Shown here: positions 1-64,000 of the stretch, piece by piece
Layout: every line of letters begins with the position of its first letter
How positions within the stretch are numbered: the first letter of the stretch is position 1
Assembly (NCBI GenBank): GCA_028826165.1
Contig: JAPDFW010000044.1
Coordinates: 248,001-312,000, forward strand
Source: Anaeramoeba ignava BMAN
Lineage: Eukaryota > Protista > Anaeramoebae
DNA length: 64,000 bases
Reading direction: 5' to 3'
Translations under genes and position numbers: made by a program
Notes under the pieces: model-generated
The model's database searches: none
The model's input: only the letters and a program-made list of their open reading frames with translations
What the model was told of the DNA's origin: nothing

Positions 1-36
1 CATAATATTTTTATAATATTTTTATGTGATTCAAAC

Positions 37-676
37 TTGAAGCATTAAATGATATCTTGGAATTCTTTGAACTGGTAGAATCATAAAATTAAAAATATCT
101 AAAGAATTACTTCTTTCCAAATTTCTTCCTTTCTATTTTTCAATTCAAAAAAAAAACAAAAAAATAATAAATTTTTTCGAAATTAATTTGACTAAAAATT
201 ACTTCTAAAAAAGCCTCAAATGGATCTTTCTTCTTGCGCAAAGAATTGACAAGATTTACAGCTTTGCGATAATTTTTGCAGTAATCGAAATACAAGTCCA
301 AATAACCTGAAAAATCAACAAAAATATCACCAATCATTTTTTGATGAAGAAATTCTTCAAAACGTAAAATTAAAGAATTATATATCTTTTCTCTATGCAA
401 ATGGTATATTCTCATGCAGTTGTTAAAAATTGCTTTATATTCATCTTCGTTAATCATGCCTTTTTTCTTCTGTGTTTCTCTTTTTAATGGAATCACATAA
501 ACTTCAACAAGTGTTGTTAATCCTTCAACATAATTTTGTTCCGTTTTTAAAATCTCTTGAATTGCTTCTGCTCGCCGTGATTGTTGTTTGAGTAATTGTT
601 CATATTGTTTTTTTGCATATTGCATTTTCAATGATGTTTGGAGAATTGATATTTTTTGAGAAAATTGATCTGACAT
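37..676 (-). CDS. RhoGEF (DH domain) protein, 5' part; continues beyond the left edge of the window
   Basis: Exon 1 (676-203) has the DH motif EILKTEQNYVEGL. A GT-AG intron spans 202-133. Exon 2 (132-37) reads ...FMILPVQRIPRYHLMLQ, the DH PVQRxxRY motif. Confidence 0.85.
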
Positions 677-730
677 TTTTTTTTTTAAAATGAAAAATGT
701 AAAATGAAAAATGAAAATTGAAAAAATGGA

Positions 731-1595
731 ATAAAGAATAATAAATAGATAGATTTAAAATTAATTATATTTTATATATTTAATTAATATTTATTTATTT
801 AAATTAATTTAAAATAATTCCCAATATTTTAATAAAATTAATAAAATATTTTAATTAATTTATTTAAAAATTTAAATAAAGAATAATAAATAATTAGATT
901 TAAAATTAATTCTATTTTATATATTTAATTAATATTTATTTATTTAAATTTATATAAAATTATTCCCAATATTTAAATAAAATTAATAAAATATTTTATT
1001 TAATTTATTCCAAAATTTAAATAAAGAATAATAAATAATTAGATTTAAAATTAATTCTATTTTTATATATTTAATTAATATTTATTTATTTAAATTTATA
1101 TAAAATTATTCCCAATATTTAAATAAAATTAATAAAATATTTTAATTAATTTGTTTAAAAATTTAAATAAAGAATAATAAATAATTAGATTTAAAATTAA
1201 TTCTTTTTATATATTTTATTAATATTTATTTATTTAAATTTATATAAAATTATTCTAAATTTTTAAATAAAATTAATAAAATATTTTAATTAATTTATTT
1301 AAAAATTTAAATAAAGAATAATAAATAATTAGATTTAAAATTAATTCTTTTTATATATTTTATTAATATTTATTTATTTAAATTTATATAAAATAATTCT
1401 AAATTTTTAAATGAAATTAATAAAATATTTTAATTAATTTATTTAAAAATTTAAATAAAGAATAATAAATAATTAGATTTAAAATTAATTCTTTTTTATA
1501 TATTTTATTAATATTTATTTATTTAAATTTATATAAAATTATTCCCAATATTTAAATAAAATTAATAAAATATTTTAATTAATTTATTTAAATTA
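731..1595. repeat. AT-rich tandem minisatellite, ~145-bp unit, ~6 copies
   Basis: The anchor ATAAAGAATAATAAATA recurs at about 731, 876, 1021, 1167, 1311 and 1455. Confidence 0.9.
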
Positions 1596-1617
1596 ATATA
1601 AAATTAATTTTTAATTT

Positions 1618-3078
1618 TTAAATGAGATAAGTCTCAAATTCATCAACTTCCCATTCATCATAAGAACCAGCTAAATAACTTCTAGCTTTATCTGTTCCAT
1701 ATTTAATTCCATTAGGTAAATTGTAACTTTCACCAAAATTTGATTGAATAGGTTGAAAATCAGAATAAAATTCTAAATCTTCTCCAAAATTTGGAGCAAA
1801 ATTTTGATCATAATAAATTGCAATTTCTTCTTTTCCTTTTTTAATTGTAAATCTTTCAGGTTTTCTATCATTTTTATCATTTCTTAATGAAAAAATAAAT
1901 GCTTTTGGATCAATAATATATCCAGAACTATTTTTTCTATCTTTTTTTCTCCATTTGGATTTCTTAGCTGTCCATCCAACTTCAGTAAATCCTCCAAAAA
2001 TAAAATTATCTTTTGTTTTGATAATAATTAATGTTTTTCCTCTATTATCACAAATATCATGCCATTTCTTAGAATCAAATCCATCTCTTTTGGCTGAAAA
2101 TCCTAATTTCATTTTTGGAAAAGAATTTATCATCTTTTATCCATTTTTTTAATTTATTGTAATGCCTAATTTCTTTAATAATTTCTGAATTAAATTTCAA
2201 TCTTGATTTGAAAATGGATGAATTTTCTTTTTAGTAAATTGATTTAATTCATCATTTTGATTTTGAAGTTTTTGGAATTGAATTAATTTTTGTGAAATTT
2301 GATTTGGAATTAAATCTTGTTTCAAAGTATCTTCAACTTCTTCTTTTGAAAAATCAATAAATCTGATTTTATCAATAATATTTGAAATTTGATCTTGTAA
2401 TTTTTCTTTTTCTTCTTTTTCAAGTTTTTGATTTTCTTTTTCTTGATTAATATTTGATTTATGTTTTCCCCATTTTATTATTGATTGGAAAAATAAAAAT
2501 TCATTTATTCGAATCTTATCATTTAATAAAATTGAATTTAAATGATTTTCTTCAAGTTCAAGAAAAAAAGGAGTTTTAATAAATTCATTAAAATTTTTTG
2601 AAATAAATTGATAAGAAGAATCTAATAATTGAGTTAAATTCATTAATTCAGATAATTTAAGGACATCAACAACAGTTTCCATTTGTGTATTCTTTTTAAT
2701 AAATTTTGAAGAAACTTCAATTAATTCATCAATTAAATATTTTGATGAAAAAATTAAAATTTGAATTGCATTTTCTAAATTAATTTTAATTTTTCCTGAA
2801 TAAAGATAATTCAAAATTGAAGATAAAATTGAATTTGAAACATCTTTTAAAATTAATTTATTTTCTTGAAATTCTTTCATTTTAGAATTAAAAAGAGATT
2901 TAAAATATTGACTTCTTGAAGAAAGAATTGATTTATGAGTTTTAAATGAAGTTTTATCTTGTTCACAAATTATTTCAAAATCAAAATAACTTTCTTCTTG
3001 ATTTTGATTTTGATTTTGATTTTGAAATAAATTTTTTAAATCGTTTGAAAGTTTTTTTAAATTTAAATAACTTTCCAT
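1618..3078 (-). CDS. BTB-BACK-TLDc protein, copy A (frameshifted near 2230 and 2115-2135)
   Basis: ORF 2197-3123 has a BTB domain (HKSILSSRSQYFKSLF) and a BACK region. ORF 1618-2133 has TLDc (SAKRDGF..WHDICDNRGKTL..IFGGFT). Likely start is MESYL at 3078. Confidence 0.8.
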
Positions 3079-3150
3079 TTGAAAAGAAAGAAAAGAAAAA
3101 AATGAAAAAAAAAAATTTTTCATTTTTTCATTTTTTCATTTTGTTATAAA

Positions 3151-4623
3151 ATGGAATCAAAAAAAACTTTTGAAAATTATTCAAAATTAAGCACAGATTT
3201 TGAAGATCTTCTCCATTCAAAAAATTACAGTGATTTTCGAATAATTGTTAAATCACAATTACAAGAAACGAAAACATTTGAATGTCATCGAGCAATATTA
3301 TCAAGTCGAAGTGATTATTTTCATGGACTTTTTCGAAGCCAAATGATAGAAGCGCAAACAGGATTCATAGAATTTGAAGATGTAATGCCTCAAGTGATGG
3401 AAAACTTACTCAGTTATATTTATTCAGGAAAACTTGAAATCAATTCAGAAAATGCAGTTGAAATTTTAGTTTTTTCATCACGTTTTTGTTTTCATGATTT
3501 ACTTGATTTTGTAACTGATTTTATCAATGATTCTTTATCTGTTGATACAGTTATTCATGTTCTTGGAGTCGCTGATTCTTTTGGAATTCAAATTATGAAG
3601 GAAAAATGCATGAAATTCATCGCAATGAATTTTTATGATATTGTTGAAAATGGAGAATTTTTCCAACTTTCTCATAATGATTTATGTGATATTCTTAAAG
3701 AAGAAATTCTTGATATTCCTGATGAATATTTTTTATTCAATTCACTTATTCGTTGGATTCAACATGAAAAAAAATTACCTGAATCAACTGGCAAACAAAT
3801 ACAAAAACAAGCGTTTCAACTTCAAGAAAAAATGAATCTTTTTATTCCGCAAATTCGCTTCAAAGACTTCACAGAAAAGCAACTGAATCAAGTTTCAAAA
3901 ACAAGTTTATTGAGACAAGAAATAATAGAAGATGTTCGTGAATTCCAAAAATTGGAAAAATCAAATCAAGTGCAAAAATTAAAAGAAATGAAGCAAAAAT
4001 TCAAGAAAGAAGAAATGTTTATTCTTTCACCACGTTCCAAATTTCCCAACAGCTCGATCATCAAGGATAGACATCACATTGCACTTTTAAGAGAATGGAT
4101 CAATGATAACCCGTTTTTTTCGAAAATGAGACTTGCATTCTCAAGTCAAAGAGACGGAGCAAAAGGGAAAATATTTCACGAGAAATGCGACAAACAAGGT
4201 CAAGCATTAGTAGTAATTCTGACTCTAGATGGATATATTTTTGGCGGATATACAAAGGTTGGATTTGATTCAGATCTTATTTGGGAATCTGAGAGATTTA
4301 AAAAGGAAGGAATGGGTCATATAAAGGATCCTGATGCTTTTTTGTTCTCATTGGCCAATCCAAAAAATTATTCACCTTTCAAAGTTTCTCCAAAAGATGA
4401 TTCACTTGATTATGCTGTTTTTTATCATTCAACAAAAGGTCCTAGTTTTGCTGGTGATTTGGAATTGAGATCAGATTTATCTAGTGGTTGGACTAATTTC
4501 GGTTGGGATTATAAATTACCTTTTCCCAGTTTGTCTCATGGTGATGAATCTAAGAAAATTTTTGCTGGATCTTATGATAGTTGGAAAGTAAAAGTTGTTG
4601 AAGTATTTTTGAAGAAATTTTAA
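3151..4623 (+). CDS. BTB-BACK-TLDc protein, intact and intronless
   Basis: BTB motifs SDFRI..CHRAILSSRSDYFHGLF, a BACK region, and TLDc FHEKCDKQG..YIFGGYT..FLFSL. Confidence 0.9.
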   Translation: MESKKTFENYSKLSTDFEDLLHSKNYSDFRIIVKSQLQETKTFECHRAILSSRSDYFHGLFRSQMIEAQTGFIEFEDVMPQVMENLLSYIYSGKLEINSENAVEILVFSSRFCFHDLLDFVTDFINDSLSVDTVIHVLGVADSFGIQIMKEKCMKFIAMNFYDIVENGEFFQLSHNDLCDILKEEILDIPDEYFLFNSLIRWIQHEKKLPESTGKQIQKQAFQLQEKMNLFIPQIRFKDFTEKQLNQVSKTSLLRQEIIEDVREFQKLEKSNQVQKLKEMKQKFKKEEMFILSPRSKFPNSSIIKDRHHIALLREWINDNPFFSKMRLAFSSQRDGAKGKIFHEKCDKQGQALVVILTLDGYIFGGYTKVGFDSDLIWESERFKKEGMGHIKDPDAFLFSLANPKNYSPFKVSPKDDSLDYAVFYHSTKGPSFAGDLELRSDLSSGWTNFGWDYKLPFPSLSHGDESKKIFAGSYDSWKVKVVEVFLKKF

Positions 4624-4713
4624 ATGAAATTTTTTTTTTTTAATTCAAAATGAGAAAGAAATTCAAAATCAAATTCAAAACCAATTTTAAATTTTTAATT
4701 TTCATATTAAATT

Positions 4714-6146
4714 TTAAATGAAATAAGTCTCAATATCATCAACTTCCCATTTATTTAGAGAACCAGCTAAATAACTTTTAGCTTTATCTGTTCCATATTT
4801 AATTCCATTAGGTAAATTGTAACTTTCACCAAAATTTGATTGAATAGGTTGAAAATCAGAATAAAATTCTAAATCTTCTCCAAAATTTGGAGCAAAATTT
4901 TGATCATAATAAATTGCATTTTCTTCTTTTCCTTTTTTAATTGTAAATCTTTCAGGTTTTCTATCATTTTTATCATTTCTTAATGAAAAATAAATGCTTT
5001 TGGATCAATAATATATCCATAATTAAGAAAATTTGAATTCCATTTGGATTTCTTAGCTGTCCATCCAACTTCAGTAAATCCTCCAAAAATAAAATTATCT
5101 ATTGTTTTTATAATAATTAATGTTTTTCCTCTATTGTCACAAATATCATGCCATTTCTTAGAATCAAATCCATCTCTTTTGGCTGAAAATCCTAATTTCA
5201 TTTTGGAAAAGAATCTATCATCTTTTATCCATTTTTTTAATTTATTGTAATGCCTAATTTCTTTAATAATTTCTGAATTAAATTTCAATCTTGATTTGAA
5301 AATGGATGAATTTTCTTTTTGAGTAAATTGATTTAATTCATCATTTTGATTTTGAAGTTTTTGGAATTGAATTAATTTTTCTGAAATTTGATTTGGAATT
5401 AAATCTTGTTTCAAAGTATCTTCAACTTCTTCTTTTGAAAAATGAATAAATCTGATTTTATCAATAATATTTGAAATTTGATCTTGTAATTTTTCTTTTT
5501 TTCTTTTTCTTGATTAATATTTGATTTATGTTTTCCCCATTTTATTATTGATTGGAAAAATAAAAATTCATTTATTCGAATCTTATCATTTAATAAAAGT
5601 GAATTTAAATGATTTTCTTCAAGTTCAAGAAAAAAAGGAGTTTTAATAAATTCATTAAAATTTTTTGAAATAAATTGATAAGAAGAATCTAATAATTGAT
5701 TGAAGTTCATTGAATCAGATAATTTAAGGATATCAACAACAGTTTCAATTTGTGTATTCTTTTTAATAAAATTGAAACAAACTTCAATTAATTCATCAAT
5801 TAAATATTTTGATGAAAAAATTAAAATTTGAATTGCATTTTCTAAATTAATTTTAATTTTTCCTGAATAAAGATAATTCAAGATTGAAGATAAAATTGAA
5901 TTTGAAACATCTTTTAGAATTAATTTATTTTCTTGAAATTCTTTCATTTTAGAATTGAAAAGAGATTTAAAATATTGACTTCTTGAAGAAAGAATTGATT
6001 TATGGGTTTTAAATGAAGTTTTATTTTGTTCACAAATTATTTCAAAATCAAAATAACTTTCTTCTTGATTTTGATTTTGATTTTGATTTTGAAATAAATT
6101 TTTTTAAATCATTTGAAAGTTTTTCTAAATTTAAATAACTTTCCAT
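4714..6146 (-). CDS. BTB-BACK-TLDc protein, copy B, near-identical to 1618-3078 (several frameshifts; pseudogene or consensus error)
   Basis: ORF fragments 5411-5947 and 4980-5414 match copy A almost residue for residue. Start MES at 6146, stop at 4714. Confidence 0.75.
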
Positions 6147-6225
6147 TTGAAAAGAAAGAAAAGAAAAAAATGAAAAAAAAAAATTTTTTCGAAATTATTT
6201 TTCATTTTTTTTATAAAATAAAACA

Positions 6226-9200
6226 ATGCAAGAATATATAAAATTTTTAAAGAAAAATTCCATGTTAAAACAATCAAAAGAATTATATGAAAAATATATA
6301 AAAGGAAAACAACAACAATTTTTAAATAGTTTTGGGAAACCAAAAACAAAAGAATTACTTGAAGTAGGAGATACATGGTTTAATGCATATCCTGAAGCAA
6401 CAATATTTCCTGATGATTTATCATTTTTAGAATATCTTGGATCAGAAGAAATATGGAAATATTTTCAAAAAATAGGGATTCAAGTTATTCATACTGGACC
6501 TATTAATAAATCAGGTGGAATTCAATTTAAAAATTTTTCTCCAACTGTTGATGGATTTTTTGATAGAATTTCTTTTGATATTGCTAATGAATTTATTTCT
6601 TCTAATTCTAATTCTAATTCTAATTCTAATTCTAATTCTAATTTGAATTCTAATTTGATTGGTTCTTCTCAATTTCAAAATTTGGTCAAAACTGCTAAAA
6701 AATTTAATGGTTTAATTGCTGGAGATGTTGTTCCTGGTTAATAATTAAAATTAAAATTAATATTCATTTATAAAATTAAAATTAAAATTAAAATTAATAT
6801 TCATATTCATTTATAAAATTAATATTAAAATCAAAATTAAAATTAAAATTAAAATTAAAATTAAAATTAAAATTAAAATCAAAATTAAAATTAAAATCAA
6901 AATTAAAATTAAAATCAAAATTAAAATTAAAATTAAAATTAAAATTAAAATTAAAATTAAAATTAAAATTAAATTTAAAATTAAAATTAATATTAAATTT
7001 AAAATTAAAATTAAAATTAAAATTAATATTAAATTTAAAATTAAAATTAAAATCAAAATTAATATTAAAATTAATATTAAAATCAAAATTAATATTAATA
7101 TTAAAATTGAAATTAAAATTAAAATTTAGGTCATACTGGAAAAGGATTTGATTTTAGACTTGCAGAAAGAAATTATGGAGAATATCCTGGAATTTATATG
7201 ATGATTGAATTACCCAAAGAATATTGGGAAATTGTACCAAAAGTAGAAAATGAATGGGATTCAGCAAATTTAACAAAAACTTTAGTAAGAAAATTTATAA
7301 AAGAAGGGATAATTCCAGGTAAAAAAAAATAATAAAAAAAAGAATATTTATAAAAAGAAAAAAAAAGTGGAACAAAAAAGTTCTTAATTTTTTTTTAAAA
7401 TTTTTTTGAATTAGGTGAACTTGAAAGAGTAATGTTTTTAGATCCATCAAATCCAACAGAAGAACTTTCTGGTTGGGATGTTACTGGTGAAATTGAATGT
7501 GTGGATAATTTAAAAAGAAGATGGATATATCTTCATTATTTTAAAAGAGGTCAACCAACTGTAAATTGGTGTGATCCAACTTGTGGAGCTGAAAGAATTG
7601 TTATGGGAGATTTAACTAAAATATTATGTGAATATGGAGCTAAAATTGTTAGAATGTAATCAATATTTTTTTGAATATTGAATTGAATTGAATATTGAAT
7701 TGAATATTGAATTGAATATTGAATATTAAATATTAAATATTAAATTGAATTGAATATTGAATTGAATTGAATATTGAATATTAAATTGAATTGAATTGAA
7801 TATTGAATTGAATATTAAATATTAAATTGAATTGAATTGAATTGAATTGAATATTGAATTAAATTGAATTGAATATTGAATTGAATATTGAATTGAATAT
7901 TAAATATTAAATTGAATTAAATTGAATTAAATTGAATTAAATTGAATTGAATATTGAATTGAATATTGAATTAAATTGAATTGAATATTGAATTAAATAT
8001 TGAATTGAATTGAATTAAATATTGAATTAAATATTGAATTAAATATTGAATTAAATATTAAATTAAATTGAATTGAATATTGAATTGAATTGAATATTGA
8101 ATATTGAATATTGAATTGAATATTGAATTGAATTAAATGTTGAATATTGAATTGAATAAATATTAAATATTAAATATTATATTGAATTGAATATTGAATT
8201 AAATATTAAATATTAAATTGAATTAAATTGAATTAAATTAAATATTAAATTGAATTGAATATTAAATTGAATTAAATTGAATTAAATTGAATTAAATTGA
8301 ATTAAATTGAATTGAATATTGAATTGAATATTGAATTGAATTGAATTGAATTGAATTGAATTGAATATTGAATTGAATATTGAATTAAATTAAATCGAAT
8401 TGAATATTAAATATTGAATTGAATTGAAAATTGAATTAAATATTTAACTTAATATAGTGATGCTAATCCTTTTCTTGGATTTGAGAAAAAGGAAAATACA
8501 ACTATTGGATGGACTGAAGGACATCCTTTATCAATAATTGGAACAAATAAAATTGCTTTTATGGCAAGAAAACTTGGAGGTAAATTATTAAATTTTTTAA
8601 ATTAAAATTTAATTTAATTTAATTTAAATTCTTTTTAAATTCTTTAGGATGGACTTTTCAAGAATTAAATTTAACTTTAGAATCAATTAAAGAATTTTCT
8701 CAAAATGGACCTGATTTATCTTATGATTTTGGAACTAGAACAGCTTTAATGCATTCATTATTAACAAAATCACCAGAATTTCTTCAATTAATGTTAAAAG
8801 AGATGGTAGAAGTTTATCAAATTCCATTTCAAACATTAATACATGGGTAAATAAATTAAAATTGAAATCAAAATTAAAATTCATTTATAAAATTAAAATT
8901 CATTTATAAAATTAAAATTCATTTATAAAATTAAAATTCATTTATAAAATTAAAATCGGATAAAAAATTTAAATTAAAATTCATTTATAAAATTAAAATC
9001 GGATAAAAAATTAAAATTAAAATTAAAATTCTTTTTAAAATTCTTTTATAAAATTAAAATTCATTTATAAAATTAAAATTAGTTTACAAAATCATGATGA
9101 AATTACTTACGGTAAATAATTTCTTAAAGAGTCACAAAAAAAACAAAATATAATAAAAATAATACAAAAACATAAAACAAACAGAATTGGTTCATTTTGA

Positions 9201-10017
9201 AAAACATCCAGATCAAGAATACATTTATAAAGATCAAAAAATAACAGGAAAAGAATTAAGAAATCAAATTAGAAATGATTTTCATAAATTTTCAAGCTCA
9301 TTAAATTACATGAACAAAAACATATTCAGCGGGAATGGATTATGCACAACACTCACAGGATTAGTAGGAGCATCTTTAGGATGTAAAACATATGAAGAAA
9401 TGGTTCAAAACAAGAAAAAAATAGTTGAAGGTCATTTAATTCTTGCCATGTTCAATTCGATGATTGGAGGGGTTTTTCAGATATCAGGCTGGGATCTTAT
9501 TGGTGCTGCTCCCTTGTTTGTTAAGGAGCTTGAAGAGGATCCTCAATTCAAGGATTTTATCATGACTAAAATTCATCAAGATGGAGATTATAGATGGATC
9601 AATAGAGGAGCTTATGATTTATTGGAAAGTTCTCCAAACAAAAATTGCTCAAGATCTAATACACCTGCTGCAAAATCTTTATATGGATCTTTACCTCAAC
9701 AAGAAAAGGATGATGATTCTTTTTATTCTCAAATTAAATCTTTGCTAGAAATTCGTAGAAAATATAAAATTTTTTCTTCTGAAATTCACAAAATTTTATC
9801 ACCAAAAAATCAAGATAAAATCATTCTTATTCAATCTCGTCTTGAAAACCAAAATCAACATATTCTCTTGGCAATTAATTTTAAGGAATCAGGAAATTCT
9901 GTTAAGGAAAAGATTGATTTTGATTGGGAAATTTTTGATATTAAAATGATTTTTTCAAATCAAAAAAATACAAACAAATTTATTTGGAAACAACAAGAAA
10001 AAGACTTTAGAAATTGA
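6226..10017 (+). CDS. treS: Bacterial-type trehalose synthase / maltose alpha-D-glucosyltransferase (GH13, Pseudomonas stutzeri-type TreS), 7 exons
   Basis: Exons 6226-6736, 7130-7318, 7415-7655, 8458-8579, 8648-8846, 9083-9111 and 9185-10017 join in frame. Motifs: WFNAYP, IHTGP..SGG, PTVDGFFDRISFDI, DVVPGHTGKGFDFRLAE, YLHYFKRGQP, RIDANPFLG, FQELNL, LQNHDE, RWINRGAYDL. Confidence 0.85.
7656..8457 (+). repeat. treS intron 3 filled with (GAATT/GAATATT)n microsatellite
   Basis: Bounded by GT..AG and composed almost entirely of simple repeat. Confidence 0.9.
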
Positions 10018-10167
10018 TTTGAATCCTTGGGAATGTTCAACTTTCTTGATTACTTTTTCTCTCAAATAAATTTTTTTCATTTTTTTCATTTTTTTCATTT
10101 TTCATTTTTCATTTTTTCATTTTTTCATTTTTAAAAATTAAAATTAAAATTAAAATTAATATTAAAA

Positions 10168-13100
10168 ATGTCATTTCAAGAAAATCTTCTTTTTATTTTT
10201 TCTTCTAAAAATAATACTTCAATTGAAATTCCAAATTTAAATTCAAATTCAAATTTAATAGAAAATGAAAAACAAGAATCAATTTTTTCAAGTGATTGTT
10301 TTATAATCGAACCTTCAAATAATTCTTCAAAGATTTTACATTATATTTCTTGGTAAAAAATTATTTAATCACTTTCTATTAAAAAAATTTTTTTTTTTTT
10401 TAAAATTTTTTATTTTATAAAAAAAAATAGGATTTCTTCTTCAACACAAATTACTTTAACAGAAACATTATCAATCAATTTTAAACAGAGAAAAATTGCA
10501 AGAACACAATTTTCTTTTAATTCTTTAATTAATTTTAGAACAATTTCCTTTTCAATAAATGAAGAAAAAAATCAATTATCAATATTTTTATCAACTTTTG
10601 ATCAAATTATTTATCGAATTTTATTAACAAGAACTTTTCCGTTAGAAAAAGAAGACACTCGAGATGATCTTTTTTTATTTGCAAATGAATTCCAAACTCA
10701 ATCTCAAATTTTTAATGATTCCATTTTGGATTTGAAAGCAATAAATGTTGATGAGATTATTTTGTCAACAAAAAAAGGAAAAATTTCAAAAATTCAATAT
10801 CAAATTCAAACAGAATCAAATGAATCAACAATTTCCCTTTTTCAAGATCTAAAATCGCCTGTTTCTAATTTGGAATGTGATGGGAATCATCTTTTTATTT
10901 TTCTATTGGATGGAACACTTAAAATATATGATTTATTTACAAAATCTCAAATTCATTCAATTAACATTCCAAAAAATTTACTGAAAAAGAAAAAAAGACA
11001 AATTATTGAAGATTATCAATCAGCAATGACAAAGAATTTCAATGAAAAAAACCAATCATTCTTTATCGTTCATACAAATTTTGGAGAAGGATTTTGCTTT
11101 TATATTTTTCATTATGATGAAAAAGACAAATTGAATAATTTGGATTTAGTTCAAATCATATCATCTCCTCAAACAAAGGAAAATCAGCTTATTAATTTTC
11201 ATGTTATTGAAGGTTTGGCTAATGGAAAGAAGGAATTTGTGTTAATGTGTTTATTTAATGATTTATCCCCACAAGAATTAACTACTCAAATTGTTATCAA
11301 AACTCATATCATAAATTTAAGTCATAATTCGAATTCAATTTCCAATTTCTGGAATGAAAATTTATTAGCAGAATCAAATATCCCACAAATACCTTCTTTT
11401 GATGAAATTTCAAGTTTTGAATCCCATATTTTAGCTCGTTTATTTATTGATATTCTTTTTGAGAATGAAAATTTAATTCAAATTCTCCAAAAATCCTTGT
11501 TGATTTTTTTAGAAAAATATCAAATATTTTCAACAGAAATTTTGGATGGTCAATTATCAAAAGAAGAATTAAAACTTGAAGGAATTAAATATTTCACATC
11601 CATAATAGACAGTATTGATTCAAATCAAGTATTTGATAATCTATTTTTATTCTTTATTTATTTTTTTGTAAAATGTAATTTGATATTTAAATCTTTGTAT
11701 AATAAAAACACAATAGGATTTCTATCAAAAAAAAAGATATGATATTTGTACTGAATTAATAGAGATATATTTGGAATGTTTACAAGAAAACAATTTATCA
11801 ATTACAGTTATTCATAACAAACAAACTGGAATTACATTTCTTCATAAAGAAGTAAAATTATCTTTTTGTTTTCCTTTTGAATTGATTAATTGAAAATTTG
11901 CTTAAATTTATTCATTAATAGAGTTCTCTTTCAATATTAATATCAAACTCAAATTTGGAAATCTTTTTAAAACTGATGGAAAATCCTCGATTTGAACAAA
12001 ATTTATTTAATCAAGACCAAATCAATTTGTCAAAATTATTATTTGAAATTCCAATGATTTTCGAAGAAAATATCGAAGAAATCATGAATCAAGACTTGTT
12101 TAATTTTCAAGATCCTTTAATAAAATGTATGAATCAAATACAGGGATTTATTTATGGATCAAATACTACATCAATCACTCATGAAATGAGAGAAAAATTT
12201 AAATATAAATTTATGAAAATTTTAAATGGAATTCAAAATCCAATTCAAGTTATCCAAGATTTGTACAATAATTTTACAATTTTCCCAACAAAAACAAGCA
12301 TTGAAACAAAAAAGGAATTCAATTCACAAGAAAAAACTTCAGCTTTGGTCAAGTTTATTCTTCAAAGACAATTAGAAAATCAATGTTGGTCAGGAATTAA
12401 ATTACTTTGCTATTTAATATATTTCTTGACTTTTCTTCCCAATTTTGTAGAATTTCCAAAACAAACTCAAACAACCAAAATAATTCAAGATTGTTTTCTA
12501 AAGCCAATACCTGAACTAATTTCAAGACTTCAAAACAAATTTTTACAAATTTTGATCGAATATTTTTGGATATTTCAGTCAAATCAAGAAAAATTTAATG
12601 AAAAAAATGAGGGAAAATCAATTCTTCATCGTTGGATTGTGTTTTGGTGTGATACATATAATCAAAATTCAAATTTTCTTGATGAGGCTCAATTTAATGA
12701 ATTATGGACACAAACATTAAATAATTTAACACAAATTCACAAAGAAAATACATTCGGGAATTTTCTATTTCAAAATGACTATCCCAAACTTTCCAAGATA
12801 ATTCATTTTATTCACAAATATGAAGATGAATCTGAAGAAAATTCTCAGTTATCAACTGATTTATTATTTTTAGATGCAAATTTTTACTTGAAAAATCAAA
12901 AATATGAACAAGCATTTAGTCTATTTATGCAAATTTCTGAAGAAATGAAACAAAATGAACCCATTTCAAACATTGAAAAATTCTATCATTCAATAATACA
13001 ACAATTTCAAAAAGAAAATCAACCATTATTTGTTGAAAAAATTGCAAAAATTGCAATTATTGAATCTCAAAATCCAAAATTCCAAGAAGTTTTTAATTCA

Positions 13101-14282
13101 ATTATATTCACTTCATTGATGGGAAAAAAGAAGTATGAAGAAGCACTTGTAAATATTTTTGAGGAAAATAATACAAAAATTTTGGAAGATAAAATGATTC
13201 TTATCACAAAACAATTACTTAAAGATCAAAATTTTGATTTACTTTTCCATTTTTTGAAAACAGATCTTTTTTCAATTTTTTTAAAAGCATTAAAAATCAA
13301 TAATTCAGTTATATTTGCAAACCAAGATTTAGAAAACTTAGTTGAAGATAATTTCACTTTTAAAGCAATTATGTTTTTATATTATTGTCAATTTTATATG
13401 AAAAATTTTGAAAAAGCAGTACAAATTTTATTAAATTTTAGTTGTCGATTAGAAAAAATGATTGAAGAACAATTTTCTTTAAATGAAAAAATTAATGAAA
13501 AACAAAAATTATTATTTAAATATTTAGAAGATTTTTATGTTTTAATATTATCAACAATAGATTTAATGAAAAATAGAGAAGGAATATTATTTAAAACGAA
13601 AGATATTTCCATATTTTCTGAAATACCTTTTGAAGATTTAAATGAAAAAAATGAAAATTTGATTGAAAATTTAAATGAAAATGAAAATTTAATTGAAAAT
13701 GAAAATGAAGATTTAAAAGAATTTTTACTTAAAATTCAAAATGAATTTGTATTTGAAAATCAAAATCAAAATCAAAATCAAAATCTTAGACTTCAAATTC
13801 TAACTGATTCTGATATAAAAAAGAAATGGTTCTTCTTTAAATATCTTAACAAAATTATTGAAAACGAAAGAAATTTTAATTTAAGTTAGTTTTGTTTAAT
13901 TTTAAATTTATTTAATTTAATTTTTAAATTTATTTAATTTAATTTTAATTTAATATTTTTAGGAAATCTAATTAATCCTAAAGAAATTTTGAACATTTTA
14001 TTTCAAGAATTTAATTATAATGATGCTTTTACATTTTCATTTCAATTCAAACATTTAAAAAGAATTTTTTTGAAAAAATTTTTTGAAATTTGTAAAAAAA
14101 TTGAAATGAAAATTGAAAAAGAAAAAGAAAAAGAAGAAGAAAATAATTTTCAAGAAATTTTTGAAGAATATCAACTTTTTAAAATTGATTATTTTGATGG
14201 ATTAGAAATTGAAAGATTTTCTCATTTAAATTGTCTTCGTTTTTTTGGACAAAGATTTAAATTAACTAGAAACAAAATTTAA
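10168..14282 (+). CDS. NUP160: Large multi-exon protein, probably nucleoporin Nup160/Nup120
   Basis: About 1200 aa over ~5 exons, with a beta-rich N-terminus and helical C-terminus. The segments FTSLMGKKKYEEALVNI and LYYCQFYMKNFEKAVQILLNFSCRL resemble conserved Nup160 C-terminal motifs, as recalled. Confidence 0.55.
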
Positions 14283-14407
14283 AATTAATTTTAAAAGTAA
14301 AAAAAAAAAATGGAAAAAAAAAAGTGGAACAAAAATTTAAAAATAATTTTTTTTTTCATTTTTTTCATTTTTTTCATTTTTCTTTTCTTTTCGGTTTTTT
14401 AAAAAAA

Positions 14408-14977
14408 ATGGTTTATTTTAAAGATTGGGAAGAATTTCATGAAGCTTCAATGAAATTATATCAATCAAATCCACAAAAAGTTTGAAAAAAAAAAAATAAA
14501 AAAAAAATAAAAAAAAATATATAAAAAATTTTTTAAAAAAATAAAACAAATAAAAGAAGATAAAAAAACTAATTTACATAAAAAATAAACAAACATAATG
14601 AATTAAAATAAATTAATGCAAAAAAAAGACACGATTTACAATGAAATATAGACATTGTGATGGAGTTTTAGTTTTAAAAGTTACAGATGATAAAACAGTT
14701 TGTTTAAAAAAACAGAAGAAAAAAAATAAAAGAAAAATAAAATAAAATAACAATTTGTTTTGTTATATTGTAATAGTGTTTAAAATATGCAGTTTCTTAT
14801 TCACAAGATTTACATGAAGTTGAAAAAATTACAAATTCACTTTTAAGATTAATGGCTAGTAAAGATATTCAAGAACCAAAAAAACCTCAACAATCAAATA
14901 ATCAACAAGATAATGAAAAGGAAAAGCCTAAAAACAATCAAAATAAACAAAATAAAAGGAAGAAACATCAAGATTAA
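14408..14977 (+). CDS. SRP9: Signal recognition particle 9 kDa subunit, 3 exons (not in the ORF track)
   Basis: Exons 14408-14479, 14629-14697 and 14777-14977 give MVYFKDWEEFHEASMKLYQSNPQK-TRFTMKYRHCDGVLVLKVTDDKT-CLKYAVSYSQDLHEVEKITNSLLRLMA..., with a K/N/Q-rich tail. Confidence 0.9.
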
Positions 14978-15113
14978 ATAAAAGAATATGAAAAAAAAAA
15001 GATTCAATTAAATTCAAAAAAAAAAGAAATTTTTCAATTAAAAATTTTACTTTAAAAATTTATTTTAGAAAATCAATAATAAAAAAAAAAAAAAAGAAAG
15101 AAAGAAAATCAAT

Positions 15114-18100
15114 TCATTTTTGTTTCTTTTCTTGTTGAAAAGGTTGTAATTTTGTTAATTCTTGAATTAATTGATTTCTCATTTTTGATTGTTTATCTTT
15201 TGGTTTTTCTTTTAATTTATCTTTTGGTTTTTCTTTTAATTTTTCTTTTGGTTTTTCTTTTAATTTTTCTTTTGGTTTTTCTTTTAAAATTTTTTCATTA
15301 ACTTCTTCTAAATTTATTAATTCTTGTTTCAATTTAGTTTCTTCTTGAGATAATTTTTGAACTTCTTGTTTCAATAATTCAACTTGTTCAGATAAATCAG
15401 AACAAGTTTTACGAATTTTTTTAATTCTTTCTAATTTTTTTTCAATATTTAAAGGAGTTAAATGTTTCATATAATATCTAAAAAAAAGAAAGAAAAGAAG
15501 AATAAAAAAGAATGAATAAAAAACAAGAAAAACAAACGAAGAAATAAAAGAGGAAAAGATTAAAAGCAAAAGGGGGTATAATACCTTTCCCAAAAACTTA
15601 AATGCCTCATTGAAGTACTTGGTCTAATTGGACCATCAATTTTTTTATAAAGTTCATTTACATATAATTGCTTATTATTATTAACAAAAGTCCATAAAGA
15701 ATAAGTATTTTTCCTCAAATTTGAAGAATCTCTTTCAGAATCGCAATTAAACATAAAAGTTCCAAAACGCAATGAAAACAAATGCTCCAAAATTGTGAGT
15801 AACAAAACCTCATTAAATTCAAAAGCGTTAGGAAGTTGATGTAAGCATTGATAGACACAATCAATCCATTGAAGAAATATTGGTGATCTTTGTGTGTCTG
15901 AGTATTTTTTGTCTGCATATCCATGTCTCTGTGCGAATTTATGTCCAAATTGAATCCAATCTTTTTCAATCAATACTTCAAATCCTTCCAATGTTCTATA
16001 ATAAGGATCTTCAAGTAATTGTGTCAATCCACTCACTTGCGAAGTGTTATGCACAATTATTCTTCCAATTCCTGCTTGGAAGTGCTGGTTATCTGTTGAC
16101 ACGTCATAAACATATCCTTTGCATTTTCCAATTATTTTTTTGCTTTTCAAAATGTTTTCTTTTTCAATTGATTTTTTTCCTTTTTCAATTATTGAAATCC
16201 AGTATTTTTTTCTTGCTTCATCATATCCTATTTCCATTTCATTTTCTCTTGTATTTCTTAATAAAATGAAAATTCCTGATAATAATATTTGACTTTCTGA
16301 AAAAATATTCACTGAGTTTCTTGAGTTTAATTGATATAATTGAGCTTTGAAATTTTGTGTTGAAATGGAATCAAAAAATCCTTTCAAAAATTCTTTTTGA
16401 TTATCATTATTTGTGTTTAAAATGAAATTTGGAATTTTCTTATTATAATCTTTATCAAAAAAATGATATTTGAAAAATTGAATGAATTCTTGATTTTGAT
16501 TTTCTAAAGAAAGAGAAAAATTGCCATCATTTTGTTTTTCAATTATAAAATTTAAAGAGATTAAATTTGATTCATTTTGAGTTGTTTTTTGGGAATTGGT
16601 TTTAATTAAACATTGCAAAACGAGTTTAGCTTGGATTAAAACATTTTCATTTTGATGAGAAATGGAAATGTTTTTGTTTTGCCAATCTAAGATTCCAGAA
16701 GCAACAAACAAACCAAAAAACCAAGCAATTTTCTTAGAGAAAAATATGGGTTGATTTTGTTGAAAAACTTGAATATAATCAAATTGATGCAAATTAGATA
16801 ATTTTGGAGGATCATTATGAAGTAATTGATCTCCAACTTCAACATTTTCAACTTTAACGCATTTTCCTGAAGGATTTAATAAAGAATGGCCTGTTGTTAC
16901 ATTAACACAAGCTGTTTTTGTTGAAACCATAACAATTTCTTCAGAAGTGAAATGGCGAATAATTTGATTCACATTTGAAAATCCATTTTCAGTCCAAACT
17001 TGCAAATTATTTAAAGGTTTGTTAGTTTCTTTTTGATGAATTTTTTCATCCAAAATCCATTTGCATTCATGATCATATAATTCATCAATTCGTGAAATGA
17101 ATATTTCCTTATTTTGTGAGTTCCGACAAATTAAAGGGGTTTCTCCAGTAACGCTTCTATCCCATCCATCAGAACAATGGATAAGAACAGATTGATTACT
17201 TTCTAAATAATCAGCGACTTTAATTGAAGAAAAGAGGATTTTTTGGATATAATGAAGCCAATTTGTTTCATCTAATAAACTGAACCATTTTTTGTCATCA
17301 TTTTCTGTTGTTGATGTTGTTTGAATGCATAAATTTCTTAATTTTGTTAAACTATCTCTCATTGAGTGAATATTATCAATTCCAAGAAATTCCAATTTAC
17401 AATTTGGATAATTTTCCGATTTTTCATATCCACCTCCTTTTGCAATATTTCCTATTGCGTTTGCTTTTGGTCTACAATCTATAATTTTAAGTTTTCTGTT
17501 TTTAGGGTTTGTTTGACCGATTGTTGATAAGAAATTTTCATCAACTTCTGATCTTGATCTTGAAATACCTTTTAAATTAAATTTTGTATTATAAATTTTT
17601 ATAAATAAATTTTGATAAATCTTATAAATAAATTTTGTATTATAAATTTTGTATTATAAATTTTATAAATAAATTTTGTTAAATAAATTTTGTATTATAA
17701 ATTTTGTATTATAAATTTTGATAAATTAAATAAATTTTATAAATAAATTTTATAAATAAATTTTATAAATAAATTTTATAAATAAATTTTATAAATAAAT
17801 TTTGTAAATAAATTTTATAAATAAATTTTGATACCAATTTTGGGTTGAGATGAACGTGTTATTGTTGAATAATTTATTGGATGTTTCCATGTTAAAGAAG
17901 GTAATCTATTTTTTGTTCTAAATTCTGCAATTTTCTTTAATTTTTGTTCTTCTACTCCTTGAGGAAAAACAAGAATTTTTGGATAACTTGGACATAAACT
18001 ATAATTTTTATTAATATAAGAAACTTGCCAATGTTGAGGTGATAATTCTAAATTTGAATATAAATAAAAATCAAAATGATTTTTCGTTTTGTTTTGTTTT

Positions 18101-20645
18101 GTTTTTGTTTTTTTTTTGAGAATTTTTTGTTGAAATTTTAAATGAATTAAAATTTAATCCAAATATTTTATACTCATTCTTGAAAATTCTTTTTCAATTT
18201 GATAAATTTCCCATCCAAAATCAATTTTTTCTTCATTTTTATGAATCCATGCAAATGTATTTTCAATATTTCCTGGAAATGCAACTGATGATAAAGTGTC
18301 TAAAAAGGATTTATAATTTTGTCTTTGATAAGGAAGATAGAATTTTGTTGTACGGAATTCTTTATGGAATATTTCAAATCCATAAGAAAATTTTCCTGAT
18401 AATTTAAAAGGATAATTTAATTGAATTTTGATTTTGATTTAAATATTTGATTTAAATATTAATTTAAATATTAATTTAAATATTTAATTTAAATATTAAT
18501 TTAAATATTTGATTTAAATATTGATTTAAATATTGATTTAAATATTTGATTTAAATATTAATTTAAATATTTGATTTAAATATTAGATTTAAATATTTGA
18601 TTTTGATTTAAATATTTGATTTAAATATTAATTTAAATATTAATTTAAATATTTGATTTAAATATTGATTTAAATATTAATTTAAATATTAATTTAAATA
18701 TTGATTTAAATATTTGATTTAAATATTAATTTAAATATTTGATTTAAATATTAATTTAAATATTAATTTAAATATTGATTTAAATATTTAATTTAAATAT
18801 TAATTTAAATATTTCATTTAATTGAATTTTGAAAAAAGAATTACCTCTGCTTTTAATTCCACCAAATGGTTGAATTCTATGAATTTGTCCTAAAGGAATT
18901 TGTGGAAAAGCTTCTTTTGGTTCAAAATTCTAAAAAAAAGAAAAAAAAATATTTAAAATTTTTTTGATCAAAATAAATAAATTTTAAATTAAATTTTGAT
19001 TTTATAATAATTTATATACTAAAGCACTTAAATCATCTGGAACAAAATATAATTTATAATTTGTTAATCTAACATGTCCAGGAATTGCTGATGTTCTTAA
19101 AACATCTTGTGGAAACAAATAAAATACTTTAGGAGCTAAAGACATTGCTTTTTCATTTTCAAGTAATTCTGGTTCTTGAAATTTAAATTTATATCCTGTT
19201 GATTTTTCAGTCTATATCAATTTAAAATTATTATTAAAATTATTATTAAAATTATTATTAAAATTATTATTAAATTTATTATTAAATTTATTATTAAAAT
19301 TATTATTAAAATTATTATTAAATTTATTATTAAAATTATTATTAAATTTATTATTAAATTTATTATTAAAATGATTATTAAATTTATTATTAAAATTATT
19401 ATTAAATTTATTATTAAAATTATTATTAAAATTATTATTAAATTTATTATTAAAATTATTATTAAAATTTATTATTAAAATTATTTATTATTAAATTTAT
19501 TATTAAATTATTATTAAAATTTATTATTAAAATTATTATTAAAATTATTATTAAAATTATTATTAAAATTATTATTAAAATTATTATTAAATTTATTATT
19601 AAATTTATTATTAAAATTATTATTAAAATTATTATTAAAATTATTATTAAAATTATTATTAAAATTATTATTAAAATTATTATTAAAATTATTATTAAAA
19701 TTGATTATTAAATTTATTATTAAATTTATTAATAAATTTATTATTAAAATTATTATTAAAATTATTATTAAAATTTATTATTAAAATTTATTATTAAAAT
19801 TATTATTAAAATTATTATTTAAATTTATTATTAAATTTATTATTAAAATTATTATTAAATTTATTATTAAAATTATTATTAAATTTATTATTAAAAATTA
19901 TTATTAAATTTATTATTAAAATTATTATTAAAATTATTATTAAAATTATTATTAAATTTATTATTAAAATTATTATTAAAATTATAATTAAATTTATTAT
20001 TAAAATTATTATTAAAATTATTATTAAAATTATTATTAAATAACTCACCTTTGTATTAATAAAGGTTGGAAGAAAATCCGTCTATAAAGAAAATGAAAAA
20101 AATTGATTAAAAAATTTGTAATTAAAAAAGAATCCAATTTCGATAATATAAAAGGTCATTAAAACAATTTTTTGAATTTGTTTTTCAGAATTTTAAATTG
20201 AATTTTAAATAATAAATAAATAAGAAAAATTTAAGTAAACTTTGAAAAGAGAAAATTACAGAAAGATCATCAAGATCCATTTTAAGAGGAACTTGACCAA
20301 AAACTTGAGAAATAAGTTCATCTTCTTTTCTTTCAGTATCCTGAATTTGTTGAAAATTTGGTAATGATTCATCATTAGAAATTACAATTTGGTTATCATT
20401 GTTTTCATCATCAGAATCTTTTAAGTTTTTTTCTTTTGTTATTTTTATTGCTTGATTTTTTATTGAAGTTAAAAATTCAAATTTAGCATCAAATAACTCT
20501 TCATCAACATCTGATCCTTCATCAGATTTTTTATCAATAAGAGTTTGCTGAAATTTTTGGATGTTTCTTTAGGTCTTGGTGGAATGGGCGGAGCTCGTCT
20601 TGGACGCTCTGTGTTTTGATTTTGAGGTGAAGAATTTTGACTCAT
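15114..20645 (-). CDS. Myotubularin-family phosphoinositide 3-phosphatase (GRAM, PTP-like, coiled coil), intein-containing precursor
   Basis: Multi-exon gene. Motifs: GRAM (GHVRLTNYKLYF), LCPSYP, FRTKNRLP, IIDCRPKANA..GGGYE, FLGIDNIHSMRDSL, VLIHCSDGWDR|T, DPYYRTLEGF..IEKDW..FGHKF, SPIFLQWIDCV. The intein-bearing exon is 17568-15585 and the last exon 15477-15114. There is a probable homopolymer frameshift near 20555. Confidence 0.92.
16046..17155 (-). mobile_element. Intein (370 aa, Ser1...His-Asn, +1 Thr) with a degenerate LAGLIDADG homing endonuclease
   Basis: In-frame 1110-nt insertion between R and T of CSDGWDRT. Block A SVTGETPLICR, block B VNVTTGHSLL (TxxH), block C WFFGLFVASG, block E EFLKGFFDS, block F GYVYDVSTDNQHFQAG, block G IIVHN/T. 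Confidence 0.95.
19225..20040. repeat. Myotubularin intron filled with a 12-mer (AAAATTATTATT)n
   Basis: Directly visible. Confidence 0.9.
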
Positions 20646-20846
20646 TTTTTTTTTTTAAAATTTAAAAAGAAATTTAAAAAGAAATTTAAAAAGAAAACAA
20701 ACAAACAAAAGAAAAGAAAAGAAAAAATGATTTTTTTTTCAAATTTTATTTTTTCATTTTTTCTTTCTTTTCTTATTTTTTTTTTGTTGTTTTTCTTTAT
20801 TTTTTATTTTCCTTTTTTTTTTTATTAAATTTTAAATATTCAAAAA

Positions 20847-23499
20847 ATGTCTTTAATAAAAGAAGTTTGGTCTCATAATTTAGTTGAAGAAATTCGAGAA
20901 ATTTGTGATATTGTTGAAAAATATCCTTATATTGGAATGGTACAACTAAATTTACAACTAAATTTATCTATTAAATTTATAACAAAATATATAATTAAAT
21001 TTATAATTATATTTATAATTAAATTTATAATAAAATTTATAATTAAATTTATAATTAAATTTATAATTAAATTTATAATTAAATTTATAATTAAATTTAT
21101 AATTAAATTTATAATTATATTTATTATTAAATTTATAACTAAATTTATCTATTAAATTTATTTAAATTTAAATATAAATATATTAAATTTATATTTATAT
21201 TTATAATTAAATTTATAATTTATAATTTTTTATATTAAATTTATAACAAAATTTATTTATTAAATTTATAATTAAATTTATAATTAAAATTTATAATTAA
21301 ATTTATAATTAAATTTATAATTAAATTTATAATTAAATTTATAATTAAATTTATAATTAAATTTATAATTAAATTTATAATTATATTTATAATTAAATTT
21401 ATAATTAAATTTATAATTATTAAATTTATAACAAAATTTATAATTAAATTTATAATTAAATTTATAATTAAAATTATTATTAAATTTATAATTAAAAGGA
21501 TACTGAATTTATAATTAAATTTATAACTAAATTCATAATGCATTTCATTTAAATAATTAAATTTATAATTAAATTTATAATTAAATGTTAATAAACTTAA
21601 AATTATTAAAATTGGTTTAATTTTTAAAATTATTATTAAATTTTAATTAAATGGAACTTGAATTTGGAATTTAACTTTCAATTTGATTCAAGAAAAGTAA
21701 TTTCTCATCTTTTTAATTTTTTTTGATATAATTAAATTTTATAATGAAAATGAACTAAATTAAAATTAAAATTATAATTAAAATTATTTAACTTTTACAG
21801 ATGAAAATGGAAATTTAAAATTAAAATTAAAATTAAAAATAAAACTTAAAATTAAAATCTAAAATTAGAATTTAAAATTTTTAATTATTTTTGATAAAAT
21901 TAAATTTTAAAATTAAAATGAAAATCAAATTAAAATTAAAATTAAAATTAAAATTAAAATTAAAATGAAAATTAAAATTAAAATCAAAATTAAATTTAAA
22001 ATTAAAATTCAAATTAAAATTAAAATTAAATTTAAAATTAAAATTAAAATTTAAAAGAAAAGATCAATATGCACAAGATAGTATCAATTTATTGAAAAAT
22101 TCAGGAATAGATTTTGAAAAATTCAAAAAAGATGGAATTGTTGGATCAGATTTTGCAGAATTAATTACAACAAGTGGAGCAGTTTTATCAGATTCAGTGA
22201 CATGGATTTCATATCATAGTTGTTATGATTTTGGTTATTTATATCGAATTTTAACAAATTTAGAACTTCCAAAAAAACTTGGTGATTTCCTTGAGGATTT
22301 AGTTTATTATTTTCCTGTTGTTTATGATATTAAATATATTGCTAAAGCAAAATTTGTTCATTATGGTGGTTTACAAGATTTAGCTGAAACTTTAAAAGTG
22401 ATTTCCTTTTAAAAATTAAAATTAAAATTAAAATTAAAATTTAAAATTAAAATTAAAATTAAAATTAAAATTAAAATTTAAAATTAAAATTAAAATTATT
22501 AATAAAATTAAAAATTAAAATTAAAATTAAAATTAAAATTAAAAATTAAAATTAAAATTAAAATTAAAATTTAAAATTAAAATTAAAATTAAAATTAAAA
22601 TTAAAATTAAAATTAAAATTAAAATTAAAATTAAAATTAAAATCAAAAATTAAAATTAAAATTAAAATTAAAATTAAAATTAAAATTAAAATTAAAATTA
22701 AAATTAAAATTAAAATTAAAATTAAAATTAAAATTAATAAAATTAAAATTAAAATTTAAAAATTAAAATTAAAATTTTAAAATTAAAATTAAAATTAAAA
22801 TTAAAATTAAAATTAAAATTAAAATTAAAATTAAAATCAAAAATAAAAATTAAAATTAAAATTAAAAATTTGGAAATTAAAATTAAAATCAAAAATTAAA
22901 AATTAAAATTAAAATTAAAATTAAAATTAAAAATCAAAAATTAAAATCAAAATTAAAAATAAAAATTAAAATTAAAATTAAAATTTAAAATTAAAATCAA
23001 AATCAAAATTAAAATTAAAATTAAAATTAAATTTTTAAATTTTAATTTAAAATCGGATAAAAATTATAATTAAAATTAAAATTAAAATTAAAATCAAAAT
23101 CTAAAATTAAAATTAAAATTAAAATTAAAATTAAAATTAAATTTAAAATTAAAATTAAAATTAAAATTAAAATTAAAATTAAAATTAAAATTAAAATTAA
23201 AAATAAAATTAAAAATTAAAATTAAAATTAAAATTTAAATTAAAATCGGATAAAAAATAATAAAAAAGGTGGAAAGAATTGGACCACAACATCAAGCAGG
23301 AAGTGATAGTTTATTAACATCAAAAACATTTTTTAAATTTCGAGAACAATATTTACAAGGAACATCACTTGAAATTTATAAAAACAAAATTTATGATTTT
23401 GTTGAACCACCACAAACAAGAATAACAAATCCACCAAATTTAACTTATAATACTCAAACACCTTATTGGCCACCTGATTCTCATAATTCACATTATTAA
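20847..23499 (+). CDS. CAF1: CCR4-NOT deadenylase subunit CAF1/POP2 (CNOT7/8); middle exons garbled
   Basis: Motifs IKEVWSHNLVEE..KYPYIGM|DTEF (~21499), YAQDSINLLKNSGIDF, WISYHSCYDFGYL, YDIKY, GGLQDLA and ERIGPQHQAGSDSLLT. Confidence 0.9.
22415..23245 (+). repeat. CAF1 intron filled with (AAAATT)n
   Basis: Directly visible. The same hexamer fills introns at about 6740-7125, 48810-49050 and 50165-50850. Confidence 0.9.
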
Positions 23500-23671
23500 T
23501 TAACACAAAAAAAAAAAAGAGAAAAAAAAAGAGAAAAAAAAAATTTTTTTTTTGATTAATTTTTAATTTTCTAAAAATAAAAAAATTTTTTTCAATTTAT
23601 ATTTTTCATTTTTTTCTTTCTTTTTTGTTTGTTTTTTTTAAATTGTGTTTTTTTTTGTTTAAATTTTTAAA

Positions 23672-25835
23672 ATGGGAAATTGTGATAGTAAAGGAAAAGA
23701 AATGTTTGAAAGAAGTAAAAAGATTGAAAAGAAAATAAAAGATGATCAAGCAGCTTTCGAGAATGAAATAAAATTACTTCTTTTAGGTTTATAATTTGAT
23801 TTAAAACCAACAAAAATAACAAAAATAAAATTTTGCTTTCTTTTCATTTTTTCAATTCAAAATTCAAATCAAAAATTCAATTCAAAATTTAAATGAAAAA
23901 ATTTTCTTTTTTTCATTTTTTTTTTGTTTTTATAATAAAAATTAGGTTCTGGTGATTCAGGAAAATCAACTTTTGCAAGACAAATGAAAATTGTTCATTT
24001 AAATGGTTTTAGTTTAAAAGAAAAGAAAGAATTTATTCCTCCAATTTATAATAATATTATTCAGAATATAAAATCATTAATTCTTGCTTCAAAACGTTTT
24101 GAAATTTCACTTTCTCCACAAAATGAAGTAAATCTAAAAATTAAAATTTAATTCAAAATTCAAAATCAAAATTAAAATTATTTAAAGGAAAAAGCTGAAT
24201 ATTTTGAAAAAGTTTCACCTTATGATTCAAATTTAAATCCAGAAATTGCTAAAAATGTTATTTCTCTTTGGGAAGATAAAATTCAATCAACATTTCAACT
24301 TTCTTGAAAAACGTTTTGAAATTGATAATTTCTCCACAAAATAAATAAATATAAAAATTAAAATATTCAAAATTCAAAATTCAAAATTATATTCAAATTT
24401 AAATAGGAAAAATAAATATTTTAAAAAAATATTCAAAATAAATATTCAATATAAATATTCAAAATAAATATTTAAAATATCCAAAATAAATATTGGGAAA
24501 ATAAAGGAATTCAAAAATATTTAAAATATTCAAAATAAATATTCAAAATAAATATTTCAAAATAAATATTTAAAATATTCAAAATAATACAAATAAATAT
24601 TCAAAATAAATATTCAAAATATTCAAAATATCCAAAATATTCAAAATATTCAAAATATTCAAAATAATATATTTAAAATAAATATTCAAAATAAATATTC
24701 AAAATAAATATTCAAAATAAATATTTAAAATAAATATTCAAAATATTCAAAATAAATATTCTAATAAATATTCAAAATATTTAAAATAATATATTTAAAA
24801 TATATATTTAAAATATTTAATAGTTTTTTCTCTCGTTTGGATGAAATTTCACAAGTTGATTATGTTCCTTCTGTTCAAGATATTTTAAATGTTAGAATTA
24901 AAACTACTGGTATTACAGAAACTCAATTTTCAACTAAAGATTTATCTTTTATTCTTATTGATGTTGGAGGACAAAGAAATGAAAGAAAGAAATGGTATTA
25001 AAAATTTAATTTATTTTCAATTTAACTTTTAAAATTAATTTTGAAAATTTTTAATTATTTTTTTTTATAATTAGGATTCATTGTTTCCAAGTAAAAAAAA
25101 AGAAATTTAAATTTAGATTAAAATTAAAATCAAAATCAAAATTAAAATTAAAATCAAAATCAAAATTAAATTTAAAATTAAAATTAAAATTAAAATCGGA
25201 TAAAAAATTAATATTAAAATTAAAATTAAAATTTAAATTAAAAATTAAAATTAAAATCAAAATAAAATCAAAATCAAATTTAAATTTAAAATTAAAATTA
25301 AAATTTAAATTAAAAATTAAAATTAAAATCGGATAAAAAATTAATATTAAAAAAAGGGAGTAACTGCATTAATATTTTGTGTATCAGCAAGTGAATATGA
25401 TCAAACATTATTTGAAGATGAAAATCAAAATAGAATGCATGAATCAATATCATTATTTGCAGAAATATGTGATTCACAATGGTTTCAAGCAACATCAATA
25501 ATATTATTTTTTAATAAAATGGATCTTTTTGAGCAAAAAATTAAAAAAGTTGATTTAAAAGTTTGTTTTAATGATTATGAAGGTGGAAAAGATGAAAAAA
25601 AAGCAATTGATTTTATTAAAGAAAAATTTTTATCTCTTAATAAAAACAAAGATAGACAAATTTATCCTCATGAAACTTGTGCTACAAATACAGATAATAT
25701 TAGAAAAGTTTTTGAAGGTTTGTTTTTTTTAAATTAAAATTTAAATCGGATAAAAATTTTTTATTTAATTTTTTATTTAATTTTTTAATTAATTTTTTAG
25801 GTGTTAAAGAAACACTTCTTAAAACAGTTCTTTAA
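23672..25835 (+). CDS. Heterotrimeric G protein alpha subunit (multi-exon; region 24280-24520 garbled; exact 3' end uncertain)
   Basis: MGNC acylation start, KLLLLG|[27 protein letters not shown], a 16-nt micro-exon at 25075-25090 (WIHCFQ), NKMD and ETCAT. Confidence 0.93.
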
Positions 25836-26161
25836 TCAAATTTATTCAAAAATTTAATCAAAAATTTAATCAAAAATTTATTCAAAAATTTATTCAAAAA
25901 TTTATTCAAAAATTTATTTAAAAAATTATTCAAAAAATTATTCAAAAAATTTAATTACATTTATTTAAATAATTTAATCAAATTTATTAATTTCAAAAAT
26001 AAGAAAACATTCTTTTTGTAAGCTCAGTATTTTTTCTTTTTGATTTTTGATTTTTTTTTGATTTTTGATTTTTTTTAAAAATAAAAAAAATTTTTTTTTT
26101 TTCAATTTTTAATTTTTCATTTTTTTCATTTTTTTTTTCATTTTAATTTAAAATAAAAAAA

Positions 26162-29149
26162 ATGTTAAAATATATTACAGGAGGAAATATAAATTCAAAT
26201 TTAATATTTTCACAAAATTCTAAGTAAAATTAAAAAAATAAAAAATTTAATAAAAATTAAATTAAATTTAAAAATAAAATAGATTGATCTTTGTTTCTAT
26301 TAATAATCAAATATCAATTATAAATACAAACACTGGAGAAACTGTTTCACAACTTAAAGGACATACAGGTTTTATTACTGATATTAAACTTAATCCTTTA
26401 AATTCAAATGAAATATTTTCTTCTTCTATTGATGGAACTATTAGAAGATGGAACATTAATGAAGCCAGTTTAATAAATGTATTTATTTAGAAAATTTTCA
26501 GAAGAAAAAATATTCTTAAAGAATATTTGAGGATTAGAAGATTAAAAATCTTTTATTAAGAATATTTTTTAAATTTATAATATTTTATAATGTTTTTTAA
26601 ATTTATAATATTTTTTAATGTTTTTTATAAAAAATAGACTTATTACTTAAACAAACCAATCATTTCATTCACTCTTAATAAAGCTTTTCCTGATGATTTA
26701 TTCTTAATTTTATATTCAATCCAAAACCAAAAAGAAAACAAACCAAAAATTCCTCAAAATTCAATTCCTGAAAAATTAACGCAATTTGGAAATAATTTAA
26801 TAGAAGAAATCCAAAATTCAATGGATTTAAAAAATGAAAAGGAAATAAATCAAAGCAATTCTATTGTTAATATAAATGTTGTTTTATTCAATACAGAAAA
26901 TTTCAAAATTACAAAAAGTTTACAAAGAAAAAAAATCAATTTTCCAAAATTTCAAGAATCATTTCGAAAAATCAAATTGGAAATTGATAAACAAGGAAAA
27001 ATACTTGCATTTTCATTTCTTTTTCAAGTTGAACTGATTGATTTAGAAACAAATTCAAGAGCAATTTTAAAACATCGAACACAAATATTATCAATCAATT
27101 TCCATCCTTTTATTGTTGGAAAAATAGCAACAGGAAGTAAAAACGGACACATTAGAATTTGGGAAAATCCGTTCCAAATTCAACAATCAAAAAATCCAAC
27201 GGAAAATCCAAAAAAATACAAAAATGAATTGGAGGAAAAAAACAAATACCAAAAATTGCATTGGCATGCTCACGATGTATCTTCTTTAATGTTCACAGAG
27301 GATGGGAAATATTTGTTGTCTGGAGGAGAAGAATCCGTTCTTGTAATTTGGCAATTAGAAACTGGCAAAAAAAACTTTATTCCAAGAATTGGAACAAGTG
27401 GAATAAAATACTTGAATATTTCCCCAAATTCAACTTTTTACTCAGTTGTCAATAATGACAATACAATTTGGTTGATTAAAGCAAGAGAAAGTTCTTTGCA
27501 TTTATCCATCTCCAAATTTAAAGCGCCTTCGCGATTACTAAATCATCAAAAATACAAATTGGCTATTGAGCCAAGAAATTATAATTTGGTTTCAAATTTC
27601 TCTCAAAATACTCTTCATTTTTATGATATATTTAGTCAAAAACAATCAATGGATCTTCGTGTTTCCTTTCGCAATATCATTTCACGAGGAACAACTGAAA
27701 TCAACCCAAATTTTGTGGAATTTTTCTCTTTTAGTTTTGATGGCAATCATTTGGCAACTATTGATTTTCAACACAAAAAAAGCGAATCAAAAAATCAACA
27801 TCAAGAAGTTTATTTGAAATTTTGGGAGTTTCAGAATCATAAATATGTTTTAAACACACAATTTGATTCTCCACATTCAGGTGCAATCACATCTATTCTT
27901 TTCCATCCCGAAATGTATATTTGTGTAACAACATCAGATGATTCAACTTTTAAAATTTGGAAAATCAAAGATGAAAAGGATCAAACCAAAACAAATGTTC
28001 TCAATTATTCATGGGTTTGTAGAAGCACTGGCTATTATAATAATAAAACCCCAATCATTGGTTCATCTTTTTCTGGAGATGGATCTGTTCTTGGTTTATT
28101 GCATCATCGTTTAATCTCTTTATGGAATCCTTTTTCAAATTCTCTTCTTTCTTCTATTGCAATTCCTCATCCAGATGAAACGTTTATAGAATTTAATTTT
28201 GTTATGAAAATCAATCCAAATCATCTTATAGCTTCAACAAGAAATCATGTTTATGTATTTGATTTATTATCAACAAGTTTATTGTGGTCAATTTCTTTGG
28301 ATGTTGAGAAAATATTTTTTGATAATTTTTCAAATAAATTTATTATAGTTACAAAAAATCGATTTGAAAATGAATTTGAAAATGAAAAACAAAATCAAAA
28401 TCAAAATTTAAATTTAAATGAAAATCAAAATCAAAATCAAAATCAAAATCAAAATCAAAATCCAATTTTAAATCAAAATCAAATCCAATATTTAGTCTTA
28501 TTTAAATCTCGAAATCAAAAACCTCACAAATTTTTAAAATTGGAAAATATTGTTGTTGAAAAAATTATTTTTTTCCCTTCAAATTCAAATTCAAATTCAA
28601 ATTCAAATTCAAATCCAAATTCAAATTCAAATCCAAATTTAAATCCAAATTATAAAAAAGAAAGTTCAAGAATTCTCATTTATGATTCACAAAATAGAAT
28701 TCATGAATTTGGACAAAGATTATCACAAGAAATTTCAAAAGAAGAATTCAAAAAAAATCAAAAAAACGAAACAATTAAATCGATACAAAAAAACATTTTT
28801 AAAAAAACAAAAAAATGATCAAGAAAATTTTGAAGAAGAAAAAAAACCTTCTTTATTAAATTTCAATCAACAAGAATTTAAATTTGATTTAGAACAAGAA
28901 ACAATTCCTCCAATTTCTCAATGGTCTGATGTCTTTATAAATGATTTATTGAAACCAAAATCAAAAAAAGAATTTAAATCAAAAAATCAAAAAAGAAATC
29001 AAAAAAATAAATTAGAAACTTCTTCAAATCAAATGGAAATTGAAAATGATAAAAATGATTTAGAAAATGTTGATGTTTCTTTTGATAAAAAACAAATTAA
29101 AGAAGATTATTCAAATATTTTAGATATTTTTAAAGAGAATGATTTTTAG
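26162..29149 (+). CDS. WDR75: WD40 protein WDR75/UTP17 (SSU processome t-UTP)
   Basis: Signature LHWHAHDVSSLMFTEDGKYLLSGGEESVLVIWQL..FIPRIG and LKFWEF..YVLNTQFDSPH. There are two short 5' introns and a frameshift in an A-run near 28800-28815. Confidence 0.85.
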
Positions 29150-29282
29150 AAAAGAAATCAAAAACAACAAAATCAAAAAATTTTTATTTTTTTCTTTCTT
29201 TTTAAAATCATTTAGAAATAAAGCAATTAAAAAATTAAACATTTTTCTTTCTTTTTAATTTTTGATTTTAATAATTTCTTAT

Positions 29283-31073
29283 TTAAAAAATTAAACATTT
29301 TTCTTTCTCTTTTTGAATATTAAATTTGTTAATTAATAAATCAAATAAATTTGGATTTGTTTGATTTAATTGAAAATAATCAATTCCTCTTTTAATTTCA
29401 TTAATTATTTCTTGTGTAATTTGAATTCCTTCTTTAATTTGATTTGAATAAATCCAATATTCAAATATTTGAAATGATTCATTACTTAATTCACTATAAT
29501 CTGTAACTTTATTAGAAGTATCTTCAGTTACAGATAAAAACATTCCTCGATATAATTCACTTCTCATTATTAATATTAATTTAGGAAATTTATATTGTTT
29601 TTCTTTTCTTTCAATTATAAAATCTTTTTCATTTTCATTTTCATTTAAATAAATTCTTTTCATTGTTTCTTCTATTTTTTCATTTGAATTTATAATTTCT
29701 TTAATTTCAGAATATAATATTGGATTTATTATTCTGTTTGAATAAATCATTTCAAATATTTGATTGGATTCTTTAATTGATTTTTTTGAAATAATTTCTT
29801 TGAAGTTTTTCATTTCATTTTGATTTTGATTTAATCTATATTTCAATATTAATTTATGAGCTTCAATTATTTCTCCATTTTTGGTTTTAAATGAAATATC
29901 ACAAAATTCTTTTCTTTCAAATAGTTTTATCAAATCTTCTTCAAGATTGGAAAAAGAATGAGGAGAATAATAAATAAATGAATTGGAATTCCCACAAAGA
30001 ACATGATAATTGGAAATATCTTCATTAAATCTTAATTCAGGAAGTTCAATTTGAATTGGAATTAATTGAGATTTTCTATCTCCAGTTCCTAATTGGCCAT
30101 AATCATTGTATCCAAATACTATTAATTTTGAATTGGAAGTTAAAATCAAATTATGAAATATTCCAACAGAAAAATCAATAATATTATCATTTTCAAATAA
30201 AGATGATTTGATTTCAGTAAATTCATAAGTATTTTGATTTTTGCCAAGTCCATTAAATTGATAATCTCCACATGAATAAAGTTTTCTTTTTGGATTTTGT
30301 TTTTGATTTTCAATCAACATTATTGAATGATAAGATCCACATTGAATATCAATTATTTTACCTTTTGGAATATTTTGGATTTTGGTTAATTTTTCGATTT
30401 CTGTTTCTTCTTTTCTTGATTTTCCTAATCCAAGTTGGTTATTACCATTATTTCCACATCCAAATAATTCTTGATTTGAATTTAAAAGAAAAACATGATA
30501 TGAAGAATTTCCTGAAAATATTTTAGAAACATTTTTCATCATTAAAATTGGGTTTTCTGTTTCTTGAAGTGTTTCAGAATCAAAACCAAGTTGACTAAAT
30601 TGATTTGAACCAATTCCATAAACATTATGATTTGAAGTTAATAAGTAAATTGAATTAGCTCCAGAAACAATATCTTTAATTATTCTATCATTTGTATCTT
30701 CAATTAATGATGAAATATTGATAAATTCATTTGGATTTTCTGAATTAATATCTTCTCCTTTAGCAAATACATTTTCTTCTTTTGTTAAAATAGTTTCATT
30801 TCCATCACCAACATTTACTTTTTGAATATTTTTAATTTGGATTTTTTCAGGATTTTGTTTTGAATCTTTTTCATTTAAATATTCTATTGCTTTTCCATTT
30901 TTAAAAAGGAAAATTGTTGAAGATTCACCTGATGAAATTTGTTTAATTTGTTTTTCATTTTCATTTTCATTTTCATTTTCAAATTTAAATTGAATTGGTT
31001 TTGTTATTTTTTTTGGTTCATTTTTTAAAAGAATTGGATCTTGATTTTGACCAAAAAATATAATTACATTCAT
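29283..31073 (-). CDS. RCC1-repeat + tandem BTB protein with C-terminal CaaX (copy 1)
   Basis: RCC1 repeats (GIGSNQFSQLG, FGYNDYGQLGTGD), BTB-like CDISFKT..HKLIL and KDFII..KLILIMRSELYRGMF, ending KEKCLIF*. Confidence 0.88.
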   Translation of the reverse strand: MNVIIFFGQNQDPILLKNEPKKITKPIQFKFENENENENEKQIKQISSGESSTIFLFKNGKAIEYLNEKDSKQNPEKIQIKNIQKVNVGDGNETILTKEENVFAKGEDINSENPNEFINISSLIEDTNDRIIKDIVSGANSIYLLTSNHNVYGIGSNQFSQLGFDSETLQETENPILMMKNVSKIFSGNSSYHVFLLNSNQELFGCGNNGNNQLGLGKSRKEETEIEKLTKIQNIPKGKIIDIQCGSYHSIMLIENQKQNPKRKLYSCGDYQFNGLGKNQNTYEFTEIKSSLFENDNIIDFSVGIFHNLILTSNSKLIVFGYNDYGQLGTGDRKSQLIPIQIELPELRFNEDISNYHVLCGNSNSFIYYSPHSFSNLEEDLIKLFERKEFCDISFKTKNGEIIEAHKLILKYRLNQNQNEMKNFKEIISKKSIKESNQIFEMIYSNRIINPILYSEIKEIINSNEKIEETMKRIYLNENENEKDFIIERKEKQYKFPKLILIMRSELYRGMFLSVTEDTSNKVTDYSELSNESFQIFEYWIYSNQIKEGIQITQEIINEIKRGIDYFQLNQTNPNLFDLLINKFNIQKEKEKCLIF

Positions 31074-31353
31074 TTTTTGAAAAGAAAAAAATGAAAAAAT
31101 GAAAAATGAATTTTGAATTTTAATTTTAATTTTAATTTTGAATTTTTAATTTTAATTTTAATTTTGATTTTAATTTTTAATTTTAATTTTAATTTTTAAT
31201 TTTGATTTTAATTTTAATTTTAATTTTAATTTTAATTTTAATTTTAATTTTAATTTTAATTTTAATTTTAATTTTAATTTTAATTTTAATTTTAATTTTA
31301 ATTTTAATTTTAATTTTGATTTTTAATTGAAAATAAATCAATTCCTTTGATTT

Positions 31354-33040
31354 TTAAATTCCTCTTTTAAGTTCATCAATGATTTCTTGTGTAATTTGAA
31401 TTTCATCTTTAATTTGATTTGAATAAATCCAATATTCAAATATTTGAAATGATTTATTACTTAATTCACTATAATCTCTAACTTTATTTGATTTATCTTC
31501 AGTTACAGATAAAAACATTCCTCGATATAATTCACTTCTCATTATTAATATTAATTTAGGAAATTTATATTTTTTTTCTTTTCTTTCAATTATGAAATCT
31601 TTTTCATTTTCATTTTCATTTTCATTTAAATAAATTCTTTTCATTGTTTCTTCTATTTTTTCATTTGAATTTATAATTTCTTTAATTTCTGAATATAATT
31701 TTGGATTTATTATTCTGTTTGAATAAATCATTTCAAATATTTGATTTGATTCTTTAAATGATTTTTTTGAAATAATTTCTTTAAGTTTTTCAATTTCATT
31801 TTGATTTTGATTTAATCTATATTTCAATATTAATTTATGAGCTTCAATTATTTCTCCATTTTTGGTTTTAAACGAAATATCACAAAATTCTTTTCTTTCA
31901 AATAATTTTATCAAATCTTCTTCAAGATTGGAAAAAGGAGGAGAAGAATAATAAATAAATGATTTGTAAAAACCACAATGAATATGATAATTGGAAATTT
32001 CTTCATTAAATCTTAATTTAGGAAGTTCAATTTGAATTGGAATTAGTTGATCATTTGTATCTCCAGTTCCTAATCGACCAAAATCATTTAATCCAAATCC
32101 AATTAATTTTGAATTGGAAGTTAAAATCAAAGTATGATTATGTCCAACAGAAAAATCAAGAATATTATCATCATTTTCAAATAAAGATGATTTGATTTCA
32201 GTAAATTCTTTTTTTATTTTCGTTCTTCCAAATTCAACAGCTCCATAATTTAGGAATGAATAAAGTTTTCTTTTCGGATTTTGTTTTTGATTTTCAATCA
32301 ACATTATTGAATGAGTATTTCCACATTGAATATCAATTATTTTACCTTTTGGAATATTTTGGATTTTGGTTAATTTTTTTGTTTTTTCTTCAAAAATGTA
32401 GTCTGATAATTTCAATTGATCAATTAAATTAACTTCAAAAAAAAATAATTCTTGATTTGAATTTAAAAGAAAAGCATGAAATGAATAATTTCCTGAAAAT
32501 ATTTTAGAAACATTTTTCATCATTAAAATTGGTTTTTCTGTTTCTTGAAGTGTTTTAGAATCAAAACCAAGTTGAGCATATTGATTTGAACCAATTCTAT
32601 AAACATTTTGATTTGAAGTTAATAAGTAAATTGAATTAGCTCCAGAAACAATATCTTTAATTATTCTATCATTTCTATCTTCAATTAATGATGAAATATT
32701 GATAAATTCATTTGGATTTTCTGAATTAATATCTTCTCCTTTAGCAAATACATTTCCTTCTATTGTTAAAATAGCTTCATTATAATCACAAACAGTTACT
32801 TTTTGAATATTTTCTTCAATTTGGATTTTTGAAGGATTTTTATTTAAATATTCTATTGCTTTTCCATTTTTAAAAAGGAAAATTGTTGAAAAGTTTCCTG
32901 ATGAAATTTGTTTAATTTGTTTTTCATTTTCATTTTCATTTTCATTTTCAAATTTAAATTGAATTGGTTTTTATTTTTTCTGGTTCATTTTTGAAAAGTT
33001 TTGGTTCTTTATTTCTTCCAAAAAATAAACAATCATTCAT
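31354..33040 (-). pseudogene. Degenerate RCC1-BTB paralog (copy 2)
   Basis: ATG at 33040 is followed by a 2-nt deletion near 32970. Conserved RCC1 glycines are lost (ELFFFEVNLIDQLKL vs ELFGCGxNxxGQLGL; KLYSFLNY vs KLYSCGDY). The frame stops early with no CaaX. Confidence 0.65.
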
Positions 33041-33281
33041 TTTTAAAAAGAAAAAAAATGAAAAAATGAAAAAATGAATTTTTGATTTTAATTTTAATTT
33101 TGATTTTAATTTTAATTTTAATTTTAATTTTAATTTTAATTTTAATTTTAATTTTAATTTTAATTTTAATTTTAATTTTAATTTTAATTTTAATTTTAAT
33201 TTTAATTTTAATTTTAATTTTAATTTTAATTTTAATTTTTAATTTTAATTTTGAATTTTAATTTCATTAATAATTTCTTTT

Positions 33282-35123
33282 TTAAAAAATTAAACATTTT
33301 TCTTTCTTTTTTTCTATTTGAATTTTTTCTTTCTTATTGTTTTGATTTTGATTATTAAATTTTTTAATTAATAAATCAATTAAATTTGGATTTGTTTGAT
33401 TTAATTGAAAATAATCAATTCCAGTTTCTAATTCATCAATGATTTCTTGAGTAATTTGAATTCCTTCTTTAATTTGATTTGAATAAATCCAATATTCAAA
33501 TATTTGAAATGATTTATTACTTAATTCACTATAATCTGTAACTTTATTAGAAGTATCTTCAGTTACAGATAAAAACATTCCTCGATATAATTCACTTCTC
33601 ATTATTAATATTAATTTAGGAAATTTATATTGTTTTTCTTTTCTTTCAATTATAAAATCTTTTTCATTTTCATTTTCATTTAAATAAATTCTTTTCATTG
33701 TTTCTTCTATTTTTTCATTTGAATTTATAATTTCTTTAATTTCAGAATATAATTTTGGATTTATTATTCTGTTTGAATAAATCATTTCAAATATTTGATT
33801 TGATTCTTTAAATGATTTTTTTGAAATAATTTCTTGAAGTTTTTCATTTTGATTTTGATCTTTTAATCTATATTTCAATATTAATTTATGAGCTTCAATT
33901 ATTTCTCCATTTTCTGTTTTAAATGAAATATCACAAAATTCTTTTCTTCCAAATAGTTTTATCAAATCTTCTTCAAGATTGGAAAAAGAAGGAGGAGAAT
34001 AATAAATAAATGATTTGAAAAAACCACAATGAATATGATAATTAGAAATATTTTCATCAAATCTTAATTCAGGAAGTTCAATTTGAATTGGAATTGATTG
34101 ATATTTTGTATCTCCAGTTCCTAATTGACCATAATCATTTAATCCAAATCCAATTAATTTTGAATTGGAAGTTAAAATCAAAGTATGCTTATATCTACAA
34201 GAAAAATCAATAATATTATTATTTTCAAATAAAGATGATTTGATTTCAGTAAATTCATAAGTATTTTCATCTTCTTTTCCAAGTCCATTATATTCATAAT
34301 CTCCACATGAATAAAGTTTTCTTTTTGGATTTTCATTTTCATTTTGATCTTCAATCAACATTATTGAATGTTCGTATCCACATTTAATATCAATTATTTC
34401 ACCTTTTGGAATATTTTGGATTTTAATTGGCTTTTTGATTTTCCATTCTTCTTCTGTATCTCCTAATCCAAGTTGGCCATAATGATTCCAACCACATCCA
34501 AATAATTCTTGATTTGAATTTAAAAGAAAAATAAAAGTTGAAAAAGTTCCTGAAAATATTTTAGAAACATTTTTCATCATTAAAATTGGTTTTTCTGCCT
34601 TTTTTAATGTTCCAACACCAAGTTGACCATAAAAATTTGAACCAATTCCATAAACATTATGATTTGAAGTTAATAAGTAAATTGAATTATATCCAGAAAC
34701 AACGTCTTGAATTATTCTATCATTTGTATCTTTAATTAATGATGAAATATTGATAAATTCATTTGGATTATTTTCATTAATTTCTTCTCCTTTTGCAAAT
34801 ACATTTCCTTCTATTGTTAAAATAGCTTCATTAAAATAACCACCAGTTACTTTTTGAATATTTTCTTCAATTTGGATTTTTGAAGGATTTTGTTTTAAAT
34901 CTTTATAATATCTTTTATTTAAATATTCTATTGCTTTTCCATTTTTAAAAAGGAAAATTGTTGAAGATTCACCTGATGAAATTTTTTTAATTTGTTTTTC
35001 ATTTTCATTTTCATTTTCATTTTCATTTTCAAATTTAAATTGAATTGGTTTTGTTATTTTTTTTGGTTTATTTTTTAAAAGAATTGGTTCTTTATTTCTT
35101 CCAAAAAATAAACAATCATTCAT
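33282..35123 (-). CDS. RCC1-repeat + tandem BTB protein with CaaX (copy 3)
   Basis: The true start is MNDCLFF at 35123; the upstream KI run is a microsatellite. Same architecture as copy 1, ending KKKEKCLIF*. Confidence 0.88.
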   Translation of the reverse strand: MNDCLFFGRNKEPILLKNKPKKITKPIQFKFENENENENENEKQIKKISSGESSTIFLFKNGKAIEYLNKRYYKDLKQNPSKIQIEENIQKVTGGYFNEAILTIEGNVFAKGEEINENNPNEFINISSLIKDTNDRIIQDVVSGYNSIYLLTSNHNVYGIGSNFYGQLGVGTLKKAEKPILMMKNVSKIFSGTFSTFIFLLNSNQELFGCGWNHYGQLGLGDTEEEWKIKKPIKIQNIPKGEIIDIKCGYEHSIMLIEDQNENENPKRKLYSCGDYEYNGLGKEDENTYEFTEIKSSLFENNNIIDFSCRYKHTLILTSNSKLIGFGLNDYGQLGTGDTKYQSIPIQIELPELRFDENISNYHIHCGFFKSFIYYSPPSFSNLEEDLIKLFGRKEFCDISFKTENGEIIEAHKLILKYRLKDQNQNEKLQEIISKKSFKESNQIFEMIYSNRIINPKLYSEIKEIINSNEKIEETMKRIYLNENENEKDFIIERKEKQYKFPKLILIMRSELYRGMFLSVTEDTSNKVTDYSELSNKSFQIFEYWIYSNQIKEGIQITQEIIDELETGIDYFQLNQTNPNLIDLLIKKFNNQNQNNKKEKIQIEKKKEKCLIF

Positions 35124-35298
35124 TTTTGAAAAGAAAAAAATGAAAAAATGATTTTTAATTTTAATTTTAATTTTAATTTTAATTTTAATTTTGATTTTAA
35201 TTTTAATTTTGATTTTAATTTTAATTTTAATTTTAATTTTAATTTTAATTTTAATTTTAATTTTGATTTTGAATTTTAATTTCATTAATAATTTCTTT

Positions 35299-37154
35299 TT
35301 AAAAAATTAAACATTTTTCTTTCTTTTTTTCTATTTGAATTTTTTCTTTCTTATTGTTTTGATTTTGATTATTAAATTTGTTAATTAATAAATCAATTAA
35401 ATTTGGATTTGTTTGATTTAATTGAAAATAATCAATTCCAATTTTAATTTCATTAATGATTCCTTGTGTAATTTGAATTTCATCTTTAATTTGATTTGAA
35501 TAAATCCAATATTCAAATATTTGGAATGATTTATTACTTAATTCACTATAATCTGTAACTTTATTAGAAGTATCTTCAGTTACAGATAAAAACATTCCTC
35601 GATATAATTCACTTCTCATTATTAATATTAATTTTGGAAATTTATATTGTTTTTCTTTTCTTTCAATAATAAAATCTTTTTCATTTTCATTTTCATTTAA
35701 ATAAATTCTTTTCATTGTTTCTTCAATTTTTTCATTTGAATTTATAATTTCTTTAATTTCAGAATATAATTTTGGATTTATTATTCTGTTTGAATAAATC
35801 ATTTCAAATATTTGATTTGATTCTTTAAATGATTTTTTTGAAATAATTTCTTGAAGTTTTTCATTTTGATTTTGATTTAATCTATATTTCAATATTAATT
35901 TATGAGCTTTGATTATTTCTCCATTTTCGGTTTTAAATGAAATATTACAAAATTCTTTTCTTCCAAATAGTTTTATCAAATCTTCTTCAAGATTGGAAAA
36001 AGAATGAGGAGAATAATAAAGAAATGATTTGTAATATCCACAATGAATATGATAATTAGAAATATTTTCATTAAATCTTAATTTAGGAAGTTCAATTTGA
36101 ATTGGAATTGATTGATCTTCTCTATCTCCAGTTCCTAATTCTGACCTTAAATTCCATCCAAATGCTATCATTTTTGAATTGGAAGTTAAAATTAAAGTAT
36201 GAGTAGATCCACAAGAAAAATCAATAATATAATCATTTTCAAATAAAGATGATTTGATTTCAGTAAATTCATAAGTATTTTCATTTTCGTTTTCATTTTC
36301 GTTTTCATTTTCGTTTTCATTTTTGCCAAGTCCATTATATAGAGAATTTCCACATGAATAAAGTTTTCTTTTTTTTGATTTTGATTTTGATTTTCATTTT
36401 CAATCAACATTACTGAATGCCAATAACCAGTTTTAATATCAATTATTTCACCTTTTGGAATATTTTGGATTTTGGTTAATTTATTAAGAATTCCTTCTGT
36501 AGTTGTTTCTTTTAATCCAATTTGACCAAAATAATTCCAACCACATCCAAATAATTCTTGATTTGAATTTAAAAGAAAAACATGAATTGAATCATTTCCT
36601 GAAAATATTTTAGAAACATTTTTCATCATTAAAATTGGTTTTCTTCTTTCTTTAAATATATTAGAATCAAAACCAAGTTGACCATATTCATTATCACCAA
36701 TTCCATAAGCATTTTGATTTGAAGTTAATAGATAAATTGAATATCTTCCACAAACAACATCTTGAATTATTCTATCATTTTTATCTTCAATTAATGATGA
36801 AATATTGATAAATTCATTTTTGTTTCTTGAATTAATATAATCTCCTTTGGCAAATACATTTCCTTCTTTTGTTAAAATAGCTTCATTTCTATTACCAACA
36901 GTTACTTTTTGAATATTTTCTTCAATTTGGATTTTTGAAGGATTATTTGAATATTGTAAATATTCTATTGCTTTTCCATTTTTAAAAAGGAAAATTGTTG
37001 AAAAATAACTTGATGAAATTTGTTTAATTTGTTTTTCATTTTCATTTTCATTTTCATTTTCAAATTTAAATTGAATTGGTTTTGTTGTTTTTTCTATTCC
37101 AATTATGATACCTGCATGTGCTGTTTTATGAGGAAAAAATAAAATTTCATTCAT
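35299..37154 (-). CDS. RCC1-repeat + tandem BTB protein with CaaX (copy 4; frameshift in a T-run near 36370)
   Basis: ORFs 36192-37196 and 35299-36171 together give a full paralog, starting MNEILFF at 37154 and ending CLIF*. Confidence 0.8.
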
Positions 37155-37192
37155 TTCAAAAAAGAAAAAAAATGAAAAAAATATCATTTTAT

Positions 37193-38671
37193 TCAAAATT
37201 GTTTTTTTTTTAAATTAAGAAAGTTTTTCAATTTCATTAATTGATGAACTAACAAATTCCAAAGTTTGTCAGGAGGAATATCACTATTGAAATGACCAGC
37301 ATTGTGATATTCATGACCCATAAAAGTACAAATATTTCTAAAATGAACATTTGCAGCAACTCTATTTTCCATAAAGATTTCAATAAGATGAGATTTTTCA
37401 GGAAAATAAACAAGATAAGAAAAAGCAGCTCCATGTGGACCCATTATAATTGATAATCGTGAACTAATTTGGATTTGTTCTTCAATTGTTAGTTTTTCAG
37501 GTTGAAATTTTATAATTGACCAATTTGGAGGGAGTTTTCCTTCAATATAATTAAAAATTTCATCATAATTTGGGATTTTTCTTGATACTTTTTTTTCAAT
37601 GTAATCTTCTCTTTTCACAAATGCAATTGTATAAGGTGGTTTATGAACATTATCTTTAAATGAGATATTAAATCTTTCAAAGATATAATTTTTAAAAGCA
37701 AAAAGAATAGGCGATCTGCAATTTTTGTTCCAGTTAATCTTCAAATCAATATCGAGAATCGAATATCGAGCCCACATTCCAAAAATCACTTTTTTGAAAC
37801 AAGTATTTTTGGGGAATTTTCCATCTCTTAAAAAAATGGGTTCTTTTCCAAAATAAATTGACCAAAAATTATATAATTGAGATCCAGAAGGCATGTCGTC
37901 AGTGAAAACAAGTTGAATTTTTTGGGGATCTTCATCGAGAATCATAAGACTAATGAAAGTCGTGATATAATCCTCCAAAGCATGATAAGAGTTTCGATAA
38001 TCCCAACGGAAAATAAACATAGCAGTCTCATTGATCCAATGTTCACAATTCATTTCAGGAACTGAAACCATATTCCCAATAACATAATCCATATGCATTT
38101 CCCATTGATCTGAGGGAATCCAATTTTTTATTTCTTGATTACAATCAACAGTCAAAAATCCTTCTCCAAAATGAACATTATTTTTTGCTGGTAAAGATGT
38201 GCTTCCTGCTTTAAAAAAAGGATCATATCCTTTGATTTCTACATTATTTCCTGTGCATAAAATGTGTTTTTCTGGTTGAAATCTTTTATAACAAGAAATT
38301 TGTGAAGATCCTATTCCTGAACAAATATTTATTCTTGATTTCTTCCAATTATTTATTAATGAAAATCCATATTGATCTGAACATTTTTTTGTGATTTCAA
38401 TTTCTTTTTCCATTTCCATCATTTTGATAATCGATGTTGTTAAAGAATTATTTTTGCAAATTTCATATTTAATTTCACATTTTCCATTCTCATTTTCTGA
38501 TTTTGTATTTATTATTTGTATTTCTTTTGAGATTATTTTTTCATTTTCTTTTTTTATTATCCATTTCGAATTAAGAATAAAAAAAATTGTTATTTGTCCA
38601 ATCAACACAATTATAACAATTATTTTTATAATTAAGGGTAAATTTTCTTTTTTATTTAGATTTCTATTCAT
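37193..38671 (-). CDS. Glycosyltransferase family 61 (EOGT/xylosyltransferase-like), type II membrane protein
   Basis: N-terminal TM helix, NSYHALEDY, and QIQISSRLSIIMGPHGAAFSYLVYFP..LIEIF (GT61 HGA motif). Confidence 0.85.
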   Translation of the reverse strand: MNRNLNKKENLPLIIKIIVIIVLIGQITIFFILNSKWIIKKENEKIISKEIQIINTKSENENGKCEIKYEICKNNSLTTSIIKMMEMEKEIEITKKCSDQYGFSLINNWKKSRINICSGIGSSQISCYKRFQPEKHILCTGNNVEIKGYDPFFKAGSTSLPAKNNVHFGEGFLTVDCNQEIKNWIPSDQWEMHMDYVIGNMVSVPEMNCEHWINETAMFIFRWDYRNSYHALEDYITTFISLMILDEDPQKIQLVFTDDMPSGSQLYNFWSIYFGKEPIFLRDGKFPKNTCFKKVIFGMWARYSILDIDLKINWNKNCRSPILFAFKNYIFERFNISFKDNVHKPPYTIAFVKREDYIEKKVSRKIPNYDEIFNYIEGKLPPNWSIIKFQPEKLTIEEQIQISSRLSIIMGPHGAAFSYLVYFPEKSHLIEIFMENRVAANVHFRNICTFMGHEYHNAGHFNSDIPPDKLWNLLVHQLMKLKNFLNLKKKQF

Positions 38672-38726
38672 TTTATTTTTATTAAAAAAAAAATGAAAAA
38701 AAAATAAATTTATTTTTTAGGTTTTT

Positions 38727-41700
38727 TTATTTTTGAAAATCTTTTCTTTCAAGAAGAATTCTTTGGAAATTAATTTTTATAAAAGGTTCTTTTTCTTGAA
38801 TTATTGTTCCCAAAGTTGAAAATAAGGAAATTAAGTTTTCTGTTGAAAGAGGGAATAAATTTAATAAAATTTTTCGAATTTTTTGGATCTTATTATTTAC
38901 TTGATCTTCTGAAATGGAAAATTTAATATCAGAGTTTTTTTTGCCAGCGAAAAATTGGATTATAAAATCAAGATCTTCAACAATAATTGGTGTATCATCA
39001 GGAGAATAAAATCTGCCTCCTTCCAAAAGAACATATTCAAAACATTTAAGGAAATCATCATAAATAAAATCAAATAAATTTTGTTTGTGTTCTTCATTTG
39101 TTAAATCATTTTGAATTTCTGAAAGGATTGAAACTAGATAAATCAAGACATTATTAATTCTATAATTTATATCAGGAAGATAAAGTTTGAATGAAAAAGC
39201 TTCACGAAGTTGATAAAAAATAATCTGTGAACTAATAAACTTTGCTGTTGGAAAAACACATTTTTTTTTCACAAAATTTTTCAATTTGTTTTGAGTTGTT
39301 TGAAAAGGAAAAGCTTTTATATTTTTTTCGTTGTTATTGTTGTTATTATTATTTTCATTCAAAATATTTCCATAATCAAAATATTCTTCTTGTTTCATCA
39401 TTTCTTCTGTTTTTTGTTTGAATTCATTACATAATTTGTTAAATAAATCAATTACTAAACTCAAATTATTCAATCTAACACAATTTTGAGAAATTAAATA
39501 ACGTGGAAATTTATTATCAACTATTAATTCAATTGTTTTTATTCTTTGAGATTCATTTGTAATAAATTGATGATTTTTTTGTGATTCATTTGAAATAATT
39601 TGTTGATTTGATTTTTGTTTTATTTGTTGATTTTTTTGTGATTCATTTGAAATAATTTGTTGATTTGATTTTTGTTTTATTTGTTGATTTTTTTGTGATT
39701 CATTTGGAATAAATTGATTTGATTTTTGTTTTATTTGTTGATTTTTTTGTGATTCATTTGAAATAATTTGTTGATTTGATTTTTTTGATTTAGAAAAAGT
39801 TATTCTCACTAATCTTGAATATTTACGAAATATTTGATATAAATCTTCAAAAAATGGTTTTGCAATTAATTCAATAATTTCTTGTGATAAAACTTGATAA
39901 AATATTTCTTTGATTGATACTACAACTTTCCATAAATCAAAAATAGAATGTATAAAATTAAAATTCATTTATAAAATTAAAATTTATTTATAAAATTAAA
40001 ATTTATTTATAAAATTATAATTCATTTATAAAATTATAATTCATTTTATAAATTCATTTATTATAATTCATTTTAAAATTAAAATTAAAAAAATTCATTT
40101 ATAAAATTAAAATTAAAATTAAAATTTTATAAAATTAAAATTAAAAATTACCTTGATTCAACATCAAATACCTCATCTTCAATTATTTTGGAAATGTAAC
40201 TTAAAATGTTAGTCGTATTTGTTTTCATCCAATCAATAAAAATTTGTGAAATGAACTGCTGTAAATTTGGAAATTGATTTGAAGAAATATTCTTTTTCAT
40301 AAAAAATTTAATCAATAATCTTCCACTTTTCCAAATATTTAAAGTTGTATTATCCAAATATTTATGTTTTTCAATAAAATCATTGAGAAAATTAATGTAT
40401 AATTGAGAATAAATTTTAAGTAATAACTTTTCAACATGAGAATATTGATCGAAAAAAATTCCTGAATAAAACTAAATAATAAAAATTGAAATTAAAATCA
40501 AAATCAAAATCATTCGGAAATTATTTAGAATCAATTACATCTAAATCATCTTTAATTAAATCTTTCAAATTCCCAAAAAATTCCAAATTGATTTGTTCAT
40601 TTTCATTTTCATTTTTAGGAAATAAATTTCTAACATGATCTAATAAAAAATCCTTAACAATCTTCTTTGTACTTTTAATTAAATTAAATTAAATTAAATT
40701 AAATTAAATTATTATTTTTGTTTTTGTTTTTCTTTTGCAAATTATACTTGAATTTTGAATTAAGAATTGTTTTTAAAATTATAAAACATTTTGAAAAATT
40801 TGAAATCATTTCTGGAAAATGTTCAAAATAATTTTTTAAATTTTGCATAAAAACTAACATTTCTGAACAAATTTCTTGAAAAATTCCTCTTAAAAAAGGT
40901 GAAATTTCTTGAATTTGAATTTGAATTTGAATAATTAAAATGAATTGATATTAAAAAATAAGTTAATAAAATTTGATAAATTTTTCCATTTTCAAAAACC
41001 TTTTGATTGAATTTCTTTTAATTCTGTTTGAAATGTTAAGAAAAGTTGATCATGTTTTGAAGAGAATTTTTTTTCTAATTGAAAAACTTCTTTAATTTTC
41101 TTCCATAAAATTTTGATAATAATAACTTGAGTTGAAAAGTTTGATAATGAAAAGAATTTTTGGAAAGAATCAATTTTCTTAATTTCTTTCTGTTCCAAAT
41201 GAAAAATTAATGTATTATTTTCAACTTTTTCTTGAAGATTAATAAAATATTCAATTAAATTTTCAAAATAAATCATTATTGAATCTTCTAAAAGTGGAAT
41301 TTTTTGATCATTTTCAAAATCTTTCATTTGATTCATAATTTGCTTTAAATCATTATTTATTTCTTCAATTCTTTTCAAATAAAATTGTTGATTAAAATCT
41401 TGAGAAGAAAAAAAAAAACGATTATTTAAATTAGAATTTGAAGGTTTTTGTTTTTAATCATTTTTCTATTTACCATTTCCTTCTTTATTTCCAAATGAAT
41501 TCAAACTTTGAATTTTGGAAATTATTTCTTGAGAATCATTTTTAAAAGAATTTTTTTTAAAGATTTTTTCCAGTTCATAAATAAATATATTGATCTAATT
41601 TTTGTTTTACACAAAAAAAAAAACAAATATAAAAATCAATCATAATTTAATCATTTTTTTCTTTTTCTTTTTCTTTTTCTTTTTAAAATTACTTGATGTT

Positions 41701-42509
41701 GTCTCCATTCAAAAAAGAAATTCCAATCATTCTGATTTATAAATGAAATTTTTGATAATAATTTTAATTTAAAATTTAAATCTGAAATTTGTTCCAATTC
41801 ATTTTTAGATTTGAGATGAATTTCTACAAGTTTTTGATAATAATTTTCTGAGATATCAAGTTTTTCTCGAATAAATTGAATTAATTTCTCATGTTTCTTT
41901 TAAATTTTTTTTTTTTTTTGAAAAAGGAAACAAAAAGAATAATTGAATCCATGATAAAAAAAAATTGATTTTATATTTTTTTTAATCTTTCAAATCATTT
42001 CCATAAAAATTAAAATTATTTTTACTTTTTTTGTATTAAAATGTAATTTCTAGAGCAATTAATAATTGAAAGGCTTCCAACTTTTTAATTTAAATTTAAA
42101 ATTTAATTTTAACTTTTTAATTTTTCAAATATTATTAATAATAAAATTTACTGAAATTTGATTATAATTAATTGGAAATTCTTTTTGAAATGAATTTAAA
42201 TCAATTTTCTTTTCTTCATTTTTAATTTGATTTTCATTTTGATTTTTAATTTGATTTTCATTTTGATTTTTAATAAAAGAAGAAAGATCAAAATTTTTTT
42301 CATTTTTTTGAATTGATTCAATTAAAGAATTAACAGGAATTTTATTCCAATTAATTTGATTAAGATTAATTGTTTGATTTAAATTGAAATATTGAGGATG
42401 ATTTTTAAAGAGATATTGTAATAATTGATTTTTCTGACTAAATAAATAAATATAAGAAAATTTAAAATTAAATTTTTTTTTTAATCAATTTTTTAATCAT
42501 TTACTCCAT
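38727..42509 (-). CDS. MUN / Munc13-homology (PATROL1/Unc13-like) helical tethering protein, multi-exon
   Basis: C-terminal FEYVLLEGGRFYSPDDTPIIVEDLDFIIQFF resembles MHD2; VRLNNL and WMK motifs lie upstream. The putative first coding exon is 5 nt (ATGGA at 42509-42505). Internal exon boundaries are only partly resolved. Confidence 0.6.
39545..39785 (-). repeat. Coding 60-bp tandem repeat (~3.5 copies of KSNQQIISNESQKNQQIKQ-like unit)
   Basis: Directly visible in ORF 38727-39968. Confidence 0.85.
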
Positions 42510-42571
42510 TTTTAAAGAAAAAAAGAAAAAAAAAAATGATTTTCATTTTTTTCAATTTATTTTAAAAATAA

Positions 42572-43597
42572 ATGCTTTCTCAAATTAAAAAAGTTCAACT
42601 TAAAAAACAAGTTGTAATTGATGATAGAAGTGCTCCAATTTTACAAACAAAAGTTTCAAAAGAAGAAGTTGAAAATTATCATTCATCAGTTTTAAATGCA
42701 AATATTGAGAACTGGATCAATTTAATTTCAGAATTCACATTCAAAACAAAATTTTTCAATTTAACAACAAAAAACGCAGAACTTTTAATTGAAATTTATA
42801 AATATTACAAACAACATTTGAAAATATCAGAAGAATTTTCGGAAAAATTAAATCCAATAGCAAATCAATTACAGGAAGTGATTGATTCACTTAAAGGATC
42901 GAAACCACATGTTTTTATCAAATCATCATCAAGAAGTGCAAAAGATACAGCAATTTTCAATATGAAATTTGATTCCATTTACATTTCCAAATTAAAATCA
43001 AGTGAGAACAACCCAATAAGCAACAATGAAAAAGCAAAATATTTGCTTGAAACAGCAACTCAATTACTCCAAGTATCAAATGCAAAGGATATGCTTCTTG
43101 AATGGTGTACATCTGATAGAATTTATGAAGATTTAGTGTTAGCTTTGGAACATCCCGAAAAATTCAATGAAAATTTCGTGATTCGTGAATGGATTGATAT
43201 TGATGTTGATATGGAGTTTAGAGGTTTTGTTTCAAATGGAAATTTAGTAGCTCTTTCTCAATATAATCATGTTTGTGTCTTTCCTCGAGTGATCCAATAC
43301 AAAGACAAAATCCAAAAATTGATTTTGGATACTTTCCAAAAAATCAAACCAAAACTTATTCATTATTCTCATTATATCGTTGATTTTGCAATAACTGGAA
43401 AAGATTTGGATACTGTTTGGATTATTGAATTAAATCCTTGGATTTTTTCAACTGATGGTTGTTTGTTTAGTTGGACTTTAGATAAATCAATTTTGGAAAA
43501 TGGACCTTTTGAATTTAGAATAAGAGAAAAAGAAGATGAAGATTTACCCAAAAAAATTTCACTTGAATGGAGAGAAAAACTATTATATGAGATTTAA
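42572..43597 (+). CDS. CDC123/D123-like (R2K clade) ATP-grasp protein with an N-terminal WH2-like motif
   Basis: ATP-grasp motifs FIKSSSRSAKD, SDRIYEDL, VIREW..MEFRGFV..ALSQY, IVDFA..WIIELNPW..GCLFSW. The N-terminus is LSQIKKVQLKKQVVIDDRSAPIL. Confidence 0.85.
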   Translation: MLSQIKKVQLKKQVVIDDRSAPILQTKVSKEEVENYHSSVLNANIENWINLISEFTFKTKFFNLTTKNAELLIEIYKYYKQHLKISEEFSEKLNPIANQLQEVIDSLKGSKPHVFIKSSSRSAKDTAIFNMKFDSIYISKLKSSENNPISNNEKAKYLLETATQLLQVSNAKDMLLEWCTSDRIYEDLVLALEHPEKFNENFVIREWIDIDVDMEFRGFVSNGNLVALSQYNHVCVFPRVIQYKDKIQKLILDTFQKIKPKLIHYSHYIVDFAITGKDLDTVWIIELNPWIFSTDGCLFSWTLDKSILENGPFEFRIREKEDEDLPKKISLEWREKLLYEI

Positions 43598-43663
43598 GAA
43601 TTTCAATCAAAAATCAATAAAATCCAAATCAAATTTTTTCCTTTTTATAATCTTTATTAATTT

Positions 43664-45956
43664 TTAAATCAACATATAACTTGAATTTCCATTTGAATTA
43701 TGAATTTTTGATATTTCTGGTTCTAAAATTGCCCATTCATACCATACTTTCTTTTCATTTGATCTTCTCCATATTTGAAAAATCAATTTTGAAACTGGAT
43801 TTACTTGAATAGGTTTTTGAATTGGGAAAAAAAATGGAAACCAAGAAATTGAATGTTTTTCTTTTGAATCAGGTTTTGTTGATAAATAAATTGAATTAAA
43901 TAATTTTGCTTCAAAATAACCTATGAATCCATGAACTAAACCTGGTTTTGAAATTGGGAAAGTAATTACTGAATTACGCCAATTATTTTCATTTTCAAAT
44001 TGATTTTGATTTTGGTTTTGAGTTTTGATTTTGATTTTGATTTTGATTTTGATTTTGATTTTGATTTTGATTTTGATTTTGATTTTCATTTAAATTTTGA
44101 TTTTCATTTTCAAATTGATTTTGATTTTGATTTTGATTTTGATTTTGATTTTGATTTTGATTTAGATTTTCAAATTGATTTTCATTTTCATTTTCAAATT
44201 GATTTTGATTTTGATTTTGATTTTGAATTTGAATTTGATTTTCATTTTCAAATTGATTTTGATTTTGATTTTGATTTTGATTTTGATTTTGAATTTGATT
44301 TTGATTTTGATTTAAATTTTGATTTTGATTTTGAATTTGAATTTGATTTTGATTTTGATTTTGATTTTCATTTTTAAATTGATTTGGATTTGGATGACTA
44401 AAAGTAAAACAAGGTAAAATATCATTTGATAATTCAATATAATTATCAATATTAACAACATAAGGTGTTTCTTTGTTATTGGATTCTAAATTAAGTTTAA
44501 TCCATAATTCTGGTGAATAAATTGGAACTAAATATGATGTATAACTTTGAGGAATATTAATTCCTGTTGGTTTAAGAGATAATTGAGCATAATCCAAACT
44601 AAATTTCAAAGAAAAATAAAAAAAAATATTATTAATTGAAAATAATCCAAATCAATATATATAAAAAAAAATAGAAAGGAAATTAAACCATTCAGGAGAA
44701 AGTTCATTATCACCAAAAGAACCCAATAATTCACTTATTATCAAATCTGCCTTTTCATCACAAATCCAATTCCTAATATCTTTTTGAACTAAAATTACTT
44801 CAAATTCTTTATTCCATTGTCTTGATTGAAGAACTTGAAATGCTTCTGGATTTTTTTCTACTGCATAAATTTTACAAATTAAATTAGCTTTAAGACTTGC
44901 ATTTATGCAATTTTCAACTAATGGACCTCTTCCTGCTCCAACAACAATAACAACAGCCTTTTTTTCTGAATCTGAAAATTTTTTCTTAATCAAACAAAGT
45001 GAATTGAAAATTGCTTTTTGATATTTTGAGTATTTCATTTGATCCTTTTCAAAAATCTCATAAAATTGATTTTCAAGATTATTAGATAAAGGTTGAAGTG
45101 GATTTTGAAGCACATTTGAATAGGCCAATTCTATTTGTTCCCATTCTGATTTTTCTTTTTGATGGCAAATATTCTTTAAATAATCAAGCATTTGAAAAAT
45201 ATCAACATCTTGAATAAAATTGTTTGGTTCAATTGAAAATACTGAAAAAGAAGATATTAAATCTAGAGACTCTTCTTTCAAGATGATTGAAATTCTTTTT
45301 TCTGTTGTTTTGTGAATTAAATCTTCATAACAAGTTGATAAAGAAACTGAATTTTTTGGTTTTGAGATGAATAAATTTGAACTAATCAAAATTAATTGTA
45401 CAGGCTCAAGAAGCCATTGAGAAACATATAAATCAATCGGGAGATCATCATTGACTAAAAGTGCAATTCCCAGTCTTGGGTTATAATCACATAAATTTGA
45501 TATTTTTTTCCAAATTTGCAAGTAATTTGCTTCTTTTTTGTTAAATTTAAATTTTTTTCTCTTTTCAATTAACGGGAATTGAATCATAAATCTTGTATTT
45601 TTCAATTTGAGTAAAAATTTGGAAATTATTCTGGAAATGGATTGTATTGTTGTTTTTGTGAAATATTTTAATTTTGGGATTGAAATTATAAAATTGAAAA
45701 TTCCATAAAATTGTGCAAAATCAATTTGAGATGAAAAAAATTCTTCCAATTCAATTAAATCATTGATTTGATTTTTTCCAAAAGAAATTCTTGCAATTAT
45801 TGAGTTTGATAATTTTTTTCTTGTTTTTAATTCTTCAAAAACATTTGATAAAGAGAAAACATCAATAATGATAAAATTGAATTTATTTTGTTGAAGATAA
45901 ATTGAAAAATTTGAATTGGAAGAAATTTTCGAAGTTTCAAATCCAAAAGAAATCAT
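43664..45956 (-). CDS. PRMT5: Protein arginine N-methyltransferase 5 (Skb1/Hsl7)
   Basis: LQNPLQPLSNNLE..YEIFEKD..KY, VVGAGRGPLV, SELLGSFGDNELSPE|CLD (intron 44688-44599), HGFIGYFE, SWFPFFFP and KVWYEW. It has a long NQ insertion containing a frameshift. Confidence 0.93.
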
Positions 45957-46071
45957 TTTTAAAAAGAAAATGAAAAAATGAAAAAATGAAAAAATGAAAA
46001 AATGAAAAATGAAAAATGAAAAAAATTGGAATTTAAATTAATTTTGATTGTTCCACTTTTTTTTTTTTTGT

Positions 46072-48067
46072 TCACCAATTATAAATTCTATAATCCTTAA
46101 ATAACTTTCCAAAATAAAAAATTTTATAAAAATGAGCTAAAAAAATTGGATCAAGAACACGAGAAGCACCATCATGATAATCTAAAGGAATTGACCATTC
46201 GATTTCAGAATTAGAATTTTCTGAACGGTTTTGTTGAACATGATAAGGCGCTTGGTCAGAAACCCAACCAGGATCAACTGAGTTCATAAAGATACGAGAA
46301 TCACTGAATTCTTGTGATAAAGTATGAGTAATCATGTTCATTCCAGTTTTTGCCATATTTGTGTGTGGATGTGAAGTTGGTTTTGGAATGTAAAAATTTC
46401 CTTCAATTGCTGTCACATTAATTATAAAAGAACTTTCTTGTGATTCTTTTGGTTTTTCCATGATTGGTTTTAGTTTCTGAACAAAAAGAAAAGGTGCAAG
46501 TGAATTGACAAGAACTACTTCAAGTGTTTCAAATGTTGCGATTTCTTCCAATCTTTGATACCAACTGTTTCTTCTTCTCAAATCAATTTGTTGTTGATCC
46601 AAATCAAATTCATTATCAGGAAAAAATTGAGGGTTGTTTTCAAGAGATATTTTCTTTTGGTATTCTTCTAAAATTGGCAAAGATAAATTTTGTATTTGAA
46701 TTTTGTTTTCGTTTTCTTCAATTATGATTTCTTCTTCCATTTCTTGTTTTAATTCTTTATTAACTTCCAAAAATTTAATATTGTAATTTGACTCATTTTG
46801 ATGATAAAAATTTGCTTTCTTTTGAACAAATTCATGAAAGGATGTGTGATAATCTTCAACAAGTTTTTGGCTGTCATCAGGAAGTAAATGAAAAGATTTT
46901 TGTTCATTTTCTTTTAAGTGTTGATAAAATAAAGGAGGTTTCCAAACAGTTTGAGCAGAATTATTAACAAGAATATCAATTTTCTTGAATTTCACTTTCA
47001 AATACTCACAAAATATTTCAACTCTTCTTAAATCCCGAAAATCAAGTGATCCATAAATATGCAATCTTTTTTTCCATTTCTCAAAATCAGGTTCTTTTGA
47101 ATATCTCTGAGCTGCATCATGTGGGAATCTTGTTGTCACTAAAACTGTAGCTCCCCATCTTAGTAATTTGAGTGCACAATAAAATCCTATTTTAATTCTT
47201 CCTCCTGTTACAACTGCAATATTTCCTGTTAAATCAACAAATCCTATTCTTTTATTATAATTGATTTCAGCACAATTTGGGCAAAGATAATCATAAAAGA
47301 AATGAACATCTTTATAAGGAACTTTACAAATATAGCAATATTGAAGATAAAAATTAAGTTTTCTATATATTGGGATATTAAGTGATTGAATAATAAATTT
47401 GAGGGGATCATTTTTAATATCATTTTGATTTTGATTTTGATTTTGATTTTGATTTTTTCTTTTTTTCTCTTTCTTTTCAAATTCAAAATTGATAATTTTA
47501 TATTTTTCATTCATTTCTTCATATTCTTCTTTATTTATTTCCATTGCTTTCAATTCTGAATTTAGAAGTAATAAACGAGAATTTTCATTTTCTCTTTCTA
47601 AACGAATAAAAGTTGAATCAATTAATTTAGAATCTAATTGTTGCATTTCATGAAGATAAATTGGTTTAAAATTCCATTTTCCTATTGATCTTATTTTCCT
47701 ATTTTTTGCTTGTTGAAGATCTTCTGGAGATAATTCTTTTAAAAAATTTTGACAAATTTCTAAATCTTCTAAATCTTGTTTCTTGTGGATTTTTCTTTTT
47801 TATTTTGTTTTTCATTTTCAAATTGATTTTCAAAATTGATTTTCTTTTTGATTTTTTTTCATTTTGATTTTGATTTTCATTTTGATTTTCATTTTGATTT
47901 TGATTTTGATTTTGATTTTGATTTTGATTTTGATTTTGATTTTGATTTTGATTTTTATTTTCATTTTCAAATTGATTTTTATTTTGATTTTGATTTTGAT
48001 TTTGATTTTGATTTTCATTTTTATTTTGATTTTGATTTTGATTTTCAAATTGATTTTTATTTTCCAT
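46072..48067 (-). CDS. Short-chain dehydrogenase/reductase with an N-terminal CxxC..CxxC motif
   Basis: CYIC..HFFYDYLCPNCA, AVVTGGRIKIG, TTRFPHDA, ILVNNSAQT, HPHTNMAK and MNSVDPGWV. The NQ-rich N-terminal ORF 47699-48067 joins via a probable homopolymer frameshift. Confidence 0.8.
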
Positions 48068-48203
48068 TTTAATTTTAATTTTAATTTTAGTTTTAATTTT
48101 AATAAAGTTTGAAAGAAAGAAAGAAAAAATGAAAAAAAAATTTTTTTAATTTTTTCATTTTTCATTTTTCATTTTTCATTTTTCATTTTTTTTTCAATTA
48201 AAA

Positions 48204-51200
48204 ATGGATCAATTAAAAAATCTTAAAAAAAAACGATCATTTAGAAGAAATAGTCCAAGTGTACCAAGAGCTTCAACACCAAAAACATCACTTAAAACTT
48301 CATCACCATTAGAAGAAGAAAAAAAATCAGAAGAAGAAATAAAACAAAAACCACAAGAAGAAGAAATAAAACAAAAACCAGAAGAAGAAATAAAACAAAA
48401 ACAACAAGAAGAAGAAATAAAGCAAAAACAAGAAGAAGAAGAAAAAGAAAGAATTAAAAAACAAAAACAAGAAGAAGAAGAAAAACTTGAAGAAATAAAG
48501 AAAAAACAAGAAGAAGAAGAAAAAGAAAGAATTAAAAAACAAAAAGAAAAAGAAGAAGAAGAAGAAAGATTAATAAAACAAAAACAAGAAGAAAAAGAAA
48601 GAATTAAAAAACAAAAAGAAAAAGAAGAAGAAGAAAAAGAAAAAGAAAGAATTCGAATTCAAAAAGAAGAAGAAGAAAAAATTAAAAGAAAAAAACAAGA
48701 AGAAGAAAAGAAAAGAAAACAAGAAGAACTTAAAAAATTAATGTTAAAAGTATTTTTTTATTTTGCTTTATTTGCTTTTTTTTTCTTTTAAAAAATTTTA
48801 ACAAAAAATTATATTAAAATTATAATTAAAATTAAAATTAAAATTAAAATTAAAATTAAAATTAAAATTATAATTAAAATTAAAATTAAAATTAAAATTA
48901 AAATTAAAATTAAAATTAAAATTAAAATTAAAATTAAAATTAAAATTAAAATTAAAATGAAAATTAAAATTAAATTTAAAATTAAAATTAAAATTAAAAT
49001 TAAAATTAAAATTATAATTAAAATAAAAATTAAATTTAAAATTAAAATTAAAAGGATAAACAAGAAAATGATTCAAAACAAACTTCTAAAGATGCTCTTT
49101 CTCATTTAGCAAAACCACTTCCAAAAGAAAAAGCAAAAAAAGCAAAGAAAATGAATTTTGATGAACACCCTGAATTAGGTATATTATAATTAAATTAATA
49201 ATTAAATTTATAATTAAATTAATAATTATATTTATAATTATATTTATAATTAAATTTATAATTAAATTTATAATTAAATTTATAATTAAATTTATAATTA
49301 AATTTATAATTATATTTATAATTAATTTAATAATTAATTTATAATTAATTTTATAATTAAATTTATAATTAAATTTATAATTAAATTTATAATTATATTT
49401 ATAATTATATTTATAATTAAATTTATATCAAAATTTATAATTAAATTTATAATTATATTTATAATTATATTTATAATTATATTTATAATTAAATTTATAA
49501 TTAAATTTATAATTATATTTATAATTAAATTTATAATTATATTTATAATTAAATTTATCATTAAATTTATAATTAAATTTATAATTAAATTTATAATTAA
49601 ATTAATAATTAAATTTATAATTATATTTATAATTATATTTATAATTAATTTTATAATTATATTTATAATTATATTTATAATTAAATTTATAATTAAATTT
49701 ATAATTAAATTTATAATTAAATTTATAATTAAATTTATAAATAATTTTATAAATAATTTTATAATTAATTTTATAATTAAATTTACAATTAAATTTTTCA
49801 ATTAGTTTTGACAAGTAATAATCAATTAGATCGTTCAGAATGGTTAACATATGTTTTGAAAAGAAATCCACAAATTAAAGATTTAAGAGAAAGAATTACA
49901 CCACTAAATCGTGCTCAAAAGTTATTAAAAATATTCATAAAAATAAATTCATTTACATTTTATTTAAAAAAAAAATATATTTTTATACATTTTTGTATTC
50001 TTTTCATTTATAGTTTTGCTAAAATTTATAAAGCTGGTCTTCCAGATGTTCTTGATCAATTAACAGAAGAAACTATTTTACAACTTATTATGCAACATCT
50101 TGTTTGTTTAGGTTCTAATAAAACAAAAGAAACATTAGAGAAAGAAACTGGTGTAAAATGTAAATTAAAATTAAAATTTAAATTAAAATAAAATAAATTA
50201 AAATAAAAAAAATTAAAATGAAATTAAAATTAAAATTAAAATTAAAATTAAAATTAAAATTAAAATCAAAATTAAATTAAAAATTAAAATTAAAATTAAA
50301 ATTAAAATTAAAATTAAAATTAAAATTAAAATTAAAATTAAAATTAAAATTAAAATCAAAATTAAAATTAAAATTAAAATTAAAATTAAAATTAAAATTA
50401 AAATTAAAATTAAAATTAAAATTAAAATCAAATTAAAATTAAAATTAAAAATTAAAAATTAAAATTAAAATTAAAATTAAAATTAAAATTAAAATTAAAA
50501 TTAAAATTAAAATTAAAATTAAAATTAAAATTAAAATTAAAATTAAAATTAAAATTAAAATTAAAATCAAAAATTAAAATTAAAATTAAAATTAAAATTA
50601 AAATTAAATTAAAATTAAAATCAAAATTAAAATTAAAATTAAAATTAAATTAAAATTAAAATTAAAATTAAAATTAAAATTAAAATTAAAATTAAAATTA
50701 AAATTAAAATTAAAATTAAAATTAAAATTAAAATTAAAATTAAAATTAAAATTAAAATTAAAATTAAAATTAAAATTAAAATTAAAATTAAAATTTAAAA
50801 TTAAAATTAAAATTAAAATTAAAATTAAAATCAAAATCAAAAATTAAATTAAATAGATGAACCAAAGTATTTAACAGATTCAAGACTTCATACTCTTTTA
50901 AGAATGGCAATTAGAGAAACTGAAAAAGTTTGGGATATTGTTTTAGATCAAAGATCAACTGATGGAGATGCAGAAAATGATGATTATATAAGTGAATTAG
51001 ATGAACATTTAATTGGACTTGGGTATTTTATTAATTAATTAATTAATTATTTGAAAATAAAATCATTGAAAATAAAATTGAACATCTTTATTTTTATTAA
51101 GTTTTGAAGCAGAAGATGAAGATGCAAAGGAAGATGTTTATATTTGGAAAGAACCAAATGATTCTGAATCAAATCTTTTATTAACAGAACAAAGTAAATT

Positions 51201-54004
51201 TTTTCCAAAAAAAAAATATTAAATTTGAATTTTAATTTTAATTTTAATTTTTAAATTTAATTTTTTTAGATGAAATTAAAGCAGCAAATCTTAATAAATT
51301 AGTTGAAAAATTAACTTCTCAACCAAATTATGGAGTTACTATTGATACATTTTTAATGACTTATCAATCATTTACATCACCAAAAAAATTATTAGCAAAA
51401 TTAATTCAACGGTAGAAAAAATCAAAATTAAATTTAAAATTAAAATTCATTTTGAAAATTAAAATTAAAATTCATTTTGAAAATTAAAATTAAAATTAAA
51501 ATTAAAATTAAAATTAAAATTCATTTTGAAAATTAAAATTCATTTTGAAAATTAAAATTAAAATTAAAATTCATTTTGAAAAATAAAATTAAATTTAAAT
51601 TTAAAAGATATCATGTTCCAAAATCCCCAAATGAAAATGAAGATGAATATTTAAAAAGAAAAAAAGTTATTCAAATCAAAGTTATTAATGTTTGTACAAA
51701 ATGGATAGAAAAACATTTTTCAGATTTTTCAAATCGACTTATTAGAGAATTATATGAATTTATTGATGAAACTTTATCTCAAGATGATAAGAATATAGCT
51801 AAAAAATTAAGGGATACAGTTGTAAAAAGACAAAAAGGAATTGATAAAAAAACTATTATTCATGAATCAGAAAACATTCCAGAACCAAAAGTTCCAAAAA
51901 ATATTTTTAGTACTTCTTTATCTCTTTTGGATGTTGAGGAAGAAGAAGTTGCAAGACAACTTACATTAATTGAATTTGATTTATTTTCTCAAATCAAAGT
52001 AAATCAATTTATAAATAATTTTATATTTAATTTTATATTTAATTTTATTTCAAATCTTATTTCAAATCTATTTCAAATTTTATAAATAATTTTATAAATA
52101 ATTTTATAATTAATTTTATAAATAATTTTATAAATAATTTTATAAATAATTTTATAAATAATTTTATAAATAATTTTATATATAATTTTATAAATAATTT
52201 TATTTCAAATCTATTTCAAATTTTATAATTAATTTTATATTTAATTTTATAAATAATTTTATAAATCAATTTTATAAATCAATTTTATAAATAATTTTAT
52301 AAATCAATTTTATTAATAATTTTATTAATAATTTTATAAATAATTTTAAATAATTTTATATTTAATTTTATAAATCAATTTTATTAATAATTTTATTAAT
52401 AATTTTATAAATAATTTTAAATAATTTTATATTTAATTTTATATTTAATTTTATAAATAATTTTATAAATAATTTTATAAATAATTTTAATAAATAATTT
52501 TATAAAATAATTTTATAAATAATTTTATAAATAATTTTATAAATAATTTTATAAATAATTTTATAAATAATTTTATAAATAATTTTATAAATAATTTTAT
52601 AAATAATTTTATATATAATTTTATATTTAATTTTATTAATAATTTTATAAATAATTTTATAAATAATTTTATTAATAATTTTATAAATAATTTTATAAAT
52701 AATTTTATTTCAAATCTATTTCAAATTTTATAAATAATTTTATAAATAATTTTATTTCAAATCTATTTCAAATCTTATTTCAAATCTATTTCAAATTTTA
52801 TAAATAATTTTATAAATAATTTTATAAATAATTTTATAAATAATTTTATAAATCAATTTTATAAATAATTTTATAAATAATTTTATAAATAATTTTATAA
52901 ATCAATTTTATAATTTTATAAATAATTTTATAAATAATTTTATAAATAATTTTATAAATAATTTTATATATAATTTTATAAATAATTTTATTAATCAATT
53001 TTATTAATAATTTTATAAATAATTTTATAAATAATTTATTAATAATTTTATAATTAATTTTATAAATAATTTTATAAATAATTTTATATTTAATTTTATA
53101 AATAATTTTATAAATCAATTTTATTAATAATTTTATAAATAATTTTATAAATCAATTTTATATTTAATTTTATATATAATTTTATAAATAATTTTATTAA
53201 TAATTTTATTTCAAATCTATTTCAAATTTTATAATTAATTTTATAATTAATTTTATAAATAATTTTATAATTAATTTTATTTCAAATCTATTTCAAATCT
53301 TATTTCAAATTTCATTTCAAATTTTATAAATAATTTTATATAAATAGCCATCAGAATTACTAAATCAATCATGGAGTAAACCAAAATTCAAACATCGAGC
53401 TAAAAACTTATTAGCAATGATTGAAAGATTTAATGATGTATCAGGATGGGTTGCAACAACAATAATTAATTGTGAAAAAATAAAACATCGAACCAGAGTT
53501 TTCACAAGATTTTTCAAAATTTTAGAATACTGCAGACAGTTGAACAATTTCAACGCAGTTATGGCATTACTCGCTGGATTCAATTCATCAGCCATTTACA
53601 GATTAAAATTCACTTGGGCAGAAATTCCAAAAAGACAAATTGAAGTTTTTGAACAACTTGAAAAGGAAATGTCAAGTGATTCATCTTATAAAGGTTACAG
53701 AGATGCATTGAAAGGAGTAAATCCACCTTGTATTCCTTATCTTGGAGTCCATTTGACAGATCTAACTTTTATTGAGGATGGAAATCCAGATTTTATTGGT
53801 GATTTGATTAATTTTTCAAAAAGAATTCAAATTAGTAAAGTTATCAGAAATATTCAACAATATCAACAAAAAGGTTATGAATTACAACCTGTTCAACAGA
53901 TTCAAAGTTTACTCACAAAGTTTAAAAATCTTAGTGAATCTGAGATTTATCCAAAATCTTTAACAATTGAACCAAGAGATGCAAGTATCGAAAATATTCA
54001 ATAA
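48204..54004 (+). CDS. RasGEF (charged coiled coil + LisH + REM + CDC25), multi-exon
   Basis: LisH ILQLIMQHLVCLGSNKTKETLEKETG; REM IKAANLNKLVEKLT..FLMTYQSF; CDC25 EVARQLTLIE, LNNFN and PPCIPYLGVHLTDLTFIEDGNPD..INFSKR. Confidence 0.92.
52005..53345 (+). repeat. RasGEF intron filled with a 12-mer (AAATAATTTTAT)n
   Basis: About 1.35 kb of simple repeat between the GT at ~51999 and the AG at ~53347. Confidence 0.9.
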
Positions 54005-54097
54005 TGAATGAAACCTTTTTTTTTTTCTTCTTTTTTCTAATTTGTTTCTTTCATTTTAATTCAATTCAAAATTCAAAAATTAAAATGAAAAATTTTT

Positions 54098-54190
54098 AAT
54101 TTTCATTTTTTCATTTTTTCATTTTTTCATTTTTTCATTTTTTCATTTTTTCATTTTTCATTTTTTTTTCATTTTTTCATTTTTTCCAAA
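54098..54190 (+). promoter_or_regulatory. Tandem TTTTTCA(T) array upstream of the ATG, putative initiator-type core promoter (example of a window-wide motif)
   Basis: The same sense-oriented motif precedes most start codons (e.g. 3115-3140, 10072-10130, 14350-14382, 26112-26143, 48150-48196; reverse strand 31085-31110 and 45965-46025). Confidence 0.55.
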
Positions 54191-54193
54191 ATA

Positions 54194-57100
54194 ATGGATT
54201 TTGATTTGACCAAATTTCTCTCCTTAATGAATGGACAAAACTCATGTAAGAGAAAAAGAAATCAAACAAAATTCACAAAACATTCTTTGGAAGAATTTTG
54301 AAGACTAATCTTTTTTTTTTTTGCAAATTCTGGATAGTTATTGTGCAAAGGAATCAATTATTAGCTCGTTTGAAAAATTTTTCCTCTGAAGAAAAGATTC
54401 AAGAAGAAACCCTCATTGAATTAAAAACCATTATCGATAGAAATTTGGGTAATTCTACCACTTTTTTGAATATCATTTCTTTTTTTCTAATTCTTTTCAT
54501 TTCTCAACAGAAACTCTTATGATTCAACCTTTTAAGTTTGAAGAAATTGAATTAATGATCTCTCCCAAAAATTTATTTCCACAGAATCAAAAAATACAAG
54601 AAGTGATTCTTGGAATTGTTGTTTTGTTATCTTGTCTTCCATGTAATTCCAAATTGAAAATTGCTTTCCTTTCTATTTTCCTTTTTTCTAGATTTGTTAA
54701 ATTTTAATTCTTGATTTTTGAAACAAATTCTTTTGAATCAAAATCAATTTAGTTTATCAAACTGAAATGAGAAGGTGTGGGATATTGGAAATGATCATTA
54801 AATCGATGAGAGATTTCGAGAATCATCAAATAATTCAACAGAATGGATGCTTAAGCTTAGCAAATTTTTCCAATTCTCTTGACGGTAACATTTAGAAATC
54901 TGAAAAACCCAAATTCCCTCAATTAGAAAAAAAATCAAATTAGAAAATAGAAATGAAATTGTACAATTAAAAGGAGTTGAACTTATCATAAAAGCAATGA
55001 ATAATTTTCCAAATGATCAATTGATGCAATCTCATGGATGTTTGGCTCTAGGAAATCTTTCAAATACCGAAAGTAAATGAGAAGAAAAAAAATATTATTA
55101 TATTGTTCAATTTTCTCAATTAAAAAAAAATCAAATTAGAAAATAGAAATGAAATTGCAAATTTAAAAGGAGTTGAACTTATCATAAAAGCAATGAATAA
55201 TTTTCCAAAATTTAAATTGATCCAGCTAATGGGATGTCGAGCTTTGGGATACTTAGCTCTAAACGAAAGTAAATGAGAAGAAAAAAAATATTATTATATT
55301 GTTCAATTTTCTCAATTACAAAAAAAATCAAATTAGAAAATGGAAATGAAATTGCAAATTTAAAAGGAATTGAAACTATTATTTTTGCACTGAAAACTTT
55401 CCCAAATGATGAAGAGGTGCTGGCTGCTGGTTTTCTGTCGTTTATTCATCTTTCTTTCAATGATGATGGTATATGTTTTGAAAAAAACACATTAATCGCA
55501 AAAGATTTATTTTTGAAAAAAAAATAGATCATCGAGATGAAATTCGGAAATTAAATGGAATTGAAATTATTATCAAATCGTTGAATAATTTTCCAATTAA
55601 TCAAGGTATGCAAAGAAAAGGATGCCTAGCTTTAGCGAATATTGCACTTAATAAAGGTTTTTTTTTGGAATATATCAAAAAGCTATTTCATTAAATTTTG
55701 TTTCATTAAATTCCCTCAATTACAAAACAAATCAAATTAGAAAACAGAATTGAAATTGGAAATTTAAAAGGAATTGAACCTATCATAAAAGCAATGAATA
55801 ATTTTCCAAATGATCAAGATATTCAGGAATCAAGCTGTTTAGCATTAGGGAATCTTTGTGCTATTGATGGTATTTATTGAAACGAAGCAAGAAAAAACAA
55901 TTTAATTTTTTTTCTGAATAACAAATCCAAAAAAAAAAGAGAATCGAAAAAAAATAGTCGAATTACAAGGAATTGAACTTATCCTTAAATCATTGAACAA
56001 TTTCCCAAATAATTTACGAATTCAAAAAAGGGGTTTTGGATCTTTATCAAATATTGCTCATCATGAAGGTAATACCATTCAATCAATGCAAAGAAAAATC
56101 ACACAATTTTGCTTAACAATTTTCATTTCTGAAAAAAAAGAATATCGAAAGCAAATTGTCAAATTTGGTGGAATAGAAATTATTATCAAAATATTGAGTC
56201 ATTTTCCAGATGAAAAATCAATTTACAGAACCGGATTGACCGCTTTAACAAATATTTTGTTCGACGAAGGTTTTTTTTTGAAGGAGAAGAAAGAACAATG
56301 TTTATTAATTTTTTCTCTTGTTTTTTCAAATTTGTTCTGAATCAAAATTAGAAAATATAATTGAAATGCTCAAATTCAACCCAATCAAAATTATTATTAC
56401 AGCAATGCAGCGTTTCTCTCATAACAAAAGTATTCAAATCGCTAGCATTTCTTGTTTGGCAGCACTGAGCTACAAACGAGAGGGTATCCTATTATTCAAA
56501 AAAATCGATTGTTTATTTTTCCTTTTTAATTTCATTGAAAATATTCGAAACTAGAAATAGAAAAAGAAATTCAGCAATTAAACGGAGTTGAATCTATTAT
56601 TAATGCAATGAAAACTTTTTCTCAAGATATTGACATTCAAGATTTTGGATCTTATTTTTTAGGAAATTTTTCCTCAACCCAAGGTAACAAATGGTTGAAA
56701 AAAACACATTTAATCGCAAAAGATTTATTTTTGAAAAAAAAATAGATCATCGAGATGAAATTCGGAAATTAAATGGAATTGAAATTATTATCAAATCGTT
56801 GAATAATTTTCCAATTAATCAAGATATGCAAAGAAAAGGATGCCTAGCTTTAGCGAATATTGCACTTGATGAAGGTTTTTTTTTGGAATATATCAAAAAG
56901 CTATTTCATTAAATTTTGTTTCATTAAATTCCCTCAATTACAAAACAAATCAAATTAGAAAATAGAAATGAAATTGCAAATTTAAAAGGAATTGAACTTA
57001 TCATAAAAGCAATGAATAATTTTCCAAAAGATCAGCATATCCAACAGTCTGGATGTGGAGCTTTATTTCATCTTTCTTCTTCCTTAAATGAAGGTATTTT

Positions 57101-59506
57101 TGTTTCAAAGAAAAAGAAAAAAGAGGAAAAAATTTTTAATATTCATTTTTTAAAAAAAAAAAGCAAATAAAATTGAAATTCGAACACAAAAAGGGATTGA
57201 AACAATGATAAAAGCAATGGATAATTACCCAAATGTAATTCAAATTGAAAGAGTTGGAATGTTAGCAATACTTAATATCAGTCTGCAAGATGGTAATTAA
57301 ATCAAAATCAAAATCAATATCAAAATCAAAATCAAAATCAAAATCTAAATCTAAATCTAATTTTGATTTGAATAATTTAAAAATAGAAAATCAAATTGAA
57401 TTGATTAAAAATAAAGGATTTGAAGCACTTGAACAACTTAAACAATATGGTTCAAAATTTTTAAATCTTCCAAAATTTTCAGAAAAACTTGATGTTTGTG
57501 TTCAAAGAATTAAAAATTTGAAAAAAGGTATTTACAAAATTTTAACAATAAATCTCTTTTTTTTTAAATCAAATTTTAATGATTTTCTATTTTTGAAAAT
57601 AATAGAGAAACTAAAACAAAAACCAAATGATATTTGGGGATTTAATATCAAAATGTTTCCTTCAAATATTTTTAATGCTTTTCAAAAAATTGAAATGGAA
57701 CCAATTGAATTAAAACTTCAAGATGAATTCGAAAATGAAAATGAAAACGAAAATGAAAATGAAAATGAAAATGAAAATGAAAATGAAAATGAAAATGAAA
57801 TTCAAATCAAACAAATATGTTCCTCAAATCGTTTAAAAAATTTCCTTTTTCAAAATGGAGAATTATTTGATCAATTAAATCCAAAATTTTTAGATCATAA
57901 AAATCAACAAGAAAATGAAAAACCCAAAAAAATTGAAATGAATATCGGAAATAAAGATAGAAATGAAGATATAAATGAAATCAAAAAAGTAACTGCTGGA
58001 GGATATATTGAATCAATTTTAACTTTCAAAGGAGAAGCATTTGCTAAAGGAAAAGAAATTAATTCAGAAAATCCAAATCAATTTATCAATATTTCATCAT
58101 TAATTGAAGATACAAATGATAGAATAATTGAAGATATTGTTTGTGGAAAAGATTCAATTTACTTATTAACTTCAAATCATAATGCTTATGGAATTGGTTC
58201 AAATGAATTTGGTCAACTTGGATTTGATTATTTCAAATTGAAAAGAACAGAAAAACCAATTTTAATGATGAAAAATGTTTCTAAAATATTTTCAGGAAGT
58301 TCTTCAGAAGGAGTTTTTCTTTTAAATTCAAATCAAGAATTATTTGGATGTGGTGCTAATAATTTCGGACAACTTGGATTAGGAGTAAGAGAAGTTACAA
58401 ATATTACAAAACCATTAAAAGTTCAAAATATTCCAAATGGGAATATAATTGATATTCAAATTGGAATATTTCATTCAATAATGTTGATTGAAGATGAAGA
58501 TAAAAATCGAAAAATATATTCATGTGGAGATTATATGTGTAATGGTCTTGGACAAAAAACACGCAAACCTACAAGAAAATTTACTGAATTGAAATATCCA
58601 TTATTTGAAAATGATAAAATTAAACAAATTTCTGTTGGAAGATATCATACATTAATTTTAACAAAAAATGGGAAACTTATAGGATTTGGAAAAAGTGAAA
58701 AAAATGAAATTAAAAAACCAACAAATCAATTTCAATTTACATTATTTTATATTGAAATTCCAGAAATACTTTATGATATTTCTAATTATCATATTTATTG
58801 TGGAAATGAAAGTTCGTTTCTTTATTCAAATTTTTATTCAACTCTTGAAGAAGATTTGATAAAACTATTTCGAAGAAAAGAATTTTGTGATATTTCATTT
58901 AAAACAGAAAATGGAGAAATAATTGAAGCTCATAAACTAATTATTTATTTCCGAATTGGAAACAGATTTGAAGAATTCGAAAAAATAATTTCACAAAAAT
59001 CAAATGAAGAAGCTCATCAAATATTTGAATTAATATATGGAAATAATAATATTGAATCATATAAACTGAAAGAAGAAATTCAAGATAAATTCAATCTATA
59101 TGAATCAATAGAAGTAGAAATGGAAGATATGTATCATGATGAAAGAAGCAAAGATTTTACTATTGAAAGAAATGGAAAAGAAATTAAATTCCATAAATTA
59201 ATATTAATAGCCAGAAGTGAATTATTTCGAGAAATGTTCTCAACTATAACAAATGATAATTCTAATAAAGTTATCGATTATAGTGGATTAAGTGATAAAG
59301 TATTTGAAATTATGAACTATTGGATTTACACAAACCAAATCAATGAAGGAGTTGTTATTCAAAAAGAAACAATTAACGAAATTGATAAAGCTATTGATTA
59401 TTTCCGATTAAATCCATCTCATCCAAATTTATTTGATTTATCAAATGAATTATGTGATGAATTATTTGGATCCAATTTCCAAATCAAAAAAATGAATTTA
59501 ATTTAA
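54194..59506 (+). CDS. Armadillo-repeat + RCC1 + tandem BTB fusion protein (~18 exons)
   Basis: ATG at 54194. Fourteen consecutive 129-135-nt phase-1 exons (54511-57292) each encode one ARM-like repeat (ENRNEI..KGVELIIKAMNNFP..Q..GC.ALGNL). Exons 57387-57527 and 57606-59506 follow, the last encoding RCC1-BTB. Confidence 0.82.
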
Positions 59507-59626
59507 TTCAATTCATTTCAACTTTTTTTTTAATTCAATTCAAAATTCAAAAATTAAAATGAAAAATTTTTAATTTTCATTTTTTCATTTATTCATTCTT
59601 CTTTTCAATATAAAAAAAATTAAAAA

Positions 59627-62074
59627 ATGAAAAATGAAAAAAATAATAGAGAATTAGCTTTATTTTGTCAAAATCAAGATGAAAATGCTTTTGAATTAAT
59701 TAAAACTTCAATTTCAAAAGGAGCAAATGTCAATTCCAAACAAAAATATCAAAAAAAAACACCTTTGCATTATGTTTGTCAAAGTCAAAATCCAAAATCA
59801 ATTGAAATTGTTGAGTTTCTGGTTTCAAAAGGAGCAAACATCAATGCCAAAGATTTCTTACAAGAAACTCCTTTATTCACAGCTTCTAAAAATTACACAA
59901 TGCAATCAATGCAAATTTTAGAGTTTCTCGTTTCAAAAGGAGCAGATGTCAATGCCAAAAATAAATATCACGAAACACCTTTGCATTTTGCTTGTCGAAG
60001 TTCAGCACAAGGATCAACTGAAATTATTCAATTTCTTGTTTCAAAAGGAGCAGATGTCAATGCCAAAACAAAAAATAAAGAAACACCTTTGCATTTCGTT
60101 TGCCAAAGTCAGAACGATAAAACGTTTTCAATTTTGGAATTTCTTATTTCAAAAGGAGCAGATGTCAATGCCAAAACAAAAAACAATGAATGGGCTCCTT
60201 TGCATTTTGTTTGCCAAAATAACAATGATTACTTATTTGAATTAATCAAATTTTTCGTTTCCAAAAAAGCAGATGTCAATGTCAAAAACGATAAACACGA
60301 AACACCTTTACATTTAGTTTGTCAAATTCAAAACAAAAATTCATTTGAAATCATTCAGTTTCTTGTTGAAAATGGAGCTGATGTTAATTCAACAACGATT
60401 TATAACGAAACCATTTTGCATTTAATTTGCCAATATCAAAATGAGAATTTATTTGAAATCATTCAATTTCTTGTTTCAAAAGGAGCTGATGTGAATATCA
60501 AAACAAAAAACACTGAAAAAACAGCTTTGCATTATATTTGCCAGCAAAAACAAGAAAATATATTTGAAATCATCCAATTTCTTGTTTCAAAAGGGGCAGA
60601 TGTTAATTCCAAAACAAATGACCAAGAAACACCTTTGCATTTAATTTGCCAAAACCCAAACGAAAAAGCATATGAAATTATCAAATATCTTGTTCCAAAA
60701 ACCACAGAAATCAACTCAAAAACAAAATTCCAAAGAGAAACACCTTTACATTTAGTTTGCCAATACCAAAAAAACAATTTATTTGAGATCATCAACTTTC
60801 TTGTTGAAAATGGAGCTGATGTTTTAGCAAAAACAAAAGATAAACAAGCAACTCCTTTGCATTTTATTTGCCAAAATAGCAACGATAATTTATTTGAAAT
60901 TGTCAAGTTTTTCATTTCAAAAGGAACAGATTTTCTTGGGAAAACCAAAGAGAAAAAGGAATCTCTTCTCCACCTAATTTTCCAATATCAAAGAAACCAA
61001 AATACACTCGAACTTGTGAAATTTCTTGTTGAAAAAGGCATTTCTGTGAATGATAAATCCACTTATGGATATTCACCTTTGCATTTTGCTTGTTATAACC
61101 CAAATTCAATACAATTATTCAAATTTCTTATTGCAAATGGTGCCGATATTCATGCAAATGCAAAAAATAACAACACTCCTTTTTCAATTGCAATCCAAAA
61201 TAAAAATTATAATGCGATGGTTGTTTTATTAATGAATGATTCGAATATTCTTCAATTACTCGATCAGCAAACAGAGATTCCAAATCAACTTGCTAAATTA
61301 ATTTCTCAAATTTACTCCATTAATCAAGATCTGCATTCCCTTTTGCATTCAGAAGATAACTTTTCAGATTGGCAAATTAAATCAATGGATTCTTCATCTT
61401 TCAATGTTCATAAATTTATTCTTTTATTGAGATTTGATAATGATCATTCACTTTTAGACAATTTTTCCCAAATTTGCAAACAAAAAACAAAAGAAGAAGT
61501 TCAACTTGCACTAAATTTTATTTATTCTGGATTTGCCGATTTTGGGAAATTTCAAGAATTTTTTTCCATTTCGGATGATTCCAAAAACCTACATGGAATC
61601 GGAAAAGAGATCCAAAAACAAAAAGAAAATGAAACAAAAATCAAAGAATTTTTTCAAGAAATGGGATTTGATTCCCAATGGATAGAATCCAAAAAAGGAA
61701 GAAGAGGAATTTTAAAAGATCTTGAAAAATTATATCATGAAAATGAAACAAAAGATTTTACAATAATTGTATCAGAAGAAAAAGAAATCAAAGTTCATAA
61801 ATTAATATTAATAATAAGGAGTGATTTATTTAAAGGAATGTTTTTGAATGTTCAAGACTCGTCAAATCAAGTTCATGATTATTCAGGTAAATCATTTGAA
61901 ACGATTAATCAATTCATTTATTTTCTTTATCATGATGATTTTGATGAAGAAAACAAGATGAATGAAAAAATGATTGAAGAATTTGAAGATGTTAAAGATT
62001 ATTATCAATTAAATGAAAGTTCAATAATTGATTTATTTTTGGATGATTTAAAATCAACAAAAAAAATATTTTGA
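59627..62074 (+). CDS. Ankyrin-repeat + tandem BTB protein, intronless
   Basis: About 14 ANK repeats (TPLH..C..IIQFLVSKGADVN), then SDWQIK..VHKFILLLR and KDFTII..VHKLILIIRSDLFKGMF. Confidence 0.92.
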   Translation: MKNEKNNRELALFCQNQDENAFELIKTSISKGANVNSKQKYQKKTPLHYVCQSQNPKSIEIVEFLVSKGANINAKDFLQETPLFTASKNYTMQSMQILEFLVSKGADVNAKNKYHETPLHFACRSSAQGSTEIIQFLVSKGADVNAKTKNKETPLHFVCQSQNDKTFSILEFLISKGADVNAKTKNNEWAPLHFVCQNNNDYLFELIKFFVSKKADVNVKNDKHETPLHLVCQIQNKNSFEIIQFLVENGADVNSTTIYNETILHLICQYQNENLFEIIQFLVSKGADVNIKTKNTEKTALHYICQQKQENIFEIIQFLVSKGADVNSKTNDQETPLHLICQNPNEKAYEIIKYLVPKTTEINSKTKFQRETPLHLVCQYQKNNLFEIINFLVENGADVLAKTKDKQATPLHFICQNSNDNLFEIVKFFISKGTDFLGKTKEKKESLLHLIFQYQRNQNTLELVKFLVEKGISVNDKSTYGYSPLHFACYNPNSIQLFKFLIANGADIHANAKNNNTPFSIAIQNKNYNAMVVLLMNDSNILQLLDQQTEIPNQLAKLISQIYSINQDLHSLLHSEDNFSDWQIKSMDSSSFNVHKFILLLRFDNDHSLLDNFSQICKQKTKEEVQLALNFIYSGFADFGKFQEFFSISDDSKNLHGIGKEIQKQKENETKIKEFFQEMGFDSQWIESKKGRRGILKDLEKLYHENETKDFTIIVSEEKEIKVHKLILIIRSDLFKGMFLNVQDSSNQVHDYSGKSFETINQFIYFLYHDDFDEENKMNEKMIEEFEDVKDYYQLNESSIIDLFLDDLKSTKKIF

Positions 62075-62131
62075 TTTTAATTTTTAATTTTAATTTTAAT
62101 TTTAATTTTAATTTTAATTTTAATTTTAATT

Positions 62132-63894
62132 TTAATTTTGATTATTAAATTTTTTAATTAATAAATCAAATAAATTTGGATTTGTTTGATTTAATTGAAA
62201 ATAATCAATTCCAATTTTGAATTTCATCAATTATTTCTTGTGTAATCTCAATTCCTTCCTTTAATTTGATTTGAATAAATCCAATATTCTAATATTTGGA
62301 ATGATTTATTACTTAATTCACTATAATCTGTAACTTTATTTGATTTATCTTCTGTTACAGATAAAAACATTCCTCGATATAATTCACTTCTCATTATTAA
62401 TATTAATTTAGGAAATTTATATTGTTTTTCTTTTCTTTCAATTATAAAATCTTTTTCATTTTCATTTTCATTTAAATAAATTCTTTTCATTGTTTCTTCA
62501 ATTTTTTCATTTGAATTTATAATTTCTTTAATTTCAGAATATAATATTGGATTTATTTTGGAATTGTTTGAATAAATCATTTCAAATATTTGATTTGATT
62601 CTTTAATTGATTTATTTGAAATAATTTCTTGAAGTTTTTCAATTTGATTTTCATTTTGATTTAATCTATATTTCAATATTAATTTATGAGCTTCAATTAT
62701 TTCTCCATTTTTGGTTTTAAATGAAATATCACAAAATTCTTTTCTTCTAAATAGTTTTATCAAATCTTCTTCAAGATTGGAAAAAGAAGGAGAATAATAA
62801 AGAAATGATTTGTGATATCCACAAGAAATATGATAATTAGAAATATTTTCATTAAATCTTAATTTAGGAAGTTCAATTTGAATTTGGATTGATTTATTTT
62901 TTGTATCTCCAGTTCCTAATTGACCATAAAAATTATATCCAAATCCTATCAATTTTGAATTAGAAGTTAAAATCAAAGTATGAGAATATCCACAAGAAAT
63001 CTCAAGAATATAATCATCTTCAAATAAAGATGATTTGATTTCAGTAAATTCATAAGTATCTTCATCTTCTTTACCAAGTCCATTACATTCATAATCTCCA
63101 CATGAATAAAGTTTTCTTTTTTGATTTTCATTTTCAATCAACATTATTGAATAAGAATATCCACATTGAATATCGATTATTTTGCCTTTTGGAATATTTT
63201 GGATTTTAGTTAATTTTTGGATTTTTGTTTCTTCTTTTCTTGATTCTCCTAATCCAACTTGAGCATATACATTATCACCACATCCAAATAATTCTTGATT
63301 TGAATTTAAAAGAAAAAAATGATTTGAAGAACTTCCTGAAAATATTTTAGAAACATTTTTCATCATTAAAATTGGTTTTTCTGTTTCATAAACTATTGTA
63401 GAATCAATACCAAGTTCACCATGCAGATTATCTCCAATTCCATAAACATTTTGATTTGAAGTTAATAAGTAAATTGTATTCTCTCCAGAAACAATATCTT
63501 GAATTATTCTATCATTTGTATCTTCAATTAATGATGAAATATTGATAAATTCTTTTGGATTTTCTGGATTAATATAGCTTCCTTTGGCAAATACATTTCC
63601 TTCTATTGTTAAAATAGCTTCATCCCAATTACTAACAGTTACTTTTTGAATATCTTCAATTTGGATTTTTTCAGGATTTTGATTTGAATCATCTTCTTCA
63701 TTTAAATATTCTATTGCTTTTCCATTTTCAAAAAGGAATATTGTTGAATGACTTCCTGTTGAAATTTTTTTAATTTGTTTTTCATTTTCATTTTCATTTT
63801 CAAATTTAAATTGAATTGGTTTTGTTATTGAATCTGGTTCATTTTTGAAAAGTTTTGGATATTTATTTCTTCCAAAAAATATAATTTCATTCAT
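62132..63894 (-). CDS. RCC1-repeat + tandem BTB protein (copy 5; single-base insertions near the 3' end; no CaaX)
   Basis: ORF 62248-63894 is a close paralog of copies 1-4. Homology (GIDYFQLNQTNPNLFDLL) continues out of frame to a stop at ~62132. Confidence 0.8.
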
Positions 63895-64000
63895 TTTGAA
63901 AAAGAAAAAAATGAAAAAATAAATTTTTGAATTTAAATTTAAATTTAATTTTAATTTTGAATTTGATTTTAATTTTAATTTTAATTTTGATTTTTAAATT

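Follow-up and report, generated by a model that had tools for sequence, protein, structure and literature searches.

The myotubularin gene KAJ5078849.1 of Anaeramoeba ignava BMAN, a nuclear gene, contains a canonical and correctly delimited class-1 intein in the loop that carries the catalytic cysteine. The gene is located on the minus strand of the window, which denotes the whole stretch of 64,000 nucleotides that was analysed, and its DNA at 15114-20645 is identical to the deposited gene on contig JAPDFW010000044.1 of assembly GCA_028826165.1. It is very likely that this insert is an immobilised selfish class-1 intein of the giant-virus type, which entered once, was multiplied by two gene duplications and is kept by obligatory splicing. 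As such, it is an ordinary class-1 intein in a genus known for its intein abundance. Gallot-Lavallee et al. (2023, PMC10710043) counted 103 inteins in A. ignava BMAN, assigned them to 49 protein groups and reported 18 host groups as new, and splicing was shown for three Anaeramoeba inteins (PMC10710043). A preliminary description of the window had pointed to Anaeramoeba as the intein-rich exception among eukaryotes, which proved apt as the source genome is that of A. ignava itself.

Position and splicing motifs of the insert

On the minus strand, the insert comprises 370 stop-free codons from S-V-T-G to I-V-H-N and is located inside a single open frame (15560-17395) and a single exon (17568-15585). 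The codons before it encode HCSDGWDR and those after it encode TSQVSGLTQLLEDPYYRT, with the same frame throughout. The Pfam Myotub-related match breaks at model position 245/246 on the N-terminal side and restarts at 246 on the C-terminal side, and an alignment with 18 intein-free myotubularins places the insert exactly between DR and T. The preliminary description had claimed an in-frame insertion of 370 AA between the Arg and the Thr, whose removal restores a contiguous phosphatase. The insertion is confirmed by the frame, the domain break and the alignment, and the restored enzyme by the two Pfam halves, which meet at 245/246 and leave HCSDGWDRT intact. Its boundaries were exact, but it omitted the strand and missed a degenerate LAGLIDADG domain nested in the insert.

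All class-1 splicing residues are present, namely Ser1, T87/H90, Asp351, His369, Asn370 and Thr+1, and could be located as claimed before (Table 1). They are invariant across the three known myotubularin inteins and their relatives. Gly89 (16889-16891), which precedes the block B His, is a Gly in all three myotubularin inteins compared to an Asp in 77 of 82 relatives. This shared change may be an adaptation of splicing to the new extein.

A spliceosomal intron was rejected as a candidate since the insert ends in AGC...AAC and not in GT(GC)-AG, and sliding the junction by its one ambiguous base results in GC...CA. The GC content of the three codon positions (0.36/0.25/0.17) is of the type found in coding DNA. 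These ends, the open frame and the composition, together with the intein fold described below and the occurrence of three diverged copies that share the insertion codon but each lie on a different contig, refute the reading of the segment as an intron or an assembly artefact, the probability of which is negligible.

Table 1. Features of the myotubularin gene and its intein in the window; intein residues are counted from Ser1
Feature	Position	Strand	Remarks
Myotubularin gene KAJ5078849.1, 1137-aa precursor	15114..20645	-	9 exons, 8 GT-AG introns
Exons 1-5	20645-20498, 20432-20260, 20081-20049, 19211-19020, 18929-18845	-	
Exons 6-9	18395-18174, 18047-17835, 17568-15585, 15477-15114	-	
Exon 8	15585..17568	-	N-extein end, entire intein and most of the C-extein
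Catalytic loop HCSDGWDR	17156..17179	-	Last eight N-extein residues; Cys nucleophile at -7, phosphate-binding Arg at -1 (roles: PMC2927912)
Class-1 intein, 370 aa	16046..17155	-	Precursor residues 494-863
N-terminal Hint (splicing) region	16811..17155	-	Residues 1-115, boundary approximate; Ser1 at 17153-17155
Block B, T87-T-G-H90	16886..16897	-	Mostly T-E-D-H in relatives
Degenerate two-motif LAGLIDADG domain (predicted fold)	16166..16810	-	Residues about 116-330
First LAGLIDADG helix (block C)	16694..16723	-	Acidic position is Ser153; Asp/Glu in 67/82 relatives
Second LAGLIDADG helix (block E)	16361..16390	-	Acidic position is Ile264; Asp in 64/82 relatives
C-terminal Hint region	16046..16165	-	Residues 331-370; Asp351 (block F) at 16103-16105, His369 and Asn370 at 16046-16051
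Thr+1, first C-extein residue	16043..16045	-	Native Thr of HCSDGWDRT and second-step splicing nucleophile
C-extein, remainder of the phosphatase domain	15585..16045	-	Pfam PF06602 positions 246-351

For the host gene, separate searches were run with the exons of the window and with the insert, and full-length comparisons used the database protein records. The PF06602 phosphatase domain is complete, with 422 bits over its two halves. Once the insert is discounted, the protein has the HCSDGWDRT signature by which active myotubularins are defined; in the VHCSDGWDRT motif of active members, the Arg binds the substrate phosphate (PMC2927912, bioRxiv 10.1101/2022.07.27.501705). A Pfam GRAM match is absent from KAJ5078849.1 and present in its paralogues KAJ5075926.1 and KAJ5072830.1. 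The 5' end of the gene model (20260-20645, minus strand) is doubtful because the first intron measures just 65 nt and is crossed by another open frame (20188-20568). A mis-called intron or a homopolymer frameshift may be the cause. Introns of the gene (17570-17829, 18437-18821, 19222-20040) consist of near-pure A+T tandem repeats with a period of 12-13 nt and up to 67 copies. The region encoding the C-terminal coiled coil contains four tandem Lys/Glu-rich repeats of eight residues with a 24-nt unit (15191-15287, minus strand).

Elsewhere in the window, a cluster of at least six genes with RCC1 repeats and BTB domains, plus an ankyrin-BTB gene, covers 29283-37196 and 57290-63894. Two genes of this cluster have frame breaks (35299-36171 with 36192-37196, and the gene upstream of 32523) and are either pseudogenes or the result of assembly frameshifts. 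Divergent BTB-BACK and BTB-BACK-TLDc genes form a small cluster at 2197-4623 and neighbouring positions. Housekeeping neighbours at 9187-14282, 14408-14977, 26821-28818 and 42572-47646 comprise Nup160-like, SRP9, CAF1 deadenylase, G-alpha/Arf, WDR75, D123/ATP-grasp, PRMT5, short-chain dehydrogenase, glycosyltransferase 61 and PATROL1-like genes.

Fold, outside relatives and decay of the endonuclease

Predicted with AlphaFold from an alignment with 85 relatives, the insert reached a pLDDT of 91.4 and a pTM of 0.90; the single-sequence prediction was uninformative (pLDDT 32). According to this model, the insert consists of a Hint domain in which a two-motif LAGLIDADG domain is nested. The 16 top Foldseek matches were all inteins with an endonuclease, led by TliVMA (E-value 8e-18), PhoVMA, PI-PkoII, PI-PfuI and PI-SceI, and these leaders were followed by mini-inteins and I-DmoI. 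A profile built solely on 82 non-myotubularin inteins scored 240 bits on the insert, and all seven matches of its sequence search against the PDB were inteins, which excludes a chance resemblance. The Pfam and NCBIfam intein models are weak for the insert, as Pfam Intein_splicing did not match the window intein and TIGR01443 barely reached its cut-off. The Hint and LAGLIDADG match, which had been proposed earlier as a check, was found on the level of the fold by AlphaFold and Foldseek, although the Pfam intein model misses the window intein. A homologue search with the insert alone returned no relatives since these are embedded in much longer precursors, and a length-free search yielded 1569 of them. 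Within the window, a profile search found no second intein of the same family.

Among the best 150 of the 1569 relatives, 147 are located in non-myotubularins, nearly all in motifs of PolB (YGD|TDS, SAN|SMY) or topoisomerase II (DQD|TDG, EGD|SA). The nearest of these are giant-virus PolB and topoisomerase II inteins with an identity of about 30% over the full length, including those of Cafeteria roenbergensis virus PolB and Pithovirus PolB. In total, 562 viral stretches match, many of them from giant-virus MAGs, and one relative is encoded on a gene-dense metagenome contig of 814 kb. The inteins of Nucleocytoviricota PolB (YGD|TDS, i.e. pol-c, and SAN|SMY) and topoisomerase II share Ser1, the His-Asn end, Thr+1 and the Hint and LAGLIDADG layout with the window intein. 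They differ in an unrelated host protein and site, in dissimilar junction DNA and in the two acidic endonuclease residues, which are both kept in most relatives (60/82). Ser/Asn/Thr chemistry at YGD|TDS has been described for the Mimivirus PolB intein (PMC549080). Membership of the pol-c allele was rejected because the window site is DGWDR|T in a myotubularin and not YGD|TDS in PolB; the inteins are related, not allelic. The best structural matches, the archaeal PhoVMA and TliVMA inteins (PDB 7QST, 7QSS, 7QSU; PMC8966425), share only 14-17% identity with the window intein and differ from it by Cys1 and a different host.

Based on these sequence relationships, the donor was probably a virus. 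For Anaeramoeba inteins, links to viruses and non-allelic spread have also been reported (PMC10710043). Alternatively, the intein could derive from a cellular allele that has since been lost or from another Anaeramoeba intein that is missing from the sample, as a long branch separates the myotubularin inteins from their relatives and no sister group is resolved. The junction DNA of the myotubularin site showed no microhomology to 72 viral sites beyond a matched null, so that a non-allelic jump would be either old or independent of site similarity.

Several observations concern the wider family and site. Many viral-type PolB proteins (P0004-P0020 and others) hold two related inteins at SAN|SMY and YGD|TDS, and topoisomerase II homologues hold related inteins at EGD|SA and DQD|TDG; this family is promiscuous in its choice of site. 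Distant relatives were found ahead of a GT-B glycosyltransferase domain in a protein of 643 AA with a truncated N-terminus (P0139) and, with a Gly at the Ser1 position, in a protein of 244 AA (P0106). None of the 25 metagenome matches to a DNA pattern of the loop followed by the intein start was another intein-bearing myotubularin, in a search that needs the exact motif and covers eukaryotes poorly. An unrelated myotubularin of an environmental eukaryote (L024, Ga0302136_1016706, 95-120) has an apparent spliceosomal intron that begins inside the Arg codon of DGWDR with a GTGA repeat, one base away from the intein site.

The two-motif LAGLIDADG fold is present in the predicted structure, as reflected by the matches to I-DmoI, PI-PfuI and PI-SceI. 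Nevertheless, both catalytic acidic positions are non-acidic in all three myotubularin inteins. The Hint regions of the three copies are 49-61% identical (dN 0.32-0.49), and their conservation matches that of the exteins, compared to an identity of 26-30% (dN 0.73-0.76) for the endonuclease regions. For motif-intact relatives at matched Hint identity, the endonuclease identity amounts to 44 +/- 7% (568 non-independent pairs); only 0.7% of these pairs fall to 30% or below, and the myotubularin pairs have 27%. The endonuclease domain is decaying faster than the splicing domain. Judging from its residues, the endonuclease is presumably dead and the element unable to home. Two intein-free A. ignava paralogues, KAJ5069810.1 and KAJ5072830.1, provide nearly identical, intron-free DNA at their empty sites and yet are uninvaded. 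Blocking of these sites by an intron was rejected as the nearest intron is located 401 nt upstream. PhoVMA retains an intact endonuclease fold without the aspartates and was inactive when tested, and splicing domains can come to need the endonuclease as a scaffold (PMC8966425). By analogy, such a need could be the reason why each of the three copies has kept its full length.

Probable history of the invasion among the paralogues

The nearest relatives of the window intein are located at the same DR|T site of the A. ignava proteins KAJ5068930.1 (41%) and KAJ5075926.1 (40%), which are both named 'intein-containing myotubularin-related precursor' in GenBank and UniProt. The site is therefore already known, since these names show that the genome depositors recognised the intein in two paralogues, and the novelty implied by the preliminary description is not supported. 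The window gene itself is named 'myotubularin-related protein [Anaeramoeba ignava]' in GenBank, without an intein flag. Myotubularin is not named in the main text of PMC10710043. However, the second search round of that survey used Anaeramoeba inteins as BLASTp queries and should catch a copy 40% identical to two recognised inteins, so the window intein is presumably listed there. It resembles the set of that survey in the species, its length (370 aa vs a mean of 367.6), the viral links and the insertion into a conserved motif.

The three intein carriers are located on three contigs and have inteins of 370, 382 and 372 aa. In addition to the species, the site and the intein family (40-41%), the window gene shares the lost endonuclease residues and the intron positions with KAJ5068930.1 and KAJ5075926.1. 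The loop of KAJ5068930.1 (P0002, L003:6001-11406), by contrast, is dead: it reads QSANGRDR instead of HCSDGWDR and lacks the catalytic His and Cys, which are essential in myotubularins (PMC2927912), while its intein and splicing residues are intact. This pattern suggests that splicing is selected for because the protein has a non-catalytic function as an adaptor. In KAJ5069810.1 and KAJ5072830.1, HCSDGWDRT is uninterrupted, and the eight A. flamelloides sequences that were retrieved all fall in intein-free clusters. The list of A. ignava paralogues derives from a word-limited search and comprises at least five myotubularins, of which at least two are intein-free.

An extein tree was calculated for 21 myotubularins with the insert columns dropped and 16 redundant or long-branch rows left out. 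The five A. ignava myotubularins form one clade (98/96), in which the three carriers (96/91) and the two empty genes (100/98) each form a clade of their own; a first quick tree with 37 rows gave the same grouping. A grouping of the window gene with the empty paralogues was rejected by AU tests (p 0.0007 and 0.011). The window extein has the shortest branch (0.22) among the A. ignava myotubularins. A quick tree of the inteins also places the three carriers in one clade (SH-aLRT 100), whose branch is long and whose sister and inner order are not resolved. Intein dS is similar to extein dS, with values near saturation in this AT-rich DNA.

The simplest reading of these sequence data would be that the intein entered the A. 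ignava lineage once and that its host gene later duplicated twice. Alternatively, each of the three paralogues could have acquired its intein in a separate event, through homing from one paralogue to another at a time when the endonuclease still worked. Transfer between paralogues has been reported in Anaeramoeba (PMC10710043), the DNA site is conserved among the paralogues, and the intein tree does not resolve in which order the three copies branched. This is nevertheless unlikely, as carriers and empty paralogues form distinct extein clades, the empty sites match the target as well as those of the carriers do without a blocking intron, and the intein dS is no lower than that of the exteins.

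Splicing, function and significance

Under the favoured explanation, an intein of the PolB YGD|TDS and topoisomerase II family would have jumped non-allelically into one myotubularin gene of the A. ignava lineage, where the invariant Thr of the phosphatase would have been taken over as the +1 nucleophile. The host gene would then have duplicated twice, resulting in three intein-bearing paralogues, and the endonuclease would have lost its catalytic residues and thus the ability to home. This is the probable order of events. Class-1 splicing proceeds by formation of an ester at Ser1, transfer to Thr+1, Asn cyclisation and an O-N shift. The motifs of the window intein suggest that splicing occurs, most likely constitutively. 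The precursor would be translated whole, Ser1 would make the N-O shift to an ester with Arg-1, and the ester would pass to Thr+1. Asn370 would cyclise, aided by His369, TxxH and Asp351, and an O-N shift would then form the native Arg-Thr bond, joining the exteins and restoring HCSDGWDRT. Since a domain of 370 residues sits at the Arg-Thr bond beside the phosphate-binding Arg, the precursor is predicted to be catalytically inactive until this domain is removed. The catalytic loop would be destroyed if the insert stayed unspliced or were deleted imprecisely, and selection would thereby keep splicing. Dependence of the host on splicing is the usual reason for the persistence of inteins at conserved sites. 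Such a dependence calls for no regulatory role to account for the persistence of this intein.

The preliminary description had gone further and stated that PI3P and PI(3,5)P2 phosphatase activity depends strictly on splicing. For this polypeptide, the position of the insert makes such a dependence very probable. The 3-phosphatase activity of the cell does not hinge strictly on splicing, given at least two intact intein-free paralogues (KAJ5069810.1 and KAJ5072830.1), provided that these are expressed.

It had also been proposed that the intein could act as a conditional switch on endomembrane lipid signalling. Splicing would then be gated by a cue such as redox state, oxygen, metal, temperature or membrane binding, which would in turn control this phosphatase and PI3P signalling at endomembranes. 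With an intein in the catalytic loop, activity would indeed be gated by any delay in splicing, and a full-length intein is retained in three diverged paralogues. Cys10 is common to the three inteins, the catalytic Cys is located at -7, and prokaryotes are known to have conditionally splicing inteins (cited in PMC10710043). However, the need to splice fully explains the retention, and Cys10 also occurs in 32 of 82 relatives. Disulfide traps at Cys1 are known in other inteins but are inapplicable to the Ser1 and Thr+1 nucleophiles found here. The intein-free A. ignava paralogues with an intact active site, the intein-free A. flamelloides homologues and the equally intact intein in the paralogue without catalytic Cys or His also speak against a switch, and so does the number of inteins in the host genome, which indicates permissive spread. 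No sequence feature hinting at a trigger of conditional splicing was found in the window intein, and nothing found otherwise points to it. The switch is therefore improbable. There is likewise little chance of the more elaborate scenario in which the intein has been co-opted to gate three A. ignava myotubularins (two active ones and a dead adaptor) in response to a cue, with unspliced precursor accumulating under some condition until splicing releases lipid-phosphatase activity at the endosome or symbiosome. If true, a cue-gated myotubularin intein would be the first case of a signalling enzyme in eukaryotes that is regulated by an intein.

Conversely, the intein might no longer splice, and the gene might make an inactive precursor, a pseudo-phosphatase covered by the other paralogues. 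The window intein escapes the Pfam intein model and deviates from the family consensus at E5, A82, N85 and G89, and redundant paralogues exist. This is very unlikely, though, with every catalytic splicing residue intact, a Hint domain under purifying selection and a window extein that combines the shortest A. ignava branch with a perfect catalytic loop.

The importance of the presumably obligatorily spliced and immobilised intein described here is modest and lies in a clean case of an intein in the CX5R loop of a cysteine phosphatase. The text of the 2018 census of eukaryotes does not mention this host class (PMC5784728), and none of the papers found by our literature search discusses an intein in a CX5R loop. 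To the two flagged copies, this work adds a third with an unflagged database name, evidence for one invasion with two duplications and a predicted dead endonuclease, and a connection with the polymerase inteins of giant viruses, even though the sites are unrelated. A Ser1/Thr+1 intein that follows an Arg at -1 may be of some use for protein engineering if it splices well. With an intact intein in a catalytically dead protein, KAJ5068930.1 offers a natural control for what keeps an intein splicing once the chemistry of its host enzyme is gone.
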